A DNA stretch of 47,884 nt, taken from contig JAYTFV010000224.1 in NCBI GenBank assembly GCA_043734065.1, positions 1 through 47,884 on the forward strand, in the 5' to 3' direction. This document shows positions 1 to 47,884 of this stretch, piece after piece. This stretch comes from Planctomycetota bacterium (GTDB lineage Bacteria > Planctomycetota > Planctomycetia > Planctomycetales > Planctomycetaceae). The translations under genes and the position numbers were made by a program. Under the pieces are notes generated by a model that was not told the DNA's origin, did not search any database, and saw only the letters and a list, made by a program, of their open reading frames with translations. Within the stretch, counting starts at the first letter, position 1; each line of letters starts with the position of its first letter.

Positions 1-128
1 GGCATGAATTCCTCAGTGACCGCCCCGAAGGCTCTGGCCTTCGGCTGAGTTCTCACGCCCCAGGAAATTGATTCACTTCCCGTACGCTGCCGTGTATCAT
101 CCCCTGCACCAATCACAGGGGAACAGAC

Positions 129-593
129 ATGAGCCACGCTGCGTTGATTGTCGATTACCTCGCCGGTCCGGTGGCCCTGCGGCAGGCCATTCAAGGAATG
201 ACTCCCGCCCAGCTCAACTCCGCCCCGATCCCCGGCAAGTGGTCGACGCGGCAGGTGATCTGCCACATCGCCGACTTCGAGCCAGTCTACGCCGACCGCA
301 TCAAGCGCGTCATTGCCGAGGACGAGCCGCTGCTGCTGAGCGGCGACCCCGACCAGTTCGCCGCCAAGCTGGCCTATGACCAGCGCGACCTGGAGACGGA
401 ACTGCAGCTGATCGAGGTCGTCCGAAGGCACCTCGCTGGCATCCTGCGGACGCTGCCCGTCAAGACGTTTCAGCGAGCGGGGAAGCATTCTCACGATGGT
501 CTGCTGACGATCGAGACGCTGCTGACCCGCATCACCGGCCACATCCCGCATCACGTGAAGACGATCGCCGAGAAGCGGGCGGCGCTGGGGTGA
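129..593 (+). CDS. DinB-family (DinB_2-like) helical-bundle protein
   Basis: The ORF starts at ATG 129 and encodes 154 aa. The His-containing pattern 'VICHIADFE' ... '[12 protein letters not shown]' and the size are typical of the DinB/YfiT-like superfamily. Codon usage matches the high-GC flanks. Confidence 0.7.
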
Positions 594-601
594 GGTGAGC
601 G

Positions 602-1222
602 CTACCCAAAGAGCGAATAGAAAATCTCCTCGAAAGGATTTAATCCGTACTGACTGCTTTGCCAGGCGAACAGGAAGTATCCCAGCAGTACCGCTCCATT
701 GATGATGGCCGCCTTGCGAGCCGTCTGGCGAAGTGAGGGACGAACTGGTTCTTTCGAAATCAAATACACTCCCAGCAGGTACGTGGAGTAAAACTCCAGC
801 GGCAGGAATATCAGCCCCACAATCGAGGTCACAAAAGCCCGCTTGATCCGCTGCTCCCGCTGATTCAAAGGAGCGTCCTTCTCGGCGTCCAACTCGGGGC
901 TGACTGGAGGGGTGGACTCGGACTCTGCGGGCGGTTCCTCGCCCTCTTCCATCGTTGTCTCCGGGGGAGTGTCCCACTCATCCCCGATCTCATCCGTCAT
1001 GGGCGACTTCTGCTCCAGGACTTTGATCGCCGCATCCACATCCGACGAGTCGACCTGCAGCTGCACCCCTCGGAAGGCGTTTGCGAACTCCAGCCAGTTC
1101 ATGGTGACGGAGTGTTCGTTTTGCAGGATCGAGCGAATCCCCGCCTCCTCCAGATAAATCCGCGCGAGGCGGGCTTCTACCGGATCCCAGTATGTCCCAA
1201 TGGTGACCAGCGACTGGCTCAT
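602..1222 (-). CDS. DUF2007-like N-terminal domain protein with acidic linker and C-terminal transmembrane helices
   Basis: The start codon is ATG (cat at 1220-1222). The N-terminus 'VTIGTYWDPVEARLARIYLEEAGIRSILQNEH' resembles the DUF2007 putative signal-transducing fold. An E/P/T-rich linker follows, then two hydrophobic stretches (IVGLIFLPLEFYSTYLLGVYLI and AAIINGAVLLGYFLFAW). Confidence 0.6.
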   Translation of the reverse strand: MSQSLVTIGTYWDPVEARLARIYLEEAGIRSILQNEHSVTMNWLEFANAFRGVQLQVDSSDVDAAIKVLEQKSPMTDEIGDEWDTPPETTMEEGEEPPAESESTPPVSPELDAEKDAPLNQREQRIKRAFVTSIVGLIFLPLEFYSTYLLGVYLISKEPVRPSLRQTARKAAIINGAVLLGYFLFAWQSSQYGLNPFEEIFYSLFG

Positions 1223-1449
1223 GCGTGTCTCCTCGGGGGTGTTTCTTTGGTCACCTCGACCAGCCCAGCAGACTCGGTCGCAGGGGAACAGTTGGCAACA
1301 GGTGACATCCTCGTCGGAAGAGCAAGGCCGATCAAGGATGTACCGGGGAAAGAAGCGGGTGGGGGTGCATTCGCCAGCCAGACTTCACGGGGCTGCGACT
1401 CACAACGCCGGACTAGGCCACCTCGCCTCCCCCTCGCTGCCACACTTCT

Positions 1450-1776
1450 TCAGAATTGCGGCTTAATGCATCGATCCCAGACCTCTCGCACTTGAATCGC
1501 GTCGGCGTTGGACAGTGTTCCCAGCGGGTGCCGCAGCAACGACTGTTCCAAACAATCCAGCCGGGCCAGGCGGACGGTGGACGGCACCCGCAACCCAGCT
1601 GCCGCCCACTCTTGCAGCAACACATCGGACTGCGAACGCGGAGCAGCGGATGTCACTGCCGCGACGACCGCATCAGCCCCCTCGATCCACAGCACCAGAA
1701 TTGGCCGCCGCTTGGATGCGGCCCCGTTCGTAAATGCAATGTCGGCCACCCACAAATCACCGGCCCGGACAGTCAT
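1450..1776 (-). CDS. PemK/MazF-family type II toxin (mRNA interferase-like)
   Basis: 'VRAGDLWVADIAFTNGAASKRRPILVLW...VVAAVTS...GLRVPSTVRLARLDCLEQSLL' fits the MazF/PemK SH3-like barrel pattern (GD-W-V-D ... RP-LVL ... TS). I chose the internal ATG at 1774-1776; the tracked ORF extends to 1821. The gene overlaps the upstream small ORF by 20 nt. Confidence 0.7.
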   Translation of the reverse strand: MTVRAGDLWVADIAFTNGAASKRRPILVLWIEGADAVVAAVTSAAPRSQSDVLLQEWAAAGLRVPSTVRLARLDCLEQSLLRHPLGTLSNADAIQVREVWDRCIKPQF

Positions 1777-1978
1777 CGTACAGCCCCTCATCGGCGGGTG
1801 AGAAACTGTCCAGGAAAGCACTGTGATCTCGCATCGGCCCGGAGGCAGGCTGTGTCGTTTGAATGATGATCGTCCACCGGCCTTCCCCCACGCTGTCGAT
1901 CATGGCTGGGGGAAGTGACAGTTTCTCCCCGTGTCCCAATTCGATTTGATAGATCAGACGTTCCAATTGAGCTTGCAT
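1757..1978 (-). CDS. putative antitoxin (possibly AbrB/SpoVT-like) of the MazF-like toxin
   Basis: This 73-aa ORF starts at ATG 1976-1978 (tracked ORF to 2026), lies immediately upstream of the toxin and overlaps it. 'KLSLPPAMIDSVGEGRWTIIIQ' resembles a swapped-hairpin AbrB-like strand pair, and the tail is acidic. The call rests mainly on position. Confidence 0.5.
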   Translation of the reverse strand: MQAQLERLIYQIELGHGEKLSLPPAMIDSVGEGRWTIIIQTTQPASGPMRDHSAFLDSFSPADEGLYDDCPGR

Positions 1979-2032
1979 CGTAATTCGTCCTCTGTCGTGG
2001 GAACGGTCCCCCTTGCACGGGTCCATTCTCGC

Positions 2033-2707
2033 TCACAACGCCGGGTCTGCCAACCCCGCATCGGCGAAACCCTTGGCCCGGAGCAGGCAACTGTCGCAAT
2101 GCCCGCACGGGACGCCGCGCGGGCCAGGGTCGTAGCAACTGTGAGTCAGGCTATAGTCGACACCGTGCGACATACCGAGGGCGATGATCTGAGCCTTGGT
2201 GAGGTGGATCAGCGGCGTGTGAACGCGGAAGCGAGTGCCCTCGACTCCGGCCTTGGTGGCGAGGTTCGCGAGCTGTTCGAAGGCAGTGATGAACTCGGGA
2301 CGGCAGTCGGGGTAGCCGCTGTAGTCGACGGCATTGACGCCCAGGAAGAGATCGTGCGCTCCGAGGATCTCCGCCCAGCCGAGAGCCACGGACAGAAAGA
2401 TCGTGTTGCGGGCCGGGACATAAGTGATCGGAATCCCGGTCGACATTTGCGACTCGTCGCGGTCTTTTGGCACGGCGATGTCCGAGGTCAGCGCCGAGCC
2501 GCCAAACACCCGCAGGTCGAGCGGACAGACCCGATGCTCGCAGGCCCCCAGTGCCGCGCTCACCCGCGCCGCAGCCTCCAGTTCATGGCGGTGCCGCTGC
2601 CCGTAATCAAACGACAGGGCATGACAGGCGAACCCCTGCCTCCGGGCCACCGCCAACACGGTCGCCGAATCCAGTCCGCCACTCAATAAGACCACTGCGG
2701 GCTGCAT
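2033..2707 (-). CDS. queC: 7-cyano-7-deazaguanine synthase QueC
   Basis: The N-terminal PP-loop '[14 protein letters not shown]', then 'SFDYGQRH', and the C-terminal Zn cluster '[10 protein letters not shown]' are diagnostic of QueC. The protein is 224 aa. Confidence 0.95.
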
Positions 2708-2949
2708 GCCACGATTCCGCTTCGAATTTCGTCAAGAGGTGCTGTGGTGTTCCCCGAGAGACATCGACGCCGGGATTTTAGAGGCTTGTCTCGACAAATG
2801 CACCGCGTCACGAGTGGGGGGACGAGAGCCAATGGGAAATGAGCGAGAGCCTCGCGACCGACCTCTGGAATCTGTGAACGGAACCATTGAGCGGGTTCTG
2901 CCGACTGGTTGTTTCCCGATCACCACAAGCCCGGAGGGATGGCCGGAAA

Positions 2950-3690
2950 AATGTTGGGCCAACCCTGTACACAGCGACCAACGGGAGCGCCGCCCTGGGT
3001 CATGGGTTCCGATTTCGATCCAGCCGTGTCAGGGCGAAACAACCCGCCGTGGCGCGCCGTTGTGTCGCCCCTACAGGGCTTGAACTCCTCTCGTCCTTCA
3101 AACCCAAGGCGGCGCTTCGCGGCATTCGCCGCTACGCTCTGCTCTGGGCTGATCTGTCGCTGCCCCTTCGGGGCGTTTCGGAGGTGCCCATCAAAACCCC
3201 GGCGACAGATTCGCATCCACCGAGACCATGACGCCACTCAACCATCCCCAGTGCCGCACGCCCTGAAAGGGCAGCCACAAACCAGCCCAGGGCACAGCGA
3301 CCGAAGGGAGCGCCGCCCTGGGTCACGATCCCCATCGAGGCCGCAGCCCTGTAAGGGCGAAACAACACGCCGTGGTACGACCTTGTGCCGCCTTTTCAGG
3401 GCTTGGGCTCCTCTCGTATTCAAACCCAGCGCGGCGCTGCGCGGCTCACGCCGCTACGCTCTGCCCTGGGCTGATTTGTCACTGCCCCTTCGGGGCGATT
3501 CGGACATGGTCTCCGAAACTCCGGCTGTCCGATCCGCATCCACCGAGACCATAACGTGACTCGATCATACCAGACGCCCTGAAAGGGCCAAACAAACCAG
3601 CCCAGGGCACAGCGACCATCGGGAGCGCCGCTCTGGGTTATGGGTTCCAATATGACCCCAGCCCTGTAAGGGCGAAACAACCCGCCGAAG
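2950..3690. repeat. intergenic tandem repeat with a ~315-323 bp unit, about 2.3 copies, full of short GC hairpins
   Basis: The anchor 'acagcgacc..gggagcgccgccctgggt' occurs at 2971, 3294 and 3609. The anchor 'gccccttcggggc' occurs at 3162 and 3484. Each unit carries the hairpins gccctgaaagggc, gccctgtaagggc and cccagggc...gccctggg. Confidence 0.85.
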
Positions 3691-3916
3691 CAATGCCCAG
3701 TACAGTCCAGAGATGGCTTGAGTCCGTCTAACCCGTCAACAAACAGAGGGCGAATTCCCGTCATCGTGTGCTACTGCTCTGTGGGCAGTGCTTCTTGGAA
3801 ATCGGCATTGCCGGTGGATCAGCACGGATCACAGAGCCGTGGCACACGCAACCACTTCGATCGGGCCACCCCGCCCCCAGAGTAATATTGACCTGTTCAC
3901 GCCGCCGCATACTCGT

Positions 3917-4702
3917 CTACGCAAACGGCGGTGAGTTGACGACTCTGATGAGCCTTTCAACATATGCGAATGCCTGTGCTTGAGTGGCTTCGAATGTGTT
4001 GGCGTGAGCAAAGGAATTGCGCTCATCAAGAAGCACCTGAAGTTGACGATGCGTTTTAGTCGAGAAATCACACAACGATCCTGTTGCATCGCGACATATA
4101 TCGAGAACAAAGACTTCTTTTTCTTTGTAGAAATCCTGGTAATCGCCCACAATCCTGCCACCGTCTTTTTGGGTGCGATTCTGAAGCAGCGAATTGAAGT
4201 CTTGTAGACGACTGGGGTCACGGAATATCCATTCGCGAATCATGTCGAATCCAAAACACCAGGCCATTACGATGGCTGGACGATAGGACTTGGCACGAAG
4301 GCACTGAATAGTGTCCTGTATCAATGCCGCTTGTGTATCCGTCATGAGTCCTTTCTCAGCCTTCTGATTCAGGAAGACCAAGTCTGCAGGTATCGTTTTT
4401 CGATCAGAAACAATGATTGAAAAGGAACCGATATCATCGTATGCAACAGATTTCGCAGGCTCCAACAAGCCTTGAAACTGCGTCATATTCAGCTCGCTCA
4501 ATTTAGCGTTGCACTGACAGGATTGGGCCAGCTTCTCATACGGGCCAAAGGCAGTCAGAGTCCGGTCAAGACCGCAAGATGCCAACATCTCCGCCAACTC
4601 GCGTGCAAGCTCATAACGTCGGATAGCATTCACCTCATGCTTCAAGAGGCAAAAGAACTCACCGATGCGAGCTAGCACTTTAGGATTGTCAAATCGGGCC
4701 AT
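3917..4702 (-). CDS. hypothetical protein with a C-terminal HEPN-like domain (R-x4-H motif 'ERNSFAHAN'); possible Abi/defence-type RNase
   Basis: The ORF is 261 aa with ATG at 4700-4702. Its GC is clearly lower than the flanks: lines 4021 and 4081 count 45% and 38%. The helical C-terminal half ends with 'LLDERNSFAHAN', matching the HEPN Rx4-6H signature. I do not recognise the N-terminal ~125 aa. Confidence 0.6.
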   Translation of the reverse strand: MARFDNPKVLARIGEFFCLLKHEVNAIRRYELARELAEMLASCGLDRTLTAFGPYEKLAQSCQCNAKLSELNMTQFQGLLEPAKSVAYDDIGSFSIIVSDRKTIPADLVFLNQKAEKGLMTDTQAALIQDTIQCLRAKSYRPAIVMAWCFGFDMIREWIFRDPSRLQDFNSLLQNRTQKDGGRIVGDYQDFYKEKEVFVLDICRDATGSLCDFSTKTHRQLQVLLDERNSFAHANTFEATQAQAFAYVERLIRVVNSPPFA

Positions 4703-4736
4703 ACTCGTCCTCTGCGATCTATTGCTTTGCTCAAAA

Positions 4737-7700
4737 CTACTCCGCCTTGAACTCCAGCGTCAGTAGCAAATCCCCGGTCTCCACCGCATCACCTGGCTTC
4801 ACGCGGACATCGCGGACGGTGCCGTCGCGGTCGGCGTAGATGGAGGTCTCCATCTTCATGGCTTCCAGGGTCAGAAGCTTCTGGCCCTTGGTCACGGCCT
4901 CACCGGACTTCACGGGGGCGAGGACGACCATGCCGGGCATGGTGGCGCCGATTTCGGCGGGGTCATCGGGGTCGGCTTTGGCGCGGGCGGCTTGTTGGGG
5001 GGCGGCAGAGGCGTCGGTGATCGTCACATCGCGGGGTTGGCCGTTGAGTTCGAACGAGACGGTTCTCGTGCCATCGGGATGCGGCTGGCCGACGTTCAGG
5101 AACTTGATGAACAGGGTCTTGCCCGACTCGATGTCGAGCGTGATCTCGTCGCCGGGCTGCATGCCGTAGAAGAAGTTCGGCGTGGGGAGGACGCTGGTGT
5201 CGGAGAACTTGCGGCGGTGGGCGGCGTAGCCTTCGTAGACCTTGTTGTAGAGCAGGTACGACAACGTGTGCCGCTTGAGCCACACTTCCTCGACCGGCTC
5301 GCCCGCCAGCAGTTCGACGATCTTCTTGCGGGCGGCTTCGAAGTCGGCATCGGGCAGTTCGGCCCCCGGTCGTCCGGTGAACGGCTTCCGATCGCCGAGG
5401 ATGCGCTTCTGCACTTGCAGCGGGAATCCGCCCGGCGGCTGGCCCATCGCTCCACTGATGAGGTCGATGACCCCCTCGGGGAACGACAGCTCGCGCGTGC
5501 CGTTGAGCACCTCATCGCACGTGAGATTGTTGGCCACCATGAACAGGGCCATGTCCCCCACCGACTTCGAGGTCGGCGTCACCTTGACGATGTCGCCGAA
5601 CATCTGGTTCACTTCGGCATACAGGCGGCAGACCTCGCTCCAACGGTCTTCGAGGCCGAGCGACCGAGCCTGCTCAAACAGGTTCGTGTACTGTCCACCC
5701 GGCATCTCGTGGTTGTAGAGATCCGCAGTCCCGGCCAGCGGATCACTCTCGAACGCGGTGTAGAACTGCCGCACCGACCGCCAGTATTCGGCGACCTCGT
5801 CGAGCGTCCGCGTATCGAGGCCGGGGTCGCGCGGCTGGAACCGCAGCGACTCGCTGAGCGTGTTCAGGTTCGGCTGGGAGGTGCCGCCCGAGAGCGGAGC
5901 CATCGCACAGTCAACGATGTCGACGCCGACATCGGCGGCCCGCAGATAGGACGCCGCCTGAATCCCATTGGTGTCATGCGTATGGAAGTGAATCGGGATG
6001 CCGATCTCCTGCTTCAGCGTCTTCACGAGCTTGGCAGCTGCCTCGGGTTTGCACAGCCCGGCCATGTCCTTGATGGCCAGAATATGAGCCCCCATCCGTT
6101 CCAGCTCCTTGGCCAGATTCACGTAATACTTGAGGTCGTACTTTGTGCGATTCGGGTTGGTGATATCGCCGGTGTAGCAGATGGCCGCCTCGCAGATGCC
6201 GCCCGCGTTGCAGACCGCGTCCATCGCCACCTGCATGTTCGGCACCCAGTTCAGGCAGTCAAACACGCGGAACACATCGTTCCCGCACTGGTACGCTTCC
6301 TTCACGAACTCGCGCACGATGTTGTCGGGGTAGTTCGTGTAGCCGACGGCGTTCGAGGCCCGCAGCAGCATCTGAAACAGGATGTTCGGACAGGCTTTGC
6401 GCATCTCGGCCAGCCGGTCCCACGGGCACTCCTTCAGGAACCGCATCGTCGTATCGAATGTCGCCCCACCCCACATCTCCATCGAGAAGAGCTGGGGGAG
6501 TTTCTCGGCATAGATCGGCGCGATCTGCAGCAGATCGAACGTCCGGACGCGTGTCGCGAGCAGTGACTGATGCGCATCACGGAACGTGGTGTCAGTGATG
6601 AGCAGCTGCTTCTGATCGAGAATCCACTTCGAGAGTCCCTTGGCCCCCTGATCGAGGAAGACCTGGCGTGCTCCAGTGGGCAGCGGGTCTTTGGTGTCGA
6701 CGGTGCGGTTCGATTTGGGAATCGGCGCGGGCAGGATGCGCTTTCCGACGGGTCGCCCCTTCACCAGGGCATTCTTATTGACGATCACATCGCCGAGGTA
6801 CGACAGGATTTTGGTCGCCCGATCGCGCCGCTTGGGGATCGTCCGCAGCTCGGGGGTGTCGTCAATAAAGCGAGTCGTGCAGAGTCCCGAGATAAACTGC
6901 GGGTGAGCGAGCAGATTGATGAGGAACGGAATGTTGGTCTTCACGCCGCGCACACGGAACTCGGCCAGACTCCGTTCCATCCGCGAGATCGCATCGACGA
7001 ACCGTCGTCCGCGAGCGGTCACCTTGACCATCAACGAGTCATAGTAGGGCGTGACGACGGCACCCGAGAAGGCGGAACCCGCATCCAGCCGGACCCCCAT
7101 GCCACCCGTCGACCGGTAGTGAGCAATGCGTCCGTAGTCGGGCGTGAAGTTGTTCTCCGGATCTTCGGTCGTGACCCGGCACTGGATCGCAAAGCCGTTG
7201 GTCTTGATGACGCTTTGCGAGGTCATGCCGATTTCGGGATCGTCGAGGCGGACCCCTTGCGCGATCAGAATCTGCGACTTCACAATGTCGAACCCGGTGA
7301 CTTCCTCCGTGACGGTGTGTTCGACCTGGATGCGGGGGTTGACCTCAATGAAGAAGTATTGGTTCGTGTCGGCATCGACGAGGAACTCCACCGTGCCAGC
7401 GTTCTCGTAACCGACTTGTTTGCCGATGTTCACAGCTGCTTGGCAGAGAGCCTCGCGGACCTTCGGATCAAGGTTCGGTGCCGGGGCCAGCTCGACCACC
7501 TTCTGGTGCCGCCGCTGGACCGAGCAGTCACGCTCGAATAGATGAACCAGATTCCCGTGCTTGTCGCCGAGCAGTTGGACTTCGATATGCCGGGCGCGGC
7601 GGATGTACTTCTCGATGAAGATGTCGGGGCTGCCGAAGGCGGTGAGCGATTCGCGGCGGGCGGTTTCGTAAGACGCGATGAACTGGTCTTCGCTCTCGAC

Positions 7701-8219
7701 GACGCGCATGCCCCGTCCACCGCCGCCGTGTGCCGCCTTGAGGATCACCGGGTAGCCGAGCTTCTTGGCGGCGATGACTCCTTCGTCCGCGTCTTTGAGG
7801 GCGTCGTCAGTGCCGCTGAGAATCGGAGCCTTCGCCAGGATCGCGATCTTGCGGGCGGCTGTCTTGTCACCGAGAGCTTCGAGGTGCTCAACCTTCGGCC
7901 CGACGAAAATGATTCCGGCATCGGCACAGGCCTGCGCGAACGCGGGCTTTTCGGACAGGAACCCGTACCCCGGATGGATCGCATCGGCCCCGGCCAGTTT
8001 CGCAGCGGCAATGATCCCCGGAATGTTCAGATACGATTTAATCGGCTCGCCAGGAACGCCGATCTGGTACGCCTCATCCGCCTTAAAGCGATGCAGCGCA
8101 TACCGGTCCTCATAGGCGTACACCGCCACCGTCCGAATCCCCAATTCATGGGCCGAGCGGAACACACGGATCGCAATTTCGGACCGGTTGGCAACGAGCA
8201 GCTTGGTGATGGCGGGCAT
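4737..8219 (-). CDS. pyc: pyruvate carboxylase (single-chain biotin carboxylase + carboxyltransferase + biotinyl domain)
   Basis: The protein is 1160 aa. It has an N-terminal ATP-grasp biotin carboxylase ('KLLVANRSEIAIRVFR', 'GGGGRGMRVV'). The central HMGL-like carboxyltransferase carries 'TTFRDAHQSLLATR' and 'HFHTHDT'. The C-terminal biotin attachment site is 'LEAMKME'. Confidence 0.97.
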   Translation of the reverse strand: MPAITKLLVANRSEIAIRVFRSAHELGIRTVAVYAYEDRYALHRFKADEAYQIGVPGEPIKSYLNIPGIIAAAKLAGADAIHPGYGFLSEKPAFAQACADAGIIFVGPKVEHLEALGDKTAARKIAILAKAPILSGTDDALKDADEGVIAAKKLGYPVILKAAHGGGGRGMRVVESEDQFIASYETARRESLTAFGSPDIFIEKYIRRARHIEVQLLGDKHGNLVHLFERDCSVQRRHQKVVELAPAPNLDPKVREALCQAAVNIGKQVGYENAGTVEFLVDADTNQYFFIEVNPRIQVEHTVTEEVTGFDIVKSQILIAQGVRLDDPEIGMTSQSVIKTNGFAIQCRVTTEDPENNFTPDYGRIAHYRSTGGMGVRLDAGSAFSGAVVTPYYDSLMVKVTARGRRFVDAISRMERSLAEFRVRGVKTNIPFLINLLAHPQFISGLCTTRFIDDTPELRTIPKRRDRATKILSYLGDVIVNKNALVKGRPVGKRILPAPIPKSNRTVDTKDPLPTGARQVFLDQGAKGLSKWILDQKQLLITDTTFRDAHQSLLATRVRTFDLLQIAPIYAEKLPQLFSMEMWGGATFDTTMRFLKECPWDRLAEMRKACPNILFQMLLRASNAVGYTNYPDNIVREFVKEAYQCGNDVFRVFDCLNWVPNMQVAMDAVCNAGGICEAAICYTGDITNPNRTKYDLKYYVNLAKELERMGAHILAIKDMAGLCKPEAAAKLVKTLKQEIGIPIHFHTHDTNGIQAASYLRAADVGVDIVDCAMAPLSGGTSQPNLNTLSESLRFQPRDPGLDTRTLDEVAEYWRSVRQFYTAFESDPLAGTADLYNHEMPGGQYTNLFEQARSLGLEDRWSEVCRLYAEVNQMFGDIVKVTPTSKSVGDMALFMVANNLTCDEVLNGTRELSFPEGVIDLISGAMGQPPGGFPLQVQKRILGDRKPFTGRPGAELPDADFEAARKKIVELLAGEPVEEVWLKRHTLSYLLYNKVYEGYAAHRRKFSDTSVLPTPNFFYGMQPGDEITLDIESGKTLFIKFLNVGQPHPDGTRTVSFELNGQPRDVTITDASAAPQQAARAKADPDDPAEIGATMPGMVVLAPVKSGEAVTKGQKLLTLEAMKMETSIYADRDGTVRDVRVKPGDAVETGDLLLTLEFKAE

Positions 8220-8346
8220 GTTGGATGGTCAGGTGGGAGTCAGCGCGGGGCGGTGTCCTCAAAGAAGCATGAGGACTGCGCATTGTGAGGCGTAGCGCCC
8301 ATAGGTGGCAAGCCAGTTGCGGACTCGTCATCAGACTATGGAGAAA

Positions 8347-8409
8347 TTCGGGCTTGGGGCTTGGGGCTTCGGGCTTCGGGCTTCGGGCTTCGATATTCGA
8401 TATTCGAAT
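8347..8409. repeat. heptanucleotide tandem array, 9 consecutive 7-nt units
   Basis: The read-out is ttcgggc ttggggc ttggggc ttcgggc ttcgggc ttcgggc ttcgata ttcgata ttcgaat. The array lies in the 205-nt spacer between the giant-gene stop (8425) and the pyc start (8219). Confidence 0.9.
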
Positions 8410-8424
8410 TTCTCTTTGCCAGCC

Positions 8425-11400
8425 TTACCCCCTGTCTCCCGCTCCCCCCGTCACGATCGAAGCCAGCGACTCCTTGTCTTCCTCGGACCTCTCCTCCTCG
8501 AACCGGTCCATCACCGGCAGGGGGTCGAACGACATCCAGGTCGGCATCACCGAGATCATTGTCGCCAGCAGCGAGCCGCCCCGGATCAACCAGATGACGT
8601 AGCCGACCGTCAGACCCCCGGTGACAGCTGTGGTCGTGCCCACAACGATGTCTTCGACGAGAGCCGAGGAGTGCTGCTGGCTCTCCAGTTGATCGCGGAA
8701 GGAGTTGAGATCATTCCACATCGTCTGGTTTTCGAGGATCGCGTGCGTCAGGTTATGCAGCGAATCGGGAATCAGGGTCGCGATCACGGGAATCAGATCC
8801 GGCATCCGATACAAAGTCTCCCTCATGGTGGATCGCGGCGCGAGGAAGCCACGTGATCCACTGACGAGATCGCCGATACGGGTACTGCGTACAAAGAAGT
8901 CGTCCCCAGTCTCGCTCGTCGACGGTGGGACAGCTTCGTCATGGGCTTGACTGGAATAGACTCCGATCAATCCACCCGTGGATGCAATGGCCTGTCGCGT
9001 GACACCGCTGGAAGCAGTCGTGACAGTGGAGACGACAGGTGTGACCGCGGTATTATTGCCACTGTCGACTCCCGCATTGGTGGTCGTGGTGGTCGTGGTG
9101 CCAGTACCGGAATTGCCATTCAGGCTGCCACCACTCGGAGCGAGGAGTCCCACGGTCAGCGACACCGTGGCCACGCCGCTCGATTCCAATCCATCATTCA
9201 AGACATACGTGAACGAGTCCATGCCGAAGTACAGGTGATCGGCGACATAGGTGAACGTCCCATCGGCGTTGAATGTCAGCGTGCCGTGCTGCGGGCCCTG
9301 CACTATAGTGGCGGTGATCGAAACCGAATCAGAGTCGCTGTCGTTGGCGATCACTCCCGTCATCGCGACCGTCGTCAACGATTGGAATTGCGAGAGCGTA
9401 TACTGGTCATTCACAGCCACCGGCGCCACGTTGACATTGTCGATGAGGATCGTCATGTCGGCCGAGCGAGCCAGACCGGCAGTGTCCTGAACCTGGACGG
9501 TGATCGTGAACGACGACTGGGATTCGTGGGTAAAGTACGCCGCGTTGGCGACCGTGATGTCTCCCGAATTCGGATCGATCGCGAACCGGCCGCCCGTATT
9601 GCCTGCCACGAATGAGTAGGTCAACACATCACCCGCATCCACATCGCTGGCCGCGACGATGCCGACCAGGTTACCGACCGACGACCACTCGTGGATGTGG
9701 TAGGTGCCCGCGAGGATGACCGGTTGCTCGTTCACGTCACTCAGCGAGACGCTGACTGTCTGCTGATTGGTCAGGCCCGCCCGGTCGGCCACCTGAGCGA
9801 TGAGCGAGAATGTGCTGTGCGCTTCGAAGTCGAGAGCCGCGGTGTTCGCGACCGTGATCGCACCGGTGACCGCGTCGATAGCGAACGCTCCCCCGGTGTT
9901 ACCGCTCACGAGTGTGAACGTCAGTTGATCGCCCGCGTCGACATCGCTGGCACTGAGCGTGCCGATGAGCGTGCCGTTGGCGCTGTTCTCGGGCAGACCG
10001 AATGCACCTCCGACCAGGACTGGAGCCTCATTCAGATCGACCAGCGAGATCATGAACCTCCGGTCCAGTGTCAGTCCGCCGGAGTCAGTGACGCGGGCGA
10101 TGATCGTGTGATTGCTGGCGGTCTCGAAGTCGAGACTCCCGTTGACGGTGATCTGGCCGGAGAGCGAATCGACGACGAACAGGCCCCCTGCATCATCGAC
10201 GAGTGAGTAGGTCGCCGTGTCACCGGTATCGACATCGGTCGACGACAACTGGCCGACCGGGGTGCCGAGCAGGCTGTTCTCGTTGACGCTGGCGCTGCTC
10301 AGATTCAGCGAGGTCGGCGTCTCATTGAGGCCGTTGAGATCGATTGTGATCGTGGCCGACTGCGGAGCCCCCACACTGTCGGTGACTGAGACGGCGAGCA
10401 AGTACTGCGGTGTCGTCTCGAAGTCGAGCGCTGCCGGATTCAGCACCGTGATCTGGCCCGTCACAGGGTCGATGGCGAACGCCCCGTTTGTGTTGCCTGC
10501 GTCGATGGCATACGTCAACACCGCACCGGTATCCACGTCACTGGCCATGACCGCGCCAACGACCGTTCCCACGGGGCTGTTCTCGTTGACGTTGAACCTC
10601 TGCGGAGCGATCACCGGCAGGTCGTTCACCGGCGTGATCGTCACATCGAAGGCCGTCTGCGTCGTCGCGGTCCCATCGTCAACGGTCAGCGTGATCGTGA
10701 CCGGACCGCCGTTCTGGTTCAGAGCCGGAGTGATCGTCACCGTGCGATTCGCTCCCGTACCACCGAGGACGATGTTCCCATTCGGAATCAGCGCTGCGTC
10801 GCTCGATGTCGCTGTGACCACGAGGCCCGTGGCCGCTGTCTCGGAATCACCAATCGTGAACACGAGCGGCCCGAGGGTGGTGTCCTCGTTCACCGTCTGG
10901 TTGACCACCGCGCTGATCGTCGGGACATCGTTGACCGGAGTGAACGTCACCGCCACGCTGCTCGGCCCGTTGGACAGGCTGCCATCGCTCACGGTCAGGT
11001 CATACGCCGGTGCGAGGTTCCCGTTGTCGTGAACGAACTGCACGAGCCCGGCGATGATGTCGGCCTGCGTGAACGAGGTGATCGCCGTGCCTGTAGCAGC
11101 CACGAACTCGAACTGCCCATGACTCACATTGCTGGCGGTGTAGGTCGACTGGTCGGGAGTGTTGTCCGGGTCGGCCGTCGACAAGTTCGTGAGACTCAGA
11201 ACGACCGTCCCTCCCTCGCTGATCGTCAGCGTATTGACACTGATCGCGGGGGCGTCATTGACATTCGTGAAGGTCACAACCGCATCCGATGGCCCCACGT
11301 TCGAGCTGCCGTCACTCAGTGTCAGCGAATAGATCGGAGCGGCCTCGCCACCGTCATGGACGAACTGCACGCGGGCGTTGTTGATATCGTCCTGCGTGAA

Positions 11401-14400
11401 CGACGTGATCGTCGACCCCGGTGCGGCGACGAATTCGAACTGCCCACCCGACAAGCCACTCACGGTGTAGCTCAACTGCGAGTCCGAGTTATCGGGATCG
11501 GTCGCGTTGATTTGAGCGTTCGTCAGGACCACCGTGCCGCCCTCAGAAATCGTGAGCGAGTTCGCGGTGAAGCTCGGGGCATCGTTGACGTTCGTGAACG
11601 TGCCGATCGTCACCGTGCTGGGACCGTCGGACAGGCTGCCATCACTGACCGTGAGTTGATACGTGGGAGCCGACTCACCTCCGTCGTGAACGAACTGGAC
11701 AGATCCAGATTTGATGTCCGCATGGGTAAACGTCGTGATCGCCGCACCGGGCGTGGCGACCCACTCAAACTGACCGCCGCTGAGATTGCTGACCGTATAC
11801 GTCAGGTTCGCGGAGGCCGTATCAGGATCGCTGGTACTGATGTTCGCGGCACCGAGCAAGACCGTCCCGCCTTCAGTGATGGACAATGTGTTCGTCGCAA
11901 TGACTGGAGCATCGTTGACTGCCGTGACCGTGATGTTGGCGGTTTCGCTGGCCGTACTGAACGCCGTGCTGCCTCCGTTGGCGCTGACATCCACCTGGGT
12001 TCCCGGCGTGCCGCTAGTTTGATCCCACGCGCGGAAGGTCACTGAGGCGGTCGTCCCATCGAGGCCATTGGGGACGAATCGCAACCGGTCAGTATCGCGC
12101 AGCAGCAGAGCGGAATTGTCGGATGCGCTGCCCACGGCGAACCAGTTGGTCCCGTTGATCGTGTACTCCCAGGTGCCGTTGCCGCTGGTGAGCCCCGTGA
12201 CGGCAAAGCCCTCGAAGGCAAACGCAGAATCGGGGTCGGTCACGCGGTCGCCTCCCGCGCTCATGATGATCGACCCGATCGCATCGCCGCTGTTGGTGAG
12301 GTTGTCCTCCGTGATCGTCACGAGCGTCATCGTGCCGCTGTTGTCGAGGACCGGCGCATCGTTGACCGCGACGACGTTTAAGGTGTTCTGCCCGTTGTTG
12401 CTGGTGCCGCCATCGCCGTCGGTCACCACGATGCGAATCGATCGCGCTGTCGTCGAGGGACTGTCCGAGACGTTCGAGAACTGCACGTTCCTGGCCAGAG
12501 CCTGGACAGCTGAGACCGTCGCATTGGAGTTGAATGTCACCACCAGAGGCGTGGCCCCGCTGGTGCCGCCGGTCCAGGTGCCGATGGCGGTGCCTTGAAA
12601 GGTGACATTCGCCCCGCTGATCCCGATCTGCCCCGCGCCGGTGCCTTGATTTTGGATCGTGATGCGATCGTCGACAGAACCATTGAGCGGGAGCGACGCC
12701 GTCAATGTGCCCGTGTCGAAGTTGGCCGAGTCGACATCCGTGACGCGGGCAGCCGCATCGAACAATACGGGCGTGCCATTCTCGATGAAGGTCACAGCGC
12801 CACTAGGCAGGGAGATGACCGGTGCATCATTGACGGGCGTGATGTTGAGCTGAATGGCATACCCGGACGTGTTCACTCCGCCGTTGCTCGTGCCGCCCGA
12901 GTCGACCACACTGAACGAGAAGAACGATGGCCCGCCGTTGCGATCGGTTGCCGGGCGGAACTGCATGCCCTGCAATTCGGTCAGCGTGTAGGTGCCCACC
13001 GTGACGGGCGTCGTCCCGTCTGCCAGGTAGACGACTCCGAAGAACGTCGGGTGCGGGATTGTGGTGACTTGGTAGGTCAGCGTCTGGCCTGCTTCATCCG
13101 CTCCTCCACCCGGAGAGAACACGAGGCTCCCCAATCCCAGCGAGGTCAGACCGGAGTCTTCCAACACCGTCAGGTTATTGACACTGCCCGCCATCAGCAC
13201 GGGCGCATCGTTGACCGCCATCACGGTGGTGCTGAGCGACACCAGGCTGGAGCTGATGGCCGAGGTTCCGCCGGGGCTGGAGGTGTCGACCAGCACGCGA
13301 GTCGCTCCGCTGGTGAATCCACCCGCATAGCTGTCGTCGAGGCCCCGCAGCGACAGGATTGTCGGAGAGCCATTGAAATCGGCGGCGGGCACAAACCGCA
13401 CTCGCGTGCTGACATCCAGCGCCAGCCCATTCACGCCGACGCTAACAATATCGAACCAGTTGGATCCGCTGTCCGTCGAGTATTGCCAGACCCCTTCCGA
13501 GATCGGGGCAGTGTTGGAGGTGACGGCGATCCCCGACAGGCTCGCCCCCGCGTCGGGATCGCTGAAGCTGCCGGAGAACAGGCTACCGATGGTGGCCCCG
13601 GCAGGCTGAGTGGTGTCTTCCAGAACGGCCGTGAGAGAGCCCGCGCTGATTGTCGGAGCGTCGTTCACGGGCGTGACGTGCAAGTAGACCGTCGCCGTCG
13701 TCGAGTTGAGACTGCCGTCGTTGACGTAATAAGTGAAGGTGTCGACGCCGGTGAAGTTTGCAGCAGGCGTGTAGGTGAACGAGCCATCAGCGTTCAACGT
13801 AAATGCAAGAGCGTGGGCCGGTCCGGTATCGAGAACCGCAGTCAACGAGTCGCCATCCACATCGAAGTCATTGAGCAACACGCCCGGCGCAGCGACAGTG
13901 AGTGTCGTGTCCTCCAGCAGCTTATCGCCCGCCCACGCTGGCTGTCGGCCCGCGACGCCACCGCCGAGAGTTCCCTGATTGAGGGCCGCGGAGCTGTCGA
14001 AGGCCGTGCTGCCGGAGTTTTCTTCGAACCGCCAATTGCCCACGAGATTGGCCTCGGAAGAGCCGGTCAGCGTCGCGTTCATATTGCCCGCAATCTCAGC
14101 CCCCGTGCGAGCAATGTTCCAGACGCGAACGTCGGTGATCTGACCATCAAAATACTGGCCTGAGGGGTTGTTCAACCGGCCGCCAATCGTCAGTTGGTTC
14201 AGCGCGGGATAGACATCACCGATCGTGCCTGACCCCGAGTAGACATTGACACTGACGCCGTTGACATAGGTTGTCACAACCCCGGCGTCATAGGTCAAAG
14301 CGACATGCGTCCAGACTCCGTTGTCCACAAATTGCCCCGTGCCTTGCCAGCTCCAGCCCGGAGTCGTATTGGCCACGGCCCAATAGATTTCGCCGTTGGG

Positions 14401-17400
14401 GAAGATCGAGAGTTCATATTCACCTTCCTTGTTGAGGATCATGCGATTGGAGTTCGCGGACGGTTCGGGATTGATCCAGGCTTCCAGCGTGAACGAGTTC
14501 GTCATGTGCAGGGAGGGAGAGTCAGCGATCGAGACGCTGTCATCGACCCCGTCAAAATCGAGTGCCAGGCGATCATCGGCAGCTCGGGGAGCATTGTTGA
14601 CGGCTGCGACTGACAGACTGGTGCCGTTCGTGCCGACACTGAAGGCGGTGCTGGCTCCAGTGGATGTCACATCGGCTGGACTGCCTGCTGTCCCGGTTGT
14701 CTGGTCCCACGCCTTGTAGTTGAGCAGTCCCGAATTGCCGTTGAAGTTGGCATTCGGGACGAAGCGAATCGCTGCGGTCGCATCCGCCGGGAGCAGGAGC
14801 GCTGCGGTCGTCGAAGGAGTCCCCACAGCGAGCCAGGTGGTCCCGTTGAGGGTGTACTCCCAGGTGCCGTTTGTCGTGGGAACCGAGATGATCGCCACAC
14901 CCTTCAAGGCACCGGCATCCGCATCGGTCACTTCCGTATCGACCAGCTGCGACACCAGCGTCCCACTGTTCGTGACATCATCTTCATTGATCGAATTCAA
15001 GACCGAGGAGGCGACGAGGACCGGGGCGGAATTGGCTGCTGTCAGCGCGAAGTTGGCAGCGAACTCCGAGGTGCTGCCGTAGGCCAGGAAGTCGCTGATG
15101 CCGACCTGAGCAGAGGTTTCGATGCGGGTGGCCGTGGCAGTGACCGAGTCACCAGCGACCAGTGAGACGCCCGTAAGCGCCACTGCCGAAAAAGTCGCAT
15201 CACCACTGGCGTTGGTCGTGACGTTGGTCGAGCCGAGATAGATGCGACCTTCGCCGTTGGTGGCGTCCTGCGTGCCCGCCGGGTTGCCGTAGAACTCAAT
15301 GCGGTATTGAGTGCTCAGCCCATCGGTATTGAGCGAGCCACTGACTGTGAGGTTGGTCCCGTTCAGGGCCGCCGAGGTGATGACCGGGTAGTTCTGCAGT
15401 CCGTTCGCACCAGTGTCGACATCGTTCACATCGTTGGCGGTGACACCGTTGTCATGCAGATCGATGGCCAGATCGCCATTGTTGCGAAAGATGTTGCCGA
15501 GGATCGCGTTCCCGGACCCGGCACTCGAAGCGAAGGCGATTCCGTCCTGGGTATTGTTGGCGATCACATTGCCTTCGCCCACACCCGTCCCTCCGATCAG
15601 GTTGTGGTCAGAGCCAGCTCCCGTGATGCCGATCCCTTGCAGAGCATTCCCGAGTCCCGCCGCACCCAGCGAGTTGGTCCCGAGGAAGTTCCCCTGGATC
15701 GTGTTTTTTGCCGATCCGGTCAGGTAGATGCCATAGTTGGTTGAACCACCGACCGTGTTGCCCGTGATGGTGTTGCCGTCGGTCGAGAGATAGATGCCAG
15801 TTCCCCCGAGGATGGCCATCTGGGTGGCATTGAGGCCGACGGTGTTCCCCTGAATGGTGTTTCCGGCTCCGGTGCTACTCAAGTTGATCCCCCACTGGCC
15901 ATTGGCAGCCACCAGGTTGTCCTGGATCGTCACTCCGCCCGCTCCGAAGTTGACCTCGATCCCGTCGAACGTATTGCCCAGGGTCTGCAACCCGTCCTTG
16001 TCGGTCCCCACGTAGTTCCCCTGAACTGTGGCAGAGACGCCGGTGCCCGTGACATAGACACCGCGGAGGCTGTTGCCGGAGATGACGTTGCCAGCGCCGA
16101 CGCTACTTCCGCCGATCGTGTTCCCGGTCGCCGAGACATTCACCCCGTTGGCCGAGTTCCCAAGGTTGATCTCGCCCGTCAGATCAGTCCCGATGTAGTT
16201 CCCCTCGACAACGTTTCCGGTGGTTCCCGTCCCCTGAATGGAGACGCCATCGCCCTGGTTCCCGGAGATGACATTGCGGGCCGAGGCCGTCGTTCCTCCA
16301 ATGGTGTTGTCGTGGGCTCCGCTGCCCAGGCTGACACCCGATCCAGCGTTGCCGATGATCAGCGTGCCGGATGGATCGGTGCCGATCAGGTTGCCTTGGA
16401 CCACGTTGCCCGTGGCGTTGGAGCCGCTCAGAACCAGGCCAGTGCCAGCGTTGCCAGAGATCATGTTGCCCGCGCCCGCCGCCGTGCCGCCGATCGTGTT
16501 GTTGGAGGAGTCGGCCATGATGAGGCCCGCCCCGCTGTTGGGCACCGCGAATGTCCCGGTGGGATCCAGGCCGATCCAGTTACCCTCGACGAGGGTATCC
16601 GTCGTTCCGCTGGCAAACAGGTCGATGCCATAGGTATTGCCGGAGATCACATTTCGCTCGCTGGCGGTCGTGCCTCCGATGATGTTGTGGGGCGAGTCAT
16701 AGACGAGCATGCCGAACGTGCCGCCTAGCGCCGCCGATCCGCTGGCGTTCGTGCCGATGATGTTGCCTCGCACCAGCGTGTCGGACGTGCCTCCGTTGAG
16801 AAAGATGTTCTGGTTCGTGTTGCCCGCGATCACGTTGCCCGCCCCGGTGGCGGAATAGCCGAGCGTGGTGCCGCTGACATTGCTGATCTGCACGCCCACA
16901 CTGTTGGCCAGCGCAGTTGACCCACTGGCGTTGAGGCCGATGGTGTTGCCCTGGATCGCGTTGCCCGTGGCGGTGGCGTCGTAGACTTTGATGCCGCCCC
17001 CCGTGTTCCCGCTGATCAGATTGCCCTGGGCGAGGCTGCCGCCGATCGTGTTGTTTTGGGACGTGCCGTGAATCGTGATGCCCGAGGCATTGGCCAGCGC
17101 GGCATTTCCCGAAGCATCGGTCCCGATGTCATTCGCGACGACCGTGTTATTGCTGGAGTTGTTGATCTCGACTCCCGACCCCGCATTCCCGGAGATCACG
17201 TTTCGCGCCCCCGCCACTGAGCCACCGATCGTGTTGTTCGCCGCGCCGCCAGTGATGAATACGCCGGTCGACCCGTTGGCGAGCGCCGCGCTGCCTCCGA
17301 CATTGGTGCCGATGAAGTTGCCCTCAATTACGTTGCCGGTCGCCGTGGCACCATCGATTTCGATGCCATAGGCCGTATTGCCCGAGATGAGGTTGCGGGC

Positions 17401-20400
17401 CGCGACCGTCGTTCCGCCGATCGTATTGTTCGCGCTGCTGACATACACGCCGACCATGTTTCCCAGTGCGGCGGTACCGGCGGCATTGGTGCCAATCGAG
17501 TTGCCCTGCACCACGTTGCCAGTGGGAGCGGTGCCATCGAGGATGATGCCTTCGTAGGTACTGGCTGCGACCACGTTCCCCGCGCCCGCCGCCGTGCCAC
17601 CGATGGTGTTGCCGTCGGCTCCGTTAGTGACGATCACCCCGTGATGATTCGCCAGCGCTGCGCTCCCCGTGACGCTCGTCCCGAGGAAGTTGCCCTCGAT
17701 CACGTTGCCAGTCGTCCCGGCACCATCCAGGATGATCCCCGACGCCCCCAGGTGAACTCCCATTTGCCCCGAGATCAGGTTGCGGTCCGCAGCTGTGGTG
17801 CCGCCGATCACGTTTCCACTGCTGCCGCCAGTGACGCTCACCCCGTACCAGGCATTCCCGTAAGCGGTGGTCCCCGTCACGTCGGTGCCCAGATAGTTTC
17901 CAGCGATGAGGTTGTTGTCCGAGTTGTTCAGATCAATGCCGCTGCCGTCGAAGCGGTTGATGACCAGCCCACGAATCGTGCTGCCACTGGCCCCCGAGTT
18001 GAGCCGCAAGCCCTCCGCTCCGGCCCCGGCGTTCCCCCCGTTCAGCTCAATGATCGGCGTGCCCGCGAAATCGGCGTCGGTCGTGCCGTCGATGATCACG
18101 GCATCGGTGAGGGTGGGTAGCCCGCCCGCCGAAACGACGATCGTGTGCGCCCCGCCGACCAGCGGCGCGGCGATGTTGAATTCAATCGTGTCGGTCCCCG
18201 CCGTGGCGTTCGCGGCCAGGATCGCTTCGCGCAGGCTGATCTTGCCGTCGGCTCCCTTGTTGGCGGAGAGGGCCGCGATGCTCGACGTGTCGCCGTCCGC
18301 AGCATCACTGGTCGTGTCGACGGTGACATCGTGCGTGATGGGGATCGGGGACAACAGTGCAATCGCGTCATACTCTTCGCCACTCGCTGTGAGCCCGATG
18401 TCCGAACCCTGCACCAGCAATGCAGCCGAAGCCGAACTGGTTCCCGTGCCGGTCGCGGTGACCGTGAGCGAGAAGATGTCGAATTTCGTGACGGCCAGGT
18501 TGTTCACACCCACGGAATCGGACGCGCTCAGCGAGATCAGCAATTGCCCGGCCGTGAGTGACACGCCTCCCAATGTCGTGTTGGACTGGATCAGTTCCAA
18601 TCCGTAAATCTGCGAGCCGAACCCAATGCCCGCGCTCTGGCCATCAATGAGTTCGGTGCGGGTTCCGATAGTCGTTCCGGGCCCCACATCGGTGACGTGA
18701 TAGAGGCTGACATCGCTACGGTAGGCCGCATTCGCATCCGTCAGCAGAAAGTCCCCCGCGTTCAAGGTCACGCCGCCCACGACCGTGGACGTTTCGACCA
18801 GGGCGAAGTCGCGAGTCCCGCTGCCCCCCATCGGGTTTTGCAGCAGGACGGAGAATGTTCCGCTGCTGTAGTCGCCCGCCGTCGTCGGTCGGAACAGGAT
18901 GATGTCGTCGATTGACACCGCCACGCCGCCCAGGGTTTCATTGGTAGCCGTGCTCAACAGCAGGTCGCCCGGATTCAACGTCACGGCATGGGCGCTGCCC
19001 ACGGTCACGGACCGCGAGACATAATGGAAGCCGTTCAAGTTCACGAAACCGTCGGCGGCAAATGTGTTGAGGTCGAATTCCGTCTTGAAGAAGGTGCCCG
19101 CCGTTATGCCGGGTTCGAAGCTCAGGTTCGGATCGCCGATTTGCACGATCGTGCCCGAGTTCCACGTCAGGCCACCGGCCGCTCCATTGTTGGGACTGGA
19201 GATCCACAGGCCCGTGTTACCACGGACCGAGACCGTGGCGGAAAACTCCGAGGTGTTATTGCCGGAATCGGTCGCGGTGGCCGAGAGGAACTCGCCCGCC
19301 GCAACGCTGCTAGTCAGCGTGGTGTTGATCGCAGCGTTGCCGGAGCCGTCAGTCGTCGCATTCACAAAGCCGAGGTACGTCTGCCCTTGACCATAGCCGG
19401 TGGCGTCGACGGTCGGGGAGGAGAAGAACTCGATGCGAAATGTGCTCGACGCCGTGCTATTCAGCGAGCCGGTGATCGTCGTGTTGCCGCCGGACGAAGC
19501 GGCACTCATCAGCACCGGGAAGTTCTGCAAGTTGTTCGGGCCGCTGTCGCCATCACCCGAGTCGTTGGCGGTGACCTGGTCATTGGCCAGGTCGATGCCG
19601 ACCTGGGTGTTGGAGTAGATCGCGTTGCCCAGGATCGGGTTGCCCGTCGTACCCGCGTTGTCGATCAGGACACCCTGCCAACTGTTGAATGCGATCCGGT
19701 TGCCCGCACCGGCTGCGGTGCCGCCGATATGATTGCTGGTCGCGCCGTTGCTGACCAGCACGCCGCGATTCAGGTTGCCGAGATTCAGCGAGCCCGCGGC
19801 GTCGGTGCCGATGAAGTTCCCCTGCACGATGTTGGAGGATGTCCCCGCGTCGGACAGGAACACGCCATTCAGGTTGCCGCCGATCACGTTCCCCGCACCG
19901 GCTGCTGTGCCTCCCACGATGTTGTCCGCTGCGCCGAGTTGGATCTTCACACCGGCGAGCGCATTGCCGATGACCCCCGTGCCCGCCGCGTTGAGGCCCA
20001 GGTAATTCCCCTGCACGAGGTTGCCGGTCGTACCCGCATCGACGAGATGGATGGCGTTGAAGTCGTTTCCGGAGATCACGTTTCGCGCGGCTGCCGTCGT
20101 GCCGCCGATCGTGTTGTTGGTGGCCCCGTTCGACAGTCGGACGCCCGTCGAGGTGTTGCCCAAGTCGGCATCGCCTGCGGCGTTCGTGCCGATGTAATTG
20201 CCCCGCACGACGTTGCCAGTCGCAGCCGCACCGTCGATGAATATGCCGTAGAGGTTGTTCCCGCTGATCACGTTGCGGTCGGCGGCTGTCGAGCCGCCGA
20301 TGATGTTGCCGCCCGACAGCACCTCGATCCCCGTTCCGGCATTGCCCAGGTCGACCGTGCCCGCCGCGTTCGTGCCGATGTAGTTCCCGGCGATGGTGTT

Positions 20401-21603
20401 CCCGCCGCTGGTCGCATCAACTTGAATGCCGTCGTCGGTGAAGCGGTTGATGACCAGTCCACGGATCGTGCTGCCTGCGGAACCAGCACTCAACTTCAGT
20501 CCGTCGACCACGGCGTTGCCGCCATCGAGCTCGATGATCGGTGTGCCTGCGAAGCCCGGCTCGCTCCAACCGTCGAGAATCACAGTGCCGGTGATCGTCG
20601 GCAGCGCGGAGGTCAGGTTGATCGTATGCGTTCCAGCCCCGATGATATTGAAGGCAATCGTGTCCATGCCCCCTAGTGCGTTGGCGTCCAGGATCGCCTG
20701 GTTGAGTGACCCCGCCCCGCTGTTGTTCGTGTTCGTCACTGTGAATGTATTGAGCAACGCGTCCCACTCCGACTGGAGCAATCCGCTGAAGGCCACATCG
20801 GTTTCGACAGCGCCGAGGTGGTACTCCAGATCCCAGTTCCCGCCCAGCAACGACGAGCCGGTATCGTCGATGCTGGCCGCGATGTCGGCCCCGGTCAGTT
20901 CGACGAGGTTATTCAGCAGTGCCCGCCCGAGATCGTTCCCCGCCAGATCGCAGCCGTAGACCAGCAGGTCCGCCCCTGGCTGGAGGGCCTCGCCCCAACT
21001 GGCAATCTGGTCGCGGTGCTGATCGAGCGTCGCAGCGTCGAGCCACGTATCGCCGAGCTTAATTGCGCGGTCGGCCCCGTGCGTGACGAAGTGGACCGCG
21101 TCGAGTTTCTCGGTCGTGTACTGAGCGAGGGTCTCGGTGATTTGGGTGAGGCCGTCTTCCTGGGCAGAGAGCAATACGACATCAATGTGGCGGGCGGGGT
21201 CTTGATGGTTCCAGATGTCGTCCAGCAGGGCCTGGTAGTTCTCCACACCGGTGTCGATGAAGACCAGTTCATGCGTCGTGGGAGTCAGCACTCCCGCTGC
21301 TGGCTTCTGCTCTAAGACCGACACCTGTCCGGCGTCCGGTGTCGATGTCGGCTGAGCTGCGGACTGGACCACAACCGGTGCATCCAGCGACGCGGCCATC
21401 ACGGTCTGAACCTGCGCATCGGGAGCGGGCGCGACCGGCATCGGACCCGGCGCAGCACTGAACAGCAGCCGGTCCTCCATCGAGATCAGCTCCAATTGCC
21501 TCGCCCCCGACCGTTTGAGGCGAAGTATCTTCGATAACCGCTCCATCGACTCGGAAGCCCGCATTCCCGTGCGGACCAGCAGATCGCGAAGAATCATTGC
21601 CAC
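8425..21603 (-). CDS. giant (4392 aa) DUF4347 / parallel beta-helix / LamG / cadherin-repeat surface protein with a C-terminal membrane anchor
   Basis: A single uninterrupted 13,179-nt ORF with GTG at 21603 and the first ATG at 21597. The N-terminus has 'MEDRLLFSAAP'. A DUF4347-like module spans ~20820-21282 (HELVFIDTGV..LLVYGCDLAG..GGNWDLEY). Two parallel beta-helix blocks (~19250-20780 and ~15050-18370) each open with a CSLREA-like segment (e.g. 'ISLREAILAANA') and close with 'VTANDxxDxDxGxNxLQNxPV'. A LamG-like module lies at ~14060-14580 (LALDFDGVDDSV..FTLEAWINP..DVRVWN). Numerous ~100-aa 'VNDAP'-delimited Ig/cadherin-like modules follow, then 4 canonical cadherin repeats, a Thr/Gly linker, a hydrophobic C-terminal segment (~8560-8660) and an acidic tail. 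Domain coordinates are approximate. Confidence 0.95.
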   Translation of the reverse strand: MAMILRDLLVRTGMRASESMERLSKILRLKRSGARQLELISMEDRLLFSAAPGPMPVAPAPDAQVQTVMAASLDAPVVVQSAAQPTSTPDAGQVSVLEQKPAAGVLTPTTHELVFIDTGVENYQALLDDIWNHQDPARHIDVVLLSAQEDGLTQITETLAQYTTEKLDAVHFVTHGADRAIKLGDTWLDAATLDQHRDQIASWGEALQPGADLLVYGCDLAGNDLGRALLNNLVELTGADIAASIDDTGSSLLGGNWDLEYHLGAVETDVAFSGLLQSEWDALLNTFTVTNTNNSGAGSLNQAILDANALGGMDTIAFNIIGAGTHTINLTSALPTITGTVILDGWSEPGFAGTPIIELDGGNAVVDGLKLSAGSAGSTIRGLVINRFTDDGIQVDATSGGNTIAGNYIGTNAAGTVDLGNAGTGIEVLSGGNIIGGSTAADRNVISGNNLYGIFIDGAAATGNVVRGNYIGTNAAGDADLGNTSTGVRLSNGATNNTIGGTTAAARNVISGNDFNAIHLVDAGTTGNLVQGNYLGLNAAGTGVIGNALAGVKIQLGAADNIVGGTAAGAGNVIGGNLNGVFLSDAGTSSNIVQGNFIGTDAAGSLNLGNLNRGVLVSNGATSNHIGGTAAGAGNRIAFNSWQGVLIDNAGTTGNPILGNAIYSNTQVGIDLANDQVTANDSGDGDSGPNNLQNFPVLMSAASSGGNTTITGSLNSTASSTFRIEFFSSPTVDATGYGQGQTYLGFVNATTDGSGNAAINTTLTSSVAAGEFLSATATDSGNNTSEFSATVSVRGNTGLWISSPNNGAAGGLTWNSGTIVQIGDPNLSFEPGITAGTFFKTEFDLNTFAADGFVNLNGFHYVSRSVTVGSAHAVTLNPGDLLLSTATNETLGGVAVSIDDIILFRPTTAGDYSSGTFSVLLQNPMGGSGTRDFALVETSTVVGGVTLNAGDFLLTDANAAYRSDVSLYHVTDVGPGTTIGTRTELIDGQSAGIGFGSQIYGLELIQSNTTLGGVSLTAGQLLISLSASDSVGVNNLAVTKFDIFSLTVTATGTGTSSASAALLVQGSDIGLTASGEEYDAIALLSPIPITHDVTVDTTSDAADGDTSSIAALSANKGADGKISLREAILAANATAGTDTIEFNIAAPLVGGAHTIVVSAGGLPTLTDAVIIDGTTDADFAGTPIIELNGGNAGAGAEGLRLNSGASGSTIRGLVINRFDGSGIDLNNSDNNLIAGNYLGTDVTGTTAYGNAWYGVSVTGGSSGNVIGGTTAADRNLISGQMGVHLGASGIILDGAGTTGNVIEGNFLGTSVTGSAALANHHGVIVTNGADGNTIGGTAAGAGNVVAASTYEGIILDGTAPTGNVVQGNSIGTNAAGTAALGNMVGVYVSSANNTIGGTTVAARNLISGNTAYGIEIDGATATGNVIEGNFIGTNVGGSAALANGSTGVFITGGAANNTIGGSVAGARNVISGNAGSGVEINNSSNNTVVANDIGTDASGNAALANASGITIHGTSQNNTIGGSLAQGNLISGNTGGGIKVYDATATGNAIQGNTIGLNASGSTALANSVGVQISNVSGTTLGYSATGAGNVIAGNTNQNIFLNGGTSDTLVRGNIIGTNASGSAALGGTFGMLVYDSPHNIIGGTTASERNVISGNTYGIDLFASGTTDTLVEGNWIGLDPTGTFAVPNSGAGLIMADSSNNTIGGTAAGAGNMISGNAGTGLVLSGSNATGNVVQGNLIGTDPSGTLIIGNAGSGVSLGSGAHDNTIGGTTASARNVISGNQGDGVSIQGTGTTGNVVEGNYIGTDLTGEINLGNSANGVNVSATGNTIGGSSVGAGNVISGNSLRGVYVTGTGVSATVQGNYVGTDKDGLQTLGNTFDGIEVNFGAGGVTIQDNLVAANGQWGINLSSTGAGNTIQGNTVGLNATQMAILGGTGIYLSTDGNTITGNTVGGSTNYGIYLTGSAKNTIQGNFLGTNSLGAAGLGNALQGIGITGAGSDHNLIGGTGVGEGNVIANNTQDGIAFASSAGSGNAILGNIFRNNGDLAIDLHDNGVTANDVNDVDTGANGLQNYPVITSAALNGTNLTVSGSLNTDGLSTQYRIEFYGNPAGTQDATNGEGRIYLGSTNVTTNASGDATFSAVALTGVSLVAGDSVTATATRIETSAQVGISDFLAYGSTSEFAANFALTAANSAPVLVASSVLNSINEDDVTNSGTLVSQLVDTEVTDADAGALKGVAIISVPTTNGTWEYTLNGTTWLAVGTPSTTAALLLPADATAAIRFVPNANFNGNSGLLNYKAWDQTTGTAGSPADVTSTGASTAFSVGTNGTSLSVAAVNNAPRAADDRLALDFDGVDDSVSIADSPSLHMTNSFTLEAWINPEPSANSNRMILNKEGEYELSIFPNGEIYWAVANTTPGWSWQGTGQFVDNGVWTHVALTYDAGVVTTYVNGVSVNVYSGSGTIGDVYPALNQLTIGGRLNNPSGQYFDGQITDVRVWNIARTGAEIAGNMNATLTGSSEANLVGNWRFEENSGSTAFDSSAALNQGTLGGGVAGRQPAWAGDKLLEDTTLTVAAPGVLLNDFDVDGDSLTAVLDTGPAHALAFTLNADGSFTYTPAANFTGVDTFTYYVNDGSLNSTTATVYLHVTPVNDAPTISAGSLTAVLEDTTQPAGATIGSLFSGSFSDPDAGASLSGIAVTSNTAPISEGVWQYSTDSGSNWFDIVSVGVNGLALDVSTRVRFVPAADFNGSPTILSLRGLDDSYAGGFTSGATRVLVDTSSPGGTSAISSSLVSLSTTVMAVNDAPVLMAGSVNNLTVLEDSGLTSLGLGSLVFSPGGGADEAGQTLTYQVTTIPHPTFFGVVYLADGTTPVTVGTYTLTELQGMQFRPATDRNGGPSFFSFSVVDSGGTSNGGVNTSGYAIQLNITPVNDAPVISLPSGAVTFIENGTPVLFDAAARVTDVDSANFDTGTLTASLPLNGSVDDRITIQNQGTGAGQIGISGANVTFQGTAIGTWTGGTSGATPLVVTFNSNATVSAVQALARNVQFSNVSDSPSTTARSIRIVVTDGDGGTSNNGQNTLNVVAVNDAPVLDNSGTMTLVTITEDNLTNSGDAIGSIIMSAGGDRVTDPDSAFAFEGFAVTGLTSGNGTWEYTINGTNWFAVGSASDNSALLLRDTDRLRFVPNGLDGTTASVTFRAWDQTSGTPGTQVDVSANGGSTAFSTASETANITVTAVNDAPVIATNTLSITEGGTVLLGAANISTSDPDTASANLTYTVSNLSGGQFEWVATPGAAITTFTHADIKSGSVQFVHDGGESAPTYQLTVSDGSLSDGPSTVTIGTFTNVNDAPSFTANSLTISEGGTVVLTNAQINATDPDNSDSQLSYTVSGLSGGQFEFVAAPGSTITSFTQDDINNARVQFVHDGGEAAPIYSLTLSDGSSNVGPSDAVVTFTNVNDAPAISVNTLTISEGGTVVLSLTNLSTADPDNTPDQSTYTASNVSHGQFEFVAATGTAITSFTQADIIAGLVQFVHDNGNLAPAYDLTVSDGSLSNGPSSVAVTFTPVNDVPTISAVVNQTVNEDTTLGPLVFTIGDSETAATGLVVTATSSDAALIPNGNIVLGGTGANRTVTITPALNQNGGPVTITLTVDDGTATTQTAFDVTITPVNDLPVIAPQRFNVNENSPVGTVVGAVMASDVDTGAVLTYAIDAGNTNGAFAIDPVTGQITVLNPAALDFETTPQYLLAVSVTDSVGAPQSATITIDLNGLNETPTSLNLSSASVNENSLLGTPVGQLSSTDVDTGDTATYSLVDDAGGLFVVDSLSGQITVNGSLDFETASNHTIIARVTDSGGLTLDRRFMISLVDLNEAPVLVGGAFGLPENSANGTLIGTLSASDVDAGDQLTFTLVSGNTGGAFAIDAVTGAITVANTAALDFEAHSTFSLIAQVADRAGLTNQQTVSVSLSDVNEQPVILAGTYHIHEWSSVGNLVGIVAASDVDAGDVLTYSFVAGNTGGRFAIDPNSGDITVANAAYFTHESQSSFTITVQVQDTAGLARSADMTILIDNVNVAPVAVNDQYTLSQFQSLTTVAMTGVIANDSDSDSVSITATIVQGPQHGTLTFNADGTFTYVADHLYFGMDSFTYVLNDGLESSGVATVSLTVGLLAPSGGSLNGNSGTGTTTTTTTNAGVDSGNNTAVTPVVSTVTTASSGVTRQAIASTGGLIGVYSSQAHDEAVPPSTSETGDDFFVRSTRIGDLVSGSRGFLAPRSTMRETLYRMPDLIPVIATLIPDSLHNLTHAILENQTMWNDLNSFRDQLESQQHSSALVEDIVVGTTTAVTGGLTVGYVIWLIRGGSLLATMISVMPTWMSFDPLPVMDRFEEERSEEDKESLASIVTGGAGDRG
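9420..10620 (-). repeat. four tandem canonical cadherin repeats (~100 aa each) inside the giant CDS
   Basis: The repeated pattern is 'NENS..G..VG...A.DVD.GD.LTY.....NTGGAFAID..TG.ITV....LDFE.......V.D..G'. Each unit ends in 'LNE(T/A/Q)P' or 'VNVAP'. Confidence 0.75.
11020..12010 (-). repeat. three tandem ~327-bp (about 109-aa) related coding repeats inside the giant CDS
   Basis: The unit is 'VNDAPxxxxNxLTISEGGTVxL....(I/L)xTxDPDxxxxxLxYTVSxLSGGQFE(F/W)VAxxGxxITxFTxxDIxxxxVQFVHDGGExAPxYxLT(V/L)SDGS'. The nucleotide anchor 'gtcgtgaacgaactgcac' or a close variant recurs near 11027, 11353 and 11683. Confidence 0.8.
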
Positions 21604-21862
21604 CCCTACCTTGAGTCGATTCCGACTGCGCGCACCGCAGCCTAAACGACTCTAGTTCCTCCTTTCGGGTCAGGCGGACCTGACCGTAAAGACCGATCGA
21701 ACACGATTGGGAAAGATGTATCGAGAAAGGCCAGTTGAAGCGAATCAGCCGAATCTGCCGGTGGACTCGCCGACTGGGCGAGGAGTTCCCATAATTCCCG
21801 GACCATCGTGGGAGACGTGACGTTCCGTCACCTCCGCACTGTTCTCGAAAGCCCCTTGCCCG

Positions 21863-22837
21863 ATGAATCCCTCTCTTGACATTGATGGAGTCCGACTCCA
21901 CCTCTCACGTCCCGACACCTCCAGCGGCGATTGGATCGGCCAGCGCGAGGTGCTGAAGCAACTGCTGGCCTGCTGGCTCGTTGTGGATGCGCGGGACCTG
22001 CCGCTGGCTCCACGTCTGATTGGCACACCGGGGATCGGGAAGACGACGCTCGCCATTGCAGCCGCGCATGCGCGGAAGCAGGAACTCTACATCTATCAGT
22101 GTACGGCGGACACGCGGCCCGAGGATTTGCTGGTGACGCCGGTGCTGGCCGAGAGTGGGAAGATTCAATACCAAGCGAGCCCGCTGGTGACCGCGATGAT
22201 TCGCGGCGGCGTGTGCGTCCTCGACGAAGGGAACCGCATGAACGAGAAGTCGTGGGCCAGTCTGGCACCGCTGCTCGATCATCGCCGGTACGTCGAGTCA
22301 ATCGTGGCGGGGATCTCGATCCACGCGCATGCGAACTTCCGCTGTGCCGTGACGATGAATGAGGACGACTCGACCTACGAGATTCCGGATTACATCCTCA
22401 GCCGGTTGCAGCCGACGCTGACCCTCGGACATCCCGCGCGGCAGGATGAGCTGGCGATCTTGAAGTACCACATCCCGTTCGCGGATGACGAGATGCTCGA
22501 TCTGACGGTCGACTTCCTGCAGAACTCGCACGAGTTGAAGCTCGATTTCTCGACGCGGGACGGGATCAACGTGTTGCGGTATGCGCTCAAGCGGATCGCG
22601 TCCGAGCCGACGCACCCGCTGGCCAAGGACGCGGCGTGGCGGGAATCGCTGAAGGCGTGCCTGGGCGAGGATGCCTTCGACCTGCATTCGATGGCGGAGC
22701 GGAAGAGTCAGGCCCTGGGCGGGAATGCCGTGCCGATGGGCCTGGGCGATTTCTTCTTCGACCCCGACAACCCGCTGCATCCGGATTTTGAAGAAGATGA
22801 CGACGACGACGACAGCGACGACAGCGATGAGGTGTGA
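21863..22837 (+). CDS. MoxR/CbbQ-like AAA+ (AAA_5-type) ATPase with a poly-acidic C-terminal tail
   Basis: The start is ATG 21863. Walker A is '[11 protein letters not shown]' and Walker B is '[10 protein letters not shown]'. The C-terminus is '[16 protein letters not shown]'. The gene is divergent from the giant gene across a 259-nt spacer. Confidence 0.85.
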
Positions 22838-22843
22838 TTCAAG

Positions 22844-22971
22844 GGTAGCCACCTTCGCCAAAAGGTGGGCTGCGTGGTACTTGCGTGTGATGAGGGACGA
22901 CGTTTGCGTAGGCCGCCTGCATCGTACGGGGGCTGGTTCCAGGCTCCCACCTTCTGGCGAAGGTGGCTACC
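22844..22971. repeat. inverted pair of self-folding hairpin elements (GGTAGC-stem-TTCGCCARAA-stem); probable bidirectional terminator
   Basis: Arm 1 at 22844-22870 is 'ggtagccaccttcgccaaaaggtgggc'. Arm 2 at 22946-22971 is 'cccaccttctggcgaaggtggctacc'. The arms are reverse complements with 1 mismatch, and each arm contains its own 7-bp hairpin (ccacctt/aaggtgg). The pair sits between the convergent MoxR-like and MMPL genes. Confidence 0.85.
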
Positions 22972-22992
22972 TCGAACGGAATGAATTCCGTT

Positions 22993-25272
22993 CTACTTTT
23001 CGGGGGTCGCCTCCCCCTGGACCTCGTTCAACCCGAGCATCATGGCGGGCAGCAGCACGAGATTCCCCAACAATCCGGTGAGCATCGTAAAACTCACCAG
23101 CAGGCCGAAATAGACCAGCGGCAGAAAGTTCGACAGCGCGAGTACCGAGAACCCCAGGACCAGCGCCGCATTGGAGAGCACGAGAGCCCGACCGATCTGC
23201 GTGGACGACTCCCGCAACGCCTGGAGGTGCGGCTTCCCCGCCCGAATCGCATATTGATATCCCGCCAGGTATTGAATGCTGGCATCGATCGTCAGCCCCA
23301 GCGACACGCTGGCAATCATCGCCGTCCCGATGTTGATGGGCAGCCCGATCCAACCCATGCCGCCAATCAGCCAGAGCGTCGGAACCACGTTCGGAACCAT
23401 GGCGATCAGCGACCAGGACATGCGGCGGAATGGGATCCAAACGCTGAATACGATCAGCACCAGCGACAGTCCAAAGCTGACTAACTGGTCACCCAGCAGG
23501 CCCTGAATCAGATTGGCCAGCAAGACATATAAACCCGTCACCTGCGCATCCGGGAACGTCCGTCGAGCCAATTCCCGAACCTGTCGGATCAACTCCAGCT
23601 TCACGTCGGCCTGTGCCCGTTCGCGAGCCCGCAGCACGATCCGCATCCGACCTTCCTGCGCGTTATAGAGGGTCGGTTCATATTCGGGTTGCATCGCACG
23701 CATGAATTCACGGCGCTCCCCCAGCGTGGGGGTCCACACTTTCGGAATGACATCCAGACCATCCGTGAGCGCCACGACCTTGGTCAGTTCGCTCCCCCGA
23801 CCTGGTCTGGCGGCCACTTCCAGTTCACGCAACTGACCCGCCAATTGTCGCACCCGGTCGAGGTACTCCTCGTCCAGAACGGCCGGAGCCGGGAAGTTAA
23901 CCTCCCAGGTTCCGACGCCGCCAAATCGGGATTCGAAGTAGCTAATTGCCTCGACGATCGGGCTGTTCTGGCGAAAGTTCTGACTGAAGTCGGTTTCGAC
24001 CCGCACGTGCTTGATGCCGATGGAGACGAGCGCCGTGATGACCAGCAGCCCGCCGATCATGCTCCAGCGACGAGCGGTGACCAGATCGAACAAGCGTTCC
24101 AAACCGCGAGTCAGTTGTTCTTCCGACCGACCGACCTGGGGATCGGAATCGCGTTTTCCCCACAAGATCCCCGCAGGCAGAAACACCAAACAGGCGACTA
24201 ACACAAACAGCGACGAGACCGTCAGCATCAGTCCGAAACTGCGGATGGGAGTGATGTTACTGGTCATCAGTGACCCGAAGCCGATCGCGTTCGTGACGAT
24301 CACCCAAAACACCGGAATGGCCAGTTTGTTGAACACATGGCGGAACGCTTCCACGCGCGAGAGCTGCTGCCGCGTTTCGCGGTACTCGACGGCAATGTGC
24401 ATCACCACCGCCACGCCACAGATGGTCGTCAGCGAGGTCAGCATCGAAGTGACCATGCTCAGCCGCATCCCCGTCATCGCCAGCAGCCCCTTGGTCCACA
24501 GCAGCGCAGGCTGCACCACCAGCAGCGGCAGGATCATCCACCGCAGGCTGCGAAACATGAGTACGATGATCAGCATCAACAGGCTGGTGGAGGTGACCCC
24601 CATCAGCAGGCTGTCCTGCTCGACGTACAGGAACATGTCCTGGACCTGGACCGGTTCCCCGGCGACATAGGTGCGGGGCTGGTGCCGGGCCGCCAGTTCG
24701 CGGATGTTGCGGATGGTTTCGCGACGTGGAACCGGAGTCTGATCGTAGGGGAGTAGACGCAGGACGATCGCCAGCGTTTGATCGTCCTCTCCCCCGACCA
24801 GCAGGCCGCGGGCCTGTTTGATGACGGTGCGTTTGAAGCGACCGACAGCCAGGACTCCCATGTCCAAATCCCGATTCGGCAGTTGGTACATCTTGGTCAG
24901 GTGTTGCGTGCTGGCCGAGCTCACTCCCGGGATCTGGCTGAGTTCCGTCGCGAAAGCGGCGTTCTCTTCCAGCACCTCAGCGGAGGTCACCTTGACCGGC
25001 CCGGGTTCCCCGTCGGGACTCGTCGGCGAGTAGGCCACCAGAACAAATTCATCCCCCCCGAAGCGCCGCTTGCTGGACAGATACTCCTGGAGCAGGGGAT
25101 CGTCGGGAGCAAAAAACGACTCGATCGACTCATCCAGCTTCAGAGACTGGGCGGGCCCGTAGCTGATCGCCGTGACGACGACTGCCAACCCCAGCAGCAG
25201 CAGATGCCGACGGACCACAAACTCCGTCAGCCAGGCCACACCTCGGTCAGCCAATGAGGGATCGGTCTTCAA
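22993..25272 (-). CDS. MMPL/RND-superfamily exporter (HpnN-like two-fold repeat, about 12 TM)
   Basis: The 759-aa protein has two homologous halves. Each half has a periplasmic loop followed by a cluster of TM helices (e.g. 'LLMLIIVLMFRSLRWMILPLLVV' and 'LSLVLIVFSVWIPFRRMSWSLIAMVPNV'). The start is uncertain because the tracked start at 25272 is TTG. Confidence 0.85.
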   Translation of the reverse strand: MKTDPSLADRGVAWLTEFVVRRHLLLLGLAVVVTAISYGPAQSLKLDESIESFFAPDDPLLQEYLSSKRRFGGDEFVLVAYSPTSPDGEPGPVKVTSAEVLEENAAFATELSQIPGVSSASTQHLTKMYQLPNRDLDMGVLAVGRFKRTVIKQARGLLVGGEDDQTLAIVLRLLPYDQTPVPRRETIRNIRELAARHQPRTYVAGEPVQVQDMFLYVEQDSLLMGVTSTSLLMLIIVLMFRSLRWMILPLLVVQPALLWTKGLLAMTGMRLSMVTSMLTSLTTICGVAVVMHIAVEYRETRQQLSRVEAFRHVFNKLAIPVFWVIVTNAIGFGSLMTSNITPIRSFGLMLTVSSLFVLVACLVFLPAGILWGKRDSDPQVGRSEEQLTRGLERLFDLVTARRWSMIGGLLVITALVSIGIKHVRVETDFSQNFRQNSPIVEAISYFESRFGGVGTWEVNFPAPAVLDEEYLDRVRQLAGQLRELEVAARPGRGSELTKVVALTDGLDVIPKVWTPTLGERREFMRAMQPEYEPTLYNAQEGRMRIVLRARERAQADVKLELIRQVRELARRTFPDAQVTGLYVLLANLIQGLLGDQLVSFGLSLVLIVFSVWIPFRRMSWSLIAMVPNVVPTLWLIGGMGWIGLPINIGTAMIASVSLGLTIDASIQYLAGYQYAIRAGKPHLQALRESSTQIGRALVLSNAALVLGFSVLALSNFLPLVYFGLLVSFTMLTGLLGNLVLLPAMMLGLNEVQGEATPEK

Positions 25273-25487
25273 GGGGGCTCCGCGTCAACGGCCAGTCCGG
25301 GACTGAGATCCCCTGGAGACCAGGGGCTGGAGGGTGAGGATAGTCGGGATGTCACCGGACAACCAGCGGTCTGCGTCTCCCCGGGAGATGAATTCGGGAA
25401 CGGGTGTGAGAGTCATTGTGGCGGCTGGCACGTTCCGTTACACATTCCTGCGGACCCATCTCGTGAGCCCGATTCAGGATAGATGCC

Positions 25488-26381
25488 ATGCCCCTTCCGT
25501 CCTGCTGTCCCAAGTGTCAGGCCGCTTTCCCGGAATTCCTGGAACAGTTCGGGGCCAACTATGGCTGTCGAGCCTGCGGGCAGATTCTGAAGTATAAAGA
25601 CCCCACTCCGGTGGTCTCCCTCGTCACCCGGACAGAACGCGATGGGGTGGACGACGAGGAAGAGGCGGATGACGACGAATTGCTCCCGATCCCCTTGCCC
25701 CCGATCGATCAGTTGTTGTCGGAGGGCTGGGAGATTTTCCACGAGCGGATGGGGATCTGTATCGGGGTGTTTGGCGTCGGGATATTCCTGAATCTGCTGT
25801 CACAGGTGCCGGAACTCTACGTGAGACTCTTTGTCCTCAATCGCCCCATGGCTCCCGAGGCGCGGGCTTCGCTGTCGATGGGACTTTTCCTCTGCACTCT
25901 CCTGCGCGTGGCGTTTTCGGTGTGGCTGGGAATCGGCATGTACCAATTCGCGTTGAAAGTCGTCAGGGGTCAAGCGGCCGAGCTGGGAGATCTGTTCGGG
26001 GGCGGTCGCTACTTCTGGCGCGCCTTGCTGTGCAGCCTCGTGTTCGGGCTGGCCTTCACTGTCGGATTGTTGTTGTGCATCGTGCCGGGTGTCATCGTGT
26101 TCTTGATGTATTGGCCCTTCATCTACGTGCTGGTGGATCGAGACTCGCCCGGCCTGCAATCGCTGAGTCAGTCCGCGGAGATCACTGCGGGAAACAAGCT
26201 GGCACTCTTCGGGTTGATGTTCGTGTGTTTCGTCATCCATCTCATGGGCTGTCTGGCTCTGGGGGTGGGGATGTTCATCTCCGGGCCGTATGTCATGCTG
26301 GTGCTGGCACTGGCCTACGATCGCATCTCCGGGATCCGCAGGACACACAATCCGTCCGATGCGGACGATGAAGTCGACTGA
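25488..26381 (+). CDS. membrane protein with an N-terminal zinc ribbon, acidic linker and DUF975-like multi-pass domain
   Basis: The start is ATG 25488. The zinc ribbon is 'CCPKCQ...CRACGQ', followed by the linker 'DDEEEADDDE'. Then come 5-6 hydrophobic helices with 'GDLFGGGRYFWRALL', reminiscent of DUF975/GDPD-membrane-type proteins. The family call is tentative. Confidence 0.6.
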   Translation: MPLPSCCPKCQAAFPEFLEQFGANYGCRACGQILKYKDPTPVVSLVTRTERDGVDDEEEADDDELLPIPLPPIDQLLSEGWEIFHERMGICIGVFGVGIFLNLLSQVPELYVRLFVLNRPMAPEARASLSMGLFLCTLLRVAFSVWLGIGMYQFALKVVRGQAAELGDLFGGGRYFWRALLCSLVFGLAFTVGLLLCIVPGVIVFLMYWPFIYVLVDRDSPGLQSLSQSAEITAGNKLALFGLMFVCFVIHLMGCLALGVGMFISGPYVMLVLALAYDRISGIRRTHNPSDADDEVD

Positions 26382-26395
26382 GACCCTCAATAGCC

Positions 26396-26423
26396 AACTC
26401 CCGACTCCCTACTCCCGACTCCC
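26396..26423. repeat. heptanucleotide array, 4 units of NACTCCC
   Basis: The units are aactccc gactccc tactccc gactccc. The array spans the convergent junction and supplies the last codons and stop of the SGNH hydrolase gene (..GGSRE*). Confidence 0.8.
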
Positions 26424-27551
26424 CCCGAGCAGCGTCTCCAGCCAGGGGCCGAGCGCCTCGGCGGCGAGTTCATGAGCCCGGACATTCGGGTGCGAGTCGA
26501 AGCGGTTCACGACCAGCCCCTCCCTCACATGCGGCGCGAGGGCGGGGCTCAAGTCGAGGTACGGAGTCTGGTGCTGCTGGCAATACTTCCCCAACTGTTC
26601 GTCCGCCACAGCGAACGAGTCCCCCTCCCCCAGATCGTGCAGGAACGGAAACGCCACGATCACCAACCGGGTTCCGTGGTAGTCGCAGGTCTTGCGCAGC
26701 TGGTCGAGTTTGGTCGTGAAGCGGGGCCACGGTTCCGAGGTGTAGGCCCCTTTCAGATAGTCGTAATAGCCCGCCGACTCCGGACGACGCAGGCTCTGCC
26801 AGCGATACCACAGCATGTTGTAGAAATAAGTCTTCCCGAACAGCCACCCCCGCGGCTCCATCGAGGCCAGCGAGGCGAGATGCTGGGCGGTTCGGTCGTC
26901 AAAGTATTCGATGTCATTGGGAACGAACACATAGACCAGCACATCGATGGGGCGCGAGTCCCGATACAGCTCGGGCACCAGCGCATCCGTCAGCATGCGA
27001 ATGTCGGTGCCCGGCACACTCGCGTTGGAGACCAGGAACTGGTCGGGGCGTTCGCGGTCCCAGCGCGCTCGCAGCCGGTCCGTGAAGCGATCGGAAATGT
27101 TCTTCACGCCGTGCCCAAAGGTGAAGCTGTCCCCGACGAACACGATCGATTGTTGATTCGGTTGGCGCTGAGTGGGGAGCGGCTGGTCATCCCGAAAGCC
27201 GTCGCGATTCGGCTGGACATGCAGTGCGAACCAGCGGCGCGAGACGTTGGTCTGACTGAAGGAATCGGTCTGGTCGTAGAACAGGGCGCAGGCGATCTCG
27301 GGGAGGGTCAGCAGCGCCAGGAGCATCCACAATCCGAGCCCGGCATGGACGAACCTCCGCGCGAGTGGTTTCTCTCGCCAGCGCCGCCGCAACTTGAGCA
27401 ACCCCCAGAAGGTGAACCCACCCGCGAGCAGCCACAGGCACAACCCGAGTGTGTAGGCGGTTGACCAGGCGGAGAGATTCTGGAACACGGAGGGACTCGC
27501 GCGGGCGTGGTGAACCGATTTGGAATCGAGGCCGTTCCCCGAATGGTCCAC
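26409..27551 (-). CDS. membrane-anchored SGNH/GDSL-family hydrolase
   Basis: Block I is 'IVFVGDSFTFGHGV' and block V is 'NRFDSHPN' (DxxH). There are two N-terminal TM helices. The tracked start at 27551 is GTG. Confidence 0.8.
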   Translation of the reverse strand: MDHSGNGLDSKSVHHARASPSVFQNLSAWSTAYTLGLCLWLLAGGFTFWGLLKLRRRWREKPLARRFVHAGLGLWMLLALLTLPEIACALFYDQTDSFSQTNVSRRWFALHVQPNRDGFRDDQPLPTQRQPNQQSIVFVGDSFTFGHGVKNISDRFTDRLRARWDRERPDQFLVSNASVPGTDIRMLTDALVPELYRDSRPIDVLVYVFVPNDIEYFDDRTAQHLASLASMEPRGWLFGKTYFYNMLWYRWQSLRRPESAGYYDYLKGAYTSEPWPRFTTKLDQLRKTCDYHGTRLVIVAFPFLHDLGEGDSFAVADEQLGKYCQQHQTPYLDLSPALAPHVREGLVVNRFDSHPNVRAHELAAEALGPWLETLLGGSRE

Positions 27552-27567
27552 TCAGTTGAAGACGAGG

Positions 27568-27622
27568 GGTAGCTGCATTCGCCAGAATGCGGGGAGCCCG
27601 CACTCTGGCGAGTGCAGCTACC
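27568..27622. repeat. inverted pair of hairpin elements of the same family as 22844-22971
   Basis: The left arm at 27568-27591 is 'ggtagctgcattcgccagaatgcg'. The right arm at 27599-27622 is 'cgcactctggcgagtgcagctacc'. The 24-nt arms have 2 mismatches. They share GGTAGC and the TTCGCCAGAA core with the 22844 element, but the stem sequence differs in a self-complementary way (gcattc/gaatgc). Confidence 0.85.
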
Positions 27623-27647
27623 TGACAAGTTGAAACCGATGGGACAC

Positions 27648-27866
27648 TCAGAACACCGGATAGATGAACGGGGCCAGACCGGTCGTCGAGAGAAACGCGA
27701 GCAGCCCCAGCAGAAGCAAGACGACCACGATCGGGATCAGCCACCACTTCCCCTCTTGGCGCAGAAACTCCCAGAACTCGGCAATGATCCCCGGGTCCGT
27801 TTGGCTGGCCAGACGCTCCATCTCGGAAGGCTCGGGCGGCGAGGGTTCGGGTGCGGTGGGTTCCAT
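27648..27866 (-). CDS. DUF5989 / SxtK-like small membrane protein
   Basis: The 72-aa ORF starts at ATG 27864-27866. The tracked ORF to 27989 would overlap the upstream gene. 'IIAEFWEFLRQEGKWWLIPIVVVLLLLGLLAFL' is the characteristic DUF5989 helix. The gene follows an SxtJ-like gene and a carbamoyltransferase. Confidence 0.7.
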   Translation of the reverse strand: MEPTAPEPSPPEPSEMERLASQTDPGIIAEFWEFLRQEGKWWLIPIVVVLLLLGLLAFLSTTGLAPFIYPVF

Positions 27867-27921
27867 GAGTCGATCCGAAAACGATGGAGAACAAGCCCTG
27901 GAGTTGCAACCCCAGAGCTTT

Positions 27922-27949
27922 GACTGACGACTGAAAACTGACGACTGAC
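27922..27949. repeat. heptanucleotide array, 4 units of NACTGAN
   Basis: The units are gactgac gactgaa aactgac gactgac. The array lies in the 91-nt spacer between the SxtJ-like stop and the DUF5989 start. Confidence 0.8.
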
Positions 27950-27957
27950 CACTTCCC

Positions 27958-28368
27958 CTAATACTGACGAAAATGCCGTCGCGGGTCATCCGACTGTGGG
28001 CGTTCGTTCCAGTACGTGGTCGCGTGCGGGTCGGACCGCAACTGAAGCGGATCCCGCCCGAGGGCCTTCATGAGCAACCCCAGCGGCCAGATGACCGCGA
28101 AGTACAGGATCGCCAGCATCGCCTGGAACACGCACCAGCCGATCGGGAACACGACCACCATCCACGCCACATACACCCACCGCAGCAGCGGTGGCACGCA
28201 GACTCCGACCAGACCCAACCCGCCCATGATGCCGCAGACCCAGGCGGCTGTGTGGGACAGTCGTTCGTGCCACGCGAGCCATCCGGCATAGACGCACGCC
28301 AGCACGACCAGTCCGATCGCGAACGTGCGGAGAGTCTTGCGATCGGGGTTCCAGTCGATGGAAATCAT
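27958..28368 (-). CDS. SxtJ-like integral membrane protein
   Basis: The protein is 136 aa with ATG at 28366-28368. It has four hydrophobic helices and the C-terminus 'GLLMKALGRDPLQLR....YWNERP', typical of the SxtJ family found beside carbamoyltransferases. Confidence 0.75.
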   Translation of the reverse strand: MISIDWNPDRKTLRTFAIGLVVLACVYAGWLAWHERLSHTAAWVCGIMGGLGLVGVCVPPLLRWVYVAWMVVVFPIGWCVFQAMLAILYFAVIWPLGLLMKALGRDPLQLRSDPHATTYWNERPQSDDPRRHFRQY

Positions 28369-28377
28369 GGGGGGATC

Positions 28378-28426
<49 letters not shown>

Positions 28427-28454
28427 GTCAGCAGGAGGAATTGACGTGACCCCT

Positions 28455-28720
28455 CCTATCCCGAAGGGATTCCAGCGAATAGCCGGTGGTCAGCGCAGCG
28501 CCACCACGGGACAAATGTCATGAGTCGGTCCCTATCCCGAAGGGATTGAAGCCGCTCGCAGTTTCCGTTTCAAACCTCATGTTCAAACCCCATCTGATAG
28601 GTGTCACACGAATCGGCGGAGGGCTACAATCCCTTCGGGATAGGGAACTCTGAACGGATTCTATCCGGTGGTGGCGCGGCGCTGACCACCGGCTATTCGC
28701 TGAAATCCCTCCGGGATAAG
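28455..28720. repeat. nested imperfect palindrome (MITE- or structured-RNA-like) in the carbamoyltransferase/sxtJ spacer
   Basis: The outer arms are 28455-28509 and 28665-28720, ~55 nt each with 4-5 mismatches. The inner arms are 28530-28548 and 28627-28645, a perfect 19/19 match ('ccctatcccgaagggattg'). The self-palindromic motif 'tatcccgRagggat' occurs 4 times. Confidence 0.85.
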
Positions 28721-28762
28721 TGGAAGAATCTCGCGTTCCCACTGATCGCTCAACGCTCTGAC

Positions 28763-28776
28763 CCTCAACCCTCAAC
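28763..28776. repeat. two units of cctcaac, the reverse complement of the gttgagg array
   Basis: 'cctcaaccctcaac' lies just downstream of the carbamoyltransferase stop. It mirrors the array at 28378-28426 across the palindrome. Confidence 0.7.
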
Positions 28777-28784
28777 GTTCCTCC

Positions 28785-30686
28785 TCAGTCCAGCGGGAAC
28801 TTGCCAATGTACTCGTCCAGATTCACCACCGGCAGATGCTGCTGAGCCTTCTTGCGGATCAGGCACCGCCCGATCACGAGGGCGTCCATCTGCGTGGCGG
28901 TGAAGCACTTCCAGGCGTCCTGCGGCGTGCAGACGATCGGCTCGCCGCGGACGTTGAAGCTGGTGTTGATGACCAGCGGGCTGCCGGTTTGTTCGTGAAA
29001 CGCGGTGAGTAGTTGGTGGAACCGCCCGTGCCGCGCGGCGTCGACGGTCTGGATGCGGGCGGAGTTGTCGACATGCGTGATGGCCGGGACAGTGGAGCGG
29101 ACCGCGTTGATCTCGTTGAGGGGGGAAGACGGCTGATGGCTGATGGCTGATGGCTGATGGCCAGCTGCTGGCCCTAGGCTCTCCGCCCTAGGCCCTAGGC
29201 CCTGTCTCCCCTCCTCCGTCAGCAGCTCCTCTCGCACCTGCGACACCAGCAGCATGTACGGGCTGTCGAGGCCCGGCTCGGTCTCGAAGTATTCATGCAC
29301 ATGGTCGCGCAGCACAGCGGGGGCGAAGGGGCGGAACGATTCGCGGTACTTGGTCTTGAGGTTCATCACCGACTGCAGGCTCGCACTGCGGGCATCGCCG
29401 AGAATGCTGCGACCGCCGAGGGCTCGCGGGCCGAACTCCATCCGTCCCTGCATCCAGCCGACGACCTCTTCGCGGGCCAGGATGGTCGCCACCTCGCGAC
29501 AGAGCTGGGTCTCGTCCTCAATGAATTCAAAGGTGACGCCCGCTTGGTCGAGGAACGCCCGTGTCTCCGTGTCGCTGAACTCCGGGCCGAGCAGCGACCC
29601 GCGCTGGCTGTCCTGTCCAGTGGCCACGCGCGGGTGGCCGAGAATCTGATGCCACGTATAGAGAGCAGCACCGAGTGAGCCGCCCGCGTCGCCGGCAGCC
29701 GGTTGAATCCACAGGCTCTCAAACGGCCCCTCGCGCAGGATGCGCCCGTTGGCCACACAGTTGAGTGCCACCCCGCCCGCCAGACAGAGGTGCTTGGCTC
29801 CGGTCTGCGCGTGGATGTGCCGTGCGATCCGCAGCAAGATCTCCTCCGTGACCTTCTGCACCGAGGCCGCCAAGTCCATCTCCCGCTGTGTGATCTCCGA
29901 CTCCGGCTTTCGAGGCGGCCCGCCGAACAGCGAAGCAAACTTCGGCGAGGTCATCGTCAACCCATCGCAGTACCCAAAGTACGACTGGTCCATCCGGAAC
30001 GAACCGTCCGGCTTCAGATCGACGATGTGCTTCAGGATCAGTTCCGCATACCTCGGCTCCCCATACGGGGCCAACCCCATCAGCTTGTACTCCCCGGAGT
30101 TCACGCGGAACCCGCAGAAGTACGTGACCGCCGAATACAACAGCCCCAGCGAATGCGGAAACCGCAGCTCGTGCGACAGCGTGATCTTGTTCCCCTCACC
30201 GACACCGAACGAAGCGGTCGCCCATTCGCCGACGCCGTCCACGGTGAGAATCGCCGCCCGCTCATACGGCGACGGAAAGAAAGCACTCGCGGCGTGCGAG
30301 ACGTGATGCTCGGTGAACAACAGCCGCTTCGAGTTCTTCAACCCCAGCTTGTTCGTGATCTCCCTTCGGAGATGCAGCTTTTCCTTGAGCCAGACCGGGA
30401 TAGCCGCTCGAAACGAACTGAACCCGCGCGGGGCCACCGATAGATACGTCTCCAGCAGCCGATCGAACGTCAGCAGCGGCTTCTCGTAAAACGTCACCCA
30501 GTCGAGTTGGTCGACAGTCAGCCCAGCCTGCTTCAGGCAGAACTCGACCGCGTGCGACGGGAACCGCTCATCGTGCTTCTTGCGAGTGAACCGTTCTTCC
30601 TGGGCTGCGGCGACGATCTGACCATCAACCACCAGTGCGGCGGCGGAGTCGTGGTAGAAGGCGGAGAGGCCGAGGATGGCGGTCAT
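28785..30686 (-). CDS. NodU/CmcH-family carbamoyltransferase (SxtI-like)
   Basis: The N-terminus is 'ILGLSAFYHDSAAALVVDGQIVAAAQEERFTRKKHD'. Other matches are 'GGVALNC' and the C-terminal 'TSFNVRGEPIV'. The protein is 633 aa and includes a repeat-encoded insert between the N- and C-terminal domains. Confidence 0.95.
   Translation of the reverse strand: MTAILGLSAFYHDSAAALVVDGQIVAAAQEERFTRKKHDERFPSHAVEFCLKQAGLTVDQLDWVTFYEKPLLTFDRLLETYLSVAPRGFSSFRAAIPVWLKEKLHLRREITNKLGLKNSKRLLFTEHHVSHAASAFFPSPYERAAILTVDGVGEWATASFGVGEGNKITLSHELRFPHSLGLLYSAVTYFCGFRVNSGEYKLMGLAPYGEPRYAELILKHIVDLKPDGSFRMDQSYFGYCDGLTMTSPKFASLFGGPPRKPESEITQREMDLAASVQKVTEEILLRIARHIHAQTGAKHLCLAGGVALNCVANGRILREGPFESLWIQPAAGDAGGSLGAALYTWHQILGHPRVATGQDSQRGSLLGPEFSDTETRAFLDQAGVTFEFIEDETQLCREVATILAREEVVGWMQGRMEFGPRALGGRSILGDARSASLQSVMNLKTKYRESFRPFAPAVLRDHVHEYFETEPGLDSPYMLLVSQVREELLTEEGRQGLGPRAESLGPAAGHQPSAISHQPSSPLNEINAVRSTVPAITHVDNSARIQTVDAARHGRFHQLLTAFHEQTGSPLVINTSFNVRGEPIVCTPQDAWKCFTATQMDALVIGRCLIRKKAQQHLPVVNLDEYIGKFPLD
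29131..29205. repeat. two heptanucleotide arrays embedded in frame in the carbamoyltransferase CDS
   Basis: (ggctgat)x4 lies at 29131-29158. After a 12-nt spacer come gccctag gctctcc gccctag gccctag gccctgt at 29171-29205. Read on the minus strand these give '..GRQGLGPRAESLGPAAGHQPSAISHQPS..'. Confidence 0.85.
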
Positions 30687-30824
30687 GGGGAGAGATGAGA
30701 GAGGTGATTTGACAGTGTGGGGATCATAGCGACTCCCGCCGTGGAGTCAGTGCGAACGTGAGGGGCATCCAGCGGTTTGAGTGGAAGCCGAAGTCGTGTC
30801 TCCACTCCGCACCGCACGCTTCCG

Positions 30825-32024
30825 TCAGCGCAATCCCGGTGTCAGCGGCACGACGAACTTCGGAAATTCGCGGGACAGAATGAGGGTCAACTCCGGCTCC
30901 AGCAGATGGGCCACCTCGACCGCCCCCGCATTCGTGAAGTGGTAGTAGTCGTAGTAGAACCGGGAATCCTTGGGCATGGTTCGCGCGAGGTCAATCAGCG
31001 GCACACCGAGTTCGCGGGCCACGTCCCGAGTCACCGCGTTGTAAAGTTCCAGAACCTGCCACTGCACATCTCCGTTCAGTTCACCGACCGCAACCCGCGC
31101 CAAGTTGACCCCGGTCTGGGGATCTTTCGCGGGTCCAAACAGCGCGGGCTGAGTGATGAGGATCGGGACGATGTGAGCCGGACGACATTGTTCGATCAAG
31201 GCCCGCACTCGGTTGCGGTATCCGGGAAGGAATGCCTGGCGATGGCGGTCGAGGATTTCCGTCGTCTGCTCCGGCGAGAGATCCACTGTCTGCGACTCGT
31301 TCCATTGGAGCTGCGCATGATTGATGTCCTGATGCGAGACACCCGCAGTGCGGGCCTGGGCGGTGCGTCGCAGGTTGTCGAACAGGGCTGCGGTGGCCGA
31401 ATGTTCGACGAACCAGAAGTAGGACTTCTCCCCCCAGCCATGGGCCCAATAGCCCTTCTGGAGTTTGTCATCGTTGAGGTGAGACCGGTCCAATCCCACA
31501 TCATTGGCCCCGATCAGAAACAGCACACACTTGGGCTTGAGAGTGAGCAGGTATTGATTCATGAGTTGCCGGTGGCCAAACGTCGTATGTCCATCCAGCC
31601 CCGCATTGTTGAGCCAGAGATGTCGATACTGGCCCTCCAGTCGCTGCCTCAGCAGTTCCGGCCAGGTCTTATCATCGGACAGGTAATAACACTCCGTCGT
31701 GCTGCCACCGACCGTCACAATGGAGAGCGACTGCGCGAGATCGGAAGGGGGATCGGCTCCTCGAAACCCAATCGAGTTCCGAGCCTGCACGATCTCCGCA
31801 TCGACCGTCGAAATCGTGGTGTTCTTGAACACCGTGCGCTGGTTGATGGGCAGGGCGATGCGGCTGCCACGAATCCGAAGTTGAACCGGTGGGAACCAGC
31901 GCAGTGAGACCTCCAGCAGCAGCAAGGCGGAACTGATTCCCAGAGCGGCTGCGATCAGGCGAAACAAGATCCGTCGCCTCCGTGTGATGGGCGGTGGGGA
32001 CGGAGATGCAGGGGAGGAGTCCAT
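30825..32024 (-). CDS. membrane-anchored SGNH-like hydrolase (divergent block I)
   Basis: I chose the ATG at 32022-32024 (the tracked ORF runs to 32225). There is an N-terminal TM helix 'ILFRLIAAALGISSALLLL'. Block I is 'IVTVGGSTTECYY', block III is 'LFLIGANDVG' and block V is 'DYYHFTNAG'. Confidence 0.65.
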   Translation of the reverse strand: MDSSPASPSPPPITRRRRILFRLIAAALGISSALLLLEVSLRWFPPVQLRIRGSRIALPINQRTVFKNTTISTVDAEIVQARNSIGFRGADPPSDLAQSLSIVTVGGSTTECYYLSDDKTWPELLRQRLEGQYRHLWLNNAGLDGHTTFGHRQLMNQYLLTLKPKCVLFLIGANDVGLDRSHLNDDKLQKGYWAHGWGEKSYFWFVEHSATAALFDNLRRTAQARTAGVSHQDINHAQLQWNESQTVDLSPEQTTEILDRHRQAFLPGYRNRVRALIEQCRPAHIVPILITQPALFGPAKDPQTGVNLARVAVGELNGDVQWQVLELYNAVTRDVARELGVPLIDLARTMPKDSRFYYDYYHFTNAGAVEVAHLLEPELTLILSREFPKFVVPLTPGLR

Positions 32025-32205
32025 CGGCGGGGCGCTTTCGGGTCGGCTGTGACCGGAGAAATCCCGGCTCGCTGCCTGCCAGTTCTCGCAGGCAGCAGCT
32101 TGCACTTTATACTGACACTTCTCCCGATTGCGAATCGCTTGCAGTCTGGTGACACTGCCCATTGACTGTGGAAACTCCACCACCCGCGAACCCGGACGAG
32201 ACTCG

Positions 32206-33534
32206 ATGCCCGTACCTGACACCAATCAGTCGCTCGCCACGACGGCCCCGTTCACGGCGTTCCGATCTCGCCGAAAGTGGTTCTTCCGGGCGGTGGTTCT
32301 ACTCCTGGCCTGGATCGCGATCGAGACATTTTCTTGGGGAGTGATTCAAGCCGTGGTCCGGCATGGGATGCGCGGGATCCGTGACCTGCAACGAGAAGTC
32401 GGGCGCCTCAGTGTCAATTCGGCCAGTTCGAATGAGACCTTTCATCCCTATCTCGGCTGGGTGAAAAACCCCGACATCCTGCATGAGGTCGACTGTTGCG
32501 GCCTGACGCTGAAGACCAACCGCTATGGCTTATTCGACTCCACGGATGGCATTCATCGCCGCAGCCCGGACCGCCTGATCGTGGCGATTGCGGGCGGTTC
32601 GGTGGCCTGGCAAATGTCGTGCGCGGGAGCGGATGTCCTACGACGAAAGCTGCACGAGGTGCCCGCGTATCGGAACCGGGAAATTCTCTTCGTGCGGCTG
32701 GCCCAGTCGGGCTACAAGCAGCCGCAGGCCCTGTTTGCACTGAATTACTATCTCCTGCTGGGCGGCGAGTTTGACATCGTGATCACGCTGGACGGGTATA
32801 ACGAGGTCGCGCTGCCGGTGGCGGAGAACTTCGCCTCGAATGTGGCCCTCGATTATCCCCAGGGCTGGCACGCCCGCACGCTCGATATCGTCGACCCGCG
32901 CGATGCCGACTTCTCCCTGCGGGTGTTCGAGATTCGCGGCACCCGCCAACGGGCAGCCCTGGCGGCGGTGAGTTCTCCACTGCGTTTTCTGCCGTCGTAT
33001 CAACTGCTGTGGTACGTGCGCGAGGAACGCTTGAGGAATGAGTTCATCGAAATCGAACAGGCACTCCTGGGTCGGAGCCGAGCCCGCAGCAAGGCGTTCA
33101 TCAACTCCGGACCGCATCCCACCGTCAAGAACCAAGACGAAGCGATCCTGGAGAGCGTTCGCCTCTGGAAGCAGGCCACGCTCCAGATGCACCAGCTCTG
33201 TGAGGCGAACCAGATCCTCTCGATCCACGCGATCCAGCCCAATCAATACGACATTGGGTCCAAGCCGCTCTCAGACATCGAGAAGCGGGATTGCTACGGC
33301 GAGGACTTCGAGTATGGGCAAGTCGTCAAGCAGGCCTTTCCGCTGCTCCGCACCGAGGGAGCCGCCCTGCGTTCTCGGGGTGTGCGGCAGTTCGACCTGA
33401 CCCAACTCTTCGCCCACACGACCCAGACGCTCTATGTCGATCCCTTCTGCCATGTGAATCAGCGGGGGTCGGAGATGCTGGCCGAGGCCCTCGGCGACTG
33501 CGTGATCGAGGCCCTCGCTGCGGACCCGAAATGA
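32206..33534 (+). CDS. membrane-anchored hypothetical protein, possibly a remote SGNH/AlgJ-like acyl-esterase
   Basis: I chose the ATG at 32206 (the tracked ORF starts at 32128). The TM helix is 'FFRAVVLLLAWIAIETFSWGVI'. 'IVAIAGGSVAWQ' resembles a degenerate block I. 'VDPFCHVNQRGSEMLAEAL' resembles block V but with non-canonical D-x3-H spacing. The functional call is weak. Confidence 0.5.
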   Translation: MPVPDTNQSLATTAPFTAFRSRRKWFFRAVVLLLAWIAIETFSWGVIQAVVRHGMRGIRDLQREVGRLSVNSASSNETFHPYLGWVKNPDILHEVDCCGLTLKTNRYGLFDSTDGIHRRSPDRLIVAIAGGSVAWQMSCAGADVLRRKLHEVPAYRNREILFVRLAQSGYKQPQALFALNYYLLLGGEFDIVITLDGYNEVALPVAENFASNVALDYPQGWHARTLDIVDPRDADFSLRVFEIRGTRQRAALAAVSSPLRFLPSYQLLWYVREERLRNEFIEIEQALLGRSRARSKAFINSGPHPTVKNQDEAILESVRLWKQATLQMHQLCEANQILSIHAIQPNQYDIGSKPLSDIEKRDCYGEDFEYGQVVKQAFPLLRTEGAALRSRGVRQFDLTQLFAHTTQTLYVDPFCHVNQRGSEMLAEALGDCVIEALAADPK

Positions 33535-33543
33535 AGTCGTGGC

Positions 33544-33561
33544 CCGGGCCCATTGGCCCGG
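33544..33561 (+). terminator. short GC hairpin after the 32206-33534 gene
   Basis: The structure is 'ccgggcc catt ggcccgg', a 7-bp GC stem with a 4-nt loop, 10 nt after the stop. There is no clear T-tract. Confidence 0.4.
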
Positions 33562-33727
33562 CCTGCCTCTGTCGGCGATGTCGCTCCCCGACTCGCAGAC
33601 TCGGTGAACATGGAGCATGGAACAGGGAGTATGTATAGTCCAGATGCCCTGTCACTCGACCGGCCTGTCCCCGTGAGACGACTCTTCTCGTGGGTCCGAG
33701 CTTTCGCCTCTTCGATCGAGATTCATC

Positions 33728-35074
33728 ATGCACCGTCGCTCGTTCTTGACCACCTCTGCCGCCGGAGTGGCGGCCCTGACCACTGGCAGTTACGCCGCTG
33801 CATTGGCCGACAAGCCGCAGCGGGTGGGCCTGATCGGGTGCGGCTGGTATGGAAAGTCGGACCTGCTGCGGTTGGTGCAGGTCGCCCCGGTGGAGGTCGT
33901 GTCGCTGTGCGATGTCGACTCGACGATGCTCAAGGAGGCGGGTGAACTCGTGGCCAGTCGGCAGGTGTCGAAGAAAGTCCCGCGTCTGTACGGGGACTAT
34001 CGCGAGATGCTCAAGGAGAAGGATCTCGACATCTGCCTGATCGCCACGCCCGATCATTGGCATGCCTTGCCGATGATCGCCGCCTGCGAGGCCGGGGCGG
34101 ACATCTATGTCCAGAAGCCGATCAGCCTCGACATCGCCGAAGGCCAGGCCATGGTCGCAGCTGCTCGCCAGCACAAGCGTGTGGTCCAGGTCGGCACACA
34201 ACGCCGCAGCACGCCACACCTCATCAGTGCTCGCGACAAGATCATCAAGGAGGGGAAACTCGGCAAGATCGGCGTGATCGAGATCTACTGTTACTACCAC
34301 ATGCGGGCTCGCGAAGACATCCACGCTGCACCGGATGAGGCAGCCCCCGCGAACCTCAACTACGACATGTGGACCGGCCCCGCTCCGCTGATGCCGTACA
34401 ACAAGCTGATTCACCCACGGCGCTGGCGGGCCTTCATGCAGTACGGCAACGGGATCGTCGGCGACATGTGCATTCACATGCTCGATATGGTCCGCTGGAT
34501 GCTCGACCTCGGCTGGCCGATCAGCGTCTCGTCGACCGGCGGCATCTATGTCGACAAGGCCAGCCGCGCCAATATCACCGACACGCAGACCGCGACGTTC
34601 GACTTCGGCGACTTGCAAGTGATCTGGGAACACCGCTCCTACGGCGATGCCCCCGACCCCAAGTACCCGTGGGGAGCGACATTCTACGGCGACAAGGGGA
34701 CTCTCAAGGCCAGCGTCAACAGTTGGGACTTTACCTCCCGTAACGGTGGCCAGCCGCTGCACGAGGATGTCGTGATGGAACTCGACAAGTACCCCGAGGA
34801 CAACACCGAGAAGGACCTGGAGAAGCACGTCGCTCCGGCGATTCGCGGCCACATGGTCGACCTGCTGCACAACATCCAGACTCGCGGAAAGTGCGTCGCT
34901 GACATCGAGCAGGGCCACATCTCGACCACGAGTTGCATCCTGGCAAACATGTCGCAGAAGCTCGGGCGGTCGCTGAAGTGGGACGCAGCAGCTGGTAAGA
35001 TCGTCGGCGATGCTGAGGCGAACGCCTTGGCGAAGCGCCCGTACCGCGCCCCGTGGATTCACCCAGCGGGGTGA
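33728..35074 (+). CDS. Gfo/Idh/MocA-family NAD(P)-dependent oxidoreductase with a twin-arginine (TAT) signal
   Basis: The TAT signal is 'MHRRSFLTTSAAGVAALTTGSYAAA' and the Rossmann motif is 'RVGLIGCGWYGK'. The protein is 448 aa. The 584-aa antisense ORF is a shadow ORF. Confidence 0.9.
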   Translation: MHRRSFLTTSAAGVAALTTGSYAAALADKPQRVGLIGCGWYGKSDLLRLVQVAPVEVVSLCDVDSTMLKEAGELVASRQVSKKVPRLYGDYREMLKEKDLDICLIATPDHWHALPMIAACEAGADIYVQKPISLDIAEGQAMVAAARQHKRVVQVGTQRRSTPHLISARDKIIKEGKLGKIGVIEIYCYYHMRAREDIHAAPDEAAPANLNYDMWTGPAPLMPYNKLIHPRRWRAFMQYGNGIVGDMCIHMLDMVRWMLDLGWPISVSSTGGIYVDKASRANITDTQTATFDFGDLQVIWEHRSYGDAPDPKYPWGATFYGDKGTLKASVNSWDFTSRNGGQPLHEDVVMELDKYPEDNTEKDLEKHVAPAIRGHMVDLLHNIQTRGKCVADIEQGHISTTSCILANMSQKLGRSLKWDAAAGKIVGDAEANALAKRPYRAPWIHPAG

Positions 35075-35227
35075 CCTCAATAACCCGACGCGTCAGCGAG
35101 GGACCGAGCATAGCGAGGCGTGCCGCCCAAGCGTCCAGACCGGACAGTAAGCGTCCCTCTCCAGCAGCTCACACTCCCGTAGGACGCCCAGAGCGTCCGC
35201 CCTCGCTGACGCGTCGGGTTACTGAGG
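35075..35227. repeat. 153-bp element bounded by 28-bp terminal inverted repeats (REP/MITE-like); probable terminator
   Basis: The left arm at 35075-35102 is 'cctcaataacccgacgcgtcagcgaggg'. The right arm at 35200-35227 is 'ccctcgctgacgcgtcgggttactgagg'. They match 27/28 as reverse complements. The left arm starts the nucleotide after the oxidoreductase stop codon, and the loop contains a 'ggacgc..gcgtcc' hairpin. Confidence 0.9.
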
Positions 35228-35329
35228 CATGCAGCGTCAGCCCCCGGAGAATCGAGCCAACTCTTCGGAATCCCGGTTGTGTTCGTGACAATGTTTCGGT
35301 TCCACAGGAATCAACCCGAGGAGCGAAGC

Positions 35330-36079
35330 ATGCAAATCCCCGTCCTGCGTGGCGTGATCGACCGACGCATCTTGGCAAATTACCGGATCGACGCCGAGGT
35401 GGCTGCTCGCGTCATCCCGTCGCCATTTCGCCCGAAGCTCGTGAATGGGTTTGCCCTGGGGGGCATCTGCCTGATCCGGTTGAAGCAGGTCCGGCCGTGG
35501 TTCTTTCCCTTCCCCTGGGGGCTGCGGTCGGAGAACGCCGCCCATCGTTTTGCGGTCGAGTGGGACGAAGACGGCCAGACTCGCGAGGGAGTCTACATCC
35601 CCCGCCGGGACACCAACTCCCGTCTCAACACCATCGTCGGTGGCACACTGTTTCCCGGGGTGCATCACCATTCGCGGTTCGAGGTGACCGAGTCGGTCGA
35701 CCACCTCTGCGTGGCCCTGCGCAGTGACGACGGGCAGACTCGCGTGCATGTCTCCGGACGAGTCGCCGAGGCTTTGCCTCCGACATCCGTCTTCACTTCA
35801 CTGGCTCAGGCGTCGGAGTTCTTCGAGCACGGATCACTCGGTTACTCCGACACTCACCAGGCCGGGCGCTACGACGGGCTGGAACTCCGCTGCCGAAACT
35901 GGAGCATGCAGCCTCTGGAAATCGACCACATCGAATCGAGCTTCTTCGAGGATGTTGACCGCTTCCCTCCCGGCTCCGCCGTCTTCGACCATGCCCTTCT
36001 GATGCGCGGCATCGAGCACGAGTGGCACGGACGCGGCGATCTCTGCTGCGTCCCCGCCGCACGGCAACGCACTTTGTGA
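35330..36079 (+). CDS. DUF2071-family (acetoacetate-decarboxylase-like fold) protein
   Basis: I chose the ATG at 35330 ('MQIPVLRGVIDRRILANYRIDAEV..'). 'FRPKLVNGFALGGICLIRLK' and the overall ~250-aa beta-rich pattern fit DUF2071. The call is moderate. Confidence 0.65.
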   Translation: MQIPVLRGVIDRRILANYRIDAEVAARVIPSPFRPKLVNGFALGGICLIRLKQVRPWFFPFPWGLRSENAAHRFAVEWDEDGQTREGVYIPRRDTNSRLNTIVGGTLFPGVHHHSRFEVTESVDHLCVALRSDDGQTRVHVSGRVAEALPPTSVFTSLAQASEFFEHGSLGYSDTHQAGRYDGLELRCRNWSMQPLEIDHIESSFFEDVDRFPPGSAVFDHALLMRGIEHEWHGRGDLCCVPAARQRTL

Positions 36080-36098
36080 AGTCGGGCAACTCTTCTTT

Positions 36099-36133
36099 GA
36101 CTGAAAACTGATCACTGACGACTGAAAACCAAC
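36099..36133. repeat. heptanucleotide array, 5 units related to the array at 27922
   Basis: The units are gactgaa aactgat cactgac gactgaa aaccaac. The array starts 20 nt after the DUF2071 stop. Confidence 0.75.
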
Positions 36134-36153
36134 GCACTGTGAAACAGTGCGTT
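36131..36153 (+). terminator. 10-bp stem hairpin after the DUF2071 gene
   Basis: The hairpin is 'aacgcactgt gaa acagtgcgtt'. A further pairing is possible between 36062-36073 'cggcaacgcact' and 36146-36157 'agtgcgttgccg'. There is no T-tract. Confidence 0.5.
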
Positions 36154-36300
36154 GCCGTCCCCGCCGTCCCCTGATTTGCGACGAACGGCTGCATGAAGTA
36201 ATGTCCCGGCTTGGAGTTTTGGCCCGTACGCCACAGCGGCGGGTCGGTCAGGTGCGGCACTCTTCCTCAGAGTGACCGCCTTCACGCAGGAGCATCAGTC

Positions 36301-37356
36301 GTGCCGGAAAACGTCGTCATCATCGGGTCGGGGCCTGCGGGCTGGACAGCTGCCATTTATGCCGCGCGGGCGAACCTGAACCCCATTGTGTATGAAGGGG
36401 CGATCAACGGCGAGAACCAGATCAAGGGGACGCTGCCGCTCGGACAGTTGAATCAGACGACCGAAGTCGAGAACTTTCCCGGCTTCCCGACGGGGGACAT
36501 GCTGAGCTATCTGGATGCGTCGATCGATGCCCAGCGTCGCATGTACATGATGCCGCACCGGGGGCACGGGGTCAGCGGGCCGGAGCTGATGGAGCTGATG
36601 CGGCAGCAGGCGGTCAACTTCGGCACGCGGGTCGTGACCGATGACATTGTCGACATCGATCTGTCCCAGCGACCGTTCAAGATGAAGTCGCTGGAAGGCC
36701 AGGAGATCGTGGCCCACTCGGTGATCATCGCCACCGGTGCGCGGGCGAACTATTTGGGCCTCGACTCCGAGAATAAGTTCAAGAACATGGGCGTGTCGGC
36801 CTGTGCCGTGTGCGACGGGGCGTTGCCTCGGTTCCGCGAGCGTCCGCTGGTCGTCATCGGCGGCGGCGACAGCGCGATGGAAGAGTCGAACTACCTCACC
36901 AAGTTCGCGTCCAAGGTCTACATCGTCCACCGCCGCGACTCGTTCCGCGCCAGCAAGATCATGGCCGACCGCGCGCTCCACAACCCCAAGATCGAGGTTA
37001 AGTGGAACTCCTCCGTCGACGAAGTCATCGGCAACGATGACGAAGGCGTCACAGCTGTGCGGATTCGGAGTCTAGTCGAGGCCGAGAAGACGGAGACCCT
37101 CGAAGTCTCCGGCTACTTCTGCGCGATCGGCCACACGCCGAACACCGACTTTCTCAAGGGCCAGATTACCCTCAACGACAAGGGCTACATCCAGTGGCCG
37201 GTGTCGCACCGCACGATGACCAACATCGAAGGCGTCTTCGCCGCTGGCGATGTCGCCGACGACTACTACAAGCAAGCCGTCACCGCCGCTGGTTCGGGCT
37301 GCCAAGCCGCCCTCGACTGCGAACGCTGGCTGGCTGTGAATGGGATTGGTCACTGA
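36301..37356 (+). CDS. trxB: thioredoxin-disulfide reductase
   Basis: A GTG at 36301 precedes the FAD motif '[20 protein letters not shown]'. The redox centre is 'CAVCDG' and the NADPH motif is '[12 protein letters not shown]'. The tracked ORF from 36211 adds an implausible N-terminal extension. Confidence 0.93.
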
Positions 37357-37394
37357 GCGAAGACGAATTCGCGATGTCACGAGTGAGGTGAATC

Positions 37395-38594
37395 ATGCCA
37401 TTCCTGAAGTCCATCAAGTTGTCTGGATTTCTCTCTTTCCCACCGGACGCGGAGGCGATTCCGCTCACGTCGCTGAATGTCATCATTGGCCCCAATGGAT
37501 CGGGAAAGTCGAATCTGATCGAGGCGATTGACTTACTTGCTTCCGCTCCCAAGTCCGCTCTCGCCGATACGATTCGAGTGGGAGGTGGAGCTACAGAATG
37601 GATATGGAAAGGTGAGCCGCGGGCGGAGCGATCAAGCATTGATGTGACGCTCGAAGACACCCCCTGGGGTAAGGATTTGCGGTATCAGATCGTCTTCACG
37701 CCAGCGGGACAGCAGTTCCAGATTGTTGACGAAGTCATTGAAGATGTGGCGAAGTCAAATCCAGCGGCAGATGATGTCTATTTCTATTACCGGTACCAAA
37801 ACGGTGCGCCCGCCATCAATGCGTGCGAGCCGGTGACGAACGCAACAAGCAAAACAACTAGGACTCTACGCAAGCTTGAGCGGCCAAAGACTCAGGATGT
37901 ATCTGTTCTTTCACTGAGACGCGAAGAAGATATTTACCCGGAACTATTCTGGCTTGGAACTCGATTCAGCAACATTCGAGTATTCAATTCATGGTCGTTT
38001 GGGAGAAAAGCTCCACTTCGGCTGCCACAGCGAACCGATCTCGATCCGTTCGACCTGCTCCCCGGTTCTGAGAACTTGGGAGTTGTGTTGAATGAACTTC
38101 TACACAGCAGCATCACGGAGGAGTTTAATCGGCAAATGACTCTGTTTCTGCCTCGCTATCGGCGGTTCAGCGTTCGGATTTACGGGAATACCGTTCAACT
38201 CTATCTCCACGAGGATGGTTTGGGAACGCCAGTCCCAGCAACCCGATTGTCCGATGGAACAATCCGTTTCATGGCAATTCTGGCGTTGCTCTTATCGCCG
38301 AATCCGCCACCACTTCTGTGCATTGATGAGCCGGAGATGGGTTTGCATCCAGATGCTGTCAGCCGACTGGCCGACTTGCTGGTGGATGCATCCGACCGAA
38401 TGCAACTGATCGTGACAACGCACTCTGATACTCTCGTCTCTGCTCTGACCGAACACGCCAATTCAGTTCTGGTCAGCGAGAACTTGAACGGGACCAGATT
38501 GGATCGAGTCGATCCTCAGCGACTTGAACTCTGGCTGTCAAAATATCGCCTCGGCGATATCTGGCGGATCGGTGAGATTGGGGGCAATCCATGA
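37395..38594 (+). CDS. ABC/SMC-like AAA ATPase (AAA_21/AAA_15-type, COG4637-like)
   Basis: ATG 37395 has a 'gaggtg' ~7 nt upstream. Walker A is 'GPNGSGKSN' (about 37488-37514). The signature-like motif is 'LSDGTIRFMAILALL', Walker B is 'LLCIDEPEMGLHPD' and the H-loop is 'VTTHSD'. GC is lower here: lines 37681 and 37921 count 52% and 45%. Confidence 0.85.
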   Translation: MPFLKSIKLSGFLSFPPDAEAIPLTSLNVIIGPNGSGKSNLIEAIDLLASAPKSALADTIRVGGGATEWIWKGEPRAERSSIDVTLEDTPWGKDLRYQIVFTPAGQQFQIVDEVIEDVAKSNPAADDVYFYYRYQNGAPAINACEPVTNATSKTTRTLRKLERPKTQDVSVLSLRREEDIYPELFWLGTRFSNIRVFNSWSFGRKAPLRLPQRTDLDPFDLLPGSENLGVVLNELLHSSITEEFNRQMTLFLPRYRRFSVRIYGNTVQLYLHEDGLGTPVPATRLSDGTIRFMAILALLLSPNPPPLLCIDEPEMGLHPDAVSRLADLLVDASDRMQLIVTTHSDTLVSALTEHANSVLVSENLNGTRLDRVDPQRLELWLSKYRLGDIWRIGEIGGNP

Positions 38595-39271
38595 AAGAGA
38601 TTGTCATCTATGTCGAAGGCGGGGGTGATACGGTATCGCAGAGAAAGGAGTTGCGAATGGGATTCGACAGTCTTTTTCGATCGCAGAAAGAGGCTGCCCG
38701 CAGGAATTCCATTTCTCTCAAGTTTGTTCCATCTGGCGGTCGGGGAGAAACGTTCAAGACATTTCGGAACAAGATGGACCAAGCTGGATCGACTCAACAC
38801 ATTGTGCTCCTGGTCGATTCCGAGGGGCCGATTCCAGCGGAAACTGATACCAAGGATGAAGCGAATGCCAATGCAAGAGTTCAGCATCTCGTGAATCGCG
38901 ATGGCTGGAGCTTCAGGGGAGTTGAACCATCTCATGTTCATCTCATGGTTCAGTGCATGGAGGCATGGATTCTCGCTGACCTGGAGCAAATGGGGAAATT
39001 CTACAAGAAGAATTTTCGACGAAACGCTCTTCCACAACTCCCAAACATGGAGAACGAAGCGAAGACATCCATCTACTCCAAGATCGTAGCGGCCACAAAG
39101 GACACACAGAAAGGTGAATACTCCGATGCCAACAACGCCAAAATCACTCACGCCAGCAAGCTCTTGGAGATGATCCGTCCCGAAGAGATATCAAAAAGGT
39201 GTCCTCGATTCAAGACTTTCGTCAGGTGGCTCGACGAGATCGTCGCTCCGACAACTTCCCCAAATCGCTGA
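38591..39271 (+). CDS. DUF4276/RloB-like (Toprim-like) partner protein of the ATPase
   Basis: The start overlaps the ATPase stop (ATGA at 38591-38594). The protein is 226 aa. Conserved acidic positions are 'IVIYVEGGGD', 'IVLLVDSEG' and 'VQCMEAWILAD', the pattern expected for Toprim-like DUF4276/RloB proteins that pair with such ATPases. The family call is from motif memory, not a search. Confidence 0.65.
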   Translation: MKEIVIYVEGGGDTVSQRKELRMGFDSLFRSQKEAARRNSISLKFVPSGGRGETFKTFRNKMDQAGSTQHIVLLVDSEGPIPAETDTKDEANANARVQHLVNRDGWSFRGVEPSHVHLMVQCMEAWILADLEQMGKFYKKNFRRNALPQLPNMENEAKTSIYSKIVAATKDTQKGEYSDANNAKITHASKLLEMIRPEEISKRCPRFKTFVRWLDEIVAPTTSPNR

Positions 39272-39281
39272 ATCCTCCACC

Positions 39282-40118
39282 ATGCCCAACACCCCCCTTC
39301 GCATCCTCATCATCGGCGCCCACCCCGACGATTGTGACCTCAAGGCGGGGGGCACAGCTGCGATCTATCGATCGCTGGGTCATGAGGTGCGTTTCGTCAG
39401 CGTGACCAACGGTCAGTCCGGGCATCAGCAGATGTACGGCGAGGCGCTGACGGCCCGGCGTACCGAAGAGGCGGCCCGCGCGGGTCGCGTGATCGGCGTG
39501 CAGTACGATGTGCTGGAGTTCCCCGACGGCGGGTTGCAGCCGACTCTGGAGGCTCGTTATAGGATCATCCGTCTCATCCGCGAGTTCGCCCCGGACTTGA
39601 TCCTCACTCATCGCCCGAACGACTATCACCCGGACCACCGCTACACTTCGCAGATCGTGTGCGACGCGGCGTACATGGTGATGGTCCCGGCTGTGGTGCC
39701 GGAGGTGCCGCCCTTACGAAAAAACCCGGTGATGGGGTTCCTGTCGGATGATTTTCAGAGGCCGTACCGGCTCAGCCCGACGGTCGTCGTCGACATTGAG
39801 CCAGTGCTGGACCAGGTGATTGACATGCTCGATTGCCACGAGTCGCAGTTCTACGAGTGGATGCCGTGGATCGGGTTCTTCGGTGACACGCCGATGCCGA
39901 CCGGACTCAAGGAGCGCAAGCAGTTCCTCCGCGAAACGATCCTAGCCCGCATCGCCCCGCTGGCCGACCGATTCCGCGAGTTGGTCGTGAAGACCTATGG
40001 CCCCCAGCGCGGAGCGAAGATCAAGTACATTGAGGCGTTCGAGCCGTGCGAGTACGGAGCTCCACTGGATAAGGCCGCAAAGCAGCGGCTCTTCCCGTGG
40101 CTACCAGTCGTGGGATAG
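39282..40118 (+). CDS. PIG-L/LmbE-family N-acetylglucosaminyl deacetylase
   Basis: The Zn-binding motifs 'ILIIGAHPDDCDLKAGG' and 'HRPNDYHPDHR' are present. The protein is 278 aa. Confidence 0.85.
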   Translation: MPNTPLRILIIGAHPDDCDLKAGGTAAIYRSLGHEVRFVSVTNGQSGHQQMYGEALTARRTEEAARAGRVIGVQYDVLEFPDGGLQPTLEARYRIIRLIREFAPDLILTHRPNDYHPDHRYTSQIVCDAAYMVMVPAVVPEVPPLRKNPVMGFLSDDFQRPYRLSPTVVVDIEPVLDQVIDMLDCHESQFYEWMPWIGFFGDTPMPTGLKERKQFLRETILARIAPLADRFRELVVKTYGPQRGAKIKYIEAFEPCEYGAPLDKAAKQRLFPWLPVVG

Positions 40119-40176
40119 GCGTCCAGCCTGTCGTCTTTTCTAAACAACAGTCGACAGGCTGGAAGCCTATCCCACG
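40109..40176. repeat. 25-bp-stem palindrome filling the PIG-L / next-gene spacer (terminator or REP-like)
   Basis: The left arm at 40109-40133 is 'cgtgggataggcgtccagcctgtcg'. The right arm at 40152-40176 is 'cgacaggctggaagcctatcccacg'. They match 24/25, with an 18-nt loop. The left arm includes the last codons and stop of the deacetylase gene. Confidence 0.7.
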
Positions 40177-40185
40177 AGGCACTTC

Positions 40186-40944
40186 ATGGACTCGGACAAC
40201 CCTGATGACGACTTCCTGACTGCCGATACTCCCGGCTTTCGCTGGCCGTTCGGCTGGGGGGTGATGTTAGCCCTCGGCTGGCTAGCGTTCGAACTCACAG
40301 CCCAGCCGCGATTCGGAATTGCTGTCACCTGCACCAAGTTGATGTGGAATGACCTCGTCACCGCCCGCTGGTGGATCAAACGCGACCCCTGGTGGCAGCG
40401 CAGAGTCTGTGTGACGATACTGTTGGTGATTCGAGCAATCACGAAATACTCCTTCACGTTGATGGGGATCTGCATGGTCTCTTCCTTCTTCGAGAATTCG
40501 GGTAAACCTTTCGAATTGACGACATTGAGGTACTCCTTTGTGATTGGATACGGAGCATTCATATTGGGATCAATCGCTGGGGTGGTCATCACGCCTCTGT
40601 CGATCATTAGCGGTGTGCGATTGTGGCTCGACAAGGGGGTCACGGAATCTCGTCGCGTGGATCATTTTCCGCCGAAACCACGAGGCATGAACCAGACAGG
40701 TTTGCTACTGCTGGGCACTCGATTCTTCGAATGCTTCTTATGCGGGATCCTTCTCTCAGCGATAACCAAGAATCTTCCAGTGAACGATAATGGAAAGTTA
40801 TTACTTATTGTCCTTGGAATTATACTACTACTATTTTGCCAGTATCACCTCACTCATCTAATCCTCGCCATGACTCCCCAGGACGGCTTGTATTCCGGTG
40901 GAAAGCTGGCTCCGCCCTCAAAGGGAGACGATGGCTGGGACTGA
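40186..40944 (+). CDS. hypothetical multi-pass membrane protein (no family recognised)
   Basis: The start is ATG 40186 and the protein is 252 aa. It has 5-6 hydrophobic helices (e.g. 'GVMLALGWLAFELTA', 'VCVTILLVIRAI', 'LLLIVLGIILLLFCQY'). GC falls to ~43% on line 40741. I prefer this ORF over the overlapping minus-strand ORF because of its TM periodicity. Confidence 0.5.
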   Translation: MDSDNPDDDFLTADTPGFRWPFGWGVMLALGWLAFELTAQPRFGIAVTCTKLMWNDLVTARWWIKRDPWWQRRVCVTILLVIRAITKYSFTLMGICMVSSFFENSGKPFELTTLRYSFVIGYGAFILGSIAGVVITPLSIISGVRLWLDKGVTESRRVDHFPPKPRGMNQTGLLLLGTRFFECFLCGILLSAITKNLPVNDNGKLLLIVLGIILLLFCQYHLTHLILAMTPQDGLYSGGKLAPPSKGDDGWD

Positions 40945-40986
40945 ATCGCCAACCATTCAAATCGACTCTCCCGTTGAAAGGCTGCA

Positions 40987-42552
40987 TTGCACGACACTGC
41001 TCCACTCACCGACTACCGCAACCTCCCAGTCACCGTAATGGGCCTGGGCCGCTTTGGCGGCGGGCTGGGGGCGGTGAAGTTCCTATTGGATCGCGGGGCA
41101 CGGGTCACAGTGACTGACCTGCGGCCCGAGGCTCAACTCGCGGAGACGTTAAAAGAGTTCGATGCCTCGAAGCTGGTGCGTCTGCAATGCGGTGGGCATA
41201 CGGACGCCGACTTCGCCGACGCCCAGCTGATCGTCGTGAACCCGGCAGTGAAGCCGAGCTGCCCGTGGTTGGCGAAGGCTCGCGAGCGCGGCATCCCGCG
41301 TACGAGCGAGATGAATCTGTTCTGGCAGCACAACCGAGGCCGCGTGATTGGCGTGACCGGGAGCAATGGCAAGTCGACGACGACCGCTCTGATTGCTCAT
41401 CTGCTGAAGACCGCCGGGAGGACGGTTCATCTAGGTGGCAACCTCGGCGGGAGTCTGCTCCCGATTGTCGACTCGATCGCCCCAACCGACTGGGTGGTCC
41501 TCGAACTGAGTAGCTTTCAACTCGCCGACCTCGACCGAATCGAGGCCAGCCCGGAGATCGCGGTCGTCACGAACTTCGCCCCGAACCACCTCGACTGGCA
41601 CCCGGACCTCGACGACTACCGACGGGCCAAGCAGACGATTCTGCGCTGGCAATCTATGGACTCGACTGCTGTGCTGAACGGGGAGGATGCGGATGTGCGC
41701 GAGTGGCCGACACGTGGGCGAGTGAGGTTCTTTGGACAGACCTCCGGCTCCCTCTCCCCCGCTGGTGATGTGGCCGACTCGAATGACACGCACGGCGGGG
41801 GAGAGGGTGAGGGTGAGGGGGCACGCACTCAACTCTCGCCCCCTCACCCCGGCCCTCTCCCCCACCGCGGAGTCGTCTCCGAAAGCAGCGCCGATTGTGG
41901 GGGAGAGGGAGCAGAGTCTGCGCTGCGCGTCATGCCGCTGGCTGACCTCCTCGACTTGCTGCCCCTCCCTGGCGAACACAACCGCATGAACGCTGAGGCT
42001 GCGATCTGTGCGGTGTTAGCGGCGGGGGTTGAGAGAGAAGCACTGGCGGAGGGGCTGAGAACCTTTCGCGGGTTGCCGCATCGGCTGGAGTTGGTCGGAG
42101 AGGTCGGCGGTCGGCGGTTCTATAACGACTCACTCGCCACGACGCCGGAGTCGGCGATCTGTGCCTTGAAGGCGTTTCCGGGTCGGGTGCTGCTCATGGC
42201 GGGAGGGTATGACAAGCAGATCGACCTCAGCGAGTTCGCTCGCGAGGCAGCGATGCGGGCGACCGCGATTGCCTGGATGGGGCAGACGGCGGAGCGGCTT
42301 CACGCTCTCGCCACGCAGACGCTGGAGCAGCACGGGGGTCTGATGTCCCCCGCTCGCTGTCGATCGCAGCGGATCACGCACAGCTTGCGTGAGGCGTTCG
42401 AGTGGCTGTGGGACCAGTCTCAGCCGGGGGATACGATTCTGCTCTCGCCAGCGTGTGCGAGCTTCGATTGGTTCCTGAACTTCGCGGATCGCGGGGAGCA
42501 GTTTCGGGACTTGATCGAAGAGTGGGAAGACCGTGGGAGTCCCAGGCCGTAG
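40987..42552 (+). CDS. murD: UDP-N-acetylmuramoyl-L-alanine--D-glutamate ligase, carrying a ~50-aa repeat-derived insert
   Basis: The matches are 'VTVMGLGRFGGG', the P-loop 'GVTGSNGKSTT', 'LELSSFQL', 'GEHNRMNAEAA' and 'FRGLPHRLELV'. The tracked start is TTG 40987. The protein is 521 aa, against ~440-460 aa for typical MurD. Confidence 0.93.
   Translation: MHDTAPLTDYRNLPVTVMGLGRFGGGLGAVKFLLDRGARVTVTDLRPEAQLAETLKEFDASKLVRLQCGGHTDADFADAQLIVVNPAVKPSCPWLAKARERGIPRTSEMNLFWQHNRGRVIGVTGSNGKSTTTALIAHLLKTAGRTVHLGGNLGGSLLPIVDSIAPTDWVVLELSSFQLADLDRIEASPEIAVVTNFAPNHLDWHPDLDDYRRAKQTILRWQSMDSTAVLNGEDADVREWPTRGRVRFFGQTSGSLSPAGDVADSNDTHGGGEGEGEGARTQLSPPHPGPLPHRGVVSESSADCGGEGAESALRVMPLADLLDLLPLPGEHNRMNAEAAICAVLAAGVEREALAEGLRTFRGLPHRLELVGEVGGRRFYNDSLATTPESAICALKAFPGRVLLMAGGYDKQIDLSEFAREAAMRATAIAWMGQTAERLHALATQTLEQHGGLMSPARCRSQRITHSLREAFEWLWDQSQPGDTILLSPACASFDWFLNFADRGEQFRDLIEEWEDRGSPRP
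41797..41865. repeat. palindromic GGGGAGAGGG-type interspersed element inside murD
   Basis: The left arm at 41797-41821 is 'gggggagagggtgagggtgaggggg'. The right arm is 'ccccctcaccccggccctctccccc', within 41838-41865. A third partial copy 'gggggagagggagc' lies near 41899. In the murD frame this reads 'GGGEGEGEGARTQLSPPHPGPLPHRG'. Confidence 0.8.
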
Positions 42553-42594
42553 GCTGGGAGACGCTTGCGGCGGGCGGCGATCTCCACGGCGCGA

Positions 42595-43482
42595 CTACCC
42601 CACGGGACGGAGCCCCAACCCATCCAGGATGCGTTCGCACGACTCGCTGCGATTGAGGACGTAGAAGTGCATCCCCGGCACGCCCGCGTCGATCAGCTCG
42701 CGACACTGCTGGATGGCGAACTCGACGCCGATGTCGAACTGGGCCTGGGGATCGTGCTGCACCGCTTCCAGCCGCGAGGCCAGCGTGATCGGGAAGACCG
42801 ACCCGCACATCGACGTGATTCGCTTGATCCGGGCGAACTCGGTGATCGGCATGATGCCCGGGACGATGGGAACCTGCATCCCCAGCTGAGTGCAGCGGTC
42901 GCGGAATCGTAGAAAGCTCGCGTTCTCATAGAACAGTTGGGTGAAGACCGCATCGGCTCCGGCGTCGACCTTGCGTTTGAGGTTCACGAGGTCAATGTCC
43001 AGGTCTGGAGCTTCCGGGTGTTTCTCGGGATAGCCCGCGACGCCGATCCCCAAGTCGGGATAGTGCGAGCGAATCAACTCGACCAGTTCGTTGGCGTGCG
43101 ACAGCCCGCCGGTCACGGTCTTGAATTCGGTCTGCCCCTGCGGCGGGTCTCCGCGCAGAGCCATGATGTTATGGATGCCGTTCTGAGTGGCCCGGGACAG
43201 CCAGTCGAGCAACTCCTCTCGCGTGGAACCGACACAGGTAAAATGCGATGTCGCGGTCAGGCCGAAGTCGGCCTGCACACGGCGGCAAATCTCGACGGTC
43301 CGGCCTTGCGTGCTGCCCCCGGCCCCGTAAGTACAGGAGACGAAGCCCGGCTGGTAAACCCGCAAACGTTCGAGCGCCCGGTAGAGCCCTTCGTCCCCGG
43401 CTTCGGTTTTGGGGGGAAAGACCTCGATCGAGAGTACGAACGGCCTCGTTCGGAACAAATCACGAATCCGCATGGTCGGCAC
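42595..43482 (-). CDS. metF: 5,10-methylenetetrahydrofolate reductase
   Basis: The matches are '[15 protein letters not shown]', '[11 protein letters not shown]', 'ALRGDPP' and 'FYVLNRS'. The tracked start at 43482 is GTG, and an ATG at 43471-43473 is an alternative. Confidence 0.93.
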
Positions 43483-43748
43483 TCGACCTCTTCAACTGGC
43501 ATCACGTGGATGCGTCTGGAAACACGGGACGCCACTCGACGCCACACCGATCGAAATCGCCGCAGCCACTCCGATCGCAGGCAGGATAGTTGCCATTCCG
43601 GAATTGGGACAGGGCATCTGGGTGAAAATGTGGGGAGTCCGATGTGCTGTCGTTCTCCATGCCTGAAGTGGACCCCGGTGAACAGTGCAGTCACGAACCG
43701 CAGGATTTTTTCCGCGCACAGGCTCGAAGGACCGTGGACCACCGTCGC

Positions 43749-43980
43749 TCAGGGCCCCGGTTCTGCCACAAACTGGAACTGGGGGATGGTCTGGCCATCG
43801 ACCAGGACGGTCTCCAGGAACATCGCCCGGGGGCGCACCGACAGACTGCGGTCCCCGTTAGTCCTGCTGATAGACGATCAATTCCTCTTCCGTCTCGCTG
43901 TGGCGGGCGATCCCCAGGACAATGTAGTCCCGGCCCTTGTCGTGACGGTAACGTCCGGTCTGCATCTGTTTCACCCGCAT
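43749..43980 (-). pseudogene. DUF1653-family gene interrupted by a 1-nt frameshift
   Basis: Frame A from ATG 43978-43980 reads 'MRVKQMQTGRYRHDKGRDYIVLGIARHSETEEELIVYQQD' and ends at TAA 43858-43860. Frame B from 43859 reads 'NGDRSLSVRPRAMFLETVLVDGQTIPQFQFVAEPGP*', with its stop at 43749-43751. Joined, the two give a typical ~76-aa DUF1653 protein (G-YRHYKG..Y.V...A.HSET.E..VVY......WVRP..MF). Confidence 0.65.
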
Positions 43981-44047
43981 GTGGCCTCCCGTCGGCTCTG
44001 CCCCGAGATATGAAGCCCCTGAGCCCCGTTCGAGAAACAAGAGTCGT

Positions 44048-44087
44048 CTTTCGCTCCGCGAAAGACCGGCCGTTCGCGGAGCGAAAG
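44048..44087. repeat. 15-bp perfect inverted repeat (REP-like); likely terminator of the aldehyde dehydrogenase gene
   Basis: 'ctttcgctccgcgaa' at 44048-44062 pairs with 'ttcgcggagcgaaag' at 44073-44087. The loop is 10 nt. The element lies ~80 nt downstream of the ALDH stop. Confidence 0.85.
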
Positions 44088-44165
44088 GCGACAATCGGAC
44101 AGTGACTCCTCGAATGATCCTCACCAACGACGCCAGCCTCCCTCTGGCTGATCGCTCCCTGGCCC

Positions 44166-45647
44166 CTATCCCAAACTCATCGTCACCGTCTTCAACTCGG
44201 TGTAGTTGTCGAGGCCGGACTTGCCCAACTCGCGGCCCATGCCCGACATTTTGAATCCGCCGAACGGGGCCGCTGCGTCGAACACGTCGTAGCAGTTGAT
44301 CCACACCGTCCCGGCCCGCACCGACTGAGCCACGCGATGGGCCTTGGCCACATCGCGGGTCCAGACCGCAGCCGCCAGGCCGTAGAAGGTCTTGTTGGCG
44401 CGCTGGACAACCTCGTCGAAGTCCTTGAAGGGCAGCACGCTGATGACCGGGCCGAAGATCTCGTCGGTGGCAATCGCCATGTCATCGGTCACGCGGTCGA
44501 AGACGGTCGGCTGGATGAAGAGCCCCTTGTCCCCCTGGCGTGCCCCACCGGTCAGGCACTTCGCTCCGGCTTGCTTGCCGAGGTCGATGTACTTCATGAT
44601 CTTGTTGAACTGGTCCTGGTCGATCTGCGGACCCTGCGTCGTGGCCAGTTGGAATGGGTCGCCCAACTGACGCTCGCGGGCCTTGGCGACCAGCTTGTCG
44701 ACGAACTTCTCGTGGATCTTCTCCTCGACGAACAGGCGGCTCCCCGCGCAGCAGCACTGCCCCTGATTGAAGAACAATCCGAACTCCGCCCCGGCGACGG
44801 CGGCATCCAGGTCGCTGTCGGCAAAGACGATATTGGGGCTCTTACCACCGAGTTCGAAGGTCAACCGCTTCAATGTCTGGGCCGCATCCCGCATGATGAG
44901 TTGGGCGGTTTCAGTCGAGCCGGTGAAGGCAATCTTGTCGACACCGGGGTGTTTGACGAGAGCGGCCCCCGTGTCACCGAAACCGGGAACGATGTTAATC
45001 ACGCCTGGCGGGAACCCGGCTTCCGTCGCCAACTCCGCCATCCGCAGGCACGACAGTGGCGTCTGCTCGGCAGGCTTCATCACAATCGTGCAGCCGCACG
45101 CCAGCGCCGGTGCCCACTTCCAGGCCACCATCAGCGCGGGGAAGTTCCACGGAATGATCTGCCCCACCACGCCGACCGGCTCGCGGCGGGTGTAGCAGAA
45201 GTAGTTGCCCCGCACCGGAATCGTGTCCCCGGTCAGCTTGTCGGCCCACCCCGCGTAGTACCGCAGGCAATCGATGACCAGCGGGATGTCGGCGGCTTGG
45301 GCATCGCGTATCGGCTTGCCATTGTCCAGCGTTTCGAGAGCCGCCAACTCCTCGGCGTGCTTCTCAATCAGGTCGGCCAGCTTGCCAATCAGACGGCCTC
45401 GATCACGGGCATCCATCGCGGGCCAGGGGCCGGTTTCGAACGCCTTGCGGGCCGCCTTGACGGCAAGGTCGATGTCTAGGGAATTGCCGCGAGCGACATC
45501 CGCAATCTTCTCTTCTGTGGCCGGGTGATAGCTCGCGAAGGTCTCTCCGCTCACCGAATCACACCACTTGCCGCCGATCAACATCTGGGTCTGACGGACC
45601 TTGGGACGGGCCACCGAAGTGGGTTTGGAAGCTGTTGCGGTTGTCAT
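44166..45647 (-). CDS. NAD(P)+-dependent aldehyde dehydrogenase
   Basis: The matches are '[11 protein letters not shown]', '[11 protein letters not shown]' (catalytic Glu) and '[10 protein letters not shown]' (catalytic Cys). The protein is 493 aa. Confidence 0.95.
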
Positions 45648-45795
45648 GAGAAAGCTCCTGAGCGTGAGGGGAGTCGCGGAACCGATCTATCTGGATTGTA
45701 CCGTCTCGCGATCCCGTTTCGCTGCGCCGGGAAGCCTTCCCCGCCGACTGGCCGACTGGTGTGTGCATCTCGTTTGTCGGTGGGGAACGCCGACG

Positions 45796-45877
45796 GGGAG
45801 GGCGACGCTCCTGCCGAGCCGCTGATGCCAGACAATGTTCTCGCTCGCTCGCGGCTCCGCAGGAGCGTCGCCCTCCC
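45796..45877. repeat. 19-26-bp-stem inverted repeat between the MFS gene end and the ALDH start
   Basis: 'gggagggcgacgctcctgc' at 45796-45814 pairs perfectly with 'gcaggagcgtcgccctccc' at 45859-45877. The stem extends imperfectly through cgagccg/cggctcc. Confidence 0.85.
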
Positions 45878-45956
45878 ACCGCGTCGCCCGCCAACTCGAC
45901 TCTGCCTCGCACCGACGAACGTGATGCACGCACCGCCGACTGAGCGACACCGGCGA

Positions 45957-47513
45957 TTACTCCGGCAGCGGCTGGCCCTTCGTCTCGGGAGCGAACCAGA
46001 TCGCCGCGAAGCCGACCACATAGATCAGGCTCAGCCACGAACAGGCTTGCGGGTACAGCCCGCCGAAATGCTTCTCGATGAGATAACCGATGTAGAGCGA
46101 CCCCGCTCCCGACAGGATGCGACCGAAGTTGTACGCGAAACCCTGACCCACTGCTCGGACTCTGGTCGGGAATAGTTCCGGCAAATATAGCGGCAGCAAC
46201 CCATAGAAGGACGCTGTCATCGCTCCGGCCAGCAGCGCTGAGGCCAGGAATTTCAGGTCGAACGTTGTGTTCCCTTGAAAGAACCACAGCAGTGAGGCCA
46301 TTGCTCCCACGCACAGAGTCGCATACAGCTTGCGCCGCCCCAGTCTGTCCCCGACCACGGCAGCCAGGATCGTGCCAATCACGGCTCCGAGCCCGGTGGC
46401 GATCTGGGTTTGCGAACGGGCCGAGGCGAGTTGGGGAGATAACTCCGCATTGGTGATCTTCGGGTTCTCGGCCTTGAGTTCGGCCTTGCGAAGGTCATTG
46501 GCCCACGACGGAGCTCGCTGAATCGCTCCCCAGGTTCCGAGCAAGGCAACTCCGCTCAGCAGCGCCCCGATGTACATCCGCCGCAGGATTTCTGGACTAG
46601 CCACGGAACTTGTTGAGTCTTCTGTCGACCGTCCCAGATATTTCCGCACGGGGTACATGTAACCCCACAGCGCGGCGACCAGTCCGACCAGCAACGCGAT
46701 CATCTGCACGAAGAGCGGGCAGTCGTAGGCATAGGCCACCACCATCCCCAGCGGCCCCAGGCAGCCGATCGCCACCCCCCACAGATCCTTGACCTCCCAG
46801 TGGCTGGTTTCCCCCTTGGCTTGCGACTGCTCCCACTTCTCCGACTCGGGAACGAACATCCGAATGAAGAACGTGAGCAAGGCCGGAAACGCTCCGACGA
46901 GCATCAGCAACCGCCAGCCGGAGTGTTGCGTCAGATGCTCGACATGGGCCTGTGCCAACCCGGCACTGCGCAGTAATTCACCCACCGATGTCACCATCGG
47001 AATCAGAGCCAGGTTCACCAGCGCGATCAGAATGAAGCCCACATTCGCAGCGGCTCCAATCAACCCGGCCAGCCACGCCCGCGAGCGTCCCGGCCACAAC
47101 TCCATCACCAGCGAGACTCCCAGTGACCACTCGCCGCCCATGCCCAGCGAAGCCATGAACCGGAAAAAGAGAACCAGGCCGACGGAGTTCCCCACAGCAC
47201 ACAGGCCGCTGAAGACCGCAAATGTCAACACGCACAGCGACATCGCCCGCACCCGCCCCAGGCGATCTCCGAGCCAGCCGAACAGCACGCCACCGGTGGC
47301 CGCCCCGATCAGGAACCCCGCGTGCATGATCCCTTCCCACTTGCTGATCAACTGGTCCGAGACCGGTTGCCCGTGACCCAGCAAGTCGGTCAGGGCGGGC
47401 TTCATCACAATCGGAAACAGCCCCATCTCGAACCCGTCAAACAACCAACCCAGGATGGCCGCGATCAAAGCCATCCATTGACCGCTGGAGATCGGCTTGT
47501 TGTCGGTACTCAT
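45957..47513 (-). CDS. MFS transporter (sugar-porter/aromatic-acid-type, 12 TM)
   Basis: The MFS loop 2-3 motif 'GWLGDRLGRVRA' is present, with a second-half equivalent 'VVGDRLGRRKL'. I chose the ATG at 47511-47513 (MSTDNKPISSGQW..); the tracked ORF extends to 47564. Confidence 0.9.
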   Translation of the reverse strand: MSTDNKPISSGQWMALIAAILGWLFDGFEMGLFPIVMKPALTDLLGHGQPVSDQLISKWEGIMHAGFLIGAATGGVLFGWLGDRLGRVRAMSLCVLTFAVFSGLCAVGNSVGLVLFFRFMASLGMGGEWSLGVSLVMELWPGRSRAWLAGLIGAAANVGFILIALVNLALIPMVTSVGELLRSAGLAQAHVEHLTQHSGWRLLMLVGAFPALLTFFIRMFVPESEKWEQSQAKGETSHWEVKDLWGVAIGCLGPLGMVVAYAYDCPLFVQMIALLVGLVAALWGYMYPVRKYLGRSTEDSTSSVASPEILRRMYIGALLSGVALLGTWGAIQRAPSWANDLRKAELKAENPKITNAELSPQLASARSQTQIATGLGAVIGTILAAVVGDRLGRRKLYATLCVGAMASLLWFFQGNTTFDLKFLASALLAGAMTASFYGLLPLYLPELFPTRVRAVGQGFAYNFGRILSGAGSLYIGYLIEKHFGGLYPQACSWLSLIYVVGFAAIWFAPETKGQPLPE

Positions 47514-47618
47514 GAGGGGACTTTCGCAGGGCCACACGACATCGAGTGCGAAGAATTTGCGCACGGGGATGGATCAACGGTACGGCATGTGGCCGGTCGA
47601 AACAACGGTGCGGTCAAT

Positions 47619-47667
47619 GTGGCACTACGCTCCGCGTCGTCACTCACGACGTGGAGCGTCGTGCCAC
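47619..47667. repeat. 22-bp-stem hairpin upstream of the MFS gene
   Basis: 'gtggcactacgctccgcgtcgt' at 47619-47640, the loop 'cactc', then 'acgacgtggagcgtcgtgccac' at 47646-47667. The stem has 2 mismatches. Confidence 0.7.
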
Positions 47668-47884
47668 AATCTGCTTCCCGATCCACTCGCAGTCTGAAAC
47701 TGCTTCAATTGGCCAAGTATTTGTTATTGCGGTAGGGACGGTCATTGCTGACCGCCCCCCGCACAGATCCGTACGTGCGGAACTACCGCATACGGCTCTT
47801 ACCTGGGATATTGACCTGCAAACCGCACGTTGGGATAAGGGTGGAGAATCTTCGGCGTCGGGAGCCAACGCTTGCTCAACCGTG

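Follow-up and report, generated by a model that had tools for sequence, protein, structure and literature searches.

The stretch of DNA analyzed here, called the window below, is 47,884 nucleotides of a planctomycete genome. It carries, on the minus strand, an open reading frame of 261 codons plus a stop codon with an ATG start (positions 3917..4702); its length and position are as given in the original prediction. On the same strand, the ORF is preceded by pyc (4737..8219, minus strand), which was called as an ORF and identified by its Pfam domains as the gene for a pyruvate carboxylase of 1160 aa. A spacer of only 34 nt (4703..4736, minus strand) separates the pyc stop codon from the start of the ORF. 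It contains a GAGGA motif 5 nt before the ATG and lacks any terminator-like site, which would permit transcription to read through from pyc. On the other side, a non-coding spacer of 229 bp (3688..3916, GC 0.57) leads from the stop codon of the ORF to a tandem array (2970..3687), in which a 323-bp unit is repeated 2.3 times with 79% matches. The islet is indeed bounded by pyc and by this array, as had been described; the size of about 320 bp given earlier for the array is, however, its period, and the array itself measures 718 bp. The neighbors in the window are housekeeping genes, with pyc on one side and, beyond the array, queC on the other, and no defense island is immediately adjacent. Contigs of three other samples (L014-L016) show the same arrangement of pyc and the ORF. 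These contigs are 100% identical to the window across the ORF, and together with the window they are therefore considered a single population.

The mean GC content of the ORF is 48.2%, 13 points under the mean of the whole window (61.3%), and the ORF is the GC minimum among all 786-bp sliding windows (z = -4.3). GC at the third codon position is 0.51 in the ORF vs. 0.82 in pyc. It had been claimed that the gene lies in the lowest-GC stretch of the window, at 38-45%. The claim is correct for gene-sized stretches; however, the quoted range fits only the lowest 60-nt lines within the ORF, which vary from 0.38 to 0.58, and one isolated line outside the ORF (at 40801; GC 0.33) is lower than any of them. 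Apart from the ORF, GC falls below 0.53 over only one gene-sized stretch of the window, which holds a clear HEC-01 candidate defense system. Homologs of the gene were also 5-13 points lower in GC than their flanks, at all 11 loci tested.

The family to which the protein belongs is not new. It is already catalogued as PF27235 (AF_1680), a precomputed Pfam tag carried by the window protein and by all listed homologs. Family members are named "hypothetical protein" in every source, and a literature search on AF_1680, PF27235 and "Dandelion" returned nothing relevant. The family comprises 392 clusters at 50% identity, with hosts among the Planctomycetota, the Gemmatimonadales, the Alphaproteobacteria (Inquilinus and Ochrobactrum) and the Betaproteobacteria (Ralstonia). 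Relatives are also present on plasmid pLM19O1 and on five IMG/VR viral contigs, they adjoin transposases, integrases and toxin-antitoxin pairs, and three paralogs were identified in one MAG. No family member was found in GenBank phages, and none from the planctomycete clade of the window protein in the viral contigs searched.

A structural model of the window protein was built with AF2 on an alignment of 21 sequences (mean pLDDT 91.2; AF2 on the single sequence gave only 43). In the model the protein consists of an N-terminal domain (aa 1-116; 4355..4702, minus strand) and a C-terminal HEPN-like domain (aa 119-261; 3920..4348, minus strand). The main helices of the C-terminal domain are predicted at residues 122-136 (H1), 140-161 (H2), 215-233 (H3), and 241-255 (H4), with insert helices between H2 and H3 (163-176, 188-193, and 196-205). 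H3 stops at H233 and is followed by a loop (234-240) leading to H4. In HEPN domains, inserts between helices 2 and 3 are frequent, helix 2 carries an acidic residue, and the Rx4-6H motif ends helix 3, its arginine being followed directly by a polar residue (N, D or H) (PMC3710099). The predicted helix order and the placement of the motif agree with this description, at the level of secondary-structure order only.

The R-x4-H motif claimed for this protein is present as R228-N-S-F-A-H233 (codons at 4004..4021, minus strand), within "LQVLLDERNSFAHAN", and lies at the end of helix 3. It has the form defined for HEPN domains (R228, the polar N229, three further residues, H233) and is predicted to be catalytic. 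When the window protein was shuffled, a bare R-x4-H arose by chance in 20% of the shuffles and R-N-x3-H in 0.8%; the motif alone is therefore no evidence, whereas its conservation is. The 144 aligned homologs are diverse (21-41% identity to the query), yet R228 and N229 are each retained in 143 of 144, and H233 in 143 of the 143 rows with a residue at that position, so that the arginine and the histidine are essentially invariant. Of 165 family members, nearly all carry the pattern R-N-x-[F/Y]-A-H. Other positions of the domain are also strongly conserved: W148 is kept in 144/144 homologs and E196 in 141/144, position 130 of helix 1 is acidic (E/D) in 144/144, and D/E153 in helix 140-161, which matches the HEPN acidic residue of helix 2, is kept in 138/144.

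A profile of the C-terminal domain was compared with PDB sequences and matched 9wx2 ("Dandelion-hepn"), a solved HEPN domain, at E=0.0017; no other solved structure is closer by this measure. The aligned part, positions 5-116 of the 141 in the profile, reaches from helix 1 as far as the catalytic motif and places the E..yR.A.VM.W helix and R-x4-H opposite their counterparts. Weak Pfam matches to HEPN_RiboL-PSP were obtained for 46 of the 144 relatives (E<0.1; best E 1.4e-4), to DUF4145 for 11, and to HEPN_MAE_28990 and HEPN_Swt1 for one each. Four different HEPN Pfam families are represented among these recurring weak matches, and no competing fold family. From sequence comparison and modeling, the C-terminal ~145 residues are predicted to form a domain of the HEPN superfamily with an intact R-N-x3-H. 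The earlier assignment of this half of the protein to HEPN is supported by the helix order, the invariant motif, and the profile match to 9wx2.

The N-terminal domain is predicted to form helices at residues 7-22, 26-42, 46-61, and 70-92, followed by a linker and a helix at 106-116. It occurs in the planctomycete clade only, where it is conserved and modeled at high confidence from the alignment. This part of the protein had not been recognized from the sequence, and it matches no family in Pfam, NCBIfam, PADLOC or PHROGs. The main subgroup of the family, with proteins of ~250 aa, has the same C-terminal domain as the clade (hhalign 99.8%, E 3e-30) and differs from it in the N-terminal domain and in gene context. 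Separate HMMs were used to count the HEPN protein and its partner. In the main subgroup the gene is part of a two-gene operon, with a conserved partner of ~200 aa encoded immediately upstream at 72 of 76 loci; one domain is common to this partner and the N-terminus of its HEPN protein. The partner is absent from the planctomycete clade (0/19 loci), and its HMM found nothing in the window or in the related loci L001-L016. The N-terminal domain of the clade is related neither to that of the ~250-aa subgroup (hhalign 0.3%) nor to the partner protein (0.8%). The description of the gene as stand-alone, with no MNT or antitoxin partner, is thus correct for the window clade but does not extend to most of the family, which is partnered.

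We interpret the gene as accessory cargo encoding a two-domain, all-helical HEPN RNase that would act as an abortive-infection or toxin effector. On the basis of sequence, model, and analogy with known HEPN systems, we assign this reading as a whole a probability of about 0.6. The RNase activity and the role in defense or as a toxin are suggested by that analogy. By the same analogy, the HEPN domains would mediate dimerization, and two R-x4-H motifs would form one metal-independent RNase site. The enzyme would be inactive until a cue reaches the N-terminal domain, which may function as a sensor. Once active, it would cut cellular RNA (tRNA or mRNA) and halt growth, as an abortive infection or toxin response. 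In the window clade the gene would do so solo, although most of the family is organized as a two-gene operon. A more specific proposal, which we regard as tentative and rather doubtful, is that the clade represents a single-gene immune effector in which a new four-helix domain takes the place of the partner protein as well as of the N-terminal domain shared in the rest of the family. In a bolder version of that proposal, structured arrays beside two clade members could supply an RNA regulator.

The arrays are also central to a different explanation. Each 323-bp unit of the window array folds into two long hairpins, and the unit folds far better than shuffled sequences (z about -8, both strands). 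The copy number of the unit varies, with 2.3 copies in the window and on contig L014 and 3.3 on L015. At another clade locus, L001, an array of a 97-bp unit in about nine copies lies about 300 bp upstream of the HEPN gene. These are the only two large-period arrays in ~200 kb (window plus clade loci), and both flank the HEPN gene. It is conceivable that the protein is a toxin with no adjacent protein antitoxin, restrained by RNA from the array in the manner of type III systems or by a factor encoded elsewhere. According to bioRxiv 10.64898/2026.02.22.705581, RNA antitoxins neutralize AbiF-type HEPN toxins. The dedicated partner found in most of the family also implies that some control is probably needed.

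We nevertheless consider this explanation unlikely. In known type III systems the antitoxin repeats measure only about 36 nt, are located directly upstream of the toxin gene, and are transcribed with it, whereas the unit of the window array is 323 bp long and its position is downstream of the ORF; only the L001 array is upstream. The two arrays share no sequence similarity, and eight other clade loci are without a tandem array. Folding is equal on both strands, as in DNA palindromes, and therefore the strand of the repeat cannot be assigned by energy. A search of window positions 1-9000 with Rfam matched no RNA family; the array is thus not a known RNA.

A somewhat less probable alternative is that the C-terminal domain has another helical fold with a similar motif, or a HEPN-like fold that binds without catalysis. 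All similarities to named HEPN families are below curated thresholds: no Pfam HEPN family was matched above its gathering cut-off, either by the window protein or by the 144 relatives, and the window protein, when scanned directly, matched nothing in Pfam (in a copy lacking the PF27235 model), NCBIfam, PADLOC, PHROGs, or the sequences of the PDB. When the full two-domain model was searched with Foldseek in PDB and BFVD, nothing significant was obtained, and no match at E<0.5. GPCR fusions and generic four-helix bundles ranked at the top, and the Csm6 (5fsh, 5yjc) and Csx1 (8y6z, 8y7f) structures appeared at E 1.2-1.8 with low probability. The chance frequency of the bare motif points in the same direction. 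Against this alternative stand the near-invariance of R, N, and H across such divergent sequences, the 9wx2 alignment, which includes the first-helix block as well as the motif, and the recurrence of four HEPN families, with no competing fold, among the weak matches. A loss of catalysis is also at odds with the intact motif, as HEPN domains in which catalysis is lost usually lose the motif as well (PMC3710099).

It is very unlikely that the gene is not a conflict gene but is transcribed together with pyc and serves a housekeeping or regulatory function in RNA processing. Co-transcription would fit the common strand, the distance of 34 nt, the ribosome-binding-like site of the ORF itself, the lack of a terminator-like site in between, and the repetition of the arrangement on contigs of three other samples. 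However, those contigs belong to a single population, and at the loci examined no homolog outside it adjoins pyc. The codon composition is foreign, and the gene is absent beside the nearest pyc relatives. In two of these the slot after pyc is occupied by restriction-modification genes, either a DNA methyltransferase or a SmaI-type restriction-modification pair, and in a third near relative by a gene for biotin ligase. The nearest pyc relatives are ~66% identical and have neither shared synteny nor the HEPN gene. No neighbor family is common to ten independent clade loci, and conserved housekeeping synteny of this kind is not seen. The gene is probably accessory cargo that occupies a variable slot on the downstream side of pyc, and the lateral acquisition suggested in the original prediction is supported by the foreign composition (GC and GC3) and by the differing cargo at this site in the nearest pyc relatives. 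A last alternative is that the gene, its partner lost, is a decaying remnant of a two-gene module and at present has no function in this genome. This would be consistent with the missing partner in the whole clade and with the state of some clade copies, truncated or split in L012 and L013 and reduced to the HEPN domain in L010, from which we conclude that the clade gene is dispensable, but it is highly improbable for a full-length window ORF with all family-conserved residues, a plausible ribosome-binding site, and the conserved, confidently modeled N-terminal domain of its clade.

Several characterized systems can be compared with the proposed HEPN effector. Experiments have identified PD-T7-3 (DARNA) as a HEPN tRNA anticodon nuclease working through abortive infection; it is a dodecamer of a protein of about 456 aa, with an N-terminal HEPN domain and a Pds5-like ssDNA-binding C-terminal domain of ~300 aa (bioRxiv 10.64898/2026.02.22.705581). 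DARNA provides an example of a single-protein HEPN effector with a non-catalytic, trigger-sensing domain (bioRxiv 10.64898/2026.02.22.705581). With PADLOC, weak matches to the HEPN region at the N-terminus of PD-T7-3 were obtained for two relatives from the ~250-aa subgroup. The window protein itself has no PADLOC match and differs from DARNA in its length (261 aa), in the C-terminal position of HEPN, and in its unrelated four-helix domain of 115 aa. Judging from length, the presence of 12 chains, and domain order, "Dandelion" (9wxf, 9wx2) appears to be a representative of the DARNA family.

RiboL-PSP-HEPN (PF18735), a relative of the AbiD/AbiF-type HEPN, has the R-N-x-x-A-H form of the motif in common with the window family. 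It is the commonest weak Pfam match of the relatives, covering the insert and the motif helix, although the relatives score only about 13-16 bits vs. the 28.4-bit gathering cut-off and the window protein is unmatched. Hallmarks of this group are fusion to an L-PSP endoribonuclease and a ParB neighbor (PMC3710099); neither the fusion nor a ParB operon was found at the loci examined. In AbiJ the HEPN domain is combined with interchangeable N-terminal domains, AbiJ-NTD1 to 5 (PMC3710099). PF27235 resembles it in that its C-terminal HEPN domain is conserved while the N-terminal domain attached to it changes from one branch of the family to another; however, no sequence match to AbiJ or its N-terminal domains was detected. 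The HEPN-MNT system (HepT/MntA) is similar in that its HEPN protein is small, contains R-x4-H, and is encoded on DNA of a mobile or accessory kind, but no gene for an MNT nucleotidyltransferase was found beside the window gene or any homolog examined.

RNases of the HEPN type recur as effectors in bacterial immunity and in toxin systems. PF27235 is a widespread, experimentally uncharacterized family, annotated throughout as hypothetical, and our analysis provides it with a testable function and with predicted catalytic residues, R228 and H233. The family occurs in two forms, one with two genes and a domain-sharing partner, and one solo with a different N-terminal domain. The contrast between these forms represents a natural experiment on the restraint of HEPN nucleases. 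If the tentative single-gene reading is true, one polypeptide would by itself detect the trigger and keep the HEPN RNase under control. For genome annotation, the hypothetical protein becomes a probable accessory defense or toxin gene, and the 3' flank of pyc is marked as a variable cargo slot.

The 261-aa ORF at 3917-4702 is present on the minus strand as originally described, and its product is a predicted HEPN effector in a family with interchangeable N-terminal domains, a well-known theme. No match to the protein was found in Pfam (in a set without the PF27235 model), NCBIfam, PADLOC, PHROGs, or PDB sequences. Among 1.84 billion representative proteins searched, homologues fell into 392 clusters (E<=0.001), mostly 250-270 aa long, with query residues ~115-260 as their common part. 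All homologues listed have the precomputed Pfam tag PF27235 ('AF_1680') and the source name 'hypothetical protein', and a literature search on PF27235 and AF_1680 found nothing; the family is already catalogued and uncharacterised. By superfamily analogy (PMC3710099; bioRxiv 10.64898/2026.02.22.705581), the HEPN domains would mediate dimerisation and the dimer would form a composite metal-independent RNase site; the protein would stay inactive until a cue reached its N-terminal domain, and once activated would cut tRNA or mRNA, leading to growth arrest. We put the probability of this joint mechanism at about 0.6. The C-terminal domain is HEPN-type with an intact and conserved active-site motif, the N-terminal helical domain is specific to the planctomycete clade that holds the window protein, the composition is foreign, and the context is variable.

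The tandem repeat array claimed beside the ORF was found at 2970-3687, 229 bp beyond the stop codon, as 2.3 copies of a 323-bp unit. Two contigs with the identical ORF carry it at 11016-11733 (L014) and 11016-12061 (L015); copy number is 2.3 in the window and L014 and 3.3 in L015, in populations otherwise ~99% identical. The unit is predicted to fold as two long hairpins with stability far above that of shuffles (z = -8.05 and -7.74 for the two strands); such stability on both strands is a DNA-palindrome pattern and does not identify a functional strand. No Rfam match to the array was found. Opposite-strand ORFs of 202 aa (L014) and 237 aa (L015) cross it and are suspected artefacts, because they lie entirely within the repeat and have no Pfam match. 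A second, unrelated array, with about nine units of 97 bp, of which the first seven are 100% identical, and GC-rich hairpins, is located at 6806-7694 of clade locus L001 (the same place as 4515-5403 of L008), about 300 bp upstream of the HEPN gene of that locus. No further large-period array was found in about 200 kb of clade loci; eight other clade loci have none. Control of a toxin by a factor that is not a neighbouring protein, perhaps RNA from the adjacent array, is an unlikely explanation: both arrays differ from type III antitoxins in unit size, and that of the window differs in position too.

For the HEPN reading, the claimed motif was found in the ORF product as R228-N-S-F-A-H233. Since 20% of shuffled versions of this protein contain a bare R-x4-H by chance, the motif is meaningful only when conserved. 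Over 144 sequences 21-41% identical to the query, R228 and N229 were each kept in 143, and H233 in all 143 rows having a residue there; W148 and an acidic residue at 130 were invariant (144/144), and E196 (141/144), R141 (140/144), and D/E153 (138/144) were nearly so. The AlphaFold2 model (21-sequence alignment; mean pLDDT 91.2, pTM 0.64) is all-helical. Its N-terminal part has four helices (within residues 7-92), and a linker helix (106-116) then leads to H1 (122-136), H2 (140-161), a set of three short helices (163-205), H3 (215-233), which ends with the R-x4-H motif, a loop, and H4 (241-255); the same features are typical of HEPN domains (PMC3710099).

The broad family profile of the C-terminal domain matched PDB entry 9wx2, 'Dandelion-hepn', best (E=0.0017, profile positions 5-116 of 141), with the E..yR.A.VM.W block facing the same block and the family R-N-x-x-A-H facing R-H-L-S-A-H. 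The 'Dandelion' chain has 460 aa, 12 copies, and an N-terminal HEPN domain. Two relatives weakly matched the N-terminal part of the PADLOC PD-T7-3 model. PD-T7-3 is now named DARNA; its N-terminal HEPN domain (R117-x4-H122) is activated by ssDNA and cuts tRNA anticodon loops, and its protection is by abortive infection (bioRxiv 10.64898/2026.02.22.705581). We infer that 'Dandelion' and DARNA are the same kind of protein. When all 144 relatives were individually scanned against Pfam, the recurrent matches were HEPN families: 46 relatives matched HEPN_RiboL-PSP (best E 1.4e-4) and 11 matched DUF4145, with HEPN_MAE_28990 and HEPN_Swt1 in one each. All of these HEPN matches were under gathering cut-offs, and they span the insert and the motif helix. 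Structural comparison is the weak part of the case: Foldseek with the full two-domain model gave nothing significant, Csm6 and Csx1 chains appearing at E 1.2-1.8 only. The near-invariant motif residues, the 9wx2 match, and the helix order with the motif closing H3 make it very probable that the C-terminal domain is HEPN, and support the original prediction as far as computation can test it; RNase activity of the window protein is predicted by analogy with the superfamily. That this helical domain is non-HEPN or non-catalytic appears quite unlikely.

The gene is accessory, and probably of foreign origin. Its GC content is 48.2% against 61.3% for the window, and no gene-sized sliding window is lower (z = -4.3); GC at third codon positions is 0.51 against 0.82 in pyc. 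The 38-45% initially quoted applies to the lowest 60-nt lines only, since lines within the ORF range from 38% to 58%. At 11 of 11 homologue loci tested, the gene lies 5-13 points under its flanks. Only one other gene-sized stretch of the window, at about 37.3-39 kb, has GC <0.53. Genes for an AAA_21 (AbiEii-type) ATPase (399 aa) and a DUF4276 protein (226 aa) are found there (37395-39271, plus strand), with GC of about 0.52 and GC3 of about 0.56, the latter similar to that of the ORF; the pair matches HEC-01, a candidate defence system in PADLOC (HEC-01A, E 5e-143; HEC-01B, E 2e-59). At 1450-2026 on the minus strand, ~2 kb from the HEPN gene and past queC, a PemK/MazF-like toxin gene (Pfam E 7e-8) follows a small ORF that overlaps it (73 aa as called in L014); the two are probably a type II toxin-antitoxin pair.

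Between the pyc stop codon and the ATG of the ORF there are 34 nt, with GAGGA located 5 nt 5' of that ATG and no terminator-like site; pyc itself spans 4737-8219 on the minus strand. A housekeeping factor co-transcribed with pyc is nevertheless a very unlikely explanation: the nearest pyc relatives (63-66% identical over the C-terminal 350 aa) are without the HEPN gene. In the position that follows pyc they have an N6/N4 DNA methyltransferase (3435-4442 in L108; also L109), a SmaI-type restriction enzyme paired with a methyltransferase (L110, 2030-3658), or a biotin ligase (L111, 3594-4373); the pyc 3' flank is therefore a variable slot, often with defence-type cargo. The exact window protein follows pyc on contigs of three other samples as well; over the ORF these match the window at 100% identity and thus represent one population, uninformative on selection. 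Directly upstream of pyc, a giant 4392-aa ORF (8425-21603, minus strand) with DUF4347, Laminin_G_3, and many cadherin-like and Big_9 repeats probably encodes a surface adhesin.

At other loci, relatives have as neighbours a DDE transposase (L001), genes for an integrase and a DUF4145 protein (L017), a ParE/PaaA2 pair (L019), or, on pLM19O1, IS66, VapBC, and an integrase. At L004 (2372-7821), a clade member adjoins bacterial eRF1-like (baeRF), erythromycin-esterase-like, phosphoribosyltransferase, and HD-domain genes, and an integrase lies at a distance of 7 kb; the neighbourhood could be that of a conflict system. One MAG holds three paralogues. Some clade copies are split, shortened, or HEPN domain only, consistent with a dispensable, fast-turnover gene. 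The Aeoliella sp. SH292 copy (L010, 5956-6423) consists solely of the HEPN domain (137 aa), that of L013 (6001-6560) is divided between two reading frames, and that of L012 (6001-6294) matches the profile from position 46 onward only; these three may be decaying. That the window gene is itself a remnant without function is as improbable as the housekeeping role, the active-site motif being intact.

The protein family has two forms. In the main ~250-aa subgroup, known from soil and freshwater metagenomes, Ochrobactrum plasmid pLM19O1, Ralstonia megaplasmids, and five IMG/VR viral contigs, a ~200-aa partner gene lies directly upstream on the same strand, frequently overlapping the effector gene, at 72 of the 76 loci with enough upstream sequence. 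This two-gene operon is found at L017 (6376-7750), L018 (6307-7720), L019 (6393-7756), L112 (5381-6747), and most of L023-L107. The partner protein is unannotated and had no match to any Pfam or PADLOC model. The clade of the window protein occurs in Planctomycetota only (Planctomycetia and Pirellulales MAGs and Aeoliella sp. SH292), with none found on viral contigs. Its members have the partner in 0 of 19 occurrences, and no recurrent ORF family was found within 2.5 kb of the gene at ten independent loci. The proposal of a stand-alone effector without a partner consequently holds for the clade but not for the family overall. The C-terminal HEPN-like domain is common to both forms (hhalign 99.8%, E 3e-30). 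The subgroup N-terminal domain is homologous to the C-terminal domain of the partner (95.9%, E 6e-9), so that effector and partner have one domain in common, and the clade N-terminal domain is unrelated to either the subgroup domain (0.3%) or the partner (0.8%). That the family exists in these two forms is the most useful new finding.

Follow-up and report, generated by a model that had tools for sequence, protein, structure and literature searches.

The two-gene locus at 37395–39271 of the 47,884-nt stretch of planctomycete DNA analysed here (the window) is a chromosomal copy of HEC-01, a candidate anti-phage system already catalogued in PADLOC, and not a new type of system. The upstream gene (A) encodes an ABC-type ATPase and the downstream gene (B) a DUF4276 protein; by analogy with better-known systems, the ATPase probably controls an acidic-cluster nuclease, B, that acts against phage. 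HEC-01 (Hma-embedded candidate 01; PADLOC-DB v2) was defined as an ABC ATPase plus TOPRIM candidate and was first found embedded in Hma (Payne et al., bioRxiv 2024, 10.1101/2024.01.29.577857). The original prediction for this DNA was of an uncharacterised two-gene anti-phage module; the matches to the PADLOC HEC-01 models support the anti-phage candidate, and "uncharacterised" has to be dropped as the system was catalogued beforehand. The single HEC-01 tested by the defining group gave no protection against the phages used in an E. coli screen (10.1101/2024.01.29.577857); a 2026 screen found that a stand-alone HEC-01 gave E. coli B protection from one or more of T4, T5 and T7, and gives no detail on strength of protection or on mutants (PMC12881386). 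The representatives in both screens came from other organisms, not from the present locus, which adds one chromosomal HEC-01 locus in Planctomycetota, a phylum whose defence systems and phages are little studied.

Results

Gene organization and composition of the locus

Genes A (37395–38594; 399 aa) and B (38591–39271; 226 aa) both start with ATG and are real, intact genes; these and all window features located below are on the + strand. The pair is flanked by two host core genes: on the left trxB (36211–37356; stop codon at 37354–37356; the TTG start at 36211 is uncertain), for a thioredoxin-reductase-type flavoprotein (Pyr_redox_2, E 3.6e-50), and on the right a gene for a PIG-L family deacetylase (39282–40118; PIG-L, E 2.3e-30). 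The 38-nt trxB–A spacer (37357–37394) includes a Shine-Dalgarno-like GAGGTG at 37385–37390, and the 10-nt B–PIG-L spacer (39272–39281) runs from the stop codon of B (39269–39271) to the PIG-L ATG (39282). At the coupling junction between A and B (38580–38594), a Shine-Dalgarno-like GGGGG run (38580–38584), encoded by the GGNP* codons ending gene A, is followed by an ATGA overlap (38591–38594). Reading frames, overlap and spacers were all as originally predicted. In the source record, B is annotated publicly as a protein of 204 aa (P0001); homologues that extend over residues 1–22, with the near-invariant Glu9 among them, show the 226-aa start to be correct.

Neither a + strand terminator-like site nor a sigma-70-like promoter was detected within the trxB–A spacer, from which we infer that the pair is co-transcribed with trxB. 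The first + strand terminator-like hairpin is at 40114–40132, 3' of the PIG-L gene, and transcription of PIG-L must be read-through out of the A+B pair.

The GC content of the pair is 0.52, compared with 0.617 in the remaining window, and GC3 is 0.56 in both A and B compared with 0.77–0.86 in host genes (trxB 0.83, PIG-L 0.81). The drop in GC described earlier is real, but the 45–52% given for single lines was slightly narrow: 60-nt lines range from 0.43 to 0.60. The two junctions of the pair share no direct repeat of at least 7 nt, and no integrase or transposase family was seen among the window ORFs scanned against Pfam (most, not all, of the ORFs). The ORFs scanned likewise included no methyltransferase, toxin-antitoxin or other defence gene; the window is no defence island.

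Gene A encodes a complete ABC ATPase with a hypervariable insert

A profile HMM check agreed with the assignment of A as an ABC-type ATPase. The protein matched Pfam AAA_21 over the whole profile (1–304 of 304; E 8.8e-42, 144.6 bits, cut-off 27) and PADLOC HEC-01A (PDLC04177) nearly end to end (residues 3–398 on profile positions 4–391 of 393; E 5.3e-143); judged by profile score, the AAA_21 match, like the DUF4276 match of B given below, is far beyond chance. A belongs to the AAA_15/21 (OLD/PARIS/AbiL/Septu-like) ATPase group. All seven motifs predicted in A and B were located as quoted. The Walker A P-loop GPNGSGKSN (37488–37514; aa 32–40) has G32, N34, G37, K38 and S39 invariant across 65 homologues of 36–76% identity; around the ABC signature-like LSDGTIRF (38247–38270; aa 285–292) R284, S286, D287, G288 and R291 are invariant in the homologue alignment; the Walker B and D-loop stretch LLCIDEPEMGLHPD (38313–38354; aa 307–320) has P313, E314, G316, H318, P319 and D320 invariant and E312 conserved in at least 90%; and the H-loop TTHSD (38415–38429; aa 341–345) has T341, T342 and S344 invariant and H343 conserved in at least 90%. 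Walker A, signature, Walker B with its catalytic Glu, D-loop and H-loop are complete in A and conserved in 65–66 homologues. When the AF2 model of A (pLDDT 90.5) was compared with the PDB by Foldseek, 226 matches were obtained at E ≤ 1e-3, the best being the heads of SMC, Rad50, PtuA, GajA and OLD (prob 1.00; E 2e-13 to 2e-10), and A is predicted to have an ABC head fold of the SMC/Rad50/PtuA/OLD kind.

Between the ATPase motifs lies a variable, beta-rich insert (37575–38204; about aa 61–270), a candidate sensor or specificity region, with beta strands at 80–160 in the model and a homologue consensus that is mostly "x" across about aa 115–175. Compared with the related locus L014, the insert is 39–67% identical in nucleotide sequence, the ends of A 76–87% and the flanks 82–97%; pS is 0.85 in the insert versus 0.34 in the N-terminal 60 codons. 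With dN/dS of 0.09–0.12 relative to its relatives, A is under purifying selection despite the hyperdivergent middle.

Gene B encodes a DUF4276 protein with an acidic cluster

The DUF4276 assignment of B was likewise borne out by profile HMM (PF14103: E 8.6e-24, 85.3 bits, cut-off 30.2, profile 1–191 of 192), as it was for 66 of 66 members of the B family, and PADLOC HEC-01B (PDLC04201) matched residues 1–217 on profile positions 1–199 of 202 (E 1.6e-59). The AF2 model (pLDDT 94.9) has a beta-alpha-beta-alpha-beta-alpha-beta core onto which the three acidic motifs can be placed. In motif 1, YVEGGGD (38609–38629; aa 7–13), Glu9 closes predicted beta-1; among 66 homologues (34–81% identity) G11 is invariant, and E9, G10 and G12 are each conserved in 90% or more. 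In motif 2, LLVDSEG (38807–38827; aa 73–79), D76-x-E78 closes predicted beta-3, with D76 invariant and E78 at 90% or more in the same 66 homologues; the placing of Glu9 and of this pair agrees with the Toprim pattern of a Glu after beta-1 and DxD after beta-3, but the motif reads DxE where a canonical Toprim has DxD. Motif 3, MEAWILAD (38957–38980; aa 123–130), lies just past beta-4 and has M123, E124, W126 and D130 invariant. Beside the acidic cluster (E9, D76, E78, E124, D130), R22, K158 and K184 are conserved, and with a dN/dS of 0.15 relative to L014, B is under purifying selection. We presume that B is a Toprim-like, metal-dependent nuclease effector.

The proposal that B is Toprim- or RloB-like fared less evenly. 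In its favour, the best viral structural match found by Foldseek was an RloB-like protein (prob 0.97, E 4e-3, TM 0.37–0.39), which is weak. Against it, no Pfam Toprim-clan profile (Toprim_*, OLD-like TOPRIM, RloB, DUF4435) matched B or its 66 relatives at E ≤ 1, and a relaxed HMMER search of the 66 relatives against Pfam and PADLOC returned no RloB, Toprim, DUF4435, mad4, AbiLii or AriB match. A Foldseek search of the PDB with the B model gave nothing better than E 0.08 and no Toprim, the top hits being generic Rossmann-like folds, and the B-family profile found nothing meaningful among PDB sequences. HHalign of the B family with aa 330–586 of phage P2 Old as a single sequence gave a probability of 0.2; the C-terminal half of P2 Old returned only 4 proteins when used as a seed for homologues. 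Published work places DUF4276 and RloB in the Toprim superfamily and identifies Mad4 as a DUF4276 homologue (PMC12065111), and HEC-01B was reported to share its structure and metal site with the TOPRIM domain of BpOLD (10.1101/2024.01.29.577857). The Toprim assignment of DUF4276 rests mainly on these structural comparisons, to which our computations add the weak RloB-like signal.

The pair in other genomes

A pattern scan matched 360 of 185,579 species genomes. The order A then B was constant in 80 other species' genomes, with an A-type ATPase directly upstream of B in every locus for which upstream DNA was present. The 4-nt (A/G)TGA overlap recurred in 64 of the 80 junctions measured in other genomes and a GG(A/G)GG upstream of the overlap was widespread among them; the predicted translational coupling of A and B is a hallmark of the family.

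About 13 of 83 loci are inside BREX, where the pair falls exactly between brxC and pglX, co-oriented with them and separated by 1–14 nt (measured in L007 and L011). Elsewhere its immediate neighbours include mad2 (4 loci), DrmMI (2) and type IIG enzymes (2). Most loci stand alone amid housekeeping genes; about three quarters, the present one included, have no adjoining modification gene. Outside BREX, the recurrent neighbour clusters consisted of common housekeeping families (histidine kinase, sulfatase, ABC transporter, acyl-CoA dehydrogenase, aminotransferase) and were rejected as partners. In five Planctomycetota loci (L021, L026, L040, L049, L052) the pair adjoins the RNA-repair genes Pnkp kinase-phosphatase-ligase and RlaP. 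Hen1_L was also present in the neighbour census. Copies of the pair in L034, L040 and L052 look decayed.

Insertion site and origin of the pair

The arrangement trxB–A–B–PIG-L is common to at least three related planctomycete lineages, and L014 and L046, whose sites are occupied, have a spacer homologous to the trxB–A spacer described above. In a close relative (L094) the site between trxB and PIG-L is empty; trxB itself is 83–93% identical in amino acid sequence in relatives whether the pair is present or absent. The horizontal origin proposed earlier is supported by the low GC3 of the pair (0.56 versus about 0.8), by A ATPases about 60% identical across unrelated phyla and by this empty site, and the pair is best regarded as compositionally foreign and acquired from elsewhere. 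The acquisition was not recent: the pair occupies one and the same site in at least three related lineages. Low GC was rejected as proof of a recent event: in 64 of 70 genomes the GC of the pair is below that of the host, and it is equally low in the relatives that share the site.

OLD, PARIS and AbiL are often carried by mobile elements. Relatives of B were absent from 72,556 plasmids and from 50,697 phage records, and we therefore see no sign of a mobile carrier for the pair; nor was there a family-wide leader, trailer or flanking repeat that would mark a mobile cassette, upstream sequences being clade-specific only. Two apparent exceptions at related loci were discarded. The seemingly truncated B of L175 and L176 (104 aa) was a gene-calling artefact and no inactivation, as the DNA is identical to that of the intact 226-aa gene in L177; and L095, considered as alternative cargo at the site, simply differs in synteny: upstream of PIG-L lies a gene for a membrane protein, on the opposite strand.

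Discussion

Relation to known systems

The locus shares with HEC-01 its gene order, an ABC ATPase (misread as AAA_21) followed by a small TOPRIM-like DUF4276 protein, the near end-to-end HMM matches, and a family distribution mostly away from other defence genes and at times inside DNA-modification systems, as Payne et al. described for their shortlisted candidates in general. The present copy differs in lying between trxB and PIG-L in a Planctomycetota chromosome, outside Hma; no defining feature differs.

With MAD3/MAD4 of MADS (methylation-associated defence system) the locus shares the broad ATPase group (PADLOC mad3, E 6e-26; NCBIfam MAD3, E 5e-20) and a DUF4276 homologue, Mad4 (PMC12065111), but A, at 72 bits, falls short of the 420-bit cut-off for the MAD3 equivalog (NF047739), B matches no mad4 model, and other MADS genes were not found among the window ORFs scanned. 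In Pseudomonas aeruginosa, deletions of mad3 and mad4 weaken MADS defence, and loss of mad5 is tolerated only when mad2 or mad3 is deleted as well, evidence in favour of the defence reading of the pair. With AbiL and the RloB of type I R-M loci it shares two genes, for an ATPase and a small Toprim-like partner (AbiLi models match A at E 8e-23), as well as the weak RloB-like structural neighbour of B; however, no member of the B family matches RloB in Pfam or AbiLii, and the AbiLi score is far below that for HEC-01A. Menshen (NsnABC) variants also combine a DUF4276 effector with an ABC ATPase, and the NsnB model matches A (E 2e-20), but there DUF4276 is the C-terminal domain of NsnC in a three-gene system (PMC12065111), whereas B stands alone with no NsnA or NsnC.

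PARIS likewise has a split ABC ATPase (AAA_15/21) with a Toprim-type effector, and the tree of AAA15/21 defence ATPases in the PARIS paper marks DUF4276 partners; a shared logic, with sensing by the ATPase followed by release of the nuclease, is likely. Unlike PARIS, B has no detectable DUF4435/AriB similarity, AriA matches A at motif level only (PDB sequence search, E 4.5e-4), and PARIS is typically phage- or satellite-borne, whereas the phage and plasmid records searched held no B relatives. OLD and GajA also couple an ABC ATPase to control of a Toprim metal-dependent nuclease, and Foldseek pairs A with Thermus OLD (6p74) and GajA (8u7i) at E about 2e-10; in these proteins the domains are fused, whereas here each has a gene of its own and the two genes are translationally coupled. 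PF20469 gave no match, and the HHalign comparison with P2 Old was null. The PADLOC Old and ATPase-Toprim models match A over only about 50–60 residues around Walker B.

Proposed mode of action and its alternatives

In the sequence of events that we consider probable, A and B would be expressed constitutively by read-through from trxB, would be made in fixed proportion and would form a complex, by analogy with OLD, Gabija and PARIS. The variable, beta-rich insert of A would sense a product of the phage or nucleic acid of aberrant structure, and ATP binding or hydrolysis at an A dimer interface would then license or release B. The acidic cluster of B would bind Mg2+ or Mn2+ and cut nucleic acid, more likely DNA, with tRNA or other RNA as the alternative substrate; the cutting would stop the phage at a cost to the infected cell.

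The same system under the same ATPase control could have as its effector an RNase that cleaves tRNA or other RNA rather than DNA, a version we regard as unlikely. No DNA-binding domain is recognisable in B, a small protein of one domain, and the pair is beside RNA-repair genes in the five Planctomycetota loci. The ABC-like anticodon nucleases PrrC and RloC act on tRNA, as does PARIS, whose AriB cleaves tRNA-Lys, and the Toprim enzyme RNase M5 cleaves rRNA. The five loci, however, are all planctomycete, may go back to a single ancestral arrangement or to two, and include two loci with a pair that looks decayed; RNA-repair genes were not found in the window; and the place of MAD3/MAD4 in a methylation-based system, with the embedding in BREX and DISARM, points to DNA.

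The pair might instead be a plug-in nuclease arm of methylation-based immunity (BREX, MADS, Hma, DISARM) that works only alongside a self-marking methyltransferase; here it would be an orphan, dependent on a distant system or idle. The exact placement between brxC and pglX and the mad2, DrmMI and type IIG neighbours elsewhere are consistent with such a role, as are the discovery of HEC-01 inside Hma and the accessory standing of MAD3/MAD4 in MADS, where mad3 is needed for the lethality of mad5 loss. We nevertheless think it improbable for this locus. Most loci, this one too, have no modification gene adjoining; a stand-alone HEC-01 was reported protective in E. coli; Payne et al. state that the candidates they shortlisted as functioning independently are common away from hma loci as well; and purifying selection together with retention across several species at a housekeeping site argues for autonomous function. 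If DUF4276 proteins are the nuclease arm of methylation-based systems, or tRNA-directed Toprims, this would be relevant to phage arrest by BREX- and MADS-type systems.

Tight coupling, a putative regulator upstream and persistence at a single locus where no mobility gene is visible would also fit a selfish, toxin-antitoxin-like addiction module. The nuclease B would then be the toxin and A an antidote dependent on ATP, and the pair would be retained because its loss does harm, with no anti-phage benefit; depositor names point the same way (AAA_21 "putative AbiEii toxin"; 8v45 "AriA antitoxin"). A Pfam label is a name and not a test, however, and loss of the pair is evidently tolerated, given the empty site in a close relative and the decayed copies. 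A hypervariable insert in A alongside conserved catalytic motifs fits an arms-race sensor better than an antidote, the pair is absent from all plasmids searched, and we rate addiction as very unlikely.

RecF is a headless ABC ATPase and RecR a Toprim protein, and a housekeeping DNA-repair or recombination module like RecF plus RecR, or like SbcCD, co-opted into the trxB operon, would account for the size and domain logic of the pair, the SMC and Rad50 heads among the best structural matches of A, and co-orientation and probable co-transcription with core genes; it is scarcely credible given a recF (TIGR00611) score for A of 33 bits against a cut-off of 172, confined to the P-loop, the few species genomes matched, the varied contexts, the empty site in a near relative, the foreign composition and the BREX-embedded copies.

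Returning to HEC-01 as an ATPase-controlled nuclease, the history of the site admits a further and rather doubtful reading, in which the trxB–PIG-L junction in this group of planctomycetes has an old balanced polymorphism of HEC-01 alleles and DUF4276 targets RNA if the RNA-repair adjacency is meaningful. Homologous recombination, anchored in the conserved cassette ends and flanking core genes and without dedicated mobility machinery, would have exchanged the sensor-like centre of the ATPase and, in a single lineage, also the N-terminus of the nuclease; the effector would be a tRNA- or RNA-targeting Toprim nuclease rather than a DNase, should the Pnkp/RlaP adjacency carry meaning. Either part, if true, would go beyond what is published on HEC-01. 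The 4-nt coupling, the acidic cluster of B, the hypervariable insert of A and the brxC–pglX placement are testable features, and the natural pair of occupied and empty sites suits population or genetic work.

Gene Organization and Protein Assignment

The two genes lie on the + strand between the core genes trxB and PIG-L, gene A (ABC ATPase, 399 aa) at 37395..38594 and gene B (DUF4276 protein, 226 aa) at 38591..39271, with its stop at 39269-39271. The trxB stop (37354-37356, + strand) is separated from A by a 38 nt spacer with GAGGTG 4-9 nt ahead of the ATG of A; the end of A overlaps the start of B by ATGA at 38591-38594 (+ strand), and a 10 nt spacer leads to the PIG-L ATG at 39282. These reading frames, spacers and overlap agree exactly with the coordinates of the original prediction, and all seven motifs that it quoted were found at their positions. 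The drop in GC that it described was also seen (0.52 for the pair vs 0.617 across the remaining window; GC3 of 0.56 vs 0.77-0.86 in host genes), as was the lack of mobility marks: the two junctions of the pair share no repeat of at least 7 nt, and no integrase, transposase, methyltransferase or other defence gene was present among the window ORFs scanned. The neighbourhood is a housekeeping one, with pyruvate carboxylase, a 4,392-aa cadherin-like protein, a MoxR-like AAA protein, MMPL, carbamoyltransferase, GDSL lipases, a GFO/IDH/MocA oxidoreductase and DUF2071 ahead of trxB, and with PIG-L, murD, metF, aldehyde dehydrogenase and an MFS transporter after the pair. The pair is probably transcribed with its neighbours, because the first + strand terminator-like site from trxB onward is at 40114-40132, after PIG-L.

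The pair encodes an intact, conserved ABC ATPase and a small, likewise conserved protein that carries an acidic cluster. Searches with profile and defence models placed both proteins. Pfam AAA_21 covered A over the whole model (E 8.8e-42) and the PADLOC model HEC-01A matched it end to end (E 5.3e-143), bearing out the predicted ABC ATPase; weaker PADLOC matches were AriA, mad3, AbiLi, NsnB and Old, the NCBIfam matches were sub-threshold only, and a PHROGs search of the pair added nothing useful. The AlphaFold2 model of A (pLDDT 90.5) matched ABC ATPase heads in the PDB with E values of 2e-13 to 2e-10, namely SMC, Rad50, PtuA (Septu, retrons), GajA and Thermus OLD. Across 65 homologues (36-76% identity) the Walker A (G32, N34, G37, K38, S39), signature (R284, S286, D287, G288), Walker B and D-loop (E312, P313, E314, G316, H318, P319, D320) and H-loop (T341, T342, H343, S344) residues were invariant or nearly so, and because of this A is almost certainly an active ATPase. 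A C-terminal W380/Y384/W390/GGNP tail was conserved too.

Protein B matched Pfam DUF4276 (85 bits, cut-off 30) and PADLOC HEC-01B (E 1.6e-59), without other notable matches. Its structure model was very confident (pLDDT 94.9), with a beta-alpha-beta-alpha-beta-alpha-beta core. Toprim domains have a Glu at the end of strand 1 and a DxD at the end of strand 3; in the model of B strand 1 ends with E9 and strand 3 with D76-x-E78. Among 66 homologues (34-81% identity) G11, R22, D76, E124, W126, D130, K158 and K184 were invariant, and E9, E78 and H117 were at least 90% conserved. By HMM, the prediction of a DUF4276 protein held; the Toprim signal obtained here was weak: Foldseek of the model vs the PDB gave no significant match and no Toprim (best E 0.08), the top viral structural match was a RloB-like protein (probability 0.97, E 4e-3, TM <0.4), no member of the B family reached a Toprim-clan or defence-nuclease HMM, and HHalign of the family vs the P2 Old C-terminal region gave nothing. 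Two papers have placed DUF4276 in Toprim from structure comparisons and a conserved metal site (10.1101/2024.01.29.577857, PMC12065111), and the assignment is probable. The DUF4276 profile found 2,261 representative clusters among 1.84 billion; the best-scoring 150 were nearly all stand-alone proteins of ~200-230 aa.

Automatic gene callers repeatedly started B too late: it is 204 aa in the source record of the window, and was called as 104 aa in two metagenomic loci (L175 6342-7022 and L176 3072-3752) whose DNA encodes the full 226 aa. Such calls remove the N-terminal Glu9 motif although the full 226-aa protein is encoded, and DUF4276/HEC-01B database entries may often lack the first catalytic motif for this reason.

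Relation to Known Systems

Every feature of HEC-01, AAA_21 and DUF4276 that could be examined was found in the pair. It falls outside PARIS (no DUF4435), OLD/Gabija (A and B not fused, PF20469 absent), AbiL (no RloB/AbiLii match) and MADS (MAD3 at 72 bits vs an equivalog cut-off of 420, MADS genes absent), and A falls outside RecF (33 vs 172 for recF). Payne et al. defined HEC-01 from copies embedded in Hma systems, in which an ABC ATPase is paired with a TOPRIM protein; their representative did not protect E. coli (bioRxiv 10.1101/2024.01.29.577857); a 2026 cold-seep study reports that E. coli B carrying one HEC-01 was protected from one or more of the phages T4, T5 and T7 (PMC12881386). The reading as a defence module of ATPase-Toprim type was supported, but the module is not the uncharacterised system originally proposed: HEC-01 is already catalogued in PADLOC and assayed in E. 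coli, and the pair is a further member. In line with the original prediction, the papers found to mention DUF4276 define no mechanism for it. In MADS, MAD3 and MAD4 are accessory genes, deletion of mad3 or mad4 reduced defence, mad5 could be deleted only with mad2 or mad3 deleted too, and Mad4 is a DUF4276 homologue (PMC12065111); the PARIS paper has DUF4276 among the domain annotations on its tree of AAA15/21 defence ATPases. What the analysis adds is a natural occupied/empty site, mosaic divergence of the ATPase insert, conserved coupling, the placement within BREX, and the RNA-repair hint.

Occupied and Empty Sites in Relatives

The identical locus was present in two Logan assemblies. The order trxB–A–B–PIG-L was found at the same place in two GTDB species, the Planctomycetota MAGs GFS_1605 (locus L014) and GFS_12863 (L046), both with left spacers homologous to that of the window, and in a third, metagenomic lineage (L175-L177). 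In the JGI contig L094, a comparably close relative (aa identity 90-92% for trxB and 89% for PIG-L), PIG-L directly follows trxB and the pair is absent; the 98 nt intergenic region is unrelated to the spacers of the occupied sites. Since relatives carry the pair at a site that is empty in L094, it is a presence/absence polymorphism within this planctomycete clade, L094 representing either loss or the ancestral state. The L094 intergenic region (5900-6000) holds an inverted repeat, CAGAATTCG…CGAATTCTG, that the occupied sites lack and that is probably a terminator or regulatory hairpin.

Divergence across the occupied site was uneven. Between the window and L014, pS was 0.31-0.39 (dS 0.40-0.54) for trxB and PIG-L, 0.48 for B, and 0.70 for A (dS ~2, dN/dS 0.09). 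Codons 1-60 of A were flank-like (pS 0.34); codons 61-270, a hypervariable insert, were saturated (pS 0.85, aa identity 63%); and codons 271-399 encode protein 95% identical, yet with pS 0.65. In L046 A was 67-69% identical to that of the window and B (5772-6440) just 41%, with IIEVFIEAGPKGKNSANG in place of the N-terminal YVEGGGD; this effector half seems to have undergone either exchange or rapid divergence. The simplest reading of these sequence comparisons would be that cassette variants of long standing have undergone allelic replacement or mosaic recombination at one fixed site, under purifying selection.

Distribution and Genomic Context

In a pattern scan, 360 of 185,579 species genomes had a B relative, a patchy distribution, and 80 of the 360 were examined; no relative was found in 72,556 plasmid and 50,697 phage records. 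Coupling of A and B was obligatory: an A-type ATPase was immediately upstream of B in every locus with upstream DNA, and 64 of the 80 measured junctions kept an (A/G)TGA overlap, with a GG(A/G)GG run just upstream. In one locus (L024 8822-10648) a single 608-aa reading frame spans A and B; it could represent a genuine fusion, as in OLD or HEC-04, or result from an indel error in the long-read MAG. The pair can also decay, as truncated or frameshifted copies occur (L034, L040, L052). Its composition is foreign to the host: in 64 of 70 genomes the pair has a lower GC than its host, the mean difference being 5.5 points. Low GC is thus characteristic of the HEC-01 family and gives no date for the acquisition. 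Copies from Acidobacteriaceae (L027, L031, L033, L036, L037, L041, L043, L044) have a palindrome, GGTACA-N9-TGTAYC, ~30-50 nt upstream of the A start, a candidate operator that is absent from the window.

When all ORFs within 8 kb of the pair were clustered, one specific recurrent context emerged, an association with modification-based immunity: in 13 of 83 loci (L007, L013, L018, L029, L042, L055, L067, L070, L077, L082, L084, L087, L091) the pair lies exactly between brxC upstream and pglX downstream in a type 1 BREX operon, at ~8800-10650 in most, in the orientation of the operon and with gaps of 1-14 nt (measured in L007 and L011). These loci span Nitrospirota, Planctomycetota, Betaproteobacteria, Acidobacteriota, Latescibacterota and other groups. 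The remaining recurrent neighbour clusters turned out to be abundant housekeeping families. Among 123 immediate neighbours of non-BREX loci, modification-type defence genes were a minority (mad2, 4; DrmMI, 2; type IIG, 2; BrxH-like, 2) and the rest metabolic. In five Planctomycetota loci, RNA-repair genes directly adjoin the pair (L021 10611-13294, L026 2846-3874, L040 10665-15447, L049 7083-8677, L052 10783-13302), encoding Pnkp kinase-phosphatase-ligase and RlaP nucleotidyltransferases; Hen1_L was also in the neighbour census. This adjacency may hint at an RNA or tRNA substrate, or may represent shared synteny.

Proposed Action of the Pair

The pair most likely works like the ATPase-Toprim systems PARIS, OLD, Gabija, AbiL and MADS, without belonging to them. 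If the pair acts as OLD, Gabija and PARIS do, A would dimerise with ATP and hold or control B, the variable insert of A would recognise a phage cue, and B, with a divalent metal bound, would then cut nucleic acid and abort the infection. DNA, on which MADS, BREX and DISARM all act, is for that reason the favoured substrate; tRNA or other RNA is a live alternative, suggested by the RNA-repair neighbours and by the precedent of PARIS. Three other readings, in which the pair is an accessory nuclease of methylation systems that has become orphaned, a selfish addiction module, or a repair pair of the RecF/RecR kind, are each less likely, because the locus is autonomous, selected and polymorphic.

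Other Features of the Window

A 252-aa membrane-like ORF at 40186-40944 (+ strand; GC 0.52, GC3 0.63; no Pfam match) forms a second small low-GC insertion, with PIG-L on one side and murD on the other. The same-species contig L001 has it, and the syntenic relative L014 lacks it. Two near-identical 19-nt hairpins of opposite orientation precede it, at 40114-40132 (+) and 40153-40171 (-). A third ORF of unusual composition (3917-4702, - strand, 261 aa, GC 0.48, GC3 0.51), also without a Pfam match, adjoins the pyruvate carboxylase gene. The giant 4,392-aa ORF at 8425-21603 (- strand) contains DUF4347, beta-helix/NosD, LamG, Big_9 and many cadherin-like repeats, and is presumably a cell-surface adhesin of the kind typical for planctomycetes.
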